A DNA stretch of 64,000 nt from Bradyrhizobiaceae bacterium (GTDB lineage Bacteria > Pseudomonadota > Alphaproteobacteria > Rhizobiales > Xanthobacteraceae), in the NCBI GenBank assembly GCA_044463945.1, contig JBIQLW010000019.1, positions 8,990 to 72,989 on the forward strand, read 5' to 3'. Numbering within the stretch: position 1 is the stretch's first letter; every line of letters begins with the position of its first letter. Of this stretch, positions 1 through 64,000 are shown one piece after another. The position numbers were made by a program, and so were the translations under genes. The notes under the pieces are model-generated. The model searched no databases and was not told where the DNA came from. It worked only from the letters and a program-made list of their open reading frames with translations.

Positions 1-833
1 CGGCTGCCGATCACCAGCAGATAAAGGCCAAACGCGGTTTCCAGCGTCCGCTTCGACAGCCTGTGCGCCACCCGGACGCCGAGCGGCGCCACCAGGAGGC
101 TGATCGGCATCACCAGCAGCACGCCGATCAGCGAGATATAGCCGAGCGCGAACGGAAGCTGGAGCGCGCTTACGTCGGGAAAGCGCGTGGCGGCGGGCCA
201 GCCGGCATAGATATAGCCAAGCGCGCCGGGGATCGAGATCAGAACCCCGAGGCCGGACGAGGTGGCGACCGACTGATGGATCGGACGGTTGTAGAACGTC
301 ATCAGCAGGTTCGAGAACAGCCCGCCGCCGATTCCCATCAGGCTCGACAGCAGGCCGACGCCCACGCCGTATACCTTCATCAGCGGCCCGCGCGGCAGGT
401 CGTCGCCGAGCCGCCACGTCTCGCGGGCGAACAGCAGCCGCACCGCCGCCGACCACGCCACCACCATGAACACGATCTTGAACAGCCGTTCGGGCGCATA
501 GCGCGCGATGATGCTGCCGGCGATGACGCCGACCAGCACCGGAACCGCCCAGCGCCGCAGCACGTCCATGTCGACCGCGCCGCGCGCGCGATGCGCGCGA
601 TAGGAGCGGATCGAGGTCGGGATGATGATCGCCAGCGAGGTTCCGATGCACAGCGGCATCCGCACTTCGAGCGGAACGCCCGCGATGCGGAAACATTCGT
701 AGAAGACCGGCACCAGCACCGCGCCGCCGCCGATGCCGAACAGGCCGGCGAGGAACCCGGCGGTGATGCCGCCGACGACAAGCAGCAGCACCAGTTCGAT
801 CACCTGGGCGTCGTTCAGTCCGGTGGTCAGCAT
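1..833 (-). CDS. TauE/SafE-family anion (sulfite) exporter-like membrane protein; 3' end cut by window edge
   Basis: Own translation of the minus strand from ATG (complement of 831-833): MLTTGLNDAQVIELVLLLVVGGITAGFLAGLFGIGGGAVLVPVFYE... Multi-TM with GIGGG segments near both ends. Absent from the ORF track because it runs off the window. Confidence 0.8.
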   Translation of the reverse strand, partial: MLTTGLNDAQVIELVLLLVVGGITAGFLAGLFGIGGGAVLVPVFYECFRIAGVPLEVRMPLCIGTSLAIIIPTSIRSYRAHRARGAVDMDVLRRWAVPVLVGVIAGSIIARYAPERLFKIVFMVVAWSAAVRLLFARETWRLGDDLPRGPLMKVYGVGVGLLSSLMGIGGGLFSNLLMTFYNRPIHQSVATSSGLGVLISIPGALGYIYAGWPAATRFPDVSALQLPFALGYISLIGVLLVMPISLLVAPLGVRVAHRLSKRTLETAFGLYLLVIGS

Positions 834-1032
834 GACATTCCCGTTTTCCCGGCGTCGCTCGTGCTCGCCGCATCCCTTCAGGCACGAACCGGGCCTCGGG
901 CGCAATGGTGTTGCGCGGCCTGAGTGCAATCGGAGGTATCGCGGGAACAGCGCCGGTAAGGATTCGTTAAAGGAGTGAATTGGTATTCAAGATCGGCGAA
1001 TTGATCGTTGCGCTCAGTCTTTTGACCTCGTA

Positions 1033-1049
1033 AATAGAATTGCTCTACC
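1033..1049. promoter_or_regulatory. Weak Irr/ICE-like motif upstream of sdhC
   Basis: AATAGAA-TTG-CTCTACC versus the remembered ICE consensus TTTAGAA-N3-TTCTAAA; TAGAA core kept, right half 4/7. Confidence 0.2.
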
Positions 1050-1108
1050 CGATCTCTCCACGTCGGGCAGCGTCTCGCGCCTGCATCTGAAAACAGCCAA
1101 AGGCAGCC

Positions 1109-1507
1109 ATGACCGCCAGGACCGACCGACCGCTTTCACCGCACCTTCAAACCTATCGCTGGACGCTGACGATGGCGATGTCCATCATCCATCGCGCGAC
1201 CGGCATCGCCCTCTATTTCGGCACCATCCTGCTGGCGTGGTGGCTGATGGCGGTGGCATCGGGGCCGGGGGCTTATGCCATCTTCGCCTCGTTCATCGAG
1301 AGCTGGATCGGCCGCCTGATCGTGCTCGGCTACACCTGGGCGCTGATGCATCATCTGGCGAGCGGCATCCGCCATTTCGTCTGGGACCTTGGCTACGGCT
1401 TCGGTCCGGCCGAGCGTGAGGGGCTGACCTGGGCCGCGCTGATCGGCGGCATCGTCCTCACCGTCCTGTTGTGGGTTCTGGCCTATGCGTTCGGAGGCGG
1501 CCGATGA
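1109..1507 (+). CDS. sdhC: Succinate dehydrogenase cytochrome b556 subunit
   Basis: [18 protein letters not shown]... SdhC signature N-terminus, 3 TM helices; first gene of the sdhCDAB order. Confidence 0.95.
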
Positions 1508-1914
1508 GCAATGTGCCCTTTTCCGATCCGTCATCGAAGCGCACGGCGCTGAAGGGCGTGCGCGGCCTCGGCGCGTCCGGGGCCAGCGCCACCTCGGACT
1601 TCTGGTGGCAGCGGGTCACCGCCGTCGGCATGTTGCTGTTGAGCGTTCCCGTCGCCGTCATCGTCATGATGCTGCTCGGCCGCAATCAAGCCGGCGCCGG
1701 ACAGATCCTCGGCACGCCGCTGGTGGCGCTGATCATGCTGCTGTTCGTGGTCGCCAGCACCTGGCACATGAAGATCGGGATGCAGGTCATCATCGAGGAC
1801 TACATCCACGGCGAGAAGGCCAAGCTGGTCGCGATCCTCGCCAATAACTTCTTCTCGGTCGCGGTGGCGCTGGCGTCGGCCTACGCGATCTTCAAACTGT
1901 CATCTGGAGTGTAG
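1504..1914 (+). CDS. sdhD: Succinate dehydrogenase hydrophobic membrane anchor
   Basis: ATGA overlap with the sdhC stop (1504-1507); [26 protein letters not shown]...[10 protein letters not shown] typical alphaproteobacterial SdhD. The track ORF start at 1471 was rejected in favour of the coupled ATG. Confidence 0.9.
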
Positions 1915-1917
1915 CGC

Positions 1918-3747
1918 ATGGCGGCTCAAGGCAACGGCAGCGGAGCGCCCGCCACCAATGGACGCGCCTATCCGCTGGAGGACCACACCTACGACGTCGT
2001 GGTGGTCGGCGCCGGCGGCGCGGGCCTGCGTGCGGTGGTCGGATGCAGCGAGGCGGGCCTGCGCACCGCCTGCATCACCAAGGTGTTTCCGACCCGTTCG
2101 CATACCGTCGCCGCGCAGGGCGGCATCTCGGCCTCGCTCGGCAACATGCACCCGGACGACTGGCGCTGGCATATGTACGACACCGTGAAGGGGTCGGACT
2201 GGCTCGGCGACCAGGATTCCATCGAATACATGGTGCGCCACGCGCCCAAGGCCGTGTACGAGCTGGAGCACTGGGGCGTGCCGTTCTCGCGCACCGAGGA
2301 CGGCAAGATCTATCAGCGGCCGTTCGGCGGCATGACCATCGACTACGGCAAGGCCCAGGCGCAGCGCACCTGCGCCGCCGCCGACCGCACCGGCCACGCC
2401 ATGCTGCACACCATGTACGGGCAGGCGCTGCGCCATTCGGCCGAGTTCTTCATCGAGTTCTTCGCCATCGACCTCATCATGGACGATCAGGGCACGTGCC
2501 GCGGCGTCATTGCGCTTAAGCTCGACGACGGCACCCTGCACCGCTTCCGCGCCCAGACCACCATCCTCGCCACCGGCGGCTACGGCCGCGCCTACCAGTC
2601 CTGCACCTCGGCGCACACCTGCACCGGCGACGGCGGCGGCATGGCGCTGCGCGCCGGCATCGCCTTGCAGGACATGGAGTTCGTCCAGTTCCATCCAACC
2701 GGCATCTACGGCTCCGGCTGTCTCGTCACCGAAGGCGCGCGCGGCGAGGGCGGCTATCTGGTCAACTCGGAAGGCGAGCGCTTCATGGAGCGCTACGCGC
2801 CCTCCGCCAAGGACCTCGCCTCGCGCGACGTGGTGTCGCGCGCCATGACCATCGAGATTCGCGAAGGGCGTGGCGTCGGCAAGAACAAGGACCACATCTA
2901 TCTGCACCTCGATCATCTCGATCCGGCGGTGCTGCACGAGCGCCTGCCGGGCATCTCGGAATCGGCGCGCATCTTCGCCAATGTCGACGTGACGCGCGAG
3001 CCGATCCCGATGATCCCGACCGTCCACTACAACATGGGCGGCATCCCGACCAATTATCACGGCGAAGTCGTCACCAAGAAGAACGGCGACGACAACGCGG
3101 TGGTGCCCGGCCTGATGGCGGTGGGCGAGGCCGCCTGCGTCTCGGTGCACGGCGCCAACCGCCTCGGCTCCAATTCGCTGATCGACCTCGTGGTGTTCGG
3201 CCGCGCCGCCGCGCTGCGGCTGGCGGAGAAGCTCGCCGCCGGCGCCGAGCAGCCCGACCTGCCGGCCGATTCCGCCGACCGGGCGCTGGGCCGCCTCGAT
3301 CGCTTCCGCAACGCCAAGGGCGGCACGCCGACCGCGAAGCTGCGCGAGAACATGCAGCACGTCATGCAGAACAACTGCGCGGTGTTCCGCACCGGCGAGG
3401 TGCTTGAGGAAGGCCAGAAGAAGATCCACGAGGTCTTTGGCGGCATCGGCGATATCGCGGTGTTCGACCGCTCGCTGATCTGGAACACCGACCTGATGGA
3501 AACCCTGGAATACGACAACCTCATCGCCCAGGCGGTGGTGACGATGGATTCCGCCGCCAACCGCACCGAGAGCCGCGGCGCGCACGCGCGCGAGGACTAC
3601 CCCAATCGCGACGACCAGAACTGGATGAAACACACGCTGGCGTGGTTGAACGATCGCGGCGCCACCACGATCGACTATCGCCCGGTGCATGACTACACCA
3701 TGACCAACGACGTTCAGTACATCCCGCCGAAGGCGCGCGTGTATTGA
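1918..3747 (+). CDS. sdhA: Succinate dehydrogenase flavoprotein subunit
   Basis: [16 protein letters not shown] fold, [10 protein letters not shown] covalent-FAD His motif; 609 aa. Confidence 0.98.
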
Positions 3748-3787
3748 TCCGGGACGATGCGTCGTGCGTGGGTTGAACCTGCGCATC

Positions 3788-3924
3788 GCCCCCGCCCCGC
3801 TCTCCTCCGCAAGCGGAGGAGGGATTAAGGGAGGGGGTGAATCGCCGGGTCCCATAGGCGAGCGAAGCGACGCCGTTCTTCGAACGGCTATGGGCGAGCG
3901 AGCGAGGCCGTTCTACGAACGGCT
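3788..3924. repeat. Structured intercistronic repeats between sdhA and sdhB (G/C-run palindrome plus two tandem hairpin units)
   Basis: Palindrome core CTCCTCCGC-AA-GCGGAGGAG with C-run and G-run arms (3788-3839). Tandem units at 3854-3889 and 3890-3924 each carry GCCGTTC-N3-GAACGGC. Confidence 0.6.
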
Positions 3925-3962
3925 ACGCCGGCGACGACGGGCAGAGAGCAAGGGCAGGACCG

Positions 3963-4748
3963 ATGGTTGAATTTGCGCTTCCGAAGAACTCCAAGATCAC
4001 CGGCGGCAAGACCTGGCCGAAGCCGGAGGGCGCCACCGAAACGCGCGAATTCCGCATTTATCGCTGGAATCCGGACGACGACAAGAATCCCAGCGTCGAT
4101 ACCTATTACGTCGATATCAACGATTGCGGCCCGATGGTGCTCGACGGCCTGATCTGGATCAAGAACAACATCGACCCGACGCTGGCGTTCCGCCGCTCCT
4201 GCCGCGAGGGCGTGTGCGGCTCCTGCGCCATGAACGTCGATGGCCAGAACTGCCTCGCTTGCACCACGTCGATGCACGACGTCGCCGAAGGCGGCGCGGT
4301 GAAGGTCAACCCGCTGCCGCATCAGCCGGTGGTCAAGGACCTGATCCCCGACCTCACCAACTTCTACGCGCAATACGCCTCGATCGAGCCATGGCTGCAC
4401 ACCACCACGCCGACGCCGCAGAAGGAATGGAAGCAGAGCAAGGACGACCGCGAGAAGCTCGACGGCCTCTACGAGTGCATCCTGTGCGCCTGCTGCTCGA
4501 CCTCGTGCCCGAGCTACTGGTGGAATCCCGACCGCTATCTCGGCCCGGCGGCGCTGTTGCAGGCCAACCGCTGGGTGATGGACAGCCGCGACGAGGCCAC
4601 CGGCGAGCGCCTCGATTTCGTCGAGGACGCCTTCCGGCTCTATCGCTGCCACACCATCATGAACTGCACCAAGGCGTGCCCGAAAGGGCTCAACCCGGCC
4701 AAGGCGATCGCCAACCTCAAGCTGAAGCTGGTCGAGCGCCAGACCTGA
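3963..4748 (+). CDS. sdhB: Succinate dehydrogenase iron-sulfur subunit
   Basis: [27 protein letters not shown] and [12 protein letters not shown] cluster motifs. Confidence 0.98.
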
Positions 4749-4764
4749 ACGCGGATGGGCTGTC

Positions 4765-5148
4765 GTGATCGATCACATCGGCTTCCCGGTATCCGACTAC
4801 GAACGCGCCAAGGCGTTCTATAGCGCCGCCCTGGCGCCGCTCGGCTACGCGCTGCTGATGGAGGTTCGCCAGTCGGATAACGACGCGCCCGCCGCCGGCT
4901 TCGGCGCGAACGGCAAGCCGGATTTCTGGATCGGCGGCGAAGGCGGTCTCGGCAAACCGCTTCATGTCGCGATCCTCGCCAGCGACCGCGCCGCGGTCGA
5001 TGCCTTTTACCGCGCTGCGATCGCGGCCGGCGGGCGCGACAACGGCGCTCCCGGCATTCGCGCGCACTATCATCCCGACTACTACGGCGCTTTCGTGCTC
5101 GACCCGGACGGGCATAATATTGAAGCTGTCTGTCACGCGCCGGTCTGA
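4765..5148 (+). CDS. VOC/glyoxalase-bleomycin resistance family protein
   Basis: MIDHIGFPVSDYERAKAFY...HVAI...DPDGHNIEAV; typical glyoxalase-fold beta-alpha-beta motifs. Confidence 0.85.
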   Translation: MIDHIGFPVSDYERAKAFYSAALAPLGYALLMEVRQSDNDAPAAGFGANGKPDFWIGGEGGLGKPLHVAILASDRAAVDAFYRAAIAAGGRDNGAPGIRAHYHPDYYGAFVLDPDGHNIEAVCHAPV

Positions 5149-5401
5149 TTCAGGCCGCGATCCAGAAAGGTGGAAGTCCGCAAATTTCTCGACACGATCC
5201 GGGCCGCATAGCGGTCTTCTGCTCATGCGTGCTGAACCGAGGTCGAGTCGAAGCCGTCGCCTGGAGACGCGACGCGCGGGGCGATGGCAAGTTGGCGCGC
5301 CAGCCTGCTCTCGGCAATGCAAGTTGCATCGCCACCCAAGTGCATCGCCACCTCAGTGGCTGAGCGGAAACGTTTTTGTACAGAGGTACACCACGATAAT
5401 C

Positions 5402-5507
5402 CGTCATACTCCGCGAAAGCGGAGTATCCAGGACTCTTTGTTGGATCAAATTTCTCTCGCGACCGCCACGGATTGCTGGATCGTCCGCCTTCGCGGACAA
5501 TGACGCC
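5402..5507. repeat. REP family C copy 1 (two-hairpin ~105-bp element)
   Basis: CCGTCATACTCCGCGAAAGCGGAGTATCCAGG...CTGGATCGTCCGCCTTCGCGGACAATGACGCC; same architecture at 33667, 41051 and 58409, half copy at 46941. Confidence 0.7.
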
Positions 5508-5556
5508 CTATTTCCGGTCAGACGCTCAGGATCACCCTCTCGCGCGGACCTCGCTT

Positions 5557-5601
5557 CATCATGCTCTGAACTCATCATGCTCTGAACTCATCGTGCTCTG
5601 A
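5557..5601. repeat. Tandem 16-bp repeat (2.8 units)
   Basis: CATCATGCTCTGAACT x2 followed by CATCGTGCTCTGA. Confidence 0.75.
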
Positions 5602-5804
5602 CGACGGAAACGTCGTCCTCATCTGCAGAATGTATCCAGAGCGGACCTGGGACGCCTTATAGGCGAAGTCTATCGGGATCAGATGAAGCAGGGACCAGTG
5701 CTGTGCATTCCGGCATCTTGCATTCAAGTATCTGATATATATGAAAATCTGCCATTCCTTATGGTATGCGGAATCCCATCGCGGCGGATTGCGCAAAAAA
5801 ATCT

Positions 5805-5833
5805 TGGATACATAAATTGACTTCTGGATACAT
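5805..5833. promoter_or_regulatory. Direct repeat TGGATACAT x2 (20-bp phasing) in an AT-rich stretch just upstream of the ABC operon; candidate operator/promoter
   Basis: TGGATACAT at 5805-5813 and 5825-5833, with TTGACT between them. It lies 49-77 bp upstream of the first permease start in the only AT-rich stretch of this region. Confidence 0.3.
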
Positions 5834-5881
5834 CTAGCTCAGTTTGCCCGCCAACTTCAGGCTGGGGTTGGGGAGGGGCCG

Positions 5882-6868
5882 GTGAGCAGCAGCTTAAGCG
5901 CGCGTGGGCCGAAACTGACGCAGACGGTGGCGGTTCTCGCCATGTGCGCGATTCTGATCGTGCTTTTTTCGATCTTCCTGAACGGCTTTCTGACGCTGGG
6001 CAATCTGTTCGCGCTGGCGCGCAACGTCTCCATTCTCGGCATTCTGGCGCTCGGCATGGCCGTGGTGGTGATCGGCCGCGGGCTCGATCTCTCCCAGGTC
6101 GCCACCTTCGCCGCGTCCACCGCCATAGCCATCATCCTGATGAACTCCGGCTATACCACGCCGGTCGCGCTGCTGATCGGATTCGCCATGGCGGTCGGCA
6201 TCGGCATCCTCAACGGTTTCATGATCGCGGTGATCGAGATGCCGGCGCTGCTCACCACGCTGGCGTCGAGTCTCGCGGTGCTCGGCATCACCCGCACCGC
6301 CGCCGTGCAGCACTACGTCGTCTATCTGTCCAAGGGGCACGAGGACTTCCTCAGGCTCGGCGGAAATATCTGGGGCGGCGTGCCGATCTCGCTCTTGATC
6401 TTCGTGGCGACCGCGGTGGCGGTCCATCTGTTCCTGTCGCGCACGGTGGCCGGACGTTTCATCTACGCGCACGGCGACAATCCCGATGCGGCGCGGCTCA
6501 GCGGCCTGCCGACCCGCCCGCTGACCATGCTCGAATACGCGCTGTCCGCGGCCATCGGCTATATCGGCGGCGTGATGATGGTGGCGCAGACCGCGCTGAT
6601 GCATCTGCAGGTCGCGGAATCGACGCTGATCTTCGACGTCATCATGGTGGTCGTGCTGGGCGGCGTCAGCCTCGTCGGCGGCCGCGGCAACGTCATGAGC
6701 GTGGTCGCCGGCACGCTGCTGATCGGCGTGCTGCTGAACGGCATGACCATCATGGACATGGACGTGCAGACCCAGAACATCGTCAAGGGCGTCGTGCTGC
6801 TGATCGCGATCGTGCTGGATTCGCGGCTGTACCCGCGCGACGAGGAGACGTCCAAGCAAGGCGACTGA
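5882..6868 (+). CDS. Sugar (CUT2/ribose-type) ABC transporter permease
   Basis: RbsC-like multi-TM protein: GFLTLGNLFALARNVSILGILALGMAVVVIGRGLDLS...; GTG start as in the track, exact start uncertain. Confidence 0.9.
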   Translation: MSSSLSARGPKLTQTVAVLAMCAILIVLFSIFLNGFLTLGNLFALARNVSILGILALGMAVVVIGRGLDLSQVATFAASTAIAIILMNSGYTTPVALLIGFAMAVGIGILNGFMIAVIEMPALLTTLASSLAVLGITRTAAVQHYVVYLSKGHEDFLRLGGNIWGGVPISLLIFVATAVAVHLFLSRTVAGRFIYAHGDNPDAARLSGLPTRPLTMLEYALSAAIGYIGGVMMVAQTALMHLQVAESTLIFDVIMVVVLGGVSLVGGRGNVMSVVAGTLLIGVLLNGMTIMDMDVQTQNIVKGVVLLIAIVLDSRLYPRDEETSKQGD

Positions 6869-6928
6869 CCACAACGCTTCATCCGCCGGCCGCGGCAAAC
6901 GGCCGTATTGAAACAAGGGAGGATAGAC

Positions 6929-7939
6929 ATGAGGACATCGATGAAACGGAATCTGCTGGCCGGCATCGGCCTTGCGGTCGCGGCCTGTCTGGTGGCGGCG
7001 TCCGCGTCGCAGGCGGCCGGGCCGCGCGAGCAGTTGCGCGAGAGCTTCGACAAGGCGCTGAAGGGCAAGACGGTCGCCTGGTCGCCGGTGTGGCTCGGCG
7101 TCCTCGAGTCGCAGTGGACCGAGGTGATGAAGTCCCGCTTCGACGACTACGGCATCAAGCTGATCACCCGCGACCCCAACATGAAATCCGATGTTCAGTT
7201 GCAGACGATCAGCGATTACATCAACGAGAAGCCGGACGTCATCGTCGTTCAGAACCCCAACGTCACCCTGCTGGCCCGCGAATTGAAGCGGGCGATGGAC
7301 GCGGGGATCTACGTGGTTCAGGTCAACATGGCCTCCAACACGCTGACCGATGCCTATGTCGGCGTCGATGCCTGGGACATGGGCCGCAAGCTCGCGCGCG
7401 AGGTGATCAGCGAGTGCGGCGGCGGCAAGGGCTCGGGCAAGATCGCGATCCTCGAAGGCGAGGCCACGGCGGCCTATTCCCTCGACATGAAGAACGGCGC
7501 GATGGAGGTGTTCAAGACCGATCCGTCGGTCAAGGTGGTCTCCTCGCAGCCCACGAGCTGGGACGCCAACAAGGCCGGCGACATCACCGCCACGGTGTTG
7601 CAGCAGAACCCGGATCTGTGTGCGATCTTGAGTGTCTGGGGGCCGCAGACCGCCGGCGCGGCACAGGCGATCAAGGCCGCGGGCAAGGGTGATCAGGTGA
7701 AAGTGTTCGTCGCCAGCGACGGCCAGCCGGCCGACTGCGATCTTCTGGAGCAGGGCGCTTTCTATCGCAACCTGTCCTATCGCGCCGACGTGCAGGGCCA
7801 GACCATCGCGGACGCCGTGATCGCGCTGCTTCAAAGCGGCGAGAAGCCGGGCAGCAAGAAGATCGCCTATTATTCCACGCCGGCCTGGGTGAAGTCGAAG
7901 GATGACCGGAAGTACTGCTTCTCGGTGTCCAAGAAGTAA
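6929..7939 (+). CDS. Periplasmic sugar-binding protein of the ABC transporter
   Basis: ATG at 6929 preceded by AAGGGAGGA. Signal peptide MRTSMKRNLLAGIGLAVAACLVAASASQAAG, then a PBP type-I sugar-binding fold. Confidence 0.9.
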   Translation: MRTSMKRNLLAGIGLAVAACLVAASASQAAGPREQLRESFDKALKGKTVAWSPVWLGVLESQWTEVMKSRFDDYGIKLITRDPNMKSDVQLQTISDYINEKPDVIVVQNPNVTLLARELKRAMDAGIYVVQVNMASNTLTDAYVGVDAWDMGRKLAREVISECGGGKGSGKIAILEGEATAAYSLDMKNGAMEVFKTDPSVKVVSSQPTSWDANKAGDITATVLQQNPDLCAILSVWGPQTAGAAQAIKAAGKGDQVKVFVASDGQPADCDLLEQGAFYRNLSYRADVQGQTIADAVIALLQSGEKPGSKKIAYYSTPAWVKSKDDRKYCFSVSKK

Positions 7940-8082
7940 CTTAAGGGCGCGAAGTCACTGACGGCGGCCCGCGCCGGACGCGACGCGGGCCTCCCGATCC
8001 GATCGAAAGCCGCTTTCATTTCTCCAGCCGACTCGTTTCTCAAGACGCCGGCCCCGCGCGGGCCGGAACCGGATTTGCGTCG

Positions 8083-10194
8083 ATGAAAAGTTTGCAGCGA
8101 TTCTGGCATCGCAACTCGCCTCAGCTCTTTCTCGGTGAACTGCTTGAGAAACGGTGGATGGAGCCGATCATTCCATTCACGCTGACGATTCTGGTGTTTC
8201 TGGTGTTCGCGGTCTCGGTGCCGCGCTATCTCTCCCCCGGAAGTCTTCAGGAATTGATGCGCAATTTCGCGGAGCAGGCCATGGTCGCCGTGGCCATGGC
8301 CTTCTCCATCCTGTCGGGCGGTTTCGACCTGTCGGTCGGCGCCGTGTTCGCGATGGCGAACTTCCTCACAATCTATCTCTATCTCATTCTCGGGCTGCCG
8401 CTGCCGGTGGCGGTCGTCCTCGTCATCCTGTTCGGCGCGGCGATGGGGGCGATCAACGGCGGCCTGATCGCCTATGGCAAGACCCGTCCGTTCCTCACCA
8501 CCCTCGTCGTTCTCATCATCGTCCGCGCCGCCTACAACAAGGTGACGATCGCCTACACCAACGAACTCGCCTCCATCGACATGGGAGGCGACGTCTGGGA
8601 TTTCATGGGATCGGGCCGCATTCTCGGCATTCCGGTCAACATGGTGGCGCTGATCGTGCTGGCGGTCGTGACCCACTTCTTCCTGACGCGGGTAAAGCCG
8701 GGCGTTCACATCATGGCGGTGGGGTCGAGCCGCAAGGCGGCGCGCCACGCCGGCGTCAACGTCAAGCTGGTGCTGTTCTCCGCCTATGTCTATTCGGGAA
8801 TGATCGCGTCGCTGGCGGGAATTTTCTATGCGGCGCGGCAGAACAGTTCGGGCACCGACACCGGCGTCGGCTGGGAAATCAACGCATTCGCCGCGGTGGT
8901 GCTGGGCGGCATCAGCCTTGCCGGCGGGCGCGGCACCATCGCGCGCGCGGTGATGGGCGCGGCGATCATCTTCATGCTCATCAGCGGCATGGTGCGGCTT
9001 GGCATTTCCGGCAACCTGACCACGGCGATCATCGGCGTCATCCTGCTGGTCGCGGTCGGCTTCAACGTGAAGTGGGTCAAGAACAAGGGCAAGGTGCTGC
9101 AAAAGGTCTATGTAACGCCGAGTTGGGTCGATTTCAGCCCGCCACCATCGATCGCCCGCGACAGCGGCACGCCCTTCGCCGAGAACGACCGCCTCAAGAA
9201 CGCGGAAGCCATCGCGCTCAACAAGATCGAAGGCCCGGAGGACGTCATCCTTGACCGCAAGGACAATCTCTACACCGTCAACCGCAACGGCTCGATCATC
9301 CGCTTCCTCGCTCCCGATTACGAGGTGCGGGAGGAATTCGCCCGCATCGGCGGCCGCCCGCTTGGCCTCGCCTTCGACAAGGACCAGAACCTTCTGGTGT
9401 GCATCGCCGGCATGGGCGTCTATGGCGTGCGGCCCGACCGCACCGTCTTCAAGGTGACGGACCGCACCACGCGCACCCGCACCCGCCTGAAGGACGACTC
9501 GCGCCTCTATCTCGCCGACGATCTCGACGTCGCCCCCGACGGCAAGATCTATTTCAGCGAAGCCTCCACCCGCTATGAACTGACCGACTGGGCGCTCGAC
9601 GGCTTTGAGGGGCGCGGCAACGGCCGCCTGATCTGCCACGATCCCGCGACCGGGACGACACAGACGGTTCTCAAGAACCTGACGTTCCCCAACGGCATTT
9701 GCATCTCGCATGACGGCCGCTCGGTGCTGTGGGCCAGCACCTGGCTGTGCCAGGTCCATCGTTACTGGATCGCGGGGCCGAAGGCGGGGACCAGCGAACT
9801 GCTGATCGATAACCTCCCGGGCTATTGCGACAACATCAACCGCGCCTCCGACGGGAAGTACTGGCTGGCGATGGTCGGCCTGCGCACGCCGGTCTACGAC
9901 CTCGCGATGCGCAACCCCAGCTTCCGCACCCGCATGGTCAAGCAGATTCCGCCGGACGAGTGGCTGTGTCCGGGAATCAATTACGGCTGCATCATCAAGT
10001 TCGACGACAACGGCGTGGTCAGCGAATCGTTGTGGGACCCCGGCGGCGAGTCGCATCCCACCATCACCTCGATCCGCGAGCACAAGGGCTATCTCTATAT
10101 CGGCGGCCTGGAGAACAACCGCATCGGGCGGATTCGTCTGCCGGACGCCGACCCGACATGGGAAGCGCACAAGTCCTATTGGGGAGGCGCCTGA
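8083..10194 (+). CDS. Fusion protein: CUT2 ABC permease (N-terminal ~335 aa) + strictosidine-synthase/SMP-30/gluconolactonase-like beta-propeller (C-terminal ~350 aa)
   Basis: N-terminal RbsC-like TM domain ends ...TTAIIGVILLVAVGFNVKWVKNKGK. C-terminal part: GPEDVILDRKDNLYT...GRPLGLAFD...DDLDVAPDGKIYFSEAS...FPNGICISHDG...YCDNINRASDGKYWLA, typical SSL/SGL propeller blades. Confidence 0.9.
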   Translation: MKSLQRFWHRNSPQLFLGELLEKRWMEPIIPFTLTILVFLVFAVSVPRYLSPGSLQELMRNFAEQAMVAVAMAFSILSGGFDLSVGAVFAMANFLTIYLYLILGLPLPVAVVLVILFGAAMGAINGGLIAYGKTRPFLTTLVVLIIVRAAYNKVTIAYTNELASIDMGGDVWDFMGSGRILGIPVNMVALIVLAVVTHFFLTRVKPGVHIMAVGSSRKAARHAGVNVKLVLFSAYVYSGMIASLAGIFYAARQNSSGTDTGVGWEINAFAAVVLGGISLAGGRGTIARAVMGAAIIFMLISGMVRLGISGNLTTAIIGVILLVAVGFNVKWVKNKGKVLQKVYVTPSWVDFSPPPSIARDSGTPFAENDRLKNAEAIALNKIEGPEDVILDRKDNLYTVNRNGSIIRFLAPDYEVREEFARIGGRPLGLAFDKDQNLLVCIAGMGVYGVRPDRTVFKVTDRTTRTRTRLKDDSRLYLADDLDVAPDGKIYFSEASTRYELTDWALDGFEGRGNGRLICHDPATGTTQTVLKNLTFPNGICISHDGRSVLWASTWLCQVHRYWIAGPKAGTSELLIDNLPGYCDNINRASDGKYWLAMVGLRTPVYDLAMRNPSFRTRMVKQIPPDEWLCPGINYGCIIKFDDNGVVSESLWDPGGESHPTITSIREHKGYLYIGGLENNRIGRIRLPDADPTWEAHKSYWGGA

Positions 10195-10196
10195 GC

Positions 10197-11315
10197 ATGT
10201 CCCTCCTTGGCGATATCATCGATCGCGTGTTGTTTCCCAACCGCGAGATCCACGTCATCCCGGTGCTCGACGGCGCCTTCTCGCCGAACAAGCGGCTCGA
10301 TCAGGCCCGCCAGCTCGGCGGCGAGATCGCGCGGCCGGACGACATCGCCGCCGGTCCCGACGGTGCGCTCTACGTCTCGACCGGCAATGCCATCCTGCGC
10401 TGCACCGGCGCGGATTTCGAGACGCGCGAGACGTTCGCGACGCTCGGCGGCGCGGTCGGCGGTCTGGCGTTCGCGGCGGACGGACGGCTGCTGGCCTGCG
10501 TGTCCGGGCAGGGGCTGGTGGCGCTGTCGCCGGCCGGCAAGATCGTCGGCACGCTGGAGAATGTGGGCGGCGCGCGGATCGTCTGTCCGCTGTCGGTCGC
10601 CGTCGCGCCTGACGGCGCGATCTGTGTCACCGACGGCTCACGGCACAATTTGCCGGAGCAGTGGCTTGCCGACCTGATGCAGAACCGCCCGCCGTCCGGC
10701 CGGCTGATCGTCTGCAACGCGGCGCTCGGTGAGGCCCGCGTCCGCGCCGACAAACTTGCATGGCCGCTCGGCCTCGCGGTGTCCCACGACGGCAACGAGA
10801 TTCTGGTCGCCGAATCCTGGACCCATCGGCTCACCGCCTTCGCGCGTACCGGCACTGCCGCGCGCGTGATCGTCAGGAACTACAGCGGCTATCCGGCGCG
10901 CCTGTCGCGCGATGACGCGGGCGGTTACTGGATGGCGTTCTTCGCGCTGCGCACGCAACTCACCGAATTCGTGCTGCGCGAGCGGGCGTTCTGCGATGAA
11001 ATGATGCGGACGGTGCCGCCCGACCTGTGGATCGGCCCGGCGCTGGACGGGCGTATCAATCCGCGCGAGCCGACCCAGATCGGGCGGATCAAGAAGCTCG
11101 GGATTCAGAAGCCGTGGGCGCCGGCGCGCTCCTATGGGCTGGTGGCCCGGCTCGACGGCAGGGGCGAGGCGGTCGAGACGCTGCACAGCCGCGTCGATGG
11201 ACGGATCCACGGCGTCGTCGCCGTCCGGCCGGTCGGTGACCGCGTGGTGGCGGTCGCCAAGGGCCGCGACTGCCTGGTCGCGTTGCCGCCCGCCGGCGGC
11301 GCAAGGGAAGGGTGA
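10197..11315 (+). CDS. Stand-alone SMP-30/strictosidine-synthase-like beta-propeller protein (no signal peptide)
   Basis: ATG 3 nt after the previous stop. Blades such as PDDIAAGPDGALYVS, GLAFAADGRLLAC, SVAVAPDGAICVTDGS, LGLAVSHDGNEILVAESW, LSRDDAGGYWMAFF. The track ORF from 9825 is an out-of-gene N-terminal extension. Confidence 0.8.
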   Translation: MSLLGDIIDRVLFPNREIHVIPVLDGAFSPNKRLDQARQLGGEIARPDDIAAGPDGALYVSTGNAILRCTGADFETRETFATLGGAVGGLAFAADGRLLACVSGQGLVALSPAGKIVGTLENVGGARIVCPLSVAVAPDGAICVTDGSRHNLPEQWLADLMQNRPPSGRLIVCNAALGEARVRADKLAWPLGLAVSHDGNEILVAESWTHRLTAFARTGTAARVIVRNYSGYPARLSRDDAGGYWMAFFALRTQLTEFVLRERAFCDEMMRTVPPDLWIGPALDGRINPREPTQIGRIKKLGIQKPWAPARSYGLVARLDGRGEAVETLHSRVDGRIHGVVAVRPVGDRVVAVAKGRDCLVALPPAGGAREG

Positions 11316-11320
11316 GGATC

Positions 11321-12853
11321 ATGCCAGCGGAGAAAGGCGAGGTGTCGCCGCTGCTTCGGATCGTCAACGGCAGCAAGGTCTACGGCGGCCTTCACGCCAT
11401 CGATGGCGTCAATTTCGATCTGCGTCCCGGCGAGATTCACGCGCTGCTGGGCGAGAACGGCGCGGGAAAATCCACCCTGTGCAAGGCGATCGCCGGCGCC
11501 ATCGAACTGACCTCGGGCGATTACCTGATCGGCGGCGAGAAGGTGTCGTTCGCCTCGCCCAAGGAAGCGCTGGAGGGCGGCGTCGCGATGGTCTACCAGG
11601 AATCCAGCCTGGTCCCGTCGATGACGGTCGCGCAGAACCTCGAACTCGGCATGGAGAAATGGTTCACCGTCTACAGCAAGATCAACATCGCCGCGACCCA
11701 GTCGTTGCAGTCGATGAACTTCAACGTCGATCCGCTCGCTCTGGTCGAAACGCTGGGAACGGCGAAGCGGCAGATGGTCGAGATCGTCCGCGCGGTGCGC
11801 CACAACGCCAGGATCTTCATCTTCGATGAGCCCACGGCGTCGCTGACGCCGGAGGAGATGCAGCACCTGTTCCATCTGCTCAATACGCTGAAGGAGCGCG
11901 GCGCGGGGATCATCTTCATTTCGCACGCGCTTGAGGAAGCGCTCGACATTGCCGACCGCATCACCGTGCTGCGCGACGGCAAGCTGGTGGCGACCGTTCC
12001 CGCCGCGGGAATGACGCGCGACGCCCTGGTGCGCATGATGGTCGGCCGCGAGGAAACCGCGAGCCATTACGCGAGCCACGGCGCCGATCCCGACGCCGCG
12101 ACGCCGCGGGCAAAGCGCGGCGAGAAGGTGCTGTCGGTCGAGAACGTGACCATGGGCAGCATGGTCAAGAACATGTCGTTCTCGGTGTTCAACAGCGAGG
12201 TCGTCGGCATCTTCGGGCTGGTCGGCGCGGGACGCTCCGAGGTCGCGCAGATCGTCTGCGGCGCGCGCAAGCGCAACTTCCTGCGCGGCGGCATGATCTA
12301 TCTGCGGGACAAGCCGATCCGCTACCGCGTGCCGCGGCAGGCGGTGCGCGACGGCATCGCCTACATCACCGAGGATCGCAAGGTCGATGGTTTCTTCGAG
12401 ACCATGACCGTCGATCAGAACATCTATCTCGGCTATCTCGCCTCGCCCCGGGTCAAGCGTTTCCTGTATTCCGTGCGCGAGATGAAGCGCGTCGCCGATC
12501 ACTGGATCGCCGCGCTGTCGATCTCGGCCCTGAAGCGGTCGCTGAAGATCATCGAATATTCCGGCGGAAACCAGCAGAAGGTGGTGGTCGGCAAGTCGCT
12601 GGCGCAGGAGCCGACGGTGGTGATCTTCGACGAGCCGACGCGCGGCGTAGATGTCAGCGCCATTCCGCAAATTCACGCGGCGATCCGTAACCTCGCGGGC
12701 GAGAACAAGGCCGTGGTCGTGATCTCGTCCTACCTGCCTGAAATCCTCGCCATCTCGGATCGCATCCTGGTGGCGCGCGGCGGCCGCATCGTCGAGGAGA
12801 TGGCGCGCGCGGATGCGACCGAGGAGAAGATCATGTATGCCGCCATTCACTGA
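11321..12853 (+). CDS. Sugar ABC transporter ATP-binding protein (duplicated ATPase, RbsA-like)
   Basis: Walker A GENGAGKST, LGTAKRQMVEI, second half with YSGGNQQKVVVGK. Start ATG 11321 (alternative GTG 11312 overlapping the previous stop). Confidence 0.93.
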   Translation: MPAEKGEVSPLLRIVNGSKVYGGLHAIDGVNFDLRPGEIHALLGENGAGKSTLCKAIAGAIELTSGDYLIGGEKVSFASPKEALEGGVAMVYQESSLVPSMTVAQNLELGMEKWFTVYSKINIAATQSLQSMNFNVDPLALVETLGTAKRQMVEIVRAVRHNARIFIFDEPTASLTPEEMQHLFHLLNTLKERGAGIIFISHALEEALDIADRITVLRDGKLVATVPAAGMTRDALVRMMVGREETASHYASHGADPDAATPRAKRGEKVLSVENVTMGSMVKNMSFSVFNSEVVGIFGLVGAGRSEVAQIVCGARKRNFLRGGMIYLRDKPIRYRVPRQAVRDGIAYITEDRKVDGFFETMTVDQNIYLGYLASPRVKRFLYSVREMKRVADHWIAALSISALKRSLKIIEYSGGNQQKVVVGKSLAQEPTVVIFDEPTRGVDVSAIPQIHAAIRNLAGENKAVVVISSYLPEILAISDRILVARGGRIVEEMARADATEEKIMYAAIH

Positions 12854-12916
12854 TGTCATGAGCCATCGATGAGCGCTTTTCAGCAGCCCCGTTCGCGCAG
12901 GGAGCCGGGAGGGGAC

Positions 12917-13657
12917 ATGGACGACGATCCGGAGGACGGCCGCCTGATGAGCGAGCGCATCGCCGCCGAGATCCGTAGCGCAGTTCTGAGCGGCGAGATG
13001 CGGCCGGGAATGCGCATCCGGCAGGAACTGCTCGCCGCCCATTTCGGCGCCAGCCGCATTCCGGTGCGCGAGGCGCTGAAGCAGCTTGAGAACGAGGGTC
13101 TGGTGGTGATGGCGCCGAACCGCGGCGCCTGGATCGCGGACGTCAATTCGGACGAATCCATCGAGATTTACAAGATCCGCGAGGCGGTGGAGCCGCTGGC
13201 CATCGGCGAAAGCGTGCCGAACCTGACCGACGAGGACATCGATACGCTCGACGCCATCGTGCGCGAACTGGAGCACGTCCCGACGCTTGAGGAATACATC
13301 CAGCTCGATCGCGAGTTTCATCTGCGCACTTATGCGGGGGCGCGGATGCCGCAGCTTCTGGCGATGGTCGAGCGATTCTGGAACAGCACGCAGCATTTTC
13401 GGCGGTTGTTCGTGAAGGAAGCCTATGCCAAGGATGGATTCCCGTTCTCCGATCCCCAGCATCTGCTGTTGATGGATGCGATCCGGGCGCGCGACGTCGA
13501 TGCGGCGCAGATATTGGTGCGTCTGCATATCCGCAGAACGCGCCTCGTCATCGAGACGACGGAGAGGGGGACCAGCCGGTCGCCGGTGGCCAGCCGCTCC
13601 GTCGTGCGGCGCACCCCGCCGGGCCCGGTTTATCGAAGGAGAGACAGTCATGAGTGA
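12917..13657 (+). CDS. GntR-family transcriptional regulator (FCD C-terminal domain)
   Basis: GASRIPVREALKQLENEGLV winged HTH followed by an FCD-like helical domain. ATG 12917 has a GGGAGGGG RBS; alternative start 12869. Confidence 0.9.
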   Translation: MDDDPEDGRLMSERIAAEIRSAVLSGEMRPGMRIRQELLAAHFGASRIPVREALKQLENEGLVVMAPNRGAWIADVNSDESIEIYKIREAVEPLAIGESVPNLTDEDIDTLDAIVRELEHVPTLEEYIQLDREFHLRTYAGARMPQLLAMVERFWNSTQHFRRLFVKEAYAKDGFPFSDPQHLLLMDAIRARDVDAAQILVRLHIRRTRLVIETTERGTSRSPVASRSVVRRTPPGPVYRRRDSHE

Positions 13658-14525
13658 TTTTCAGAAGATCGGCGTGGTCGGCGCCGGCATGATGGGCTCC
13701 GAGATTGCCCTGATGTTCGCGCTCGCCGGCTATCCGACGCTGCTCAGCGATCAGTCGCGCGAGGCGGCCGAGCGCGCGATCGAGCGCCTTCACGGCGTGC
13801 TCGACCGCGGCCTGCCCCGGCGGTTCTGGTCGGAGGAAGCGGCGGCCACCGCGCGCCGCCAGCTTGCGGTCGCCGATAGCCTCGATGCCTATGCCGACCG
13901 TGACCTGGTGATCGAAGCGGTGTTCGAGGACGAGGCGCTGAAGCGCGACGTGTTCAAACGGCTCGACGCCATCGTCGCGCCGGGGGCGGGGCTGGCGTCC
14001 AACACCTCGTCGATCTCCATCACCACGCTGAGTTCGGCGGTGGCGGAGCCGCGCCGCGCCCGCTTCATCGGCACGCATTTCTTCTCGCCGGTGTCGCGCA
14101 TGAAACTGGTGGAGGTGATCCCGGCCGCCGACACCGATCCCGCCTTCGCCGATGCGGTGAGCGACGTCATGACCGCGATCGGCAAGGCGCCGATCCGCGT
14201 CAAGGACGTCGTCGGCTTCGCCGTCAACCGGCTGCTGCACGCGCTGGTGCTCGAATCGATCCGCCTCGTCGAGGAAGGCGTGTGCTCGCCGGCGGATATC
14301 GACGCCGCCTGCAAGCTCGGCCTCGGGCATCCGATCGGCCCGTTCGAACTGATGGACAATACCCAGAACTCGCTGTCGCTGAGCGTGCACGAGATTCTTC
14401 ATCAGGCTTACGGCGAGCGCTTCCTGCCGCGCCCGCTGCTGCGCCAGATGGTCGCCGCCGGCTATAACGGCCGCAAGGCGGGGCGCGGGTGGCATCGTTA
14501 CGGCAGCGACGGCAAGAAGCAATGA
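13650..14525 (+). CDS. 3-hydroxyacyl-CoA (3-hydroxybutyryl-CoA) dehydrogenase
   Basis: IGVVGAGMMGSEIA Rossmann motif, HFFSPV, C-terminal dimerisation domain; overlaps the GntR stop by 8 nt. Confidence 0.92.
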   Translation: MSDFQKIGVVGAGMMGSEIALMFALAGYPTLLSDQSREAAERAIERLHGVLDRGLPRRFWSEEAAATARRQLAVADSLDAYADRDLVIEAVFEDEALKRDVFKRLDAIVAPGAGLASNTSSISITTLSSAVAEPRRARFIGTHFFSPVSRMKLVEVIPAADTDPAFADAVSDVMTAIGKAPIRVKDVVGFAVNRLLHALVLESIRLVEEGVCSPADIDAACKLGLGHPIGPFELMDNTQNSLSLSVHEILHQAYGERFLPRPLLRQMVAAGYNGRKAGRGWHRYGSDGKKQ

Positions 14526-14572
14526 CAGCGGCGCCTCGAGCCGGCGCGCGCAACCGATAGCGGAGCATCGAC

Positions 14573-15880
<1,308 letters not shown>

Positions 15881-15916
15881 CGTTTCATGATTTGACGGAA
15901 ACGCTGTGACATGAGG

Positions 15917-15993
15917 CGTCATTGCCGGGCCTGACCCGGCAATCCATCCTTTTCAGAAAGATGGATGCGCGGATCAAGTCCGCGCATGACGAC
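15917..15993. repeat. REP family B copy 1 (double hairpin)
   Basis: GCGTCATTGCCGGGCCTGACCCGGCAATCCATCC...GATGGATGCGCGGATCAAGTCCGCGCATGACGAC; near-identical inverted copy at 49366-49441. Confidence 0.7.
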
Positions 15994-16048
15994 GGGTGAT
16001 TCCGCCAAAGACGGAAAACCTCTAAATGTGTGGGACCGTGAGGTGACC

Positions 16049-16513
16049 TCAGCCCGCGGGGCGCGGCGTGCCGGACGCCGCGCGGGTCTGCGTCCGGATC
16101 GCCGGCCACACCGTGCGCCGCCAGGCGGACGCGCCGGCGTCCCACGCCACCACCTCGCCCCCGCGCAGCACGAACCACTGCGGCGCGCCCGGCAGCGTTC
16201 GCACCCGCTCGCGCAAGCCCGCGAGATCGGCCGGCCACAGCGGCTCCGCCAGCAGGTCGCGCAGCCGTGTCGCGATCACTTCACGATAACGCAGGCCGGA
16301 AAATTCGCGGCTCTCCACGAATGACGGCCGCTCGTCGCGCCGCCAGGCGCGGCACGGCCCGCAATCCTCCGCGCCGACATAGACGACGGTGATCGCGCCG
16401 CGCCCCGCCGCCGGCTGATGCGGCACGTCGGCGACCAGCACCCCGCAGCCGAGCGCGAGCGCAAGGGCGGCAGGCAAACGGCGCGAGAGCAGGGGACGGG
16501 CGGCGACTGACAT
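16049..16513 (-). CDS. Secreted/anchored thioredoxin-fold protein with a CGPC motif
   Basis: Signal/anchor MSVAARPLLSRRLPAALALALGCGVL, then VVYVGAEDCGPCRAW; divergent from the oxidase cluster. Confidence 0.6.
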   Translation of the reverse strand: MSVAARPLLSRRLPAALALALGCGVLVADVPHQPAAGRGAITVVYVGAEDCGPCRAWRRDERPSFVESREFSGLRYREVIATRLRDLLAEPLWPADLAGLRERVRTLPGAPQWFVLRGGEVVAWDAGASAWRRTVWPAIRTQTRAASGTPRPAG

Positions 16514-16547
16514 CCGCACAGCCTAGAGCCGCATGGCGGTGTCTCAC

Positions 16548-16561
16548 TTACCCAAAGTCAA
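16548..16561. promoter_or_regulatory. Degenerate Crp/Fnr (FixK-type) half-palindrome upstream of the oxidase cluster
   Basis: TTACC-CAAA-GTCAA: right half perfect, left half two mismatches. Centred 64 bp upstream of the ATG at 16619. Confidence 0.25.
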
Positions 16562-16618
16562 GGCCGCGCGCCGCGAACGGTGGCAGCTTCCTGTCAAAGG
16601 GACGTGAGGAGCACCGCC

Positions 16619-16798
16619 ATGTCGAAGACCGCGAAGCCGCCCGGCGAGCCAGCCGCCGCCGACGATGAGCCCATGCCGTTCATGCAGCGGGTGCTCGACG
16701 ATCCGTTCCTGCTTCTGTTCATCGGCGTCACCATTCCCACGATCCTCTATCTCGTCTGGGGCGTGATGGAGATCGCCAACGTCCCGGTCGGCAAATAG
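16619..16798 (+). CDS. Small single-TM protein, putative accessory subunit of the oxidase
   Basis: ATG 16619 with a GAGGAG RBS: MSKTAKPPGEPAAADDEPMPFMQRVLDDPFLLLFIGVTIPTILYLVWGVMEIANVPVGK. Placement resembles the small subunits of ba3/cbb3 oxidases. Confidence 0.55.
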   Translation: MSKTAKPPGEPAAADDEPMPFMQRVLDDPFLLLFIGVTIPTILYLVWGVMEIANVPVGK

Positions 16799-16810
16799 GA
16801 GAGCGATCCG

Positions 16811-17362
16811 ATGGCCATTACCTCTCCCGAACGCCGCGTCTGGTGGAACGAGCCGGTCGAGCGCGTCGAACTGATCTGGATCGCCGTGGCGCTGCTGTGG
16901 GGTCTGTTCATGTTCTTCTTCATGATCGCCTGGCACTTCATCGGCGGTCAGAATCTCGCAACCGAAGCCTACAAGGTGGTGCCGAGCGCCTATCAGGAGA
17001 AGGTCGACGCCTTCGCCGAGAAGTACCAGGTCGGCGACGAATCCGGCACGCCGATCGTGCGGCCGCCGGCCGGCGAAGATATCTATCTGCTCGGGCGGCT
17101 GTGGCAGTGGTGGCCGGTGCTGCAACTGGAAAAGGGCCAGAGCTACCGCCTGCATCTGTCGTCGGTCGACTGGCAGCACGGCTTCTCGCTGCAACCCACC
17201 AACATCAACATCCAGGTTCATCCCGGCTACGAGCACGTCATCGTCCTGACGCCGACCGAAGCCGGCGAATTCGGCATCATCTGCAACGAGTTCTGCGGCA
17301 TCGGCCATCACACCATGACCGGCAAGATCATCGTCGTCGATAGCAAGGCGGAGGCGAAGTAA
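16811..17362 (+). CDS. Heme-copper oxidase subunit II with CuA centre (single-TM, B-family-like)
   Basis: CuA ligands WQHGFSL ... CNEFCGIGHHTM; one N-terminal TM; 183 aa. Confidence 0.9.
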   Translation: MAITSPERRVWWNEPVERVELIWIAVALLWGLFMFFFMIAWHFIGGQNLATEAYKVVPSAYQEKVDAFAEKYQVGDESGTPIVRPPAGEDIYLLGRLWQWWPVLQLEKGQSYRLHLSSVDWQHGFSLQPTNINIQVHPGYEHVIVLTPTEAGEFGIICNEFCGIGHHTMTGKIIVVDSKAEAK

Positions 17363-17363
17363 C

Positions 17364-19088
17364 ATGACCACCTTCGAGGGCGTTGTGGCGGCGACGCGCG
17401 AGCGGGCCGCGAATTTCCGCACCTGCCAGTTCACCGGCCTCAAGGTCGATATCGCCGCGCAGCGGCTGATTATCGCCAACGCGGTCGCGGCCGTGGTGTT
17501 TCTCGCCGTCGGCGGCCTGATGGGATTGATGGTGGCGCTGACGCGCTGGCCGGCGGTGCATCTTCTGCCCGCCGAGTGGTTCTATCTGATCCTCACCGCG
17601 CACGGCGCCAACGTGCTGTTGTTCTGGATCATCTTCTTCGAGATCGCGGTGCTCTATTTCGCCTCCGCGGTACTGCTCAATTCGCGCATCGCGGCGCCGA
17701 AAACCGGCTGGCTCGGCTTCGTGCTGATGGTGGCCGGCGCCATCATCACCAACATCGCCGTGCTGCAAGGCGAATCGACGGTGATGTTCACCTCCTATCC
17801 GCCGATGATGGCGCGGCCGCATTTCTATCTCGGCATCATCCTGTTCGCGGTCGGCGCGCTGATCGGCGTCGGGCTGTTTTTCGCGACGCTGATGATCGCC
17901 AGGGCGGAGCGTACCTACGAGGGCTCGATCCCGCTGGTCACCTTCGGCGCGCTGACGGCGGCGATCATCGCCGTGTTCACGCTGGTGTCGGGGGCGATCA
18001 TCCTGGTTCCGACCATGCTGTGGTCGATGGGGCTGATCCGCGACATCGATCCGTTGATGTACAAGCTGGTGTGGTGGGCGATGGGCCACTCCTCGCAGCA
18101 GATCAACGTCTCCGCGCACGTCTCGGTGTGGTACATGATCGGCGCGCTGGTCTTGGGAGCCAAGCCGCTGTCGGAGAAGGTCAGCCGCGGCGCGTTCTTC
18201 CTCTACATCCTGTTCCTGCAACTGGCCTCGGCGCACCATCTGCTGGCCGAGCCGGGAATCAGCGCCGAGTGGAAGATCGTCAACACCAGCTACATGATGT
18301 ATCTGGCGGTGCTCGGCTCGATGATCCACGGCCTCACGGTGCCCGGCTCGATCGAGGCAGCGCAGCGCCGCAACGGTTTCAACCGGGGCGTGTTCGAGTG
18401 GCTGCGCAAGGCGCCGTGGGGCAATCCGGCGTTCTCCGGCATGTTCCTGTCGCTGGTGATGTTCGGCTTCATCGGCGGCATCTCCGGCGTGGTGCTCGGC
18501 ACCGAGCAGCTCAACGTGCTGATGCACAACACCATCTATGTCCCCGGCCACTTCCACGGCACGGTGGTCGCCGGCACCACGCTGGCCTTCATGGCCGGCA
18601 CCTATCTGGTGCTGCCGCTGATCTTCCAGCGCGACATCATCTGGCCGGGGCTGGCGCGGATCCAGCCGTACCTGTTCGGCATCGGCGCCGCCGGCATCTC
18701 GATGTTCATGATGGGGGCGGGCACGCTCGGCGTGGCGCGGCGGCACTGGGACATCAACTTCACCGACGCGGTGATCGGCTTCCAGCATTCGCCCGGCGCG
18801 TTCCTGATGATGGGGCTGAACGGCATCAGCGCCATCCTCGCGGCGCTCGGCGGCATCCTCTACATCCTGATCGTGGTCGGCACCGCGTTGTTCGGCAAGA
18901 AGATCGTGCCGGGCCACAAGATGACCTTCCCGCTGCATTCGAGCGCCAACGTGGTGTCGAAATACGGCAGCGAAGGCACGATCAAGCTGCCCGGCACCAT
19001 CGTTCTGGTGACGATCTTCTTCCTGTCCTTCGTGCTCTATTACTTCGTCAACTGGAAGTATCTGTCCGACCTGTGGCAGTTCCGCTGA
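17364..19088 (+). CDS. Heme-copper oxidase subunit I, divergent (B-family-like); canonical cross-link Tyr position is Gln
   Basis: All six His ligands present: LTAHGANV, WWAMGHSSQQI, LASAHHLL, YVPGHFHGTV. GHSSQQ replaces GHP(E/I)VY. Confidence 0.93.
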   Translation: MTTFEGVVAATRERAANFRTCQFTGLKVDIAAQRLIIANAVAAVVFLAVGGLMGLMVALTRWPAVHLLPAEWFYLILTAHGANVLLFWIIFFEIAVLYFASAVLLNSRIAAPKTGWLGFVLMVAGAIITNIAVLQGESTVMFTSYPPMMARPHFYLGIILFAVGALIGVGLFFATLMIARAERTYEGSIPLVTFGALTAAIIAVFTLVSGAIILVPTMLWSMGLIRDIDPLMYKLVWWAMGHSSQQINVSAHVSVWYMIGALVLGAKPLSEKVSRGAFFLYILFLQLASAHHLLAEPGISAEWKIVNTSYMMYLAVLGSMIHGLTVPGSIEAAQRRNGFNRGVFEWLRKAPWGNPAFSGMFLSLVMFGFIGGISGVVLGTEQLNVLMHNTIYVPGHFHGTVVAGTTLAFMAGTYLVLPLIFQRDIIWPGLARIQPYLFGIGAAGISMFMMGAGTLGVARRHWDINFTDAVIGFQHSPGAFLMMGLNGISAILAALGGILYILIVVGTALFGKKIVPGHKMTFPLHSSANVVSKYGSEGTIKLPGTIVLVTIFFLSFVLYYFVNWKYLSDLWQFR

Positions 19089-19135
19089 GCGCGATCCGGT
19101 CATGTTGAAACCGTCGTCCCAGATGCAGCGCGCGT

Positions 19136-19172
19136 CCTCTCCCCGCCGGGGAGGGGGCCGGGGGGAGGGGGC
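19136..19172. repeat. G-run/C-run element (family E copy 2) between oxidase subunit I and ctaB::sco
   Basis: CCTCTCCCCGCCGGGGAGGGGGCCGGGGGGAGGGGGCG; four or more G-runs on the coding strand. Confidence 0.5.
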
Positions 19173-19202
19173 GCGCGCGAGCGACGAACAAGGAGGCGAG
19201 AC

Positions 19203-20861
19203 ATGCGCGCCGTGCTGACCACGACCGTATCGCTGCTCAAGCTGCGCATCGGCATCGCGATCGCCGCCAGCGCGGTCGCGGGCGCGGCGGCGGCGCAGGG
19301 CGCGGCGCGCGAGGCGTGGGAGGTGCTGGCGCTGGCGCTCGCGGTGCTCGGCGCCTCGGGCGCGGCCGGCGCGTTCAACCACTATTACGAACGCGACCTC
19401 GACCGCCACATGCGGCGCACCGAGAGCCGGCCGTTCGCCAGCGGGATGTTGCGGCCGGGCGCGGGGTGGCTCACGGCCTTCGCCGCGCTCGCGGTGCTGT
19501 CGCTGGCGCTGGCCTATGTCGTCGGCGGCGCGGTCAGCGCCGTCTACGTGCTGCTCGGCGGCCTGACCTATGGCGTGGTCTACACCGTGTGGCTCAAGCG
19601 CCGCACGCCGATGAACATCGTGGTCGGCGGGTTGTCCGGCAGCTTCGCCGTGCTGGCCGGCGCGGCGGCGGTCGATCCGATGCCGCAGACGGTGCCGGTG
19701 CTGCTGGCGCTGGTGCTGTTCCTGTGGACGCCGCCGCATTTCTGGGCGCTCGCCGCGGCGCGCCGCGACGACTACGCCAATGCCGGCTTCCCGATGCTGC
19801 CGGTGGTCGCGCCTGAGCGGGTGTGGACCACGGCGATCCTCGCCCACACCGCGGCGCTGACGGCGCTGTCGCTGGTGCCGCTATGGTTCGGCATGGGGCT
19901 GATCTACGGCATCGGTGCAGGCGCTGGCGGCGCGGTGTTCGTGTGGCGAAGCTGGCGGCTTTACCGCGCGCCGAGTCGCGCCACCGCGATGGCGACCTTC
20001 GGCGCGTCGCTGATCCACCTCACATTGCTGACGCTGGCGGTGGTGCTGGACGCGGCGGTGGTGACCAAGGCGTCGGCCACGCCGGCCGGCGGAGCGCTCG
20101 ATCCGCGCGTCGTGCTGGAGCGAAGCGAGGCGGCGATCGGCACGACGCTCGGCGATTACACGCTGCGCGATCCGCAGGGCCGCCGCATCGCGCTGGCCGA
20201 TTATCGCGGCCGCCCGCTGGTCATCAGTCTGGTCTACTCTAGTTGCAGCACCACCTGCCCGGTGACGACGCAGCATCTCATCGACGCGGTGGCGCAGGCG
20301 CGCCAGAGTCTCGGGGCCGACCGCTTCGCGGTGCTGACCATCGGCTTCGACGCGCGCCGCGACAGCCCGCAGCGCATGGCGGCGTTCGCCGGCCGGCAGG
20401 GCATTCCGGCCAGCGGCTGGGACGTCGCCTCCGGCGACGAGGCGACGCTGGCGGCGCTGATGCGGGATCTCGGCTTCGGCTATCAGGCGGTCGCCGGCGG
20501 TTTCGATCACATCGCCCAGACCACGATCATCGACGCCGGAGGGCGAGTCTACCGTCAGGTCTACGGCGACGACTTCCCGCTGCCGGTGTTCATCGAGCCC
20601 TTGAAGGAAGCAGTGTTCGGCATCACCACCCGCGCGCTGACCGTCTCGGCGCTGATCGACCGCTTAAGTTTCCTCTGCACCGTCTACGATCCCGGACAGG
20701 GCCGCTACCGCACCAGCTACGCCATCGCGCTCGGCATCGGCATCGGCGCCCTGTCGCTGCTGATCGCCGGCATCGTCTTCGTCCGCGCCTGGATGCGCAA
20801 CCGCCGGCTGGAAGCGTTGCGCCGGGTTCCGCCGCCGCGGCTGCTCGGACGACAGACATGA
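19203..20861 (+). CDS. ctaB: Fusion protein: heme O synthase (protoheme IX farnesyltransferase, UbiA family) + SCO1/SenC copper chaperone domain + C-terminal TM
   Basis: FNHYYERDLDRHMRRTESRPFASG (CtaB/CyoE motif) and multiple TMs. Then RPLVISLVYSSCSTTCPVTTQHL (CxxxC) ... GGFDHIAQTTIID (Sco His), then TM AIALGIGIGALSLLIAGIVFV. Confidence 0.9.
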   Translation: MRAVLTTTVSLLKLRIGIAIAASAVAGAAAAQGAAREAWEVLALALAVLGASGAAGAFNHYYERDLDRHMRRTESRPFASGMLRPGAGWLTAFAALAVLSLALAYVVGGAVSAVYVLLGGLTYGVVYTVWLKRRTPMNIVVGGLSGSFAVLAGAAAVDPMPQTVPVLLALVLFLWTPPHFWALAAARRDDYANAGFPMLPVVAPERVWTTAILAHTAALTALSLVPLWFGMGLIYGIGAGAGGAVFVWRSWRLYRAPSRATAMATFGASLIHLTLLTLAVVLDAAVVTKASATPAGGALDPRVVLERSEAAIGTTLGDYTLRDPQGRRIALADYRGRPLVISLVYSSCSTTCPVTTQHLIDAVAQARQSLGADRFAVLTIGFDARRDSPQRMAAFAGRQGIPASGWDVASGDEATLAALMRDLGFGYQAVAGGFDHIAQTTIIDAGGRVYRQVYGDDFPLPVFIEPLKEAVFGITTRALTVSALIDRLSFLCTVYDPGQGRYRTSYAIALGIGIGALSLLIAGIVFVRAWMRNRRLEALRRVPPPRLLGRQT

Positions 20862-22426
20862 TCGCCCTGGTGCGCCGGGGCATCGCGCGCGGATTCGACG
20901 CCGCCGAGCGCGGCCTCAACCGTCTCGCCGGTCCGGCGCTCAACCCGCTGGCGCAACTCGGCGCGCTCGGCTTCTTCCTGTTCTGGATCGTCGCGGTCAG
21001 CGGCATCTACCTGTTCATGCTGTTCGACACCGGCGTCGAGAACGCCTACGCGTCGGTCGAGTGGTACTCGACGCGCCACGCCTGGCACGCCGGCGTGATG
21101 CGCAGCTTCCACCGCTACGCCTCCGACATGATGGTCGTGGTGATGGCGCTGCATCTCTTGCGGGAGTTCGCGCGCGACCGCTATCGCGGGGCCCGCTGGT
21201 TCTCGTGGTTCACCGGCGTGCCGGTGATCTGGTTCCTCTACATGTCGGGCATCACTGGCTACTGGCTGGTGTGGGACCAGTTGGCGCAATACATCGCCAC
21301 CACCTCGACCGAACTGCTCGACTGGCTGCCGATCTTCGGCGAGCCGATCGCCCGCAATTTCCTGGCGCCGTCGAGCCTGTCGAACCGCTTCTTCACGCTG
21401 CTGGTGTTTTTGCACATCGCGGTGCCGCTGGTGCTGCTGTTTACGCTGTGGATCCATATCCAGCGCATCACCCGGCCCAAGGTGAACCCGCCGCGCACGC
21501 TCGCGGCGCTGACCATGCTGGCGCTGCTCGCGGTGTCGATCGTCAAGCCGGCGCTGAGTCAGGGCGCGGCGGACCTTGCGAAAGTGCCGAGCCCGGTCGG
21601 GCTCGACTGGTTCTATCTGCCGCTCTATCCGCTGGCCGACGATTCGCCCGGCGCGCTGTGGGGGCTGCTCGCGGCGGCGACCGTGATGCTGGCGGCGATG
21701 CCGTGGCTGCCGCCGCTGCGGCGGATGAAGCCGGCGACCGTCGATCTGGATCATTGCAACGGCTGCGGCCGCTGCGTCGAGGACTGCCCCTACGAGGCTC
21801 TGCAACTGGTGCCGCGCACCGACGACCTGCCCTATGAGCTTGAGGTCGCGGTCAATGCCGACAAATGCGTGAGCTGCGGCATCTGCACCGGCTCGTGCCC
21901 GTCCTCGACGCCGTTCCGCAGCGTCGGCCCGCTCGATACCGGCATCGACCTGCCGGACGTCACCTTCGCCTCGATGGGCGAGCGGCTCCATGAACTGGCC
22001 GCGCGGGACGCGCCGTCGCCGCGTTTGCTGGTGATCGGCTGCTGGCACGGCGCGGCCGGGGCGCGCGACGAAAGCACCCTGTCGCTGCCGTGCGTATCCG
22101 CCGCCCCGCCGTCGCTGATCGATTACGCGCTGAGCCGCGGTCTGGCCGATGGCGTCGTCATCGCCGGCTGCTCCGAGAGCGCCTGCTACAACCGGCTCGG
22201 CGTCGCGTGGATGCAGCAGCGCATCGCCGGCGAGCGCGACCCGTATCTGCGGGCGCGGGTGCCGCGCGATCGTATCCTCGAGGTGTGGGCCTCGCCGACC
22301 GAGGGCGCGCGGCTGACGCGCGAGATCGACGCCTTCAGAGCGCGGCTCGCCGCGCTTGCCGAGGAGCCGCCGCCACCACAGCAGGTTACCGGGACGCCGG
22401 CGAGCGTCAGGGAGGCGGCATCGTGA
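20858..22426 (+). CDS. Fusion protein: diheme cytochrome b (6 TM) + 2x[4Fe-4S] ferredoxin + MvhD/FlpD-like hydrogenase iron-sulfur domain
   Basis: ATGA overlap with the ctaB::sco stop. Two H-x13-H pairs (FHRYASDMMVVVMALH; LHIAVPLVLLFTLWIH). CNGCGRCVEDCP and CVSCGICTGSCP. C-terminal LLVIGCWHG...LPCVSAAPPSLIDYALSRGLADGVVIAGCSESACYN. Confidence 0.85.
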   Translation: MIALVRRGIARGFDAAERGLNRLAGPALNPLAQLGALGFFLFWIVAVSGIYLFMLFDTGVENAYASVEWYSTRHAWHAGVMRSFHRYASDMMVVVMALHLLREFARDRYRGARWFSWFTGVPVIWFLYMSGITGYWLVWDQLAQYIATTSTELLDWLPIFGEPIARNFLAPSSLSNRFFTLLVFLHIAVPLVLLFTLWIHIQRITRPKVNPPRTLAALTMLALLAVSIVKPALSQGAADLAKVPSPVGLDWFYLPLYPLADDSPGALWGLLAAATVMLAAMPWLPPLRRMKPATVDLDHCNGCGRCVEDCPYEALQLVPRTDDLPYELEVAVNADKCVSCGICTGSCPSSTPFRSVGPLDTGIDLPDVTFASMGERLHELAARDAPSPRLLVIGCWHGAAGARDESTLSLPCVSAAPPSLIDYALSRGLADGVVIAGCSESACYNRLGVAWMQQRIAGERDPYLRARVPRDRILEVWASPTEGARLTREIDAFRARLAALAEEPPPPQQVTGTPASVREAAS

Positions 22427-22935
22427 GCGCGCCGGTGTCAGTGCCGCGGCTGGCCGGGCTGTTCGTCGTGCTGGCGGCGGTGACGGCGTTCGCCGCCGCC
22501 TTCTCCAATGCGCCGGCCTACCGGCAGATTCCCGCCGATACCGGCGTCATCAAGTTCAGCTTCAGCCACAGCGCCGACCGCGCGCGGGAGTGCCGCCGCC
22601 GCACCCCGGAGGAGCTGGCGAAGCTGCCGCCCAACATGCGCCGGCCGCTCGATTGCCCGCGTACCCGGCGCGGCATTTTCGCCGAGCTTGCGATCGACGA
22701 CGTCGTGGTGTTCAGCGCGGAATTGCCGCCGTCCGGCTTCGCCAAGGACGGCCCCTCGCAGATTTATCGCCGCTTCACGGTGGCGGCCGGCTCCCACACC
22801 GTGGCGGCGCGCTTGCGCGATACGCCGCGCGAGAGCGGCTTCGACCATGAGCGCATCGAGACGGTGACGGTCAAGCCGGGGCAGAGCCTGGCGCTCGATT
22901 TCCGCCCCGAGCACGGCGGCTTCATCTGGCGTTAA
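22423..22935 (+). CDS. Membrane-anchored hypothetical protein, last gene of the oxidase cluster
   Basis: GTG 22423 overlapping the previous stop, GGAGG RBS, N-terminal anchor LAGLFVVLAAVTAFAAAF, no recognisable domain. Confidence 0.55.
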   Translation: MSAPVSVPRLAGLFVVLAAVTAFAAAFSNAPAYRQIPADTGVIKFSFSHSADRARECRRRTPEELAKLPPNMRRPLDCPRTRRGIFAELAIDDVVVFSAELPPSGFAKDGPSQIYRRFTVAAGSHTVAARLRDTPRESGFDHERIETVTVKPGQSLALDFRPEHGGFIWR

Positions 22936-22970
22936 CGGGAGAACCACGGGAGGCAGCGCGTTCGCCTTAT

Positions 22971-22984
22971 TTGACATGGCGCAA
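22971..22984. promoter_or_regulatory. Crp/Fnr (FixK-type) box upstream of the cluster-linked Crp/Fnr regulator
   Basis: TTGAC-ATGG-CGCAA (one mismatch to TTGAY-N4-RTCAA), centred 67 bp upstream of ATG 23045. Confidence 0.35.
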
Positions 22985-23044
22985 TGCCGGCGCGGCGAGG
23001 CCGTGCTTGGCTGGCGCATTGCTGCTGCCTGCCGGGAGCCCGTC

Positions 23045-23827
23045 ATGACCCCCGCCGACTGGTCGATCGTCAACCGCGTTCCCGTGTTCCGCTCGATGGG
23101 CGAGGCGCTGAGCCATCGCATCGTCCGCAACTATGCGCGCGGCGAGTTGCTGTTTCAGCAGGGTGATCCGGCGACCTGCTGCTTCCTGGTGCTCGACGGC
23201 TGGGTCAAGCTCTACCGGCAGACGGCGGACGGCGACGAGGTGGTGGTGTCGCTGTTCACCGCCGGCGAAAGCTTCGCCGAAGCGATGATGTTTCGCGGCG
23301 GCCGCTACCCTGCGACGGCGGAGGCGGTGACCTCGGTGCGGCTCCTGCACATCGACGGCCAGTTGCTGCGCGACGCCATCCTGCGCGATCCGCAGCTTTC
23401 GTTCGACATGCTGGCGGCATCGTCGCTGCACCTGCGGCGGCTGGTCGAGCAGGTCGAGCAGTTGAAAGCGCAATCGGCGCCCAAGCGCATCGCCAGCTTC
23501 CTGCTCTCGCTCACCGCCGCCCGTCGCGGCCCGGCGCGGATCGAACTGCCTTACGAGAAGCTGCTGATCGCCAACCGCCTCGGCATGAAGCCCGAGAGCT
23601 TTTCGCGGGCGCTGCGGCAGCTTCGCGCCGTCGGCGTCTTCGTCGAGCGCGAGTTCGTTCGCATCGATGACGTCGGCCGCCTATCCGGCTTTGTCGAAGG
23701 CGGCGAGCCGGACGGCGTGCCGTGCCCGATGATCCGCACCCCGGCGCAATGCGGCAGCTTCGGCGCCGGCTGCATCGAGGCCGCCTATCGCGCGCCGCTG
23801 CGCGCCCCGCGCCGCTCGCGCGCGTGA
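23045..23827 (+). CDS. Crp/Fnr-family transcriptional regulator with a Cys-containing C-terminal extension
   Basis: cNMP-binding-like beta-roll (LFQQGDPATCCFLVLDGWVKLYR), HTH LIANRLGMKPESFSRALRQL. Tail ...GVPCPMIRTPAQCGSFGAGCIEAAY. Start 23045 preferred over 22976, which overlaps the box. Confidence 0.88.
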   Translation: MTPADWSIVNRVPVFRSMGEALSHRIVRNYARGELLFQQGDPATCCFLVLDGWVKLYRQTADGDEVVVSLFTAGESFAEAMMFRGGRYPATAEAVTSVRLLHIDGQLLRDAILRDPQLSFDMLAASSLHLRRLVEQVEQLKAQSAPKRIASFLLSLTAARRGPARIELPYEKLLIANRLGMKPESFSRALRQLRAVGVFVEREFVRIDDVGRLSGFVEGGEPDGVPCPMIRTPAQCGSFGAGCIEAAYRAPLRAPRRSRA

Positions 23828-23844
23828 CAGGCGGGAAGTCCCTC

Positions 23845-23977
23845 GTGTCCCGGATGCGATGCGGCGCAAGCGTCAGCGCCGTGCCGCTTCGCTGATCCGG
23901 GACCGTTACGCAGGATGCCGTTGGTACGGTCCCGGTTCTGCGGCGCAGCGTTACACGCCGCACCGCGCCCGGGACAC
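23845..23977. repeat. REP family A copy 1 (~130-bp palindromic element)
   Basis: GTGTCCCGGATGCG...GCTGATCCGGGACCGT...ACGGTCCCGGTTCTGCGGCGCAGCGTTACACGCCGCACCGCGCCCGGGACAC; second copy at 57546-57673. Confidence 0.7.
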
Positions 23978-24014
23978 GGACCGGTTGTTTATCTTCGCGA
24001 GAACGATGCCCCGT

Positions 24015-24638
24015 TCAGGCTTGATCCTTCAGCGCGCCGCCGCGCAGCGCCAGCCGGATCAGTTCGGACAGGCTGTGCGCCTGCATCTTGGTCATGACGT
24101 TGGCGCGATAGACCTCGATGGTCCGCGGGCTGATGTCGTGCTCGCGCGCGATCTGCTTGTTGGAGAGGCCGGCGATCAACCCGTCCATCACCTGCCGCTC
24201 GCGCGGGCTGAGGCTGGCCAGCCGCGCGGCGATGTCCTGCGCGGCCGCCTCGCTGCGCAGCCGGTCGTCGGCCTGCCTGAGCGCGGTGTCGATGGTCCCG
24301 ATCAGGCGCTCGTCCTCGAACGGCTTTTCGACGAAATCGAACGCGCCGAGCTTCATCGCCTCGACCGCCAGCGGAATGTCGCCGTGGCCGGTCATGATGA
24401 TGACCGGAAGCGTCGAGGCTTCGTTGCGAAGGCGGCGCAGCAGCGTCATGCCGTCGATGCCCGGCATCCGCACGTCCGACACCACGCAGCCGAAGGGCAG
24501 CGTCGCATGAACGTCGAGGAAGCTCGCGGCGCTGTCGAACAGCGCGACGTCGAAGCCCGCCGCGCCGAGCAGGAAGTCGAGCGAATCCCGCATCGCGGGA
24601 TCGTCGTCGATGACGTAGACGCTGGCGTTACGCGACAT
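24015..24638 (-). CDS. fixJ: Two-component response regulator FixJ
   Basis: [14 protein letters not shown]...[10 protein letters not shown] receiver plus LuxR-type [25 protein letters not shown]; overlaps the fixL stop. Confidence 0.95.
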
Positions 24639-26187
24639 CCGGCAGGTCCTCGTCCGGCGCGGCCGGCAGCGTCAGGTGAAACGTCGCGCCGCCGGCGGCG
24701 TTGTTCTCTCCCCACATGCGGCCGCCGTGCGCTTCCACGATCGACCGGCTGATTGAAAGCCCGACCCCCATGCCTGTGTCCTTGGTGGTGAAGAAAGTCT
24801 GAAACAGGTTGGCGAGCGCCACCTCGCTGAACCCGTGGCCGGTGTCCATCACCGACAGCGCGACCGTGTCGTCGGCGGCGCGCGCGCTGGACACGATCAG
24901 TTCGCGCCGCGCTACGCCCGCCATCGCCTCCAGCGCGTTGCGGAACAGGTTGACCAGAACCTGCTGGATCTGCACCCGGTCGACCAGCACGCGGTCACAC
25001 GTCGGATCGAGTTCGGAGCGCAGCATCACGTTCTGCTCGCGCGCGCCGGACAACCCCAGCGCGCCGGCTTCCTCGACCAGCCTGGCGAGGCTTTCGACGC
25101 GCTTTTCGGACTCGCGCCGGCTGACGAAATCCCGCAGGCGGCGAATGATCTGGCCGGCGCGCAGCGCCTGCTCGGCGGCGCGATCCAGCGCCATCCCGAC
25201 GCGGGCGGCATTGGGATCGGGGCTTGTCTCAAGCAGGCGGCGCGATCCCTTCATGTAGTTGCTGATGGCGGCGAGCGGCTGGTTGAGTTCGTGGGCCAGC
25301 GCCGAGGCCATCTCGCCCATGGCGCTCAGCCGCGAGACGTGGATCAGCTCCGATTGCAGTTCCTGAAGTTTTGCCTGGGTCTGCTGGTGCTCGGTGAGGT
25401 CGCGCACGAAGCCGGTGAAATGCCGCTCGCCGCCGGCGGTCATCTCGCCGACCGACAGGTGCATGGGAAAGGTCGAGCCGTCGCGGCGCTTTCCAGTGAC
25501 GATGCGGCCGATGCCGATGATGTGGCGTTCGCCGGTGGATTTGTAGCGCTCAAGGTAGCCGTCGTGCCGGCTGCGGTCCGGCTCCGGCATGAGAATGCTG
25601 ACGTTCTGCCCGACCGCCTCGGCTTCGGAGAAGCCGAACAGCCGCTGGGCGGCGGAGCTGAAGCGCTGGATGATGCCGTGGTCGTCGATCACGATCATCG
25701 CGTCCGGAACGGTATCGAGGATCGAATGGAGATGGCCCTCGCGTGCGCGCAACGCCTCCTCCAACTGCTTCTGATCGTCGATATCGAGCACCGCGCCGCA
25801 TACGCGGACGGGCGTGCCGTCCTCGTTCCTGACCAGGCCGCCGCGGGCGCGCACCCAGCGGCTTTTTCCGGACGTCTTGCGCAGCCGGTACTGAAGATCG
25901 AATCTAGCGCCTGTCTCGACGGTCCGTTGCAGCGCGGCCCGCGTGCGCTCCTGATCGTCGGGGTCGAGCCGCGACAGGAAAAGATCCAACGTCACCGCGG
26001 CGTCGGGCGCGACGCCGAACAACTGCCGCGCCGCGTTGGACCAGAACAACTCCCCGGTGGCGAGCGCAAGGTCCCAGATGCCGATGCCCGATCCGTCGAT
26101 GCCGCGTTGCAGATCGCGGTCGAGAAACAGCCCGCTCAACGCGGTTGAGCCGTCGTCGATCTCGGCGGTGGTGTTTCGGTGAGGCAT
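24628..26187 (-). CDS. fixL: Oxygen-sensing heme-PAS histidine kinase FixL
   Basis: Near-identical blocks to Bradyrhizobium FixL as remembered: [42 protein letters not shown] (heme His), [35 protein letters not shown]-box. Start MPHRN at 26187. Confidence 0.95.
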
Positions 26188-26326
26188 CGCGTCATGGGTC
26201 CGCAGGCTTCGAAGACACATTCTCACTTGCCCGTCGCGGTCAGCATATCGCCGGAGGGGCGGGCGGACCAGAGCGGCAGCGGGGGACGATCGGTCGCGGG
26301 CGAGGGGCCGCCGTTGCCATCCCGCG

Positions 26327-26770
26327 TCAGGCGGTCTGGAGATGGCCGCGCGCCCATTCGACGATCTGATGGACGTTCATCGCGCCGGAGACGCGGTCTT
26401 GCTCGCGGCCGTCGCGAAACAGGATCATGGTCGGGATACCGCGAATGCCGAGCCGCGCCGCGACATCGGGCTCGGCGTCGGAGTTGAGCTTGATGAGCCG
26501 CATCTCGGGTTCGAGCTGCACCGCCGCGGCCGCGTAGGCCGGCGCCATCATCCGGCACGGCCCGCACCACGGCGCCCAGACATCGACCAGCACCGGAACG
26601 CCGCTGCGCGCGATCTGCCGCGCATACATCGCGGCGTCGGCATCGACCGGATGGCCGTCGAACAGCGCCGCCTTGCAGACGCCGCAGCGCGCGGCGCTGG
26701 GGTCGCGGCCGCCGGCCACCCGGTTCACCGCCGCGCAATGCGGGCAGACGATGTTGCGATCTGCGGTCAT
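26327..26770 (-). CDS. trxC: Thioredoxin 2 (TrxC-type, N-terminal zinc finger)
   Basis: [10 protein letters not shown]...CGVCKAAL zinc-finger motif and WAPWCGPCR active site. Confidence 0.9.
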
Positions 26771-26852
26771 GTCGTCCTTCCTTGTCGTTGCCGGGACATC
26801 AGGGCGCTCGCCAGCACATGGTTCGCCGGGCGCGCCGTTCAACGCCGGGGGT

Positions 26853-27185
26853 TCATTTCCTTGGCTTCCCGCGCGACGGTTTGCGGCCGCCGGCCGTGCA
26901 GAACGCCGCGTGCAGCGCGCCGACGATGGTCAGGATCTCCGGCCGGGTGATGGAATAATACACCGTAGTGCCCTCGCGGCGGGCCTCGACCAGCCCGTCC
27001 GAACGCAGCCGCATCAGTTGCTGCGACATCGGCACCTGCTCGATGTCGAGCTGCTGGCGCAGTTCGGCCACCGACTTCTCGCCGTCCACCAGCGCGCACA
27101 GCACCAGAAGGCGCTGCGGGTGGGACAGGCTGCGCATCAGCGTCGCGGCCGACTCGGCGGCCGGAATCATTTCTCTTACATTCAT
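26853..27185 (-). CDS. ArsR/SmtB-family regulator of the BigR/SqrR (persulfide-sensing) type
   Basis: LSHPQRLLVLCAL HTH region; two Cys (LVLCAL and AAFCTAG) spaced as in BigR/SqrR; divergent from sqr. Confidence 0.85.
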   Translation of the reverse strand: MNVREMIPAAESAATLMRSLSHPQRLLVLCALVDGEKSVAELRQQLDIEQVPMSQQLMRLRSDGLVEARREGTTVYYSITRPEILTIVGALHAAFCTAGGRKPSRGKPRK

Positions 27186-27195
27186 AGTCTTGAAT
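27180..27195. promoter_or_regulatory. ATTC-N8-GAAT inverted repeat (SqrR/BigR-type operator candidate) in the AT-rich divergent promoter
   Basis: ATTCATAGTCTTGAAT overlapping the regulator start codon, followed by a second imperfect ATTT-N9-GAAT (27194-27210). Confidence 0.4.
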
Positions 27196-27352
27196 TTATA
27201 ATATTTGAATGCTACGTACAAGCCCGGAACCTTGAGAAGGCTCAAGCGGTCCGCGGCGAGCGGTCCCTACAGTCATAAGGTCCCGGTTTGGAGAAGCAAG
27301 ACGCCAACGCCGCCGGCGGACACCGGCGGCAACCTCGAACGGAGGGAATGCC

Positions 27353-28645
27353 ATGTCTCATATCGTGGTTCTCGGCGCCGGTCTGGGTGGCCTTCTCATG
27401 GCCTATGAGATGAAGGCCCGGATGCGGCGCGACGACCGCCTGACCGTCGTCAGTCTCGGCTCGACCTATTCCTTTGTGCCCTCGAATCCGTGGGTCGCCG
27501 TCGGCTGGCGGCAACCTGACGACATCGCCGTCGATCTCGCGCCGGTGCTGAAGGCGCGCGACATCGCCTTGCGGCCGGAGGGCGCCAAGCGCGTCCATCC
27601 GAACGACAACCGCATCGAACTCAACGACGGTTCGATGATCGACTACGACTATCTGATCGTCGCCACCGGGCCGGACCTCGCTTTCGACGAAATCCCCGGC
27701 TTCGGCCCCGAGGGGCACACCCAGTCGGTGTGCCAGATCGATCATGCCGTTGCCGCCAAGGCGGCGTTCGACAAGCTCGTCAAGACACCGGGGCCGGTGG
27801 TGATCGGCGCGGTGCAGGGCGCGTCCTGCTACGGGCCGGCCTATGAGTTCGCCTTCATTCTCGACACCGCGCTGCGCAACGCCCGCGTCCGCGACCGGGT
27901 GCCGATGACCTTCGTGACCCCTGAGCCTTACATCGGCCATCTCGGGCTCGACGGCGTCGGCGACACCAAGGGGCTGATCGAAAGCGCGATGCGCGAGCGT
28001 CACATCAAATGGATCACCAACGCCCGCACCACCAGGGTCGAAGCCGGCAAGCTCAACGTCGAGGAGGTCAATGACGATGGCTCGGTCAAGACCATTCACG
28101 AACTGCCGTTCGCGTTCTCGATGCTGCTGCCCGCGTTCCGCGGCGTGCCGGCGGTCGCCGGCATCGAGGGGCTGACCAATCCGCGCGGCTTCATCGTCAT
28201 CGACAAGCATCAGCGCAATCCGGCGTTTCCGAACGTCTTCGGCATCGGCGTGTGCGTCGCCATCCCGCCGGTCGGCAAGACGCCGCTCGCGATCGGCGTG
28301 CCGAAAACCGGCTTCATGATCGAATCGATGGCCACCGCCACCGCCGAGAACATCGGCGCGCTGCTGAAGGGCGAGACGCCGAAGGCGGTCGCGACCTGGA
28401 ACGCGGTCTGCCTCGCCGATTTCGGCGACGACGGCATCGCCTTCGTCGCGCAGCCGCAGATTCCGCCGCGCAACGTCAACTGGTCGTCGCAGGGCTATTG
28501 GGTCCATGCCGCCAAGGTCGGCTTCGAGAAATACTTCCTGCGCAAGATCCGGCAGGGCAAGGCCGAAACCTTCTACGAAAATCTCGTCCTCGACGTGCTC
28601 GGCATCAAGAAGCTGAGGGACATCCACATGGAGACGGCCGACTAG
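27353..28645 (+). CDS. sqr: Sulfide:quinone oxidoreductase
   Basis: IVVLGAGLGGL FAD motif, 430 aa. Redox Cys contexts GAVQGASCYGPAYEF and GIGVCVAIPP; C-terminal amphipathic membrane-binding tail. Confidence 0.93.
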   Translation: MSHIVVLGAGLGGLLMAYEMKARMRRDDRLTVVSLGSTYSFVPSNPWVAVGWRQPDDIAVDLAPVLKARDIALRPEGAKRVHPNDNRIELNDGSMIDYDYLIVATGPDLAFDEIPGFGPEGHTQSVCQIDHAVAAKAAFDKLVKTPGPVVIGAVQGASCYGPAYEFAFILDTALRNARVRDRVPMTFVTPEPYIGHLGLDGVGDTKGLIESAMRERHIKWITNARTTRVEAGKLNVEEVNDDGSVKTIHELPFAFSMLLPAFRGVPAVAGIEGLTNPRGFIVIDKHQRNPAFPNVFGIGVCVAIPPVGKTPLAIGVPKTGFMIESMATATAENIGALLKGETPKAVATWNAVCLADFGDDGIAFVAQPQIPPRNVNWSSQGYWVHAAKVGFEKYFLRKIRQGKAETFYENLVLDVLGIKKLRDIHMETAD

Positions 28646-28667
28646 GCCGCTCCGCAAACCAAAGGAG

Positions 28668-28877
28668 ATGATGATGACGGTCGATCGCGCGGTGATGTTG
28701 TTCGCGGGCTTCATGGTTCTGGCCTCGCTGGGGCTGGGTTTCTACGTGTCGCCCTGGTGGTATCTGCTCACGGCCTTTGTCGGGTTCAACCTGATGCAGG
28801 CGTCGATCACCGGCTTCTGTCCGGCGGCGATGATCTTCCGGAGACTCGGCTGCCCCGCCGGCATGGCGTTCAAATAA
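28668..28877 (+). CDS. DUF2892 (YgaP C-terminal-like) small membrane protein
   Basis: ...RAVMLFAGFMVLASLGLGFYVSPWWYLLTAFVGFNLMQASITGFCPAAMIFRRLG. The third ATG (28674) is better spaced from the AAGGAG RBS. Confidence 0.75.
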   Translation: MMMTVDRAVMLFAGFMVLASLGLGFYVSPWWYLLTAFVGFNLMQASITGFCPAAMIFRRLGCPAGMAFK

Positions 28878-28891
28878 CAACCCGTATCGTG

Positions 28892-29959
28892 ATGATGCGG
28901 CGGCCGGGCAAAGCCCCGCCGTCGCTGGTGAAAGCTTCGCGTCTCATGTTCCGACTGATTTCGCGCGCTGGGGCGGTGATCCTCGTGGTGACGCTGGTTC
29001 TCGGCATCGCGGAGGCGTGGGCCGCCGAATTTACCGTCCGGGCGATCACCATCCCCGAGATGAAGGCGGTGTTCGGCCAGGTCGAAAGCCGCATCGTGGT
29101 GCCGGCGCGCGCCCGCATCGGCGGCTCGGTGCGTGAGCTTCGCGTCACGCAGGGCGATCAGGTCCGCGAAGGGCAGGCGATCGCCGTTGTCGTCGACGAC
29201 AAGCTCAAGCTTCAGCTCAACGCCGCCGACGCCAAGATCGAGGCGCTCAACTCGCAACTCGACAACGCGCGGATCCAGTTGGACCGGGCGCAGCAGCTTC
29301 GCGCCACCGGCACCGGGACGCAGGCCAGCCTCGACCAGGCGCGGATGCAGTTCGAGGTGGCGACCAATCAGGTCGCCGCCGCCAGGGCCGAGAAGACCGT
29401 CATCGAGCAGAGCGCGCGGGAGGGCACCGTGCTGGCGCCTGCGGCGGGCCGCGTGCTCACCGTGCCGGTGACGCTCGGCTCCGTGGTGATGCCCGGCGAG
29501 GATATCGCCCGCATCGCGCCGGGGCCGTATTATCTGCGGTTGTCGCTGCCGGAGCGCCATGCCGGCGAAATCGTGCAGGGCGCCGACGTGGTGGTCGGCG
29601 CGCGCGGGCTGACGAGCGCGCCGGGCGAACTGTCCGCCGCGCATCGCGGCCGCATCGCCAAGGTCTATCCGGAGATTGCCGACGGGCGCGTGATCGCCGA
29701 CGTCGAGGTCGATGGCGTCGGCGATTACTTCGTCAACGAGCGGACGCTGGTGTCGATCCCGGTCGGCAAGCGCACGGTGCTCGCCGTGCCGCCGGCGGCG
29801 ATCCGCACCACCCACGGCGTCGATTATGTCCGCGTCGTCACCGGCGGCGGCGCGATGGACGTCGCCGTCATTCTCGGCGAAGCCTTTACCGACAACGGCG
29901 CGGGCCGCATCGAAATTCTCACCGGCCTGCGTGACGGCGACCGGATCGTGCTGCCATGA
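28892..29959 (+). CDS. RND efflux periplasmic adaptor (membrane fusion protein)
   Basis: N-terminal anchor, lipoyl-like VRELRVTQGDQVREGQAI, coiled coil (LNAADAKIEALNSQLDNARIQLDRAQQL), beta-barrel. Start uncertain (28889-28946). Confidence 0.88.
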   Translation: MMRRPGKAPPSLVKASRLMFRLISRAGAVILVVTLVLGIAEAWAAEFTVRAITIPEMKAVFGQVESRIVVPARARIGGSVRELRVTQGDQVREGQAIAVVVDDKLKLQLNAADAKIEALNSQLDNARIQLDRAQQLRATGTGTQASLDQARMQFEVATNQVAAARAEKTVIEQSAREGTVLAPAAGRVLTVPVTLGSVVMPGEDIARIAPGPYYLRLSLPERHAGEIVQGADVVVGARGLTSAPGELSAAHRGRIAKVYPEIADGRVIADVEVDGVGDYFVNERTLVSIPVGKRTVLAVPPAAIRTTHGVDYVRVVTGGGAMDVAVILGEAFTDNGAGRIEILTGLRDGDRIVLP

Positions 29960-32900
29960 AACTCGGGATCGCAGGCGGCCTGACGCGAGCCTTCATCGCG
30001 TCGCCCCTGACGCCGCTGTTCCTGCTGGCGTCGCTGGCGCTCGGGCTGGTCGCGCTGGTGACGCTGCCGCGCGAGGAGGAGCCGCAGATCTCGGTGCCGA
30101 TGGTCGATATCCACGTCACCGCCAACGGCTTGAGGGCGGAGGACGCCGTCAAGCTGGTGACCGAGCCGTTGGAGACCATCGTCAAGAGCATCGACGGCGT
30201 CGAGCACGTCTATTCGCAGACCGAGGACGACGGCACCGTGGTCACCGCGCGTTTCAAGGTCGGCACCAACTCCGACGCCGCCATTCTCCGGGTGCACGAG
30301 AAGGTGCGCGCCAACATCAACCGCATCCCGGTCGGCATTCCCGAGCCGCTGATCGTCGGCCGCGGCATCGACGATGTGGCGATCGTAGTGGTGACGCTGC
30401 GCCCGACGCCGGACGTGGCGGCGCGCTGGACCGCGAACGGGCTGACGCGGCTGGCCCGCGAGTTGCAGGTCGAGGTGTCGAAGCTGCCCGACATCGGCCT
30501 CACCTATCTGGTCGGCGAGCAGCCCGAGCAGTTCCGCGTCGAGCCCGATCCCGAGCGGCTGTCGCTGTACGGCATCACGCTGCAACAGCTTGCCGCCAAG
30601 ATCGAGGGCGCCAACAGCTCGTTCCGTGTCGGCACCGTGCGCGAACAGACGCAGCAGCGCGCCATCGTCGCCGGCCAGACCTTGCAGGCGCTGCCCGAGA
30701 TCGGCAACATCCTGTTGACGGCGCGCGACGGCCGCCCGGTCTATGTCCGCGACGTCGCCCGTGTCGTGCTGGCGACCGCGCCCGCCGAAAACCGCGTCAC
30801 CGATATCCGCAAGACGGCGGAGGCCGCGCTTGAGCACGCGCCCGCCGTCTCGCTCGCCATCGCCAAGCGCCCCGGCGCCAACGCGGTGGTGATCGCCGAC
30901 GAGATCGTGCGGCGGCTGGAGCAGGCGCGCGGGCAGATCTTCCCCGAAGACGTCGAGATGACTGTCACCCGCAACTACGGCGAGACGGCCAACGAGAAAG
31001 CCAACGAACTGCTGTTCCATCTCGGCCTCGCCACGATTTCGATCGTGATTCTGGTCGCGGTCGCCATCGGCTGGCGCGAGGCGCTGGTGGTGGCGGTGGT
31101 GATCCCCACCACCATCCTGCTGACGCTGTTCGCGTCGTGGATCATGGGCTACACGCTCAACCGCGTCAGCCTGTTCGCGCTGATCTTCTCCATCGGCATT
31201 CTGGTGGACGACGCCATCGTGGTGATCGAGAACATCGCCCGCCACTGGGCGATGCGCGACGGCCGCTCGCGCGCGCAGGCCGCGATCGACGCGGTCGCCG
31301 AGGTCGGCAATCCGACCATCGTCGCGACGCTGACGGTGGTGGCGGCGCTGCTGCCGATGCTGTTCGTGTCCGGCATGATGGGGCCCTACATGAGCCCGAT
31401 CCCGGCCAACGCCTCGGCCGCGATGCTGTTCTCGTTCTTCGTCGCCGTCATCCTGACGCCGTGGCTGATGATGAAGCTTGGAGGGGCCGGCGCGGCTGGC
31501 GGTCACGAGGAAGCCGGCGGTGGTCGCCTCGGCCGGCTCTATGTCGCGGTCGCGAAGCCCATTCTGGCGTCGCGCCGGCGCGCGTGGATTTTCCTGGCTC
31601 TGGTCGGGGTCGCGACGCTGGCCTCGCTCGCGCTGTTCTACACCAGGCACGTCACGGTGAAGCTTTTGCCGTTCGACAACAAGGCCAATCTTCAGGTCGT
31701 GCTCGATCTGCCGAAAGGATCGTCGGTCGAGGACACCGACCGGGCGCTGCAAATGATGGCGGAGCGGCTCGCCCCGGTGCCGGAGATCGTCTCGTTCCAG
31801 ACCTATGCCGGCACCGCCGCGCCGTTCGATTTCAACGGTCTGGTGCGGCATTATTATCTGCGCGCCGGCCCCGAGCAGGGCGACATCGCCATCAACCTTT
31901 TGCCGAAGGGCGACCGCGCGCGGGCGAGCCACGCCATCGCGCTGGAGGTGCGCGAGCGGCTGCGCGGCATCGGCCTGCCGCAGGGCACGATCGTCAAGGT
32001 GGTGGAGCCGCCGCCCGGCCCGCCGGTGCTGGGCACGCTGCTGGCCGAGATCTACGGTCCCGATGCCGACACCCGGCGCGCGGTGGCCGCCAAGGTGCGC
32101 GCGGCGTTTGCGAGCGTGCCGTTCATCGTCGATGTCGACGACAGTTACCACAACGCGCCGCAGCGGGTGCGCGTCGCGATCAATCAGGACAACCTCGAAT
32201 ACTACAAGGTCGAGCAGGCCGACGTGTACGACACGCTGCGCTATCTCTACGGCGGCGCCACGGTCGGCTATTCCCAGCGCGGCGGCGGCCGCTACCCGAT
32301 CGCCATCCGCCTCGCGTTGCCCAAGGCCGGCGCGGTGATGGACGCGCGCGCGCTGACCACGCCGGTGCCCGCCAACGCGCTGCCCGGCGGCCGCGGCGTG
32401 GTCGAGCTTGGCGACGTCGTCGGCGTGTCGCGCGAACCGGCGTCGTGGCCGGTGTTCCGCCACAACGGCCGCCCCGCCGAGATGGTGATGGCCGAGCTCG
32501 CCGGCGCCTATGAAGCGCCGATCTACGGAATGCTCGCGGTGCGCGACGCGATCGAGCGGATCGACTGGGGCAACCTGCCCAAGCCCGAAATTGCGCTGCA
32601 CGGCCAGCCCGACGACGAGAGCCGCCCGACACTGTTGTGGGACGGCGAATGGGAGGTGACGTGGGTGACCTTCCGCGACATGGGCGCGGCCTTCATGGTG
32701 GCGATCCTCGGCATTTACATCCTCGTCGTCGCGCAGTTCGGCTCGTTCAAGCTGCCGCTGGTGATCCTGACGCCGATCCCACTCACCTTCATCGGCATCA
32801 TGCTCGGCCACTGGCTGTTTAACGCGCCGTTCACCGCGACATCGATGATCGGCTTCATCGCGCTGGCCGGCATCATCGTGCGCAACTCGATCCTGCTGGT

Positions 32901-33198
32901 GGATTTCATCCGCCACGCGCGCCGGCCCGATCAGCCGCTGCGCGATATCCTGCTGGAAGCCGGCGCGATCCGCTTCAAGCCGATCCTTTTGACCGCCATC
33001 GCGGCGATGATCGGCGCGGCGGTGATCCTCACCGATCCGATCTTCCAGGGGCTGGCGATCTCGCTGCTGTTCGGCCTCGCGTCCTCCACCGCGCTCACCG
33101 TGCTGGTCATCCCGGCGATCTACGTCGTGCTGCGCGGTGGCCGGCGCACGCCGCCGTCCCCGTCGCCCACGGCTGAGGCCGGTGCGGCGTTACCCTGA
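29956..33198 (+). CDS. RND (AcrB/AcrD/AcrF-family) efflux transporter
   Basis: 1080 aa, 12-TM/two-porter-domain architecture; ATGA overlap with the adaptor gene; no outer-membrane factor gene adjacent. Confidence 0.95.
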   Translation: MKLGIAGGLTRAFIASPLTPLFLLASLALGLVALVTLPREEEPQISVPMVDIHVTANGLRAEDAVKLVTEPLETIVKSIDGVEHVYSQTEDDGTVVTARFKVGTNSDAAILRVHEKVRANINRIPVGIPEPLIVGRGIDDVAIVVVTLRPTPDVAARWTANGLTRLARELQVEVSKLPDIGLTYLVGEQPEQFRVEPDPERLSLYGITLQQLAAKIEGANSSFRVGTVREQTQQRAIVAGQTLQALPEIGNILLTARDGRPVYVRDVARVVLATAPAENRVTDIRKTAEAALEHAPAVSLAIAKRPGANAVVIADEIVRRLEQARGQIFPEDVEMTVTRNYGETANEKANELLFHLGLATISIVILVAVAIGWREALVVAVVIPTTILLTLFASWIMGYTLNRVSLFALIFSIGILVDDAIVVIENIARHWAMRDGRSRAQAAIDAVAEVGNPTIVATLTVVAALLPMLFVSGMMGPYMSPIPANASAAMLFSFFVAVILTPWLMMKLGGAGAAGGHEEAGGGRLGRLYVAVAKPILASRRRAWIFLALVGVATLASLALFYTRHVTVKLLPFDNKANLQVVLDLPKGSSVEDTDRALQMMAERLAPVPEIVSFQTYAGTAAPFDFNGLVRHYYLRAGPEQGDIAINLLPKGDRARASHAIALEVRERLRGIGLPQGTIVKVVEPPPGPPVLGTLLAEIYGPDADTRRAVAAKVRAAFASVPFIVDVDDSYHNAPQRVRVAINQDNLEYYKVEQADVYDTLRYLYGGATVGYSQRGGGRYPIAIRLALPKAGAVMDARALTTPVPANALPGGRGVVELGDVVGVSREPASWPVFRHNGRPAEMVMAELAGAYEAPIYGMLAVRDAIERIDWGNLPKPEIALHGQPDDESRPTLLWDGEWEVTWVTFRDMGAAFMVAILGIYILVVAQFGSFKLPLVILTPIPLTFIGIMLGHWLFNAPFTATSMIGFIALAGIIVRNSILLVDFIRHARRPDQPLRDILLEAGAIRFKPILLTAIAAMIGAAVILTDPIFQGLAISLLFGLASSTALTVLVIPAIYVVLRGGRRTPPSPSPTAEAGAALP

Positions 33199-33214
33199 AC
33201 CAGAGGAGTCTGTC

Positions 33215-33601
33215 ATGAGCTATTACTTCGCAAAGACGCTTCATTGCTCGTTCGACGAGGCCGTGCAGCACGCCACCGCCGCGCTGAAGAATGCCGGCTT
33301 CGGCATCATCACCGAGATCGACGTCAAAACGACGTTCAAGCAGAAGCTCGGCATCGATTTCCGCGGCTATCGCATTCTCGGCGCGTGCAATCCCGGCATG
33401 GCGCGCGAGGCGCTGGAGATCGAGGACAAGATCGGCACCATGTTGCCGTGTAACGTGATCGTTCAGGACCTCGGCGGCGGCGCCGTCGAGGTCGCGGCCA
33501 TCGATCCGGTCGCGTCGATGGCCGCGGTGCCGAACCCGACGCTGCATCAGGTGGCGGGCAAGGTGCGCGACATGCTGCGCAAGGTCGTCGAGGCGCTGTG
33601 A
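33215..33601 (+). CDS. DUF302 domain protein
   Basis: MSYYFAKTLHCSFDEAVQHATAALKNAGFGIITEIDVKTTFKQKLGIDFRGYRILGACNP...MLPCNVIV, classic DUF302 pattern. Confidence 0.85.
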   Translation: MSYYFAKTLHCSFDEAVQHATAALKNAGFGIITEIDVKTTFKQKLGIDFRGYRILGACNPGMAREALEIEDKIGTMLPCNVIVQDLGGGAVEVAAIDPVASMAAVPNPTLHQVAGKVRDMLRKVVEAL

Positions 33602-33666
33602 CGGAGGATCGTTCCGGCAACGGCGGCGCGATCCCTGAAAGCACGAAAGAGCGTGCAACGCGGTAA

Positions 33667-33772
33667 CCGTCATACTCGGCGAAGGCGGAGTATCCAGTAT
33701 TCCGTATTGGATTAAATTTTCCATACGCCCACCCGGATTACGGGATCGTCCGCCTTCGCGGACGATGACGCC
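33667..33772. repeat. REP family C copy 2
   Basis: CCGTCATACTCGGCGAAGGCGGAGTATCCAGTATTCC...GGGATCGTCCGCCTTCGCGGACGATGACGCC. Confidence 0.7.
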
Positions 33773-33829
33773 TCGTTTCCGGTCGGGTTCTCTGGATCAC
33801 GCCGTCGGTGAACCTTAACTCATCAGCCC

Positions 33830-35047
33830 CTAGGCGACCCGCTTCCGGGAAACGTCGGCCTCGGGCGTGAGCCAGCGCCCGATCCTGCGCCATGCGCTTG
33901 CCAGCGTCGCCGCGCCCATGAACAGGCTCAGGTGCCGGCAGGGCTCGACGATGGTGACGATATCGGCCGGCGGCGTGCCGATCAGCCGCCGCGTGGCAAG
34001 CACCTGTTCCGGCGCCACCACCTCGTCGTCGCGTCCGGCCAGGAGGCAGGTCGGCATCGTCACGCGGCGCAGGTCGATCTCGCGGCCGAGCGCCGTGAAG
34101 CGGTTTCGCGCGATGCGATTCTCCTTGTACAGCGCATGCACCACCTGAAGGTAGAACGTCCCCGGCAGATCGACCGCCGCCACGTTCCAGCGCCGGAACT
34201 GGCGCTCCAGCTCAATGCGGCGCTGCTGGTCGGTCGCGGGCGGAATCTGGAGCACCTGTTCGATGTCGGCGGCGGTCGGCAGCACGCTCCACGCCTTCAA
34301 CAGGTGGCGGCCGCTGACCAGGCCGTCGCCGGCGCGGACCATGTGCTCGAACCACGCCAGCGGCGTGCCGGCGACGAACCGGCTCAGCCCCGACGACGCC
34401 GCGGCGATGTCCACCGGCGCGCCGGCGATCGCCAGCCGATTCACCTTCTCGGGAAAGCGGGCGGCGTAGACCAGCGCCAGCCAGCCGCCCTGGCACAGGC
34501 CGACGAGGTTGACCGGGGCCTTGAGATCGTCCACCGCGACGTTGAGGTCGGCGAGATAGGTGTCGATCGAGAAGTGGCGCATCTCGGCGGTCGCCGACCG
34601 CCAGTCGGTGGCGAACAGGCGAGGCAGGCCGGCGTCGAGCAGGGTTTCGATCACGCTGTGGCGGGCCGCGAAATCGGCGACGGTCGCGCGATGCAGCGCG
34701 AACGGCGCGCACACCAGCGTCGCCGGCTCCGCGTTGTCGAAAGACGTGCTGTCGCCGGACGCGGCGTCGCGGGAGAAGTCGCGGAGCAGCATCGACGGCA
34801 GCGCGAGCCGCACCGTACTGGGCGTTGCCCAGTCCGGCGGCGGGCCGTCATCGTCCTTGCCGCTCAGCGCCGTGGTCATGGCGTCGAACACGGCGGCGGT
34901 CGCTTGCCCGACGGAGGCGGCGGCGGCGAACGGCCACAACAGCGAGGCGAAAGGCGCGGACAGCTCTGGCCGCGCCGCCGCATGGCGCGTGTCGCCTCCG
35001 GCCCCGGCGTTGCGATCGCGGTCTTGCGAATGCTGGCGGTCCGACAT
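33830..35047 (-). CDS. Alpha/beta-hydrolase-fold PHA synthase-like protein (class III/IV-type PhaC box GLCQGG)
   Basis: VNLVGLCQGGWLALVYAARFPEKV (G-x-C-x-G-G), later LLAGRDDEVV and CRHLSLFMG (candidate Asp/His). Start MSDRQHS at 35047; the longer track ORF was rejected. Confidence 0.65.
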   Translation of the reverse strand: MSDRQHSQDRDRNAGAGGDTRHAAARPELSAPFASLLWPFAAAASVGQATAAVFDAMTTALSGKDDDGPPPDWATPSTVRLALPSMLLRDFSRDAASGDSTSFDNAEPATLVCAPFALHRATVADFAARHSVIETLLDAGLPRLFATDWRSATAEMRHFSIDTYLADLNVAVDDLKAPVNLVGLCQGGWLALVYAARFPEKVNRLAIAGAPVDIAAASSGLSRFVAGTPLAWFEHMVRAGDGLVSGRHLLKAWSVLPTAADIEQVLQIPPATDQQRRIELERQFRRWNVAAVDLPGTFYLQVVHALYKENRIARNRFTALGREIDLRRVTMPTCLLAGRDDEVVAPEQVLATRRLIGTPPADIVTIVEPCRHLSLFMGAATLASAWRRIGRWLTPEADVSRKRVA

Positions 35048-35112
35048 CGAGAGCCTCCGTCGCGCGAGGGGAAGGCAGGTGGCCGGGGCGGTCCCGGCCC
35101 GGAAGACGATCG

Positions 35113-35484
35113 TTATCCTTGATCCCGATTGGGCCAGCTCTGTTGCCACAACCGCGCGTTGGCCTTCAGCAGGTCTTCGCTGTCCTTGAACAGGCGGCGG
35201 GTCGAGTCGTTGACGATCTGAAGCTGGCGATTGGCGAATTCCTGATAGAGCGCGGTGGCGTCGGGGCCGGATCGCGCCGCGGCGAGGCGGCCGAAGAATT
35301 CGGAGATCAGCGCGGCTTCCGATTGCGCCTGATCGAGCCACACCTGGCTGATCCGCGCCGCCGCCTCCCAGTATTGCCGCTGCGTTTCCGCAAGCGTGTC
35401 CAGTTGTTTCTTGGTGATCTCGGAGAGCTGGTTCTGGAGATGCTGCGGGTCGGGAAAATTGCCGAACGGTGAAGCCTGGGACAT
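35113..35484 (-). CDS. Phasin-like small helical protein
   Basis: MSQASPFGNFPDPQHLQNQLSEITKKQLDTLAETQRQYWEAAARISQVWLDQAQ...; all-helical, sandwiched between two PHA synthase genes. Confidence 0.5.
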   Translation of the reverse strand: MSQASPFGNFPDPQHLQNQLSEITKKQLDTLAETQRQYWEAAARISQVWLDQAQSEAALISEFFGRLAAARSGPDATALYQEFANRQLQIVNDSTRRLFKDSEDLLKANARLWQQSWPNRDQG

Positions 35485-35564
35485 ATGCGCCTTCCTTCTG
35501 CGGAATCGTGAAGATTCGGAATCGGTCAAGTCCGGGCCGGCGTGGACGGTTTCGTCGCCACACA

Positions 35565-37487
35565 TTAACCCTGAAGCACGTAGAATCCCGGCGCGTCATA
35601 AGGCCGCCGGCCGTCTTTCGGCGAGTTGTCGATCGCCCGCGCCGCGACGCGCGCGCCGGAGCGCGCATCGAGCCAGGCGATCCATTCCGGCCACCACGAG
35701 CCGTCCTTGCGCGCGGCGGTTGCGAGAAACTGGTCGGGATCGCTGTAGCGCTCGCCGGCGCGGCGGGTCGCGATCTGGAAGCTGCGCCCCTTGTGCCCCG
35801 GTTCGGACACGATGCCGGCATTGTGGCCGCCGGTGGTGAGCGCGAAGGTGATCTCGCAGTCGGTCAGCAAGTGGATCTTGTAGGTCGAGCGCCACGGCGC
35901 AACATGGTCGGTCACGGTGCCGACCGCGAAGATCGGCAGATCGATGTCGGTAAGCGCCACCGGCTTGTTGTCCCCGGTGCGGAAGCGGCCCTCCGCGAGA
36001 TCGTCGCCGAGGAACAGTTGCCGCAAGTATTCCGAGTGCATCCGGTAGGGCATCCGGGTGGCGTCGGCGTTCCATGCCATCAGGTCGGTCATCGGCTGGC
36101 GTTCGCCCATCAGGTATTCCTTGACAATGCGCGACCACACCAGATCGTTCGAGCGCAGCATCTGGAACGCGCCGGCCATCTGGCGGCTGTCGAGAAAGCC
36201 CTGCTCCCACATCATGTCTTCAAGGAAGGCGAGCTGGCTTTCGTTGATGAACAACGTCAATTCGCCCGCCTCGGTGAAGTCGGTCTGCGCCGCGAACAGC
36301 GTCATCGAGCGCAGCCGGTCGTCGCCGTCGCGCGCCATCGCGGCGGCGGCGATCGACAATAGCGTGCCGCCGAGGCAATAGCCGACCGCGTGGACCTTCT
36401 GATCGGGAACCGCGGCGGCGACGGCGTCGAGCGCCGCCATGACGCCGCGCTCGCGATAGTCGTCCATGCCGAGGTCGCGATCGCCGGAATCGGGGTTCTT
36501 CCAGGAGATCATGAACACGGTGTAGCCGTGATCGACGAGGTACTTCACCAGCGAGTTGTGCGGCGACAGATCGAGGATGTAGTACTTCATGATCCAGGCC
36601 GGCACGATCAGCACTGGCTCGGGCCGCACCGTGCCGGTCGCGGGTTCGTACTGGATCAGTTCGATCAGCCGGTTGCGGTAGATGACCTTGCCCGGCGTCA
36701 CCGCGACGTCCCTGCCGACCACGAACTCGTCGCTGTCGGCGGCGGGGGCGCCGCTCACCGTCCGCTCCCAGTCCTCCACAAGGTTGCGGAGGCCATCGGC
36801 GAAGTTCATCCCGCCGGATTGCAGCGTCCGTTGCAGGATTTCGGGATTGGTCAGGGGGAAATTCGACGGCGACATCATGTCGAGGATCTGGCGCGCCGCG
36901 AACTCGACCATGTTCTCGTGCTGGCGCGAGACGCCGCGGATCCCGGTGGTGGCGTTGTGCCACCATTGCTGCTGAAGCAGGAACGACTGCGAGATGAAGT
37001 TGTAGGGCCAGCGCTGCCAGGCGGGGTCGGCGAAGCGCTTGTCTTGCGGCAGCGGCTCGATGCAGCAGGCGGGCGACGGCCCCGGCGTCGCGCAGTGCGC
37101 GGCGTAACTGGTGAAGCGCACGGCCTTGCGGAACGCCTTGTCGATGAGCTGAAGCTGCTTGCCGGGTGAAAAGGCGAGGTGGATGGCCCAGTCGAAATAC
37201 GCTTGCGTCAGCGCCGCCGGCGACAGCCCCAGCGTGACGCGGGCGATGGCGGCGTGGAACGAGCGGTCCATGACCTCGGACATCGCGGTCACCGCGTAGG
37301 ATTCCGGCGTGCGGGTTTTGCGCGGCGCTCCGGGCTTGCGGTCGTCGGCCTGCGGCGCGCGGTAATTTGCCAGCGACAGCACCGGCGCGGGCAGGGCGGG
37401 CGCGGCGGTCGCGCGGCTGTCGGAGCCGTTGCCGTTGGTCAGGCCGGGCGCTTGCGGGATCGGGTCGCGCTGGGTCATCGGCGGCAT
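35565..37487 (-). CDS. phaC: Class I poly(3-hydroxyalkanoate) synthase
   Basis: YILDLSPHNSLVKYLVDHGYTVFMISWKNP, active-site box AVGYCLGGTL, 640 aa. Confidence 0.93.
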   Translation of the reverse strand: MPPMTQRDPIPQAPGLTNGNGSDSRATAAPALPAPVLSLANYRAPQADDRKPGAPRKTRTPESYAVTAMSEVMDRSFHAAIARVTLGLSPAALTQAYFDWAIHLAFSPGKQLQLIDKAFRKAVRFTSYAAHCATPGPSPACCIEPLPQDKRFADPAWQRWPYNFISQSFLLQQQWWHNATTGIRGVSRQHENMVEFAARQILDMMSPSNFPLTNPEILQRTLQSGGMNFADGLRNLVEDWERTVSGAPAADSDEFVVGRDVAVTPGKVIYRNRLIELIQYEPATGTVRPEPVLIVPAWIMKYYILDLSPHNSLVKYLVDHGYTVFMISWKNPDSGDRDLGMDDYRERGVMAALDAVAAAVPDQKVHAVGYCLGGTLLSIAAAAMARDGDDRLRSMTLFAAQTDFTEAGELTLFINESQLAFLEDMMWEQGFLDSRQMAGAFQMLRSNDLVWSRIVKEYLMGERQPMTDLMAWNADATRMPYRMHSEYLRQLFLGDDLAEGRFRTGDNKPVALTDIDLPIFAVGTVTDHVAPWRSTYKIHLLTDCEITFALTTGGHNAGIVSEPGHKGRSFQIATRRAGERYSDPDQFLATAARKDGSWWPEWIAWLDARSGARVAARAIDNSPKDGRRPYDAPGFYVLQG

Positions 37488-37561
37488 CCTTCTCTTGCCG
37501 TCAGCAGGAAATACCTGCGCGGGCCGCTTGCATCAGAATAGCCGCCGCGGCCGACGCCGGT

Positions 37562-37575
37562 TTGATAAGGGTCAA
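37562..37575. promoter_or_regulatory. Perfect FixK/Fnr-type box upstream of phaC
   Basis: TTGAT-AAGG-GTCAA, centred 81 bp upstream of the phaC ATG (37487). Confidence 0.6.
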
Positions 37576-37680
37576 TCAATCCGGCGATCGTCGCGCCGGA
37601 TTTTTCAAGTGTACCGCGTTCGCGCCCGCTTCAGGCTGCCGCGATGACGCGATCACGGCAATGTCATCGCACGCGCGCCG

Positions 37681-38367
37681 TTACGCATTCATGACGCGCA
37701 GGCGCTGGCGGTTGCGCAGCATGATCTGGCGCGCGCCGGAGAGATCGAGAATTTTCTCGTCGCGCAATTCCGAGAGCGTGCGCGACACGGTTTCCAGCGT
37801 CAGCCCGAGATAGTCGCCGATGTCGCGACGGCACATCGGCAGCGCCACCATGCCGGCGGCCGACAGGCGGTTGTCCATTTCCAGCAGGAACGCGGCGACG
37901 CGCTCCCGCGCGGTCTTGCGCCCGAGCAGCAGCATGTGGTTCTCGGCGTGGCGGAGATCGTCGGCGGTGATGGTCCAGAGCTGCCGGGTGAGGCCGACGT
38001 CGGTCGCGGCCGCCTGTTCCAGGTTCTGCCGCTTCACCAGGCGGACGGTGGTCCTGACGATCGCCTCGGCGGTCAGGCGGTGGTTCGATCCGGACTCCAG
38101 CCCGAACACGTCGCCCGGCAGGTGGAACGCGCCGATCTGGCGGCGGCCGTCGGACAACAGCTTGTAGGTGCGCACCGCGCCGCGCAGCACCTGATAGACG
38201 TAGCGGGAGGGCTCGTCCTCGCCGTAGATTTCCGCGTCGCGCTGATAGGTGTATTCGGTGGCCGCGAGGCAGGCGCGGCTCACCACCGGGGCGAACTTGT
38301 CGTCGATGTCGGGCAGAAATACGGCCGGGCGGGAGGCGTTGTGAACGGCGATCGCGGGCGAAAGCAT
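37681..38367 (-). CDS. fixK: Crp/Fnr-family regulator FixK (FixK2-like, no Fnr Cys cluster)
   Basis: YVYQVLRGAVRTYKLLSDGRRQIGAFHLPGDVFGLE, HTH MCRRDIGDYLGLTLETVSRTLSEL. ATG 38367 preceded by a GAGGAG RBS. Confidence 0.9.
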   Translation of the reverse strand: MLSPAIAVHNASRPAVFLPDIDDKFAPVVSRACLAATEYTYQRDAEIYGEDEPSRYVYQVLRGAVRTYKLLSDGRRQIGAFHLPGDVFGLESGSNHRLTAEAIVRTTVRLVKRQNLEQAAATDVGLTRQLWTITADDLRHAENHMLLLGRKTARERVAAFLLEMDNRLSAAGMVALPMCRRDIGDYLGLTLETVSRTLSELRDEKILDLSGARQIMLRNRQRLRVMNA

Positions 38368-38435
38368 GGACCATCTCCTCATCGGGGTGGTCCTTGGTAC
38401 GCGATACCGGCGTCGTTCAATATTGCGGCCGATAT

Positions 38436-38455
38436 CTTAAGGGCGGCGCCCTAGG
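38436..38455. promoter_or_regulatory. Imperfect palindrome in the fixK promoter (candidate FixJ~P site)
   Basis: CTTAAGGGCG|CGCCCTAGG, 69-88 bp upstream of the fixK ATG. It resembles my imprecise memory of the Bradyrhizobium fixK2 FixJ box. Confidence 0.3.
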
Positions 38456-38499
38456 GGATTGACCGGAGTTGACGGGCCCGAACGTCTTCCGGATGGGCG

Positions 38500-38886
38500 C
38501 TAGCGGCCGGCCAGTTGCCGCACGCAGGCGACCAGGCTGTCCTCAAGATGCGGCTTCAGCAGGATATGGTCGATCCCGGCGGCGGCCGCCCGCGCTTCGA
38601 GGGAGCGGTCGGGATATCCGGTGATCAGGATCACCGGCGCGGTCATGTTGCGCTGGCGCAGCCGCGCCGCCACTTCGAGCCCGTTGATCCGCGGCATCTT
38701 GTAGTCGACCACGAGGCAATCGACCTCAACCGGGTCGATCGTCTCCAACAGCGCCGCGGCGTCGCCGAAGGTGCGGACGGTGAAGCCGTGCGTCTCCAGC
38801 AGGAACCGCAACGACTGGAGGACATCCGCATCGTCGTCGAGAACGCAGATCCGATAGTCCCTGAGCCCGGCGTCTTCATCTGGCAT
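38500..38886 (-). CDS. Stand-alone CheY-like receiver domain protein upstream of fixK
   Basis: ICVLDDDADVLQSL...LVVDYKMPRINGLEV...ILITGY; no output domain; ATG 38886. Confidence 0.85.
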   Translation of the reverse strand: MPDEDAGLRDYRICVLDDDADVLQSLRFLLETHGFTVRTFGDAAALLETIDPVEVDCLVVDYKMPRINGLEVAARLRQRNMTAPVILITGYPDRSLEARAAAAGIDHILLKPHLEDSLVACVRQLAGR

Positions 38887-38938
38887 CGCGCGTCCCGTTT
38901 GGCGGCGGCTGACCATAGGAGCGCGGCGGCCGGATGCC

Positions 38939-38952
38939 TTGATGTACGTCAA
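38939..38952. promoter_or_regulatory. Perfect FixK/Fnr-type box in the divergent receiver/usp intergenic region
   Basis: TTGAT-GTAC-GTCAA, centred 68 bp upstream of the usp ATG (39014) and 59 bp upstream of the receiver ATG (38886). Confidence 0.65.
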
Positions 38953-39013
38953 CATGCGGCGGACAATGCCGTGACACATACGGTCCGAAGCCCGAACTGC
39001 GGAGAGTTAGATC

Positions 39014-39847
39014 ATGATCAAGGATATCGTCCTGCATCTCGAACACGATCCGGCGCGCGACGCGGTGCGCGACTATGCGATATCGTTTGCCGAACGTTTC
39101 GAGGCCCACCTCGCCGGCGTCGCCTTCGGTTACTATCCCGGCGTTCCCACCTTTGCGTTTCCCGGCTTCCCCGCCGATGTGATGAGCGAGATTCTCGCCG
39201 AGGGCGATGCGGCGGCCCGCGCTGCCGTCGAGCGCTTCGAGGCGGCGGCGCGGCGCAGCGGCATCTCGGTGGAGTCCCGCGTGGTGCTGCACGACGAGCA
39301 GGTGTCCCCGACCATGTTCGCGTCGCTGGGGCGGCGCTTCGACCTCAGCGTCATCATGCAGTCCGATCCCGACGGCGACGGCCGCAACGAGCCGGTGATC
39401 GAGGCGGCGCTGTTCTCGTCCGGCCATCCGGTGGTGATCGTGCCGTACATCCACAAGGGCGCGGCGAAGCTCGACCGTATCACCTGCTGCTGGGACGGCG
39501 GCGCGACCGCCGCGCGCGCCATCAGCGACGCGTTGCCGATCCTGAGGCAGGCGCGCGTCGCCGAACTGTTCATCATCGAGAACGAGAAGACCCGCGGCGA
39601 CCAGGAAATCACCGGCGCCGACCTCGCCCAGCACCTCGCGCGCCACGGGGTCAACATCGAGATCGAAACCCGGCCGGCGGCGGACATCGATGCCGCCAAC
39701 GCCATTCTCTCCCACGTCGCCGACCGTTCCTCGGACATGATCGTGATGGGCGGATACGGCCATTCGCGCTTCCGCCAGTTCGTGCTGGGCGGCACCACGC
39801 GCGATATTCTGGCGATGATGACGGTGCCGGTGTTCATGTCGCATTGA
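39014..39847 (+). CDS. Tandem universal stress protein (UspA family)
   Basis: Two Usp domains; C-terminal GGYGHSRFRQFVLGGTTRDIL ATP-binding-type motif. Confidence 0.9.
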   Translation: MIKDIVLHLEHDPARDAVRDYAISFAERFEAHLAGVAFGYYPGVPTFAFPGFPADVMSEILAEGDAAARAAVERFEAAARRSGISVESRVVLHDEQVSPTMFASLGRRFDLSVIMQSDPDGDGRNEPVIEAALFSSGHPVVIVPYIHKGAAKLDRITCCWDGGATAARAISDALPILRQARVAELFIIENEKTRGDQEITGADLAQHLARHGVNIEIETRPAADIDAANAILSHVADRSSDMIVMGGYGHSRFRQFVLGGTTRDILAMMTVPVFMSH

Positions 39848-39854
39848 CGCCCGA

Positions 39855-39868
39855 TTGAGGGGCATCAT
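39855..39868. promoter_or_regulatory. Near-consensus FixK-type box upstream of the alcohol dehydrogenase gene
   Basis: TTGAG-GGGC-ATCAT (last base mismatch), centred 43 bp upstream of ATG 39905. Confidence 0.35.
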
Positions 39869-39904
39869 TCGCGCAGTCACGCAAGGATAAGGTCCGGGCT
39901 GACG

Positions 39905-40891
39905 ATGCGGGCAATGGTTCTCGAAGGGCCGGGTCAGGCGCTGGTGTTGCGGGAACGGCCCGATCCCGTTCCCGGACCCGGCATGGTGCGGATCAGGATC
40001 AGCGCCTGCGGCGTGTGCCGGACCGATCTTCACGTCGTCGACGGCGAACTGCCCGATCTGCGCTACCCGATCGTTCCGGGCCACGAGATCGTCGGCCGGG
40101 TCGACCGGCTGGGCGAGGGGGTGAGCACGCCGCGCATCGGCGAGCGCGTCGGCATACCGTGGCTCGGCTCGACCTGCGGGGTCTGCCCCTATTGCCGCGA
40201 CGGGCGGGAAAACCTTTGCGATGCGCCGCAATTCACCGGCTACACCCGCGACGGCGGCTTCGCCACGCATGTGATCGCCGACCCGCGGTTCTGCTTTCCG
40301 CTCGGCGAGGCCGGCGACGACGTGGCGCTGGCGCCGCTGTTGTGCGCGGGCCTGATCGGCTGGCGCTCGCTGGTGATGGCGGGCGAGGGCCGCCACATCG
40401 GCATTTACGGCTTCGGCGCGGCCGGCCACATCATCGCGCAGGTGGCGGCGTGGCAGGGGCGCTCGGTCTATGCGTTCACTCGCGCCGGCGACGACGAGGC
40501 GCAGAAGCTCGCGCGCTCGCTCGGTGTGGCGTGGGCGGGGCCGTCGGAAGCGCCGCCGCCGGTGCCGCTCGATGCGGCGATCCTCTATGCGCCGGTCGGC
40601 GCGCTGGTGCCGCTGGCGTTGCGGGCGGTGCGCAAGGGCGGCCGGGTGGTGTGCGCCGGCATTCACATGTCCGACATCCCCTCGTTCCCCTATTCCATTC
40701 TGTGGGAGGAGCGGCAACTGGTTTCGGTGGCGAACCTGACGCGACGCGACGGCACCGACTTTCTCGGCGTCGCATCGCAGATCGGGCTTCGGCCGCACAC
40801 CACGCCTTACCGTTTGTCGGAAGCCAACGCCGCGCTGGCCGATCTGCGCAGCGGCCGCCTGATCGGCGCGGCCGTGCTCCGGCCCGATTGA
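39905..40891 (+). CDS. Zinc-dependent alcohol dehydrogenase (MDR family)
   Basis: CGVCRTDLHVVDGE, GHEIVGRV, structural-zinc CGVCPYCRDGRENLC, GFGAAGH Rossmann motif. Confidence 0.92.
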   Translation: MRAMVLEGPGQALVLRERPDPVPGPGMVRIRISACGVCRTDLHVVDGELPDLRYPIVPGHEIVGRVDRLGEGVSTPRIGERVGIPWLGSTCGVCPYCRDGRENLCDAPQFTGYTRDGGFATHVIADPRFCFPLGEAGDDVALAPLLCAGLIGWRSLVMAGEGRHIGIYGFGAAGHIIAQVAAWQGRSVYAFTRAGDDEAQKLARSLGVAWAGPSEAPPPVPLDAAILYAPVGALVPLALRAVRKGGRVVCAGIHMSDIPSFPYSILWEERQLVSVANLTRRDGTDFLGVASQIGLRPHTTPYRLSEANAALADLRSGRLIGAAVLRPD

Positions 40892-40915
40892 GGCGGAGGC
40901 GCGAACGCGGTTCGG

Positions 40916-40929
40916 TTGACCTGAATCAA
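40916..40929. promoter_or_regulatory. Perfect FixK/Fnr-type box far upstream of the cytochrome c gene
   Basis: TTGAC-CTGA-ATCAA, 25 bp after the adh stop and about 347 bp before the cytochrome c ATG; REP C copy 3 lies between. Confidence 0.5.
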
Positions 40930-41050
40930 AAAGGCCGGCGGCGCGGATGATAGAAATAAACCGATCTCGAATTGAGAGCGATGCAAGGGCATCGCCACCT
41001 CAGGGTCTGAACGGGAAATCGCTTTGTGCATGGATGTACAGCACGAAGAT

Positions 41051-41153
41051 CGTCGTCCCCGCGAAGGCGGGGGCCCAGTACGCCATGGCGGGCCGGATTT
41101 TCTTCACAGGCATCCCGGACTACTGGATGCTCCGCCTTCGCGGAGGATGACGG
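41051..41153. repeat. REP family C copy 3
   Basis: CGTCGTCCCCGCGAAGGCGGGGGCCCAGTACGCC...CTGGATGCTCCGCCTTCGCGGAGGATGACGG. Confidence 0.65.
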
Positions 41154-41269
41154 GTTTCATGTGGCACGTCCGTCCAAAAACGAATCTCCAGTCAGACACT
41201 CAGGATGACGCCGGCGCGCAAGCCTCAACTCCTGTTCTGGAACGGCGCCGAAGACGCCATAGGAAAATC

Positions 41270-41593
41270 ATGGTCCTCGCCCGCTTCGCATCATCCGCCG
41301 TTCTCGCTGCCATTCTTCTTGCCGCCGCCGCGCCGGCGGACGCCGCCAGCGTCCGGCAGGGGCAACAACTGGCGCGGCTTTATTGCGCTTCGTGCCACGC
41401 CATCGACAAGGTCAGTCCGAGCCCGCTCGCGATCGCGCCGCCGTTCCGCGAGTTGCACAACCGCTATCCGGTCGAGACGCTCGAGGAGGCGCTCGCGGAA
41501 GGAATCATGACCGGGCATCCGACCATGCCGCAGTTCCGGTTCGAGCCGGATCAGATCGCCGATTTCCTTGCCTTCCTGCACTCGCTGGAATGA
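41270..41593 (+). CDS. Small periplasmic class I c-type cytochrome
   Basis: Signal peptide MVLARFASSAVLAAILLAAAAPADA, heme motif CASCH, distal Met region HPTMPQF. Confidence 0.85.
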   Translation: MVLARFASSAVLAAILLAAAAPADAASVRQGQQLARLYCASCHAIDKVSPSPLAIAPPFRELHNRYPVETLEEALAEGIMTGHPTMPQFRFEPDQIADFLAFLHSLE

Positions 41594-41614
41594 CGGACAG
41601 ATGGCGCCCGCCGG

Positions 41615-44329
41615 TCACGCCGGGCTGCCGCCTGAAGCGTCGCGCGCGACCGGCAAAGTGACGATGCGGGTCTGAGGGTCGCCGGGGTTCTCACGGATGT
41701 CGAACCCCAAATTTTTGCACATGCCCAGCATGGTCACGTTGTCGCTCAGCACCTCGCCGCGCACCTCGCGGATGCCTTCCGTGCGGGCGTAGTCGATCAG
41801 CGTCTGCATCAGGATCCAGCCGATCCCGCGGCCCTTCATGTCGGAGCGCACCAGCACGGCATATTCGGCGGTGTCGCTATGCGCCATGGTATGCAGGCGG
41901 CCGACGCCGAGCATCTCGCCCGATGCGTCGTCGATGGCCAGGAACGCCATGGCGCGGGCATAGTCGATCTGCGTGAAACGCGCGATGAAGCGGTGGCTGA
42001 AATCCTTCAGCGGCGCGAAGAAACGCGACCTCACGTCCTCGGACGTCATCCGTTGCAGAAACGGAGTGTAGAGAGGCTCGTCCTCCGGCCGCACCGGCCG
42101 CAGGCGGATCGAGGTGCCGTCGCGAAGCTGCGCCTGCCGCTCCAACTGTTTGGGATAGGGACGGATCGCAAGCCGCGGATGGCCGCGCCCGCGCTGCGAT
42201 TGCGTCACCCGGCCGACGGCGACGCGCGCATCGAGCGCGATGACGCCGGACTGATCGGCGAGCAACGGGTTGAGGTCGAGTTCCTTCACCTCGGGCACGT
42301 CGGTCACCAGTTGCGAGAGCTTGACCAGCGTCAGGGCGATCGCGGCCGAGTCCGCCGCCGGCACGTCGCGGTATCCTCTCAGAATGCGCGAGACGCGCGT
42401 GCGCGCGATCAGGTCATGGGCGAGGCTGAGATCGAGCGGCGGCAAGGCGAGCGCCTTGTCGTCGATCACCTCGACCGCCGTCCCGCCGCTGCCGAACACG
42501 ATGACGGGTCCGAACGTGGCGTCGTCCGCAAGCCCCAGGATCAATTCGCGCGCTTTCGGGCGCACGATCATCGGGTGGATGGTGACGCCGGTGATCCGGG
42601 CGTCGGGCTTGGCCGCGCGCGCGCGGGCGAGAATGTCGGCGGTCGCGGCGCGAACGGCGTCCTCGTCGGTGAGGTTGAGCCGCACGCCGCCGATATCCGA
42701 TTTGTGGACGATGTCGGGCGACAGGATCTTGGCCGCCACGGGGCCGTCAGCCAGCAACGGGCGCGCGCGTTCGACCGCCTCGTCGGGGTTGCGCGCCAGC
42801 AGCGTGGCGGCGACCGGGATGGCGTAGCTGGTCATGAGGTCGGCGACTTCGATCGGGTCGAGCCAGACCCGGCCGCTGTCGACCGCCGCCGCGACGATGC
42901 GGCGCGCGGCGTTGACGTCCGGCGCGAAATCCTGCGGCAGGCTCGGCGGCGTGGCCATCAGGGCGTTCTGGCCGTCGCGGTAGCGCACGAGGTGCATGAA
43001 GCCGCGCACCGCGTCGCTTTCCGACTGGAAGTAGGGGATGTCGGCGGCATCGAACGCGGTTTCCGCCTTGCCGTCGTTGCCGACCCAGACGGCGAAGACC
43101 GGCTTCGACGGCAGCGGCCGCTTGCGATGCGATGCGACGGTCGCGATCACCGACGCCGCCGCGTCGGCCGCCGAGGCCAGCGCTGTCGGCACGTTCATCA
43201 CCAGAACGCCGTCGTTGTCCGGGTCGGCAAGCAGCGCGCCGAGAGCTGCGTCGTAGCGTCCCGCGTCGGCGTCGCCGGCGATATCGACCGGATTGGCCCG
43301 CGACCAGATCGGCGGCAGTTTTTCGTCGAGCGCGCGGATGGTGGCGTCGGAGAGCGTGGCAAGCTGCCCGCCGAGATCGATCAGGCGATCGACCGCGAGC
43401 ACGCCGATGCCGCCGCCGTTGGTCAGGATCGCCAGCCGGTCGCCGTCGAAGGGGCGGACGTGGCTGAGCGTTTCGGCGGCGTCGAACAGTTCGTCGAGGT
43501 CGAACACGCGCACCAGCCCGGCGCGCCGGAAGGCGGCGTCATAGACGGCGTCCGACCCCGCCAGCGCGCCGGTGTGGGTGCGGGCCGCGGCCGCTCCTTG
43601 CGCGTGACGCCCGGACTTGATGACCACCACAGGCTTGATGCGCGCGGCCGCGCGCGCCGCCGACATGAACTTCGGCGCGTCGTGGATCGATTCGATGTAG
43701 AGAACGATGGCCTGCGTGGTCTTGTCGGTGGCGAAATAATCCAGCAGGTCGCCGAAATCGACGTCGATCTGGTTGCCGAGCGAGACCACGCCGGAGAAGC
43801 CGACCGAGCGGCGCGCGGCCCATTCGACCAGCCCGGCGACGATCGCGCCGGATTGCGAGATCAGGGCGATTTCGCCCGGCTGCGCCATGTGCGCGGCGAA
43901 ACTCGCGTCGAGCCTGACACCGGGAATCTGCACGCCGAGACAGTTCGGCCCCAACAGACGCATTCCGTGCGCGCCCGCCGCCTGCAACGCCGCTTCCGCC
44001 AGCGAGCCGTCGCCGCTGCCGAGCCCGGCCGTGATGATGATGGCGCTGGCGCAGCCCCGCGCGCCGGCGTCCGCGATGATGCCGGGCACCGACGCCGGCG
44101 GCGCGGTGATCACCAGCAGGTCGGTTTCGGGCAGTTCCTTCGCGCTCCTGAGCGTCGCCACGCCCTCGATCTCGGCATGGTTCGGATTGACCAGATGGAT
44201 CGGCCCGGCGAAGCCGGCGGCCTTCAGGTTGCACAGGATCTTGCGGCCGACCGAATGCGCGCGGGGGCTGGCCCCGACCACGGCGACGGAGCGCGGCAGA
44301 AACAGGCGGTCAAGACGGGCGGTTGTCAT
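41615..44329 (-). CDS. Pat-like bifunctional protein: ADP-forming acyl-CoA synthetase-like domains + C-terminal GNAT acetyltransferase
   Basis: N-terminal CoA-binding (SVAVVGASPR), succinyl-CoA-synthetase-like and ATP-grasp regions. C-terminal GNAT (VRSDMKGRGIGWILMQTLIDYAR); 904 aa. Confidence 0.9.
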   Translation of the reverse strand: MTTARLDRLFLPRSVAVVGASPRAHSVGRKILCNLKAAGFAGPIHLVNPNHAEIEGVATLRSAKELPETDLLVITAPPASVPGIIADAGARGCASAIIITAGLGSGDGSLAEAALQAAGAHGMRLLGPNCLGVQIPGVRLDASFAAHMAQPGEIALISQSGAIVAGLVEWAARRSVGFSGVVSLGNQIDVDFGDLLDYFATDKTTQAIVLYIESIHDAPKFMSAARAAARIKPVVVIKSGRHAQGAAAARTHTGALAGSDAVYDAAFRRAGLVRVFDLDELFDAAETLSHVRPFDGDRLAILTNGGGIGVLAVDRLIDLGGQLATLSDATIRALDEKLPPIWSRANPVDIAGDADAGRYDAALGALLADPDNDGVLVMNVPTALASAADAAASVIATVASHRKRPLPSKPVFAVWVGNDGKAETAFDAADIPYFQSESDAVRGFMHLVRYRDGQNALMATPPSLPQDFAPDVNAARRIVAAAVDSGRVWLDPIEVADLMTSYAIPVAATLLARNPDEAVERARPLLADGPVAAKILSPDIVHKSDIGGVRLNLTDEDAVRAATADILARARAAKPDARITGVTIHPMIVRPKARELILGLADDATFGPVIVFGSGGTAVEVIDDKALALPPLDLSLAHDLIARTRVSRILRGYRDVPAADSAAIALTLVKLSQLVTDVPEVKELDLNPLLADQSGVIALDARVAVGRVTQSQRGRGHPRLAIRPYPKQLERQAQLRDGTSIRLRPVRPEDEPLYTPFLQRMTSEDVRSRFFAPLKDFSHRFIARFTQIDYARAMAFLAIDDASGEMLGVGRLHTMAHSDTAEYAVLVRSDMKGRGIGWILMQTLIDYARTEGIREVRGEVLSDNVTMLGMCKNLGFDIRENPGDPQTRIVTLPVARDASGGSPA

Positions 44330-44430
44330 CTTTGGCCCCCTTTACGGTCGAGGTTGTCGGACGCTCTGCGGTTGCGTCAAGCCGGGCCGGTCGCGTCCGG
44401 CGCGAGCAGCCTGACAGGCAATGATGGCGC

Positions 44431-44814
44431 TTATTCGCGCTCCTCGATAGCCCGCAGCGCCAGCGCGCCGGCCTGGGCGCTGGCGGCGATCTCGATGAAC
44501 AACAGCGCCATCTCCTCGAACACCGAGCGGTCCCGCTCGCCCTCGGTCACCTGATCGAGTTCCGACAACAGCGTCAGGATGGCGGCGATGCGGTCCTTGT
44601 GGTCGCGCGCCTGCGAAAGCCCGCGGCGCGACAGCCGCCGCCGTTCCAGCGTGCTGAAGCGGTCGAGCGCGGCGGCCAGCGTGTCGCGGCAGCGGCAGTC
44701 GAGTTCGGAGAACAGCAGCACATGCCGCAGCCGCTCGATCAGGTTGGCGGCGTCCTCGACCGTCGGCATTGCCTCCGGCGCGATCACCGAAACATTCGCG
44801 GGATGGTCTTGCAT
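44431..44814 (-). CDS. Hypothetical helical protein downstream of hemN
   Basis: ATG 44814 (MQDHPANVSVIAPE...); no recognisable domain. The longer track ORF runs through the REP D palindrome. Confidence 0.45.
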   Translation of the reverse strand: MQDHPANVSVIAPEAMPTVEDAANLIERLRHVLLFSELDCRCRDTLAAALDRFSTLERRRLSRRGLSQARDHKDRIAAILTLLSELDQVTEGERDRSVFEEMALLFIEIAASAQAGALALRAIEERE

Positions 44815-44862
44815 CGGTTGTTCTCCAGGGCCGTGCGCCGCCACATGCGGCGTTTTTTGTTT

Positions 44863-44911
44863 GAGCATGATCTTGTCCGAAAACCGGTTCCCACTTTTCG
44901 GGATCATGCTC
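44863..44911. repeat. REP family D copy 1 (49-bp palindrome)
   Basis: GAGCATGATCTTGTCCGAAAACCGGTTCCCACTTTTCGGGATCATGCTC; abuts the hemN stop codon; second copy at 56981-57029. Confidence 0.65.
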
Positions 44912-46260
44912 TAGACCGCGCGGCTGTAGGTCCGGTTCGATTGCCGAAGATGGGCGTCGAAGGCCGAGGCGACGCTGCGCACCAACAGCCGCGCGTCGTC
45001 GGCGACCTCGACGCGCGCGCCGTCGAGCCGCACGATGCCGTCGTCGGACAGGGTCCGCAGCCGCGTCAGCGCCGGCGCGAGGTCGTCGAGCGCCACGCCG
45101 CGCCGGGCGCAGACCTCGGCGACATCGACGGCGAGGTCGCACATCACCCGCTCGATCAGTTCGGCGCGCAGCGCGTCGTCGTCGGTGAGGCGATAGCCCC
45201 GCGCGGTGGCCAACTCGCCGCGCCGGACGCGTTCGGCGTAGCGGCCGAGCACCACCTCGTTCTGCACGTAGCCCTGCGGCAGGCGGCCGATCGCCGAGGC
45301 GCCGAAGCCGATCAGCGCCTCGCAGGCGTCGGTGGTGTAGCCTTGGAAATTGCGCCGCAGCCGGCTCTCGGCCTGGGCGCGGGCCATGGCGTCGTCGGGG
45401 CGGGCGAAGTGATCGAAGCCGATGCGCACGTAGCCGGCCGCGACCAGCGCCTGCGCGATGGCCTCGGCCTGATCGAAGCGCGCTTCGCCGTCGGGCAGCG
45501 CCGCCTCGTCGATCTTGCGCTGGTGCTTCTTGAAGTCGGGAATGTGCGCGTAGCCGAACACCGAGAAGCGGTCCGGCCGCATCGCGAGACAGGCGTTCAC
45601 CGTCTCGACGCAGGAGGCCGTGGTTTGCAGCGGCAGCCCGTAGATCAGGTCGAAGTTGATGCCGCGCACGCCGCTGGCGCGCAGGCCGGCCACCGCGTCG
45701 GCGGTGCAGGCGACGCTCTGGATGCGGTTGATCGCCTTCTGCACGCGGGGATCGAAGCTCTGCACCCCGAGACTGGCGCGGGTGACGCCGGCCTCTCCCA
45801 GCGCCGCCGTCATGTCGGCGGTGAGCGTGCGCGGATCGATCTCGACGGCGATCTCGGCGTCGGGGCGGATATCGAAGGTCCCGCGCAGCAGTGCCGCCAG
45901 CGCCAGCATCACCTCCGGTTCGACAATGGTCGGCGTGCCGCCGCCGAAATGGACGTGATGCACGCTGAGCGGGCCGCGCGCGCGGCGCGCCACCAGCCCG
46001 ATCTCGCGCCGCAGCACGCCGATGTAATCGTCGATCGGCTCGTTCTTCTGGGTGATGGTGGTGTGGCAGCCGCAATAGGAGCACATCGCGCGGCAGAACG
46101 GGACGTGGAGATAGAGCGAGGTTTTGGTCGCGGCGGGCAGCGCCGCCAGCCATTCGCTGTAAGTCGGCGCGGCGATCGCCGGCGAGAACAGCGGCGCGGT
46201 CGGATAGCTGGTGTAGCGCGGCAGCCGCTCGTCGTAATGGGTTCTCAGCCTGTCGCTCAC
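44911..46260 (-). CDS. hemN: Oxygen-independent coproporphyrinogen III oxidase (radical SAM)
   Basis: RLPRYTSYPTAP, radical-SAM CRAMCSYCGC, HVHFGGGTP. GTG 46260 with a GGGGGAG RBS is preferred; ATG 46302 is the alternative. Confidence 0.92.
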   Translation of the reverse strand: MSDRLRTHYDERLPRYTSYPTAPLFSPAIAAPTYSEWLAALPAATKTSLYLHVPFCRAMCSYCGCHTTITQKNEPIDDYIGVLRREIGLVARRARGPLSVHHVHFGGGTPTIVEPEVMLALAALLRGTFDIRPDAEIAVEIDPRTLTADMTAALGEAGVTRASLGVQSFDPRVQKAINRIQSVACTADAVAGLRASGVRGINFDLIYGLPLQTTASCVETVNACLAMRPDRFSVFGYAHIPDFKKHQRKIDEAALPDGEARFDQAEAIAQALVAAGYVRIGFDHFARPDDAMARAQAESRLRRNFQGYTTDACEALIGFGASAIGRLPQGYVQNEVVLGRYAERVRRGELATARGYRLTDDDALRAELIERVMCDLAVDVAEVCARRGVALDDLAPALTRLRTLSDDGIVRLDGARVEVADDARLLVRSVASAFDAHLRQSNRTYSRAV

Positions 46261-46301
46261 GCCATCGTCTCCCCCGCGGCGACGGCCGCGGACGGGGCGC
46301 A

Positions 46302-46751
46302 TTATGGCCGCGGCAGGGGGGACGATTTTTGTTCCACATCAAACGCCGCACAATCCGGCGGCGGCGACACCAGCGGCTGCACCGTCTTGAGCATCGCCAC
46401 GAGCTGGCTCTGCTGGCGGGTGCCGGTCTTGCGGAAGATGCGTTCCAGGTAGGTGCGCGCCGATTTCACCGTGACGCCGTGGCGCGCGGCGGACTCGGCC
46501 AGCGTCAGGCCGGAAGCGAGGTCGGTCGCCAGCCGCGCTTCCGTCGGCGTCAGGTCGAACAGCGCGTGCAGCAGGCTGGCGGAGGGCACCAGCGCGCTCG
46601 GCGTGATCGGCGTGGCGAGGATGAGCGTGTCGGCGTTGACGAAGATGTCGTGCGCGGCGCGCCGCAGCGGCAGCAGGTGGACGACGAAGGCGGCGTTGCC
46701 GCCGATCGCCGGCACCGGGATCGAGCCGACGGTGGTGTCGTCCTGCTGCAT
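46302..46751 (-). CDS. Short LuxR/GerE-type HTH protein (possibly an N-terminally truncated regulator)
   Basis: C-terminal LTPTEARLATDLASGLTLAESAARHGVTVKSARTYLERIFRKTG. Only ~75 aa precede the HTH; an in-frame stop lies 10 codons upstream of the ATG. Confidence 0.65.
   Translation of the reverse strand: MQQDDTTVGSIPVPAIGGNAAFVVHLLPLRRAAHDIFVNADTLILATPITPSALVPSASLLHALFDLTPTEARLATDLASGLTLAESAARHGVTVKSARTYLERIFRKTGTRQQSQLVAMLKTVQPLVSPPPDCAAFDVEQKSSPLPRP
46329..46342. promoter_or_regulatory. Near-consensus FixK-type box upstream of hemN
   Basis: Reads TTGAT-GTGG-AACAA on the hemN strand (one mismatch), centred 75 bp upstream of GTG 46260. Confidence 0.45.
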
Positions 46752-46940
46752 CCCGCCGCACGATCCGCGCGATGGTCGTCATGTGACGACTGTTCGCCGC
46801 GCGCCGCGCCCCGGCAATCTGCCCTTCCGGCGGAGGCAAGGATTCCGCGCAAGGGGCTGAAGGCGATGGCGGCGGCAAGGACGGGGCCCGGTAGCGAGGG
46901 CGGGTTTGCGACACGAATTTCCCATGCACGCGCCCCGATG

Positions 46941-46973
46941 ACTGGATCGTCCGCCTTCGCGGACGATGACGCC
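46941..46973. repeat. REP family C half-copy (second hairpin only)
   Basis: ACTGGATCGTCCGCCTTCGCGGACGATGACGCC. Confidence 0.6.
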
Positions 46974-46976
46974 TCG

Positions 46977-47708
46977 TTATCGATCAGACGTTGCGGCTGA
47001 ACTCGCGCTCTGCTCCCCGTCCCACCCGCACGCCTGAAGCCGCGCGTGCAGGTGCGGCGGGGCGGGGGCGGTGACGCGCACCGGCGGCTTGTTCTTCGAC
47101 AGCGGAATCGCGATCTCGCGCGCGTGCAGGTGCAGCGACGGCTCGCCCACGCGCGGCCCGTTGCCATAAATGTTGTCGCCGACGATCGGCCAGCCCATCG
47201 CCGCGCAATGCACGCGCAATTGATGGGTGCGGCCGGTGAGCGGTTCCAGCGCCAGCCATGCGAGGCCCTCGCCCCGCCCCAGCACGCGCCACTTGGTCAC
47301 CGCCGGCTGGCCCTCGGGGTCGGGCTTCTGCCACCAGCCGCGCTCGGCGTTGCGGCGGCCGAGCGGCATGTCGATGGTGCCTTCGTCCGCGCGCGGGCCG
47401 CCTTCGACCACCGCCCAGTAGGTCTTGTCGATCTTGCCGTGCTTGAACAGCAGTCCGAGCGAGGCGGTGGCCTTGCGGTGGCGGCCCAGCACCAGACAGC
47501 CGGAGGTGTCGCGGTCCAGCCGATGCGCCAGCACCGGCGGGCGCGGCAGGCCGAAGCGCAGCGCCTCGAACGAGGCTTCGAGGTTCGCGCCGCCCTTGGG
47601 GCCGCGATGCACCGGCAAGCCCGCCGGCTTGTCGATTACCAGCATCAGGCCGTCGCGGTGCAGGACACGGGCCAGAATCTCGTCGGCGCTGAGTTGCGGG
47701 GTATCCAT
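46977..47708 (-). CDS. RluA-family pseudouridine synthase
   Basis: [12 protein letters not shown], catalytic [25 protein letters not shown] 47708 preferred over the track's TTG 47738. Confidence 0.9.
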
Positions 47709-47760
47709 GAAGGGATGGCGGCTTTCGTTTATGGCCAAAGACGTTTAGAGCATTCCCGCC

Positions 47761-48708
47761 ATGACCGACAACAATCCCGACCAACCGAAACAGAGCTGGT
47801 GGCGACGCCTCTCCGGCGGCCTCAAGCGCACCTCCGCGTCGCTGGGAACCGCGGTAGCCGATCTGGTGATCCGCCGCAAGCTCGACCGCGCCATGCTCGA
47901 CGATATCGAGGACGTGCTGCTGCGCGCCGACCTCGGCTCCGACGTCGCGGCGCGCATCGCCGAGGCGGTCGGGCACGGCCGCTACGACAAGACGATCTCG
48001 GCCGACGAGGTCAAGGCCGTGGTCGCCACCGAGGTCGAGAAGGTGCTGACGCCGGTGGCGAAGCCGCTCGTCATCGAGCCTGCGCAAAAACCGTTCGTGA
48101 TCCTGATGGTCGGCGTCAACGGTTCCGGCAAGACCACCACCACCGGCAAGCTGGCCTCGCGCTTCGCCGCCGAGGGCCGCAAGGTAATGCTGGCGGCGGG
48201 CGACACGTTTCGCGCAGCCGCCATCGAGCAGTTGCAGGTGTGGGGCGAGCGCACCGGCGCGCCGGTGATCGCGCGGCCGCAGGGCTCCGACGCGGCGGGG
48301 CTGGCGTTCGACGCGCTCACGGCCGCGAAAGCCGAAGGCTCAGACGTGCTGCTGATCGACACCGCCGGGCGGCTCCAGAACAAGGCCGAACTGATGGGCG
48401 AACTGGAGAAGGTGGTGCGGGTGATGCGCAAGGTGGACGCCTCCGCGCCGCACGCCGTGCTCTTGGTGCTCGACGCCACGGTCGGGCAGAACGCGCTGTC
48501 GCAGGTCGAGGCGTTCCACCGCGCCGCCGGCGTCACCGGCCTCGTCATGACCAAGCTCGACGGCACCGCGCGCGGCGGCATCCTGGTGGCGCTGGCGGAG
48601 AAGCACAAGCTGCCGGTGCATTTCATCGGCGTCGGCGAGGGCGTGGACGACCTGTCGCCGTTCACCGCAAGCGATTTCGCCCGCGCGATCGCCGGAATCG
48701 AAAGCTGA
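47761..48708 (+). CDS. ftsY: Signal recognition particle receptor FtsY
   Basis: [36 protein letters not shown]-domain motifs. Confidence 0.95.
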
Positions 48709-48710
48709 CC

Positions 48711-49313
48711 ATGGACAAGACGCAGCCGCATCCGCTGTTCAAGCTGGCGACCGAACTGGGGCCGCTGTTGATCTTCTTCTTCGCCAACGCGAAGTTCGAC
48801 CTGTTCGTCGCCACCGCTGCGTTCATGGTGGCGATCGTGGTGGCGACCGCCGCCTCATGGCTGGTGACGCGCCACGTTCCGATCATGGCGCTGGTCACCG
48901 CCGTGATCGTGCTGGTGTTCGGCACGCTGACGCTGGTGCTGCACGACGAGACCTTCATCAAGATCAAGCCGACCATCATCTACGGCCTGTTCGCGCTCGT
49001 GCTCGGCGGCGGGCTGGCGTTCGGCCGCTCCTTCATCGCCATCCTGTTCGACCAGATGTTCAACCTGACGCCGGAGGGCTGGCGCCGGCTGACGCTGCGC
49101 TGGACGCTGTTCTTCGTCGCCATGGCGGTGCTCAACGAGATCGTCTGGCGCACGCAGACCACCGACTTCTGGGTCGCGTTCAAGGCGTTCGGCGTGATCC
49201 CGATCACCATGGTGTTCGCGATGCTGCAAATGCCGCTGATGAAGCGCTATCATCAGGAGCCGGCGACGCTGGAAGCCAGCGACGCCCGCGACGGCGATAT
49301 CGGGCAGGGGTGA
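48711..49313 (+). CDS. yciB: Intracellular septation protein A (YciB/IspZ family)
   Basis: [29 protein letters not shown]..., 5 TM. It is embedded in a spurious 755-aa track ORF. Confidence 0.9.
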
Positions 49314-49365
49314 CGCAAATCGAGTACGCCGCAAGCTTCTTTTACGGCCTTGACGTCATTCTTTG

Positions 49366-49441
49366 TCGTCATGCGCGGACTTGATCCGCGCATCCATCTT
49401 CCTAAAAAGATGGATTGCCGGGTCAAGCCCGGCAATGACGC
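49366..49441. repeat. REP family B copy 2 (inverted relative to copy 1)
   Basis: GTCGTCATGCGCGGACTTGATCCGCGCATCCATCTTCCTAAAAAGATGGATTGCCGGGTCAAGCCCGGCAATGACGC. Confidence 0.7.
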
Positions 49442-49454
49442 TTCGAGGTGAGTC

Positions 49455-50048
49455 TTACGATCCCGCCTTCAGCGCCTTCTCGATCTCGACCTTGAGCACG
49501 CGGTCGATATTCTCCGGCGTGATCGCGCCGATCAGCTTGTAGGCGATCCTGCCGTCGCGGCCGACGACGAACGTTTCCGGCACGCCGTAGACGCCCCATT
49601 CGATGGCCGCGCGGCCGTTGGCGTCGACCCCGACACGGCTGAACGGATTGCCGTAGCGGCCGAGGAAGCGGCGCGCGTTGTCGGTCTTGTCCTTGTAGTT
49701 GATGCCGACGATCTGGATGCGGCTGTCGCCGGCAAGCGCGGTCAAGAGCGGCGCTTCCTCGTGGCACGGCACGCACCACGAGGCCCAGACGTTGACCACG
49801 CTGACCTTGCCGGCAAACATCTGCGGATCGAAGCCCGGCACCGCCGCGCCCTCGCGCGTCAGGCCGTCGAGCGGCGGCAGCGCGGTCGGCGGCGCGGGGC
49901 GTCCGATCAGCGCCGAGGGAATGCGCGAAATATCGCTGTCGCCGAGCCGGAACCAGAACAGCGCCGCCAGCGCCGCGAACGCCAGCAGCGGCAGCGCCAG
50001 CAGCCAGCGCCGCCGCGCCGGCGCGCTTTGGTTCGCCGCCTCGCTCAT
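49455..50048 (-). CDS. ccmG: Cytochrome c biogenesis thiol:disulfide oxidoreductase CcmG/DsbE (CycY)
   Basis: N-terminal anchor, [14 protein letters not shown] active site, GVYGVPETF. Confidence 0.93.
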
Positions 50049-50230
50049 GGCAGGTCCGCAGCATTGCGGCCGGAGCGCCGCGTCACGCCGCGCGCCTCGA
50101 ACTCGCGCAGCCGCGCGCGCTGCTGGCGATAGTCGAACGCGATCCAGCCGATCAGGAGCGCCACCACCAGCGCCACCAGCAGGTAGGACGTGACGATGAA
50201 CGAGGCGTAGGGGCCGAGCGACATCGCCAT
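50045..50230 (-). CDS. ccmD: Heme exporter protein D (CcmD/CycX)
   Basis: [41 protein letters not shown]; ATGA-type overlaps with the ccmC stop and ccmG start. Confidence 0.8.
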
Positions 50231-50961
50231 CACCCGCGCGGACGGCTGGCTTGCTGCATTTGCAGCGCGCGGACGCGGCGGCGCAGGATCTCGTTGCGCA
50301 TGGCGGCGAGATGCAGCGTGACGAACAACAGCGAGAACGCCACCGCCATCGTCAAAAGCGGAATCAGGAACGCCTTGTCCAGCGTCGAGCCGCCCATGCG
50401 GATCACCGACGCCGGCTGGTGCAGCGTATTCCACCAGTCGACCGAGAATTTGATGATCGGGATGTTGATCGCGCCCACCAGCGTCAGCACGGCGCTCGCG
50501 CGGGCGGCGCGCGAGGGGTCCTCCACCGCGCGCCACAGCGCGATCAGGCCGAGATACATCAGGAACAGGATCAGCACCGAGGTCAGCCGCGCGTCCCATT
50601 CCCAGTAGGTGCCCCACATCGGGCGGCCCCACAGCGAGCCGGTGACCAGCGCCAGAAAGGTGAAGGCGGCGCCGATCGGCGCGGCCGCCTTGGCGGCGAC
50701 GTCGGCGAGCGGATGCCGCCACACCAGCGTGCCGAGCGAGGCCACGCTCATCACGCCCCACACGAACATCGACAGCCAGGCGTTGGGCACGTGGATGAAC
50801 ATGATCTTCACCGTCGCGCCCTGCTGGTAGTCGTCGGGCGCCAGCGCCGACTGATACAGGCCGAGCGCGAGCAGGATGGCGGTCGCGGCCGTCAGCCACG
50901 GCAGGATCCGGGCCGTCAGCGCCAGAAAGCGGGTCGGGTTGGCAAGGTCGATCAGCGTCAT
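50230..50961 (-). CDS. ccmC: Heme exporter protein C (CcmC/CycZ)
   Basis: [29 protein letters not shown] (WWD-type motif); start [12 protein letters not shown] at 50961. Confidence 0.92.
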
Positions 50962-51058
50962 GGCTGTCCTGATAGTCGCCGCGCGCGCCGCGCGCAACGG
51001 ACCACGGGCGCGTTCCATCGTGGTTCCGCGAGAGTTGATGGGGCGGGCTCGCGCATGG

Positions 51059-51727
51059 TCAGTCGAGCCCGTGGCGCAGCGCCGCCGCCGCCGCTAGCGG
51101 GCCGACCACGAGGCCGGCCAGCGACAGCGCGCACAGGATCGAGAACGGCGCGCCGAAGCCGGCGGGCTCAAGCACGGCGGCGTTGGAGGCGGCGACCCCG
51201 AAGATCAGCACCGGGATCGACAGCGGCAGCACCAGCACGGCGAGCAACAGGCCGCCGCGCCGCAGCGCCACCGCCAGCGCCGCGCCGATCATCCCGGTGA
51301 AGGTGAGCGCCGGCGTGCCCGCCAGCAGCGTCAGCGCCACCGCCAGCGTGGCATTGCCGTCGAGGTTGAGCAGCAGGCCGAGGATCGGCGTCGCCACCAC
51401 CAGCGGCACCCCGGCCACCAGCCAGTGCGCCACCGCCTTGGCGAGGCAGATCAGCTCCAGCGGCGTGCGGCTCATGGTCAGGAGGTCGAGCGAGCCGTCG
51501 TCGTGGTCGGCGGCGAACAGCCGGTCCAGCGTCAGCAGGCTCGCCAATAGCGCGCCGAGCCACAGGATGGCGGGGCCGAGCTTCTTCAAGAGCGCGAGAT
51601 CGGGACCGACCGCGAACGGCATCAGCACCACCACGGTCAGGAAGAACAGCACGCCGATCAGCGCGCCGCCGCCGACGCGCAGCGCCACCTGGATGTCGCG
51701 CCGAAGCAGTGCGACAAGCGCGCTCAT
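51059..51727 (-). CDS. ccmB: Heme exporter protein B (CcmB/CycW)
   Basis: MSALVALLRRDIQVALRVGGG...FAADHDDGSLDLL; 6 TM; ATG 51727. Confidence 0.92.
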   Translation of the reverse strand: MSALVALLRRDIQVALRVGGGALIGVLFFLTVVVLMPFAVGPDLALLKKLGPAILWLGALLASLLTLDRLFAADHDDGSLDLLTMSRTPLELICLAKAVAHWLVAGVPLVVATPILGLLLNLDGNATLAVALTLLAGTPALTFTGMIGAALAVALRRGGLLLAVLVLPLSIPVLIFGVAASNAAVLEPAGFGAPFSILCALSLAGLVVGPLAAAAALRHGLD

Positions 51728-51777
51728 GACGCGCCGCTCCGTGGCGCGATGGTGTCGATGGGCTGTCCGTGTTGACT

Positions 51778-51881
51778 CCCACCCCCGCCCCCTCCCCACA
51801 AGGGGGAGGGGAGCAAAAGCGCTGCGGCGCGCGGGGAGCGCTCCCTCCCCCCTTGTGGGGGAGGGTTGGGGAGGGGGGTGG
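51778..51881. repeat. 104-bp nested G-run/C-run palindrome (family E copy 3) between ccmA and ccmB
   Basis: CCACCCCCGCCCCCTCCCCACAAGGGGGAGGGGAGC...GCTCCCTCCCCCCTTGTGGGGGAGGGTTGGGGAGGGGGGTGG. Confidence 0.75.
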
Positions 51882-51902
51882 CAGGGATCGGAAATGCCTC
51901 CA

Positions 51903-52508
51903 TCACGACACCCGCTCCCCGATCCGCAGCTCCCGCGCGGCGACGCCGAGCGGCAGGTGGGTGGCGGCGACGATCAGGCCGCCGCCGGCGAGATGCGCGC
52001 GCATCACTTCCGTCATCATCGCCTGCCCGCCGGCGTCGAGCGAGGACGTCGGCTCGTCGAGCAGCCACAGCGGCCGCCGGACCGCCAACAGCCGCGCGAT
52101 CGACAGCCGCCGCCGCTGACCGGCCGACAGATACGCCGCCGGCAGATCCGCGATATGGTCGAGCCCGACCGCCGCCAGCGCGGCCGCGAGCGCGGTCGCC
52201 TCGCCGCCCAGCGCCGCGCGCCAGAACGCAAGGTTCTCCGCCACGCTGAGGCTCGGCTTCAGCGCGTCGCGATGGCCGAGATAGTGCGCCTGTTCGGCAA
52301 GGGAAAGCTCCGCGCCGCCGCCGTCGAGGACCAGCGCGCCGCCGGCCGGCGCGATCAGCCCGGCGATCAGCCGCAGCAGCGAGGTCTTGCCCGCGCCATT
52401 GGCTCCGATCACCGCCAGCGCCTCGCCGGCGTCGGCCGTAAAATCCAGATTCGCGAAGATTTCGCGTCCGCCGCGGACGCATCGAAGCCGGGTTGCGGTG
52501 AGCCGCAT
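51903..52508 (-). CDS. ccmA: Heme exporter ATP-binding protein CcmA (CycV)
   Basis: [37 protein letters not shown]. Start [14 protein letters not shown] at 52508 (alternative 52538). Confidence 0.9.
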
Positions 52509-52581
52509 TGCTGCACTGTTCATGATGTCGCGGCTCATCTATTTCACATCGCGCAAAGGCGATGGTCGATGTGGCGGTGCC

Positions 52582-52598
52582 CCTAGAAACATTCTATA
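52582..52598. promoter_or_regulatory. Irr/ICE-like motif in the divergent ccmA/acnA intergenic region
   Basis: CCTAGAA-ACA-TTCTATA versus the remembered ICE consensus TTTAGAA-N3-TTCTAAA (5/7 + 6/7). Confidence 0.4.
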
Positions 52599-52713
52599 AG
52601 CCGGGTCTTGATGCAGCACACGACGCACGCCTGCAAGCCGGTCGGCCCATCATCGATGGTGGTTTGATACCATTCGCCGGGTGTCCGCAACGGAAAAACT
52701 GGGATCGCTTCAT

Positions 52714-55434
<2,721 letters not shown>

Positions 55435-55484
55435 CGCCCGGCGCGGCGGTTTGCCTCACCGTGAAGTGAGTGGAGCATGACAAG

Positions 55485-55521
55485 AAGGCGGCCTAAGACA
55501 AAGGCCGCCTTCTCGCGTTTT
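55485..55521 (+). terminator. Intrinsic terminator after acnA
   Basis: AAGGCGGCC-loop-GGCCGCCTT followed by CTCGCGTTTT. Confidence 0.7.
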
Positions 55522-55581
55522 GATAGTCTGGGGTCGCCAAGGTCGGCGGCAGGGGGCTGCTGGCTTCAATTGGAAAGATTG

Positions 55582-56331
55582 ATGGCGATCACCAATTTTG
55601 TGCGATGGAGCGGGATTCTCGGCGCGGCCGCGATCGTGGCGACCGCCGCGCCGGCCACCGCCCAGTCGCCGCGCGCGGTGGTTGAGCTGTTCACCTCGCA
55701 AGGCTGCTCGTCGTGTCCGCCGGCCGACAAGCTGCTCGGCGAACTGGCGCAGGACCCCTCGATCGTCGCGCTGACCCTGCCGATCGATTATTGGGATTAT
55801 CTCGGCTGGAAGGACACGCTGGCCGACGCGCGCTTCAGCATCCGCCAGAAAGCCTATTCGCGGATGCGCGGCGACCGCGCCGTCTATACCCCGCAGCTTA
55901 TCGTCAACGGCAAGCGCCACCTGATCGGCAGCGACCGCGCCGCGATCGACGCTGCGCTGCACGAGAGGCGGGGCAGCGCGATGTCGGTGCCGGTGTCGAT
56001 GACGGTGTCGGGCCGCCAGCTCAACGTCACGGTGGCGGCCGCGCCGGCCGAGCAGGCGGCGCATCAGGGTGAAATCTGGATCTGCGCGATCTCGCGCGCG
56101 GTGCCGATCGCGATCGGGCGCGGCGAGAATCGCGGCCGCGAGGTGGTCTATCACAACGTCGTCCGCAACTGGCTCAAGGTCGGCGACTGGCTCGGCAAGA
56201 GCGCGAGCTGGAGCGTGCCGATGGAGAACATCGCGCGCGACGGCGTCGATGCCGCCGTGGTCTATGTGCAGGACGGCACCCACGATCGGCCCGGCGCGAT
56301 GCTCGGCGCCGCCTTCACGCCGCTGCGCTGA
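55582..56331 (+). CDS. DUF1223 family secreted protein (thioredoxin-like CSSCPP motif)
   Basis: Signal peptide ...[40 protein letters not shown]. Confidence 0.85.
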
Positions 56332-56345
56332 CGCCTGCCGCCGGC

Positions 56346-56669
56346 ATGACGCCCATCGCCTACATCGGTGCCGCGCTGGCCGAGATCGCCGGGTGCTTCG
56401 CGTTCTGGGCCTGGCTGCGGCTCGGCAAGTCGGCGTGGTGGCTCGCGCCCGGCGTCGCCTCGCTGATGCTGTTCGCCTGGCTGCTGACGCTGGTCGATGC
56501 GCCGGCCGCCGGCCGCGCCTATGCCGCCTATGGCGGCATCTACATCGCGGCGTCGCTGTGCTGGCTGTGGGCGGTGGAGGGGGTGCGGCCGGACCGCTGG
56601 GACGTGAGCGGCGCGGCGCTTTGTCTGGCGGGCGCCGTCCTGATTCTCGCCGGGCCGCGGCCGGCCTGA
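56346..56669 (+). CDS. ynfA: YnfA/UPF0060 family small membrane protein
   Basis: [25 protein letters not shown]...[20 protein letters not shown]; 4 TM. Confidence 0.88.
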
Positions 56670-56698
56670 ACTCAAGGCGGCAGGTCCCCAAAAAAGGT

Positions 56699-56733
56699 CC
56701 CCAAAAACAAAAAGGACCAACTTTCGTTGGCCC
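56699..56733 (-). terminator. Strong minus-strand intrinsic terminator with no upstream CDS
   Basis: Minus strand reads GGGCCAAC-GAAA-GTTGGTCC followed by TTTTTGTTTTTGG. Confidence 0.7.
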
Positions 56734-56880
56734 GGAAGTAGGGGATTAGCTTCCCTGCGTGCAGGCCCGATCCTGAAAGCCCCGGGGGGCTGGGGGCTGA
56801 GGAAACCGGGACCGACAGAACCGGGCCGACGCAGTGATTGCCTTGTCGCAAGCGAGCGCGGCGTCGGCTGGGCGGAATTT
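56699..56880 (-). ncRNA. Candidate ~180-nt sRNA (unknown family)
   Basis: Possible promoter CTCACA-N17-CATAAT (the -10 hexamer is the complement of 56888-56893). Long internal hairpin CTGCGTCGGCCCG...CGGGCCTGCACGCAG, exposed UUUCCUC, terminal GNRA-loop terminator. Flanking genes are on the other strand. Confidence 0.35.
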
Positions 56881-56980
56881 GGGCCGTATTATGATTTTAC
56901 CTAACGTTCCTGTGAGTCGCCGCGCGCGGCCCTGGAGCGGGATGACGTCAGATCGAATCGTCATCCCGTTTCAGTCTTTT

Positions 56981-57029
56981 GAGCATGATCTTTTCCAAAA
57001 GCCGGTTCCCGCTTTTTGGGCTCATGCTC
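56981..57029. repeat. REP family D copy 2
   Basis: GAGCATGATCTTTTCCAAAAGCCGGTTCCCGCTTTTTGGGCTCATGCTC. Confidence 0.65.
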
Positions 57030-57129
57030 TGGGCACGCGGCCCTTGCGGCGGCGGCCGGGCGGGGCGATCATGCTGTTTCGGCAAGCGCGTCAGTTGAAG
57101 CCGGATGCTTGAGATGACAGGAGGCGCCG

Positions 57130-57492
57130 ATGGGGTTGATGTCGGGGGAGGCCGATCCGGACGAAAGTCGCGGAGCGGAACGTGCGGTCTCGGCGGCAGG
57201 GGTCGTCACGTTCAATCGCCTTGAACTCAACCGCATCCTCAATCTCTACGGGCGGATGGTGGCGAACGGCGAATGGCGCGACTACGCCATCGATTTCCTG
57301 AAAGACAAGGCGGTGTTCTCGATCTTCCGCCGCGCCTCCGAGGTTCCGCTGTACCGGATCGAGAAGGACCCGCGGCTGGCGCGCAAGCAGGGCGCCTACA
57401 GCGTGATCTCGGCGGGTGGCCTGATCCTGCGGCGCGGCCACGACCTCGACCGCGTGCTGCTGGCGATCGACCGCAAGCTGGCGCTGGTATAG
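57130..57492 (+). CDS. DUF2794-like small conserved protein
   Basis: VTFNRLELNRILNLYGRMVANGEWRDYAIDFLKDKAVFSIFRRASEVPLYRIEK; conserved alphaproteobacterial small protein as remembered. Confidence 0.7.
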   Translation: MGLMSGEADPDESRGAERAVSAAGVVTFNRLELNRILNLYGRMVANGEWRDYAIDFLKDKAVFSIFRRASEVPLYRIEKDPRLARKQGAYSVISAGGLILRRGHDLDRVLLAIDRKLALV

Positions 57493-57545
57493 GGCCGTTA
57501 TCGCGTTTTCGAGGAAAGAGCGGCGACGATTCTGTCCGCCTCTCC

Positions 57546-57673
57546 GTGTCCCGGATGCGGCGCAAGCGCCAGCGCCGGGCCGCTTCGCTGATCCGGGGAC
57601 CGTTGCGGGCGATACCTTGATACGGTCCCGGTTCTGCGGCGCAGCGTTGCACGCCGCGCCGCGCCCGGAACAT
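57546..57673. repeat. REP family A copy 2
   Basis: GTGTCCCGGATGCGGCGCAAGCGCCAGCGCC...GATCCGGGGACCGTT...ACGGTCCCGGTTCTGCGGCGCAGCGTTGCACGCCGCGCCGCGCCCGGAACA. Confidence 0.7.
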
Positions 57674-57706
57674 GGACCCGTCTGCGATTGAGGTTTGGCA
57701 GGCGCT

Positions 57707-58258
57707 TCACGCTCCGCCATCCCCCGGCACCGTGCTCGCGCCCTTGCCGAGCGCGCGCTGCATCATCACGGTGTCGAGCCAGCGGCCGAACTTGAAGCCG
57801 ACGTCGGGATGGGTGCCGATCATCGCAAAGCCGCAGCGCCGGTGCAGCTCGATCGATCCCGCGTTGGCGGAGTCGCCGATCACGGCGATCATCTGGCGAT
57901 AGCCGCGCCGCTCGCAGTCGCCGATCAGCGCTTGCAGAAGCGCCGTGCCGATGCCGCGCCGTTGCGCGGCGGGCGCGAGATAGACCGAGTTCTCGACGGT
58001 GAAGCGATAGGCCGGGCGCGGCCGGTAGGAGCCGGCATAGGCATAGCCGGCCACCTCGCCGTCGATCGTCGCCGCGAGGTAGGGAAAGCCGCCGTCTTGC
58101 AGAGCGCGGAAGCGCCGGGTCATCTCGGCGAGATCGGGCGGCGTCAGTTCGAACGTCGCGGTGTTCTCGCGCACCTCGCGATCATAGATGGCGGTGACGG
58201 CGGGCAGGTCCGCCTCGCGCGCCGGCCGGATCACAAAGGATGATGGAGAGGATGACAT
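57707..58258 (-). CDS. GNAT N-acetyltransferase (phosphinothricin acetyltransferase-like)
   Basis: IRPAREADLPAVTAIYDREVRENTATFE..., QRRGIGTALLQALI acetyl-CoA motif; ATG 58258. Confidence 0.88.
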   Translation of the reverse strand: MSSSPSSFVIRPAREADLPAVTAIYDREVRENTATFELTPPDLAEMTRRFRALQDGGFPYLAATIDGEVAGYAYAGSYRPRPAYRFTVENSVYLAPAAQRRGIGTALLQALIGDCERRGYRQMIAVIGDSANAGSIELHRRCGFAMIGTHPDVGFKFGRWLDTVMMQRALGKGASTVPGDGGA

Positions 58259-58331
58259 GCTCTTTGAGTCGGTTCTGCCGATGGCGGAGGAGCCTATTTT
58301 CTCCGGCGGCAAAAGAGAAGGCGCAAACAGA

Positions 58332-58356
58332 AGCCCCGGCGAACTTCGCCGGGGCT
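58332..58356. repeat. Hairpin AGCCCCGGCGAA-N2-TCGCCGGGGCT, left copy (terminator-like on minus strand)
   Basis: AGCCCCGGCGAACTTCGCCGGGGCT; on the minus strand it is followed by TCTGTTTGCGCCTTCTCTTTT. Confidence 0.5.
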
Positions 58357-58408
58357 TCTGTCCGCCCTTCAACTCGCCGCTCTTTAGGGCGAGCGTGCAA
58401 CACGAAAA

Positions 58409-58513
58409 CCGTCATGCCCGCGAAGGCGGGCATCCAGTATTCCGCATGGAATCACATCGTCCCTCATGCCCGCCCGGAATACTGGATCGTCCGCTTTCGC
58501 GGATGATGACGCC
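58409..58513. repeat. REP family C copy 5
   Basis: CCGTCATGCCCGCGAAGGCGGGCATCCAGTATTCC...GGAATACTGGATCGTCCGCTTTCGCGGATGATGACGCC. Confidence 0.7.
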
Positions 58514-58563
58514 TCGTTTTCCGTCCGACTCTTCCGTCCGACTCCGAGGTGCTGCCAGCAAAG

Positions 58564-58588
58564 AGCCCCGGCGAATCTCGCCGGGGCT
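58564..58588. repeat. Hairpin AGCCCCGGCGAA-N2-TCGCCGGGGCT, right copy, 37 bp downstream of the BI-1 gene stop
   Basis: AGCCCCGGCGAATCTCGCCGGGGCT; 23/25 identical to the copy at 58332-58356. Confidence 0.5.
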
Positions 58589-58624
58589 TCGATGATCGGT
58601 CGAGGCGCGGGACGCGCGCGCCGC

Positions 58625-59440
58625 TTAGTCGCGCTGTCCGAGAAGCTGCAACAGCAGCGTGAACAGGTTGACGAAGTTGAGGTAGAGCGACAGCGCCCCG
58701 GTGATGGCGGCGCGCTCGGCGATGTCGCCGCCCTGGCCGCCGTAGCCGTAGATGTAGTCGTTCTTCAGCCGCTGGGTGTCCCAGGCGGTGAGGCCGGCGA
58801 ACACCAGCACGCCGATCACCGACACCACGAACTGCAACATCGACGAGCCGATGAACAGGTTCACGAGGCTGGCGATGATGATGCCGAACAGGCCCATCAT
58901 CAGGAACGAGCCCATGCCGGTCATGTCGCGCTTGGTGGTGTAGCCGTAGAGGCTCAGCGCGCCGAACGCCGCGGCGGTGATGAAGAACACCCGCACGATC
59001 GAGGTGTGGGTGTAGACGAGGAAGATCGACGACAGCGAGATGCCCATCAGCGCCGAGAACGCCCAGAACAGCATCTGGGCGGTGGCGGGCTTCAGCCGGT
59101 TGATGCCGAAGGAGATGACGAACACCATCGCCAGCGGCGCCAGGATGAACACCCACTTCAGCGGGCTGACGAACATGGCGACGCCGAACGGCGTCAGATA
59201 CTGTCCGCTCTTGATCGCCAGCGCGGCGCCCGAGGCCGACTTGGCCGCGGCGGCGGCATCGCCCGTCACGGCGAACATGTAGACGCCGAGCGCGGCGAGG
59301 CCGGTGATCGCCAGGCCGATCGCCATGTAGTTGTAGATGCGCAGCATGTAAGCGCGCAGGCCGGCATCGACGGCGGCGGTGTCAACTCGCCCGGCGGCCC
59401 GGCCGAAAGGTGAAGTGTAGTTACGGTCCAAGTCCGACAT
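58625..59440 (-). CDS. Bax inhibitor-1/YccA/YbhL family membrane protein
   Basis: MSDLDRNYTSPFGRAAG...LRAYMLRIYNYMAIGLAITG..., 7 TM, C-terminal ALSLYLNFVNLFTLLLQLLG. Confidence 0.9.
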   Translation of the reverse strand: MSDLDRNYTSPFGRAAGRVDTAAVDAGLRAYMLRIYNYMAIGLAITGLAALGVYMFAVTGDAAAAAKSASGAALAIKSGQYLTPFGVAMFVSPLKWVFILAPLAMVFVISFGINRLKPATAQMLFWAFSALMGISLSSIFLVYTHTSIVRVFFITAAAFGALSLYGYTTKRDMTGMGSFLMMGLFGIIIASLVNLFIGSSMLQFVVSVIGVLVFAGLTAWDTQRLKNDYIYGYGGQGGDIAERAAITGALSLYLNFVNLFTLLLQLLGQRD

Positions 59441-59843
59441 GGTCGAAACCCTCAGGTTGTCTGGCGAAGGGCAAGGCTTGGTGCAAGGCTGCCCGCCAGC
59501 GCGAAACTCTATCCCGAATGCCGCCGCCCGTGACATGAATTCGGTGCCATCGACCGAAAGCAGGATCAGCGGCCGGCGTTCCGGCCCCAGCGTCATCGGA
59601 CCGGCGTCCGGTTCAAACTGGTATGTGGTAAACTAACACACTCGGCGCAACCTTCCACGCGCGGCTGAATGTCGCTCCGTATGCGCCGTTTTCATGACGC
59701 CGTCGCCGTCTTCGCCGCCCGCTCGGGCATGATCGCGCGCGGCGCGATGGTTTGGTTAACGCCGGGAACCCGCGCGCCGCCGCGCCGCCGGCGGTGTCCT
59801 GAGAGCTTGGCTCGATGTTCAGTTCATAGGACCAAACATCCTC

Positions 59844-59969
59844 GGCGTCGTCCCCGCGCAGGCGGGGACCCATAACCCCTGACGGGTTGCGGTCAGCGGG
59901 ACTGCCTTCAAGGGACTGCCTATCAAGGGAAGGGTCGCGAGCGCTCCCTGCATCACGCGGGGACGACGC
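59844..59969. repeat. REP family F element (single copy in window)
   Basis: GGCGTCGTCCCCGCGCAGGCGGGGACCCATAACC hairpin. Long-range inverted partner GCGGGGACGACGC at 59957-59969. Confidence 0.5.
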
Positions 59970-60033
59970 TCCTCGTGCTGCAAATCTGCGCACCAAGCGC
60001 CTTTCCCGCCGGACTCCGCGTTGCGCGCTTCGG

Positions 60034-62598
60034 TCACAGGCTCCGCAGCACCGAGGCCGGCTTGCGGTTGAGCGCCGCGAGCGTGCCGGCGAGCCCGAGG
60101 CCGACCGTCACGACCAGCGCCGCCGCCACCACCAGCGCCGCGGGGCCCACCTGCCAGGCGAAGCCGAGCGTCATCAGCCGGGTGACGATCAGCCACGCCG
60201 CGACCGAGCCCGCTGCCACGCCGAAGACCGCGGTGGCGAGCCCGATCATCAGGTATTCCAGTGCGTAGGCGGATAGCAGCCGCGCGCGCGTGGCGCCCAG
60301 CGTCTTGAGGATCACGGCGTCGTGGACGCGATGGCGATGGCCCGCCGCCAGCGCGCCGCCGAGCACCAATAGCGCCGCCAGCAGCGTGACGGCGCTGGCG
60401 CCGCGAATCGCCAGCGTCAGGTTGGTGATGACCGAGCCGATGGTTTGCAGCGCCTCGCGCACCCGCACGCTGGTCACCATCGGAAACGCCTGCGCCACCG
60501 CGTTGACGATGCGGGCGTCGTCCTCGGCGCTGGTCGTCGGCGGGGTCAGCGTCGCGATATGGGTGTGCGGCGCGCCGCGAAAGGCGTTGGGCGAGAACAC
60601 CAGCACGAAATTGATGCCGAGGCTTTGCCAGTCGACGCTGCGCAGGTTGCCGATGGTGGCGGAGATGTTCCGCCCCAGCACGTTGACCACCACCTCGTCG
60701 CCGATCTTGAGGCCGAGTCCGTCGGCGAGCTTGGCCTCGAACGACACCAGCGGCGGGCCGCTGTAGTCGGGCGGCCACCATTGCCCTTCCACCACCTTGG
60801 AGCCGCGCGGCACCTCGGCGGTATAGGTGAGGCCGCGGTCGCTTTGCAGCACCCATTCGGCGTCGTGGCTCGGCTTGAGATCCTCGGCCTTCACCCCGCG
60901 CGCCGAAACGATGCGCCCGCGCAGCATCGGCACGTCCTCGACGGCCGCGTCCGGGGCCTGCTGCCGGAGGAAGGCGTCGAAGCGCTGGGCGTCGGTGGAG
61001 GGGATGTCGATGAAATAGAACGACGGCGCGTGCTCGGGCAGCGCCGCCATGAACTGCCGCCGCAGGTTGCCGTCGATCTGGGTGATCGTCACCAGCACCG
61101 CGAGCCCGAGGCCGAGCGACAGCACCACCGAGGGCGTCAGCGCGCCGGGCCGGTGGATGTTGCCGATGGCGAGCCGCAACATCGGGCCGCGCGGGCGCGG
61201 CAGTTTTCGCGCGATCGTCATCAGGAGGGTGGCGATGCCGCGCAGCGCCGCGAATGCCAGCGCTGACGCCGCCACGAAGATCGCGGCGATGCGCTTGTCG
61301 TAGGCGAGCACGATCACCACCGCGATCAGGAGCGCGATCACCGCCGCCATCGCCACGAGATAGGGCAGGCGGGGCCGCCGCCGCTCCTCGCTCACGGTGT
61401 CGCGGAACAGCGCCGCGACCGGCACGTCGTGAATCCGTGCCAGCGGCCACAGGCCGAAGGCGAGCGCGGTTAACAGGCCGTAAACGAACGCCATCGCCAG
61501 TTCGCCGCCATGCAATGCCGGCTCCAGCGGCAGCGGCAGCAGGTGCCCGAACAGACCGGCGATGACGAACGGCAGCGCCGCGCCCGCCGCCAGCCCGATC
61601 ACCGATCCGATCGCCGCCAGCAGCATCACCTGCGTCAGGTAGATGGTGAAGATGCGGCCCGCCGGCGCGCCCAGCGCCTTGAGCGCGGCGATGACGTCGC
61701 GGCGGCGGTCGATGTGGCTCTTGACCGCGTTGGCGACGCCGACGCCGCCGACCAGCAGCGCGGCGAGGCCGACCAGCGTCAGGAACTGGGTGAAGCGGCT
61801 GATGGTCCGCTCCAGTTGCGGCGAGGCGTTGCGCTGCGAGCGGATGTCCCAGCCGGCGTCGGGCAGCGCGGCGCGCGCCCGGTCGATCACCGCCTGCGTG
61901 CCGGCATCGGTGGCCTCGGCGTCCGGCAGCCGCAGGCGATAGATCCAGCGCACCAGGCTTCCGGGTTGAAGGAGATGCGTCGCCCGCAAGGCATCCTCGC
62001 TGACGAGGACGCGCGGCGCGAAGCCGATGCCGCCGGCAAGCTTGTCCGGCTCGGAGGTCACCGCCGCGCGAATCTCGAACGCCGCCTCGCCGATGGTGAC
62101 GCGGTCGCCGGCCTTGAGGCTTAGGCGCGCCAGCAGCACCGGATCGACGGCGGCCCCGAATGCGCCGTCGCGGTTGGCAAGCAGGTCGGCCGCCGCCATC
62201 GGCGGCTCCAGCGCCAGCGCGCCCAGCATCGGATAGGCGGCATCGACCGCCTTCATCTCGGTGAGCGCCAGTTGCCCGTCCGGCGCCCGCACCATGGCGC
62301 GCAAGGTCGCCGCCACCGACACCGTGCCGCGGGCGCGCAGGAAGGCCAGTTCGTCCGGCCTGGCCTCGCGCTGGATCAGCGCGAAGGCGATATCCCCGCC
62401 GAGCAGGGTGCGGCCCTGCTGCCCCAATCCTGCCGCAAGACTCCCGGCGACCGATCCGACGCCCGCGATCGCCATCACGCCGAGCGCGATGCAGGCGATG
62501 AAGACGTAGAAGCCGCGCAGCCCGCTGCGCAGTTCGCGGATCGCGTAGCGCAGCGGCAACCACGATACGACAGAGCCTGATGTTGCGGTGACGGACAT
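60034..62598 (-). CDS. FtsX-family ABC transporter permease (YbbP-like, duplicated 854 aa)
   Basis: LPLRYAIRELRSGLRGFYVFIACIALGV; two FtsX-type 4-TM modules with large periplasmic loops. Confidence 0.9.
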   Translation of the reverse strand: MSVTATSGSVVSWLPLRYAIRELRSGLRGFYVFIACIALGVMAIAGVGSVAGSLAAGLGQQGRTLLGGDIAFALIQREARPDELAFLRARGTVSVAATLRAMVRAPDGQLALTEMKAVDAAYPMLGALALEPPMAAADLLANRDGAFGAAVDPVLLARLSLKAGDRVTIGEAAFEIRAAVTSEPDKLAGGIGFAPRVLVSEDALRATHLLQPGSLVRWIYRLRLPDAEATDAGTQAVIDRARAALPDAGWDIRSQRNASPQLERTISRFTQFLTLVGLAALLVGGVGVANAVKSHIDRRRDVIAALKALGAPAGRIFTIYLTQVMLLAAIGSVIGLAAGAALPFVIAGLFGHLLPLPLEPALHGGELAMAFVYGLLTALAFGLWPLARIHDVPVAALFRDTVSEERRRPRLPYLVAMAAVIALLIAVVIVLAYDKRIAAIFVAASALAFAALRGIATLLMTIARKLPRPRGPMLRLAIGNIHRPGALTPSVVLSLGLGLAVLVTITQIDGNLRRQFMAALPEHAPSFYFIDIPSTDAQRFDAFLRQQAPDAAVEDVPMLRGRIVSARGVKAEDLKPSHDAEWVLQSDRGLTYTAEVPRGSKVVEGQWWPPDYSGPPLVSFEAKLADGLGLKIGDEVVVNVLGRNISATIGNLRSVDWQSLGINFVLVFSPNAFRGAPHTHIATLTPPTTSAEDDARIVNAVAQAFPMVTSVRVREALQTIGSVITNLTLAIRGASAVTLLAALLVLGGALAAGHRHRVHDAVILKTLGATRARLLSAYALEYLMIGLATAVFGVAAGSVAAWLIVTRLMTLGFAWQVGPAALVVAAALVVTVGLGLAGTLAALNRKPASVLRSL

Positions 62599-62602
62599 GC
62601 GG

Positions 62603-63358
62603 CTACGCGGTTTCGATCCAGCGTCGCTCCGGTTCGGGAGTCTCGACCCGGCCGGAACGCAAACGGATGATGCGGTCGCACTTGCGCGCCAGCGCCGCGT
62701 CGTGCGTCACCAGCACCAGCGTCATGCCGCGCGCGGCGTGCTGCGCGAACAGCAGATCGACGATCTGCCGCCCCGTCGCCTCATCGAGATTGCCGGTCGG
62801 TTCGTCCGCGACCAGGATCGCCGGATCCGGCGCGAGCGCGCGGGCGATGGCGACGCGCTGCTGCTCGCCGCCGGAGAGTTGCCGCGGGTAATGATGCAGC
62901 CGTTCGCTCAAGCCCACCAGCGTCAGTTCGTGCGCGGCGCGCGCGGCGGCGTCCGGATGGCCGGCGAGTTCGAGCGGCACCGACACGTTCTCCAGAGCGG
63001 TCATGGTCGGAATCAGATGGAACGACTGGAAGACGATGCCGATATGGCGGCCGCGAAACCGCGCCAGCGCATCCTCGTCAAGGGCATTGAAGCGGGTGCC
63101 GTTCACCACCACCTCTCCACTGTCCGGACGTTCCAGACCCGCCATCACCATCAGCAGCGTGGATTTGCCGGAGCCGGACGCGCCGACCAGACCGACGGCC
63201 TCGCCCGGCGCGATCTGCAACGAGATATTTTTCAGGATATGGACGCGGGCAGCCCCCGCGCCCAACGAGAGGTCCACGTCGATGATGGAAATGGAAGGCG
63301 CCGCCGCGTTCGCGGGCGACCGGATCGGCGCTGATGTGGGGTCGGTGAGATTGTCCAT
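62603..63358 (-). CDS. ABC transporter ATP-binding protein (YbbA/LolD-like)
   Basis: GASGSGKSTLL, LSGGEQQRVAIARAL, ILVADEPTGNLD; ATG 63358. Confidence 0.93.
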   Translation of the reverse strand: MDNLTDPTSAPIRSPANAAAPSISIIDVDLSLGAGAARVHILKNISLQIAPGEAVGLVGASGSGKSTLLMVMAGLERPDSGEVVVNGTRFNALDEDALARFRGRHIGIVFQSFHLIPTMTALENVSVPLELAGHPDAAARAAHELTLVGLSERLHHYPRQLSGGEQQRVAIARALAPDPAILVADEPTGNLDEATGRQIVDLLFAQHAARGMTLVLVTHDAALARKCDRIIRLRSGRVETPEPERRWIETA

Positions 63359-63407
63359 GCCTCGGTCATATGGCGATTGGCTGGCGCAGGTCGAGGGGCG
63401 GACGCGG

Positions 63408-64000
63408 ATGTTTATCGCCGCAGCGCTGGTCGCGATCGCCGCGATGCTGACGGCGGCCGCGCCGGCGCGTGCCGCGCCATCGGCTTTGAAGATTGTCGTG
63501 CTGGGGGATTCGTTGAGCGCCGGATATGGCTTGCCGGCCGCTGACTCGTTTCCCGAAAAGCTGCAAACCGCGTTGCGGGCCAAGGGGATAGCGGTCGATA
63601 TCGACAATGCCGGAGTGTCCGGCGATACCAGTTCGGGCGGGCTCGGCCGGCTCGACTGGTCGGTGCCGGATGGCACGCAGGCGGTGATCCTCGAACTGGG
63701 CGCCAACGACGCGCTGCGCGGCATCGATCCCGACGTCACCCGCAAGGCGCTGGGCGAGATCATCCGGCGGCTGCAAGCGCGCGGGATCGCGGTGCTGTTG
63801 TGCGGGATGCGGGCGCCGCCGAACTACGGCGCCGACTACGCGGCGCGGTTCGATGCGATCTATCCCGATCTGGCGCGGGAGTTCGGCGTGCCGCTCGATC
63901 CGTTCTTTCTCGACGGCGTGGCCGCCGATGCCGCGCTCAATCAGGCCGACGGAATGCACCCGACGGCGGCCGGGATCGACCGCATCGTCGCGCGCATTCT
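63408..64000 (+). CDS. SGNH/GDSL arylesterase-lysophospholipase (TesA-like); 3' end cut by window edge
   Basis: Own translation: MFIAAALVAIAAMLTAAAPARAAPSALKIVVLGDSLSAGYGL...ELGANDALRG...ADGMHPTAAG (SGNH blocks I, III, V). Divergent from ybbA/ybbP as in many proteobacteria. Confidence 0.88.
   Translation, partial: MFIAAALVAIAAMLTAAAPARAAPSALKIVVLGDSLSAGYGLPAADSFPEKLQTALRAKGIAVDIDNAGVSGDTSSGGLGRLDWSVPDGTQAVILELGANDALRGIDPDVTRKALGEIIRRLQARGIAVLLCGMRAPPNYGADYAARFDAIYPDLAREFGVPLDPFFLDGVAADAALNQADGMHPTAAGIDRIVARI

Follow-up and report, generated by a model that had tools for sequence, protein, structure and literature searches.

A cytochrome b/iron-sulfur fusion protein encoded beside eNOR-type haem-copper enzymes and its putative role as an auxiliary electron conduit

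The locus and its operon

The window analysed here (64,000 nucleotides of contig JBIQLW010000019.1 from a Bradyrhizobiaceae bacterium) carries a gene for a cytochrome b/Fe-S fusion protein at positions 20858 to 22426 of the forward (+) strand, in an operon at 16.0-24.7 kb. The frame is free of stops and encodes 522 aa; the start at 20858 was preferred over an upstream TTG at 20243 because homologues (521-524 aa) align with the protein from its first residue. As a preliminary description of this sequence had read it, the fusion ATG overlaps the TGA of the preceding ctaB::sco gene (ATGA, 20858-20861). The fusion is also translationally coupled to the next gene, here called X, whose start overlaps the fusion stop (GTGA, 22423-22426). 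Translational coupling to the oxidase genes, claimed in the same description, stands for ctaB::sco but not for the oxidase subunits, as 114 nt separate the end of subunit I (19088) from the start of ctaB (19203).

All genes of the operon lie on the + strand. It is headed by a small single-TM open reading frame (16622..16798, ~58 aa from its ATG; listed as 16580-16798), conserved in place across most related loci (36-90% identity). Next come subunit II with a CuA motif (16811..17362; H..CNEFCGIGHHTM; TIGR02866, E 1.1e-11), haem-copper subunit I (17364..19088; PF00115, E 1e-62) and a fusion of CtaB (haem o synthase) with a Sco copper chaperone bearing a CSTTC motif and a C-terminal TM helix (19203..20861; TIGR01473, E 5.4e-74; PF02630, E 1.4e-12). 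Gene X (22423..22935; 170 aa, GTG start) follows the cytochrome fusion, and directly downstream lies a Crp/Fnr-family regulator (FixK/FtrB-like; 22976..23827; PF00027, PF13545; NF006901, E 9.6e-32).

Subunit I keeps the six metal- and haem-binding His, including the HH and HxH motifs, and its nearest solved structure is Thermus thermophilus ba3 (E ~1e-42). Its GHSSQQIN motif, invariant in 43 loci, aligns with GHPIVY of ba3 and places Gln at the position of the cross-linked Tyr (Gln at His+4, Asn at His+6), a diagnostic of eNOR (PMC8756737). By this diagnostic, the retained His, the relatedness to ba3 and the CuA subunit II, subunit I is predicted to be eNOR-like.

The operon contains ctaB, and searches of it with Pfam and NCBIfam found no ctaA. 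CtaA, too, is a membrane protein with haem b and depends on an electron donor, and the fusion could conceivably take its place in converting haem o to the haem a/As of eNOR-type enzymes, either as such a system or as the source of its electrons. Murali et al. report that eNOR contains haem As and that many of its operons carry CtaA; both points would fit this, as would the haem-binding subunit-I paralogue, devoid of CuB ligands, that often accompanies the module. We nevertheless consider such haem tailoring very unlikely: ctaB is missing from many clusters that retain the fusion, and the fusion has no similarity to CtaA in Pfam.

Architecture of the fusion protein

Pfam matched Cytochrome_B, two Fer4 and FlpD domains in the single 522-aa chain (AlphaFold pLDDT 89.9, pTM 0.87); this check with domain models, proposed in the preliminary description, bore out its three-module architecture. 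The first 290 residues (helices A-F; 20858..21727, +) form the cytochrome b part, which matches PF00033 at residues 26-203 (E 1.4e-20). Six TM helices were found by hydropathy and in the AlphaFold model; the N-terminus, B-C loop, D-E loop and post-F segment are rich in K/R, so both termini lie inside. This topology places the Fe-S part in the cytoplasm, as had been proposed. Two H-x13-H pairs of bc1 type, also seen earlier, are 99-100% conserved among 111 family representatives (H85/H99 and H186/H200); by homology with b6, H85/H186 are predicted to ligate the P-side haem and H99/H200 the N-side haem.

The closest PDB sequence is cytochrome b6 (6rqf_I, E 1.4e-18) and the top Foldseek matches are bc1 cytochrome b (~283-290 columns, E 2e-8); a bc1/b6f-type four-helix bundle with two His pairs is predicted from sequence and fold. 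The cd-loop motif GYWLVWDQ corresponds to the b6-like GYxLxWDQ, and the PEWY position reads LDWFY (D250; xDWFY in the family), with the Asp 98-100% conserved and the Pro lost. Genes for Rieske, cytochrome c1 and cytochrome c proteins, whose absence had been pointed out before, were indeed not found across the operon (16.0-24.7 kb), nor did the gene tables of related loci contain a Rieske protein and c-type cytochrome beside the fusion, the setting that marks bc1/b6f complexes. A Rieske and cytochrome b pair does show in an unrelated Deinococcus control locus.

The two [4Fe-4S] motifs (21734..21907, +) are of the CxxCxxCxxxCP type (C300/303/306/310 and C337/340/343/347). They fall within Fer4 matches at residues 293-350 (E 1.7e-11), and their eight Cys are 96-99% conserved among family representatives. 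The MvhD/FlpD-like segment noticed in the C-terminus (22022..22360, +) was recovered as PF02662 at residues 408-500 (E 3.5e-9; score 37.2 bits, cut-off 22.3). It has the four Cys of a putative [2Fe-2S] site (conservation: C395, 94%; C412, 92%; C438, 91%; C443, 74%); in an alignment with the solved MvhD structure (5odc_D), C412, C438 and C443 coincide with Cys that are conserved there. The tandem of Fer4 and FlpD (residues 293-501) matches the C-terminal part of HdrA2 (NF040770, 572-772; E 6.9e-15); HdrA and Mvh/F420-non-reducing hydrogenase genes were absent from the operon and the related loci examined. The Rieske-less cytochrome b with a stack of two haems spanning the membrane, the two [4Fe-4S] clusters and the MvhD-like [2Fe-2S] cluster, each shown or strongly predicted, make up one continuous electron path from the cytoplasm to the periplasmic face.

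Such a layout, in which two haems lie between a quinol-type pocket on the P side and Fe-S clusters in the cytoplasm, would also suit an inward redox loop of the NarGHI, HdrDE or DsrMK kind, in which quinol on the periplasmic side reduces a putative cytoplasmic acceptor by way of the haems and Fe-S clusters; MvhD-type domains do pass electrons to partner enzymes in Hdr complexes. We judge this very unlikely, as neither a CCG domain nor a cytoplasmic catalytic subunit is encoded in any operon examined, the variants with NAD(P)H reductase modules described below point the opposite way, and the association with Sco, X and the oxidase is left unexplained. The resemblance to HdrE/HdrD and DsrM/DsrK drawn in the preliminary description holds for function but not for homology: the cytochrome is of bc1/b6 type, and the fusion has no match to the NarI-type cytochrome (PF02665) or the CCG domain (PF02754).

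Family, partners and variants

Homologues of the fusion form 522 clusters (50% identity, E<=1e-30). The fusion is a widespread, almost constant companion of eNOR-type gene clusters, which encode B-family-derived haem-copper enzymes: subunit I lies upstream of the fusion in 44/46 loci, and the fusion lies downstream in 29/31 subunit-I loci. Co-occurrence had been set as a test of the preliminary description and holds from both sides; the proposed tie to Tyr-less enzymes stands as an association, but not as an exclusive one, since one distant member lies behind a B-type oxidase that has the Tyr. Sco is encoded immediately upstream in 54/56 loci, and beside one distant family member it is missing.

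Gene X, which was overlooked in the preliminary description, is downstream of the fusion or fused to it in 61/61 loci. Its homology to downstream frames and to the C-terminal extensions of long-form fusions was found with tblastn and blastp (E 1e-25 to 1e-37), and 565 homologues were recovered, one of them a 100% identical protein. No Pfam or NCBIfam family matched. The AlphaFold model (pLDDT 91) has an N-terminal TM helix, an N-in anchor in free X, and a periplasmic beta-sandwich. H49 and C78-P-R-x-R are invariant and C57 is nearly so; no cofactor motif was seen in X, and both Cys are missing in one locus (L062). In the long forms of ~690 aa, a further TM helix and then domain X come after the FlpD domain.

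In the slot after Sco, the same cytochrome b (49-56% identity) also occurs fused to flavodoxin-FAD-NAD (P0156) or Fer2-FAD-NAD (P0158) modules, so that NAD(P)H-flavin reductase modules, missed in the preliminary description, stand in for Fer4-FlpD in sister proteins. Sco is joined to cytochrome b-Fer4 in P0220, and cytochrome b to X in P0194 and P0218; there are cytochrome b::X forms devoid of any cytoplasmic module. Sco places a TM helix ahead of the cytochrome b N-terminus. Carriers found are mostly heterotrophic Hyphomicrobiales, together with lithoautotrophic Zetaproteobacteria and Gallionellaceae. Clusters of Zeta- and Gammaproteobacteria have two fusion copies with two subunit-I paralogues, a single fusion stands beside a subunit-I pair in two loci (L061, L071), and in one Gallionellaceae cluster Sco, X and the two cytochrome b proteins are present with no CuA subunit nearby and no eNOR I/II. 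NnrS, hemerythrin, nirS and Rrf2 are NO-stress neighbours in related loci. The sNOR cluster of ammonia oxidisers has the order norSY-senC-orf1 and Asn at the Tyr position, and NE0681, sited after senC, is 2.2-fold up under O2 limitation; the matches returned by our homologue searches included no Nitrosomonas or Nitrosococcus names.

A 2026 preprint (bioRxiv 10.64898/2026.01.22.701106) had already pointed out genes of this kind in the eNOR operon of Ferrigenium straubiae, in the order eNOR II, eNOR I, haem o synthase, Sco1, cytochrome b-Fe-S(-FAD-NAD), hypothetical protein, subunit-I-like 'scaffold' and cytochrome b-Fe-S. The preprint, missed in the preliminary description, labels them 'Cytbc1-like proteins 1 and 2', calls them 'rather unusual' and proposes a quinol:NAD+ oxidoreductase; it describes them by domain content only. 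The earlier statement that no characterised member is known is sustained. Both were found in the proteome, with values of 23.9-26.2, against 24.7 for Sco1 and 31.6 for eNOR I/II, and their transcripts were at 47-620 TPM versus 2,100-15,000 TPM for the catalytic subunits (same source). The cytochrome b proteins are about as abundant as Sco, and far less so than the catalytic subunits, in this one organism and by membrane-protein proteomics, which is biased.

Possible roles and known systems

CuA normally receives electrons from soluble periplasmic carriers encoded elsewhere. The preliminary description had named the fusion as the only candidate electron-input module for the CuA oxidase, which overreached: the CuA motif is complete, and the Ferrigenium homologues are far less abundant than the catalytic subunits. 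As the main electron-input subunit, the fusion would take electrons from quinol (at a Qo-like pocket) or a cytoplasmic donor and pass them through its haems to CuA or the low-spin haem of subunit I, so that the system would work by itself as a quinol- or NAD(P)H/ferredoxin:NO (or O2) oxidoreductase. The near-obligate co-occurrence in both directions, the operon without Rieske, c1 or cytochrome c genes, the Qo-like motifs, the paired fusion and subunit-I copies, the NO-stress neighbours and the extra cytochrome c domain of one variant (RME88945.1; PMC8756737) argue for this role. It is unlikely all the same, and as a main respiratory donor the fusion is a weaker rival to the auxiliary conduit proposed below: Sco-like expression lies orders of magnitude under eNOR I/II, the intact CuA subunit is able to use soluble carriers, one cluster retains the module without eNOR I/II, the obligatory partner X has no evident redox cofactor, and one subunit-I pair may have a single fusion.

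The Ferrigenium preprint supplies another hypothesis (bioRxiv 10.64898/2026.01.22.701106), that of a quinol-bifurcating or reverse-electron module. In this Rieske-less, Q-cycle-like device, quinol electrons would be split at the Qo-like site, one going to the NO/O2 enzyme of very high potential (via Sco, X or CuA) and the other by way of the haems to the cytoplasmic Fe-S or flavin module for ferredoxin or NAD(P)+; a similar idea is raised for anammox Rieske/cytochrome b complexes (PMC12954380). The retention of a Qo-type pocket without Rieske, the joining of cytochrome b to modules that bind NAD(P) or carry low-potential Fe-S clusters, and the occurrence in lithoautotrophs dependent on reverse electron flow are in keeping with it. 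In bc complexes, b-haem potentials lie far above those of [4Fe-4S] clusters and NAD+, and inward electrons would oppose the membrane potential. These points, the normally outward course of diflavin and Fer2-FNR modules from NAD(P)H, the low abundance in Ferrigenium and the predominance of heterotrophic Hyphomicrobiales, which have no need for reverse electron flow, make the hypothesis quite unlikely. If true, the production of NAD(P)H or reduced ferredoxin would be paid for by NO/O2 reduction; this would be a novel form of respiratory electron bifurcation and a new path for reverse electron transport in iron oxidisers and other lithotrophs.

We tentatively propose, as a possible rather than a probable role, that the fusion is the membrane redox subunit of an accessory module (Sco, fusion and periplasmic X) of eNOR-type operons and a putative auxiliary conduit from the cytoplasm to the periplasmic face for oxidase metal centres. 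The Fe-S domains would be loaded by a cytoplasmic reductant (ferredoxin or another partner of the MvhD-like domain; NAD(P)H via the fused flavin reductases in sister proteins). Electrons would pass from the N-side to the P-side haem, aided by the membrane potential, and leave at a P-side pocket matching the Qo/Rieske-docking region, which would adjoin membrane-anchored X, Sco and the CuA subunit. A low auxiliary flux might then keep or put oxidase copper/thiol centres in a reduced, assembly-competent or active state, on the models of NosR for N2O reductase and CcoG for cbb3 oxidase; bulk respiratory electrons would not be fed.

The auxiliary conduit is consistent with the three-module architecture and conserved predicted ligands, and with a self-consistent topology (extra TM helix before X in long forms, N-in anchor of free X, TM helix after Sco). 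Partnership is suggested by the positions of Sco and X, the two start-stop overlaps and the P0220, P0194 and P0218 fusions; the link to the enzyme by the 44/46 and 29/31 loci; the direction by P0156 and P0158, whose modules oxidise NAD(P)H in known enzymes; and a non-stoichiometric role by the Ferrigenium levels, with the reservations on those ratios given above. Set against this, GYxLxWDQ and xDWFY are kept beyond the needs of a mere wire and suggest a quinol/quinone substrate, and the cytochrome b::X forms imply that cytoplasmic input is not universal. X lacks a cofactor motif and, in L062, both Cys; the module is specific to one enzyme lineage, yet other CuA enzymes need Sco too; and the Gallionellaceae cluster and the distant member without adjacent Sco fit poorly.

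Compared with bc1/b6f cytochrome b, where its counterpart is cytochrome b6 plus part of subunit IV, the fusion shares the fold of helices A-F and the two H-x13-H pairs; it has a b6-like GYxLxWDQ and a conserved acidic residue at the PEWY position, but xDWFY for PEWY, no helices G and H, an operon without Rieske or c1/f, and a cytoplasmic Fe-S extension where the bc Qi side is open. The top NCBIfam matches of its cytochrome part are ExtP (residues 34-206, E 4.3e-30) and ExtQ (residues 217-292, E 1.1e-7), the cytochrome b pair of a Geobacter selenite/tellurite-reduction operon, although scores are far under the family cut-offs (105 vs 290 bits), the operon context is different and ExtP/ExtQ have no Fe-S fusion. 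The Fer4 and MvhD part resembles MvhD and the HdrA2 C-terminus, with three aligned Cys, whereas here it is attached to a cytochrome in the membrane, with no HdrA flavoprotein, HdrBC or hydrogenase. HdrDE, DsrMK and NarI-NarH likewise wire a dihaem membrane cytochrome to cytoplasmic Fe-S clusters, using NarI-type cytochromes and separate CCG or NarH subunits in place of one bc-type chain.

NosR, NapH and CcoG carry two cytoplasmic [4Fe-4S] motifs and are needed for the activity or assembly of an adjacently encoded, periplasm-facing copper enzyme. The fusion, also a membrane protein with two such motifs encoded near a copper enzyme, resembles them in function only: they have no haem-b cytochrome domain, their membrane part is not homologous, and Pfam and NCBIfam gave no match to their CX3CP TM or periplasmic FMN domains beyond generic Fer4. 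The Ferrigenium proteins share the operon grammar, and protein 2 has the IMG name of most homologues of the window protein, a correspondence by name and domain content; the window has only the Fer4-FlpD type. NOX/FRE/STEAP and MsrQ-Fre have an unrelated membrane fold, and the window protein has Fe-S in place of flavin modules, but the sister flavin variants share with them the course from NAD(P)H through flavin and two stacked b haems to an outside acceptor.

Domain structure, fold, and prior mentions of the fusion

The fusion, a dihaem cytochrome b joined to two [4Fe-4S] motifs and an MvhD/FlpD-like domain, is encoded by a frame of 522 codons without stops (20858 to 22426, forward strand), the ATG of which overlaps the TGA of ctaB::sco upstream (ATGA). 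The ORF list gives this frame an earlier start (TTG at 20243); we take the ATG at 20858 as the real start because 120 homologues of 506 to 555 aa align from residue 1 to 5 of the 522-aa version. Pfam matched Cytochrome_B (residues 26 to 203; E, 1.4e-20), two Fer4 motifs (within residues 293 to 350), and FlpD (residues 408 to 500; E, 3.5e-9, over the curated cut-off). NCBIfam holds no model specific to the fusion, and its best matches were all far under their own cut-offs (ExtP, a b6-like cytochrome, 105 bits versus a cut-off of 290; ExtQ, covering residues 217 to 292; and the C-terminal Fer4+MvhD part of HdrA2, residues 293 to 501).

Six TM helices with both termini inside were predicted from hydropathy and charge distribution. 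The AlphaFold model, built from 46 sequences, was confident (pLDDT, 89.9; pTM, 0.87), and its residues 1 to ~285 superpose on helices A to F of bc1-complex cytochrome b (Foldseek E, 2e-8); the nearest solved protein by sequence is cytochrome b6 (E, 1.4e-18). Across 111 representatives of the family, the four haem His are 99 to 100% conserved, the eight cluster Cys 96 to 99%, and three out of four FlpD Cys 91 to 94%; C412, C438, and C443 align to conserved Cys of solved MvhD. A preliminary description had read these modules from the sequence and named domain HMMs and topology prediction as checks; its sequence description was correct in every detail, as judged by the Pfam domains, the His and Cys conservation, and the MvhD alignment, and the predicted topology agrees with it.

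Its remark that it was aware of no characterised member also holds; our literature search found no functional study of the fusion. The gene itself has been seen before. A preprint on Ferrigenium straubiae (May 2026; 10.64898/2026.01.22.701106) gives an operon of eNOR II, eNOR I, haem o synthase, Sco1, a cytochrome b-[Fe-S]-FAD-NADH protein, a hypothetical protein, a subunit-I-like “eNOR scaffold protein,” PerM, and a cytochrome b-[Fe-S] protein, the last with the same IMG name as most homologues of the fusion. Its authors call both cytochrome b genes “rather unusual,” propose a quinol:NAD+ oxidoreductase in an eNOR supercomplex, and report all operon proteins in a proteome. An ORF with cytochrome c, b6, Fe-S, and FlpD parts is listed in an appendix table of PMC8756737, and the fusion goes unmentioned in Murali et al. 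2024 (PMC11214002). The fusion has thus been noticed once, in the preprint, and is otherwise unannotated and uncharacterised; its near-universality, its partner gene, and the swapping of its modules are not described in the literature searched. Annotation pipelines name the fusion and its partner generically or misleadingly (e.g., “hydrogenase iron-sulfur subunit”).

The eNOR-like operon and the partner gene X

Subunit I of the neighbouring haem-copper enzyme (17364 to 19088) is closest to the Thermus B-type oxidase ba3 (E, ~1e-42). Aligned to the GHPIVY of ba3, it reads GHSSQQ, with Gln in the position of the cross-linked Tyr. It retains the HH pair and the HxH haem ligands, GH-x-SQQ-x-N is invariant in 43 related loci, and the CuA motif of subunit II (16811 to 17362) is complete. 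A Gln here is the published marker of the eNOR family of nitric oxide reductases, with Asn in the sNOR and bNOR types (PMC8756737), and enzymes of this operon type are named eNOR in the literature for Zetaproteobacteria, Gallionellaceae, and Ferrigenium (10.64898/2026.01.22.701106 for the last). On these two grounds we label the enzyme eNOR-like. A primary label of sNOR (norSY-senC-orf1), suggested by the Sco link, was dropped given the Gln at His+4 and the literature name of the operon type.

Directly 3′ of the fusion lies a partner gene, X (22423 to 22935, forward strand; 170 aa), with a GTG start overlapping the fusion stop (GTGA). The preliminary description missed this gene. In 61/61 loci, X either comes after the fusion or forms its C-terminal part; in long forms of ~690 aa, the two are joined via a seventh TM helix. 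Two other ORFs downstream of the fusion (22508 to 22867, 119 aa; 22356 to 22850, 164 aa) are wrong-frame artefacts. For X, a TM anchor with its N terminus inside and a beta-sandwich in the periplasm are predicted (AlphaFold pLDDT, 91). X has 565 detectable homologues, belongs to no Pfam or NCBIfam family, and matched only generic Ig/CBM-like beta-sandwiches in Foldseek. It carries an invariant His and a conserved, strongly basic loop (C-P-R-x-R), with no cofactor signature beyond them. The two Cys probably form a disulfide, as both are missing together in one lineage (L062). That X is a copper protein or cupredoxin was rejected on the generic Foldseek matches, the lack of a conserved Met, and the loss of both Cys in that lineage. 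The hypothetical protein of the Ferrigenium operon is probably X.

The operon is headed by a small single-TM ORF of ~58 aa (16622 to 16798, forward strand), which most related loci share and which may be a small subunit resembling subunit IIa. The ctaB::sco gene (19203 to 20861, forward strand) encodes a single polypeptide of 552 aa in which haem o synthase is joined to Sco and a TM helix follows the Sco domain at the C-terminal end; many relatives have haem o synthase and Sco as separate genes, or ctaB elsewhere or missing. Divergent from the operon is a periplasmic CGPC thioredoxin-like protein (16049 to 16519, reverse strand; 156 aa) with a signal-like N terminus and no NCBIfam match, conserved at the same position in the nearest relatives (L002 to L011, L016, L017, L040, and L048); it might act in the periplasm as a TlpA-like reductant of Sco or CuA. 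A FixK/FtrB-like Crp/Fnr regulator (22976 to 23827, forward strand) comes right after the operon, and beyond it a FixLJ-like pair of LuxR-type response regulator and PAS histidine kinase (24015 to 26226, reverse strand); their adjacency suggests low-oxygen control. Genes related to NO (NnrS, a hemerythrin-domain protein, nirS, an Rrf2 regulator, a cupredoxin, PCuAC, and CtaG) recur beside the operon in four related loci from other organisms (L059, L061, L063, and L064). The window has none of them; tblastn found no nirS, NnrS, hemerythrin, cupredoxin, PCuAC, or CtaG there.

Several related loci carry a short (454- to 498-aa) subunit-I-like paralogue that keeps the haem His and the first CuB His and has lost the HH pair (L049, 10253 to 11620; L059, 4020 to 5516; L061, 3244 to 4638; L071, 1821 to 3308; L072, 8230 to 9624; L153, 15489 to 16853). 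It lacks a dedicated subunit II, matched no NCBIfam model, and goes by the name “eNOR scaffold protein” in the Ferrigenium preprint (10.64898/2026.01.22.701106).

Distribution and exchangeable modules

A word-indexed search returned >5,400 relatives of the fusion among 8,000 scored candidates, and when 50%-identity representatives were searched exhaustively, 522 clusters reached E ≤ 1e-30; the family is without a curated entry. Carriers include Hyphomicrobiales, Rhodobacterales, Zetaproteobacteria, Gammaproteobacteria, Gallionellaceae, Myxococcales, Bdellovibrionales, and Thermodesulfobacteriota-like contigs; among the Hyphomicrobiales are the window's nearest relatives, which are Xanthobacteraceae metagenome-assembled genomes. 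Deinococcus and other plasmid matches to the cytochrome b part were ordinary Rieske/cytochrome b complexes. Five long “cytochrome b-only” proteins (P0129, P0139, P0143, P0188, and P0223) were set aside as frameshifted database entries, since their C-terminal halves are Arg-rich and in the wrong frame; such entries could pass for novel domain architectures.

Co-occurrence was surveyed from both sides. From the fusion (58 genomic loci plus contigs of distant representatives), a subunit I of the same type lies on the same strand in 44/44 loci with at least 3.6 kb of upstream sequence, or in 44/46 once two Gallionellaceae loci, both exceptions, are added; Sco ends at most 400 nt upstream in 54/56. 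From subunit I (80 metagenome loci, at least 63% identity), the fusion follows in 29 of the 31 loci with enough downstream sequence, and the other two end after Sco, with a type I restriction system next in one. The association with this oxidase type proposed in the preliminary description is therefore borne out, but the link to Tyr-less enzymes is not strict: a distant family member (P0264, 30% identical; 792 aa, in L069, 273 to 4903) directly follows a B-type oxidase that keeps the cross-linked Tyr (GHPLVY), without an intervening Sco.

The module on the cytoplasmic side can be swapped. At this position of the operon, the same cytochrome b is fused to flavodoxin-FAD-NAD (P0156) or Fer2-FAD-NAD (P0158), fused to X without a cytoplasmic module (P0194 and P0218), or preceded by Sco in a single chain (P0220). 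In Zeta- and Gammaproteobacteria (L041 to L053), the cytochrome b-Fer4-FlpD gene occurs in two tandem copies, with Sco before, X after, and then the short subunit-I paralogue. In Gallionellaceae (L072, 3985 to 11536; L073, 180 to 7733), the module occurs without eNOR I/II, in the order dihaem cytochrome c, Sco, cytochrome b-Fer2-FAD-NAD, X, short subunit-I paralogue, and cytochrome b-Fer4-FlpD; in L072, the gene caller apparently missed the cytochrome b portion of the gene with the FNR-type module, or split it.

A dihaem cytochrome b with Fe-S or flavin modules, together with X, is thus an almost fixed part of eNOR operons across Alpha-, Beta-, Gamma-, Zeta-, and “Delta”-proteobacterial lineages. 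According to Murali et al. 2024 (PMC11214002), enzymes of the eNOR type rank among the commonest nitric oxide reductases in nature and thus contribute N2O.

Proposed working and comparison with known systems

The cofactor sites, shown or strongly predicted, form a continuous redox chain from a cytoplasmic [2Fe-2S] through two [4Fe-4S] clusters and the N-side haem (H99/H200) to the P-side haem (H85/H186). Electrons would run outward, from the cytoplasm to the periplasmic face, because the flavin modules found in place of Fer4-FlpD (flavodoxin-FAD-NAD and Fer2-FAD-NAD) belong to classes whose characterised enzymes, to our knowledge, all oxidise NAD(P)H, and because the membrane potential helps outward electron movement. 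Operon coupling and Rosetta-stone fusions point to a target on the periplasmic face common to X, Sco, and the CuA subunit. An inward Nar/Hdr/Dsr-like loop, which runs against this direction, appears very improbable.

The scale would be auxiliary rather than bulk respiratory, because the Ferrigenium cytochrome b proteins are expressed near Sco1 and under eNOR I/II. In the available portion of the preprint, proteome “average expression” (unit not stated) is 26.2 and 23.9 for the two cytochrome b proteins, 24.7 for Sco1, and 31.6 for eNOR I/II; the corresponding transcripts in denitrifying growth are at 47 to 620, 320 to 350, and 2,100 to 15,000 TPM. The preliminary description made the fusion the main electron-input subunit, which we consider unlikely; its argument that this was the only candidate input module for the CuA oxidase does not hold. 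Its architecture, topology, and proposed co-occurrence do hold, so its interpretation is supported in part. We tentatively favour an auxiliary outward electron conduit toward X, Sco, and the CuA subunit, as a possibility short of even probability.

Some observations do not fit the auxiliary conduit and so keep four rivals, the input subunit and the inward loop among them, alive. Conservation of the Qo-type motifs (GYxLxWDQ, and xDWFY with Asp 98 to 100% conserved) is stricter than a simple wire needs, which points to a putative quinone or quinol at the P side. The bifurcating quinol:NAD(P)+/ferredoxin reading of the Ferrigenium preprint would be remarkable without a Rieske protein, if true, but it is energetically difficult and not needed in heterotrophic carriers, and we regard it as improbable. 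Forms without any cytoplasmic module exist, and one Gallionellaceae cluster retains both cytochrome b proteins along with Sco, X, and the paralogue of subunit I, with a dihaem cytochrome c where eNOR I/II would be. A haem-tailoring role, the fourth rival, is the faintest prospect of all.

Whichever reading is true, a missing component would be added to models of NO and N2O metabolism, with redox maintenance of copper centres, private electron supply, and energy coupling as candidate roles. This large family is linked to an NO reductase of environmental importance, and the alternatives are clear and testable. The fusion combines known kinds of part (a bc-type cytochrome b, membrane cytochrome and Fe-S modules, and an MvhD-like domain), and would be a rare case of a bc-type cytochrome b operating without a Rieske protein. 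For the auxiliary conduit, the closest functional analogies would be NosR, which serves N2O reductase, and CcoG, which serves cbb3 oxidase; each is a membrane Fe-S protein that a copper enzyme requires to become or stay active.
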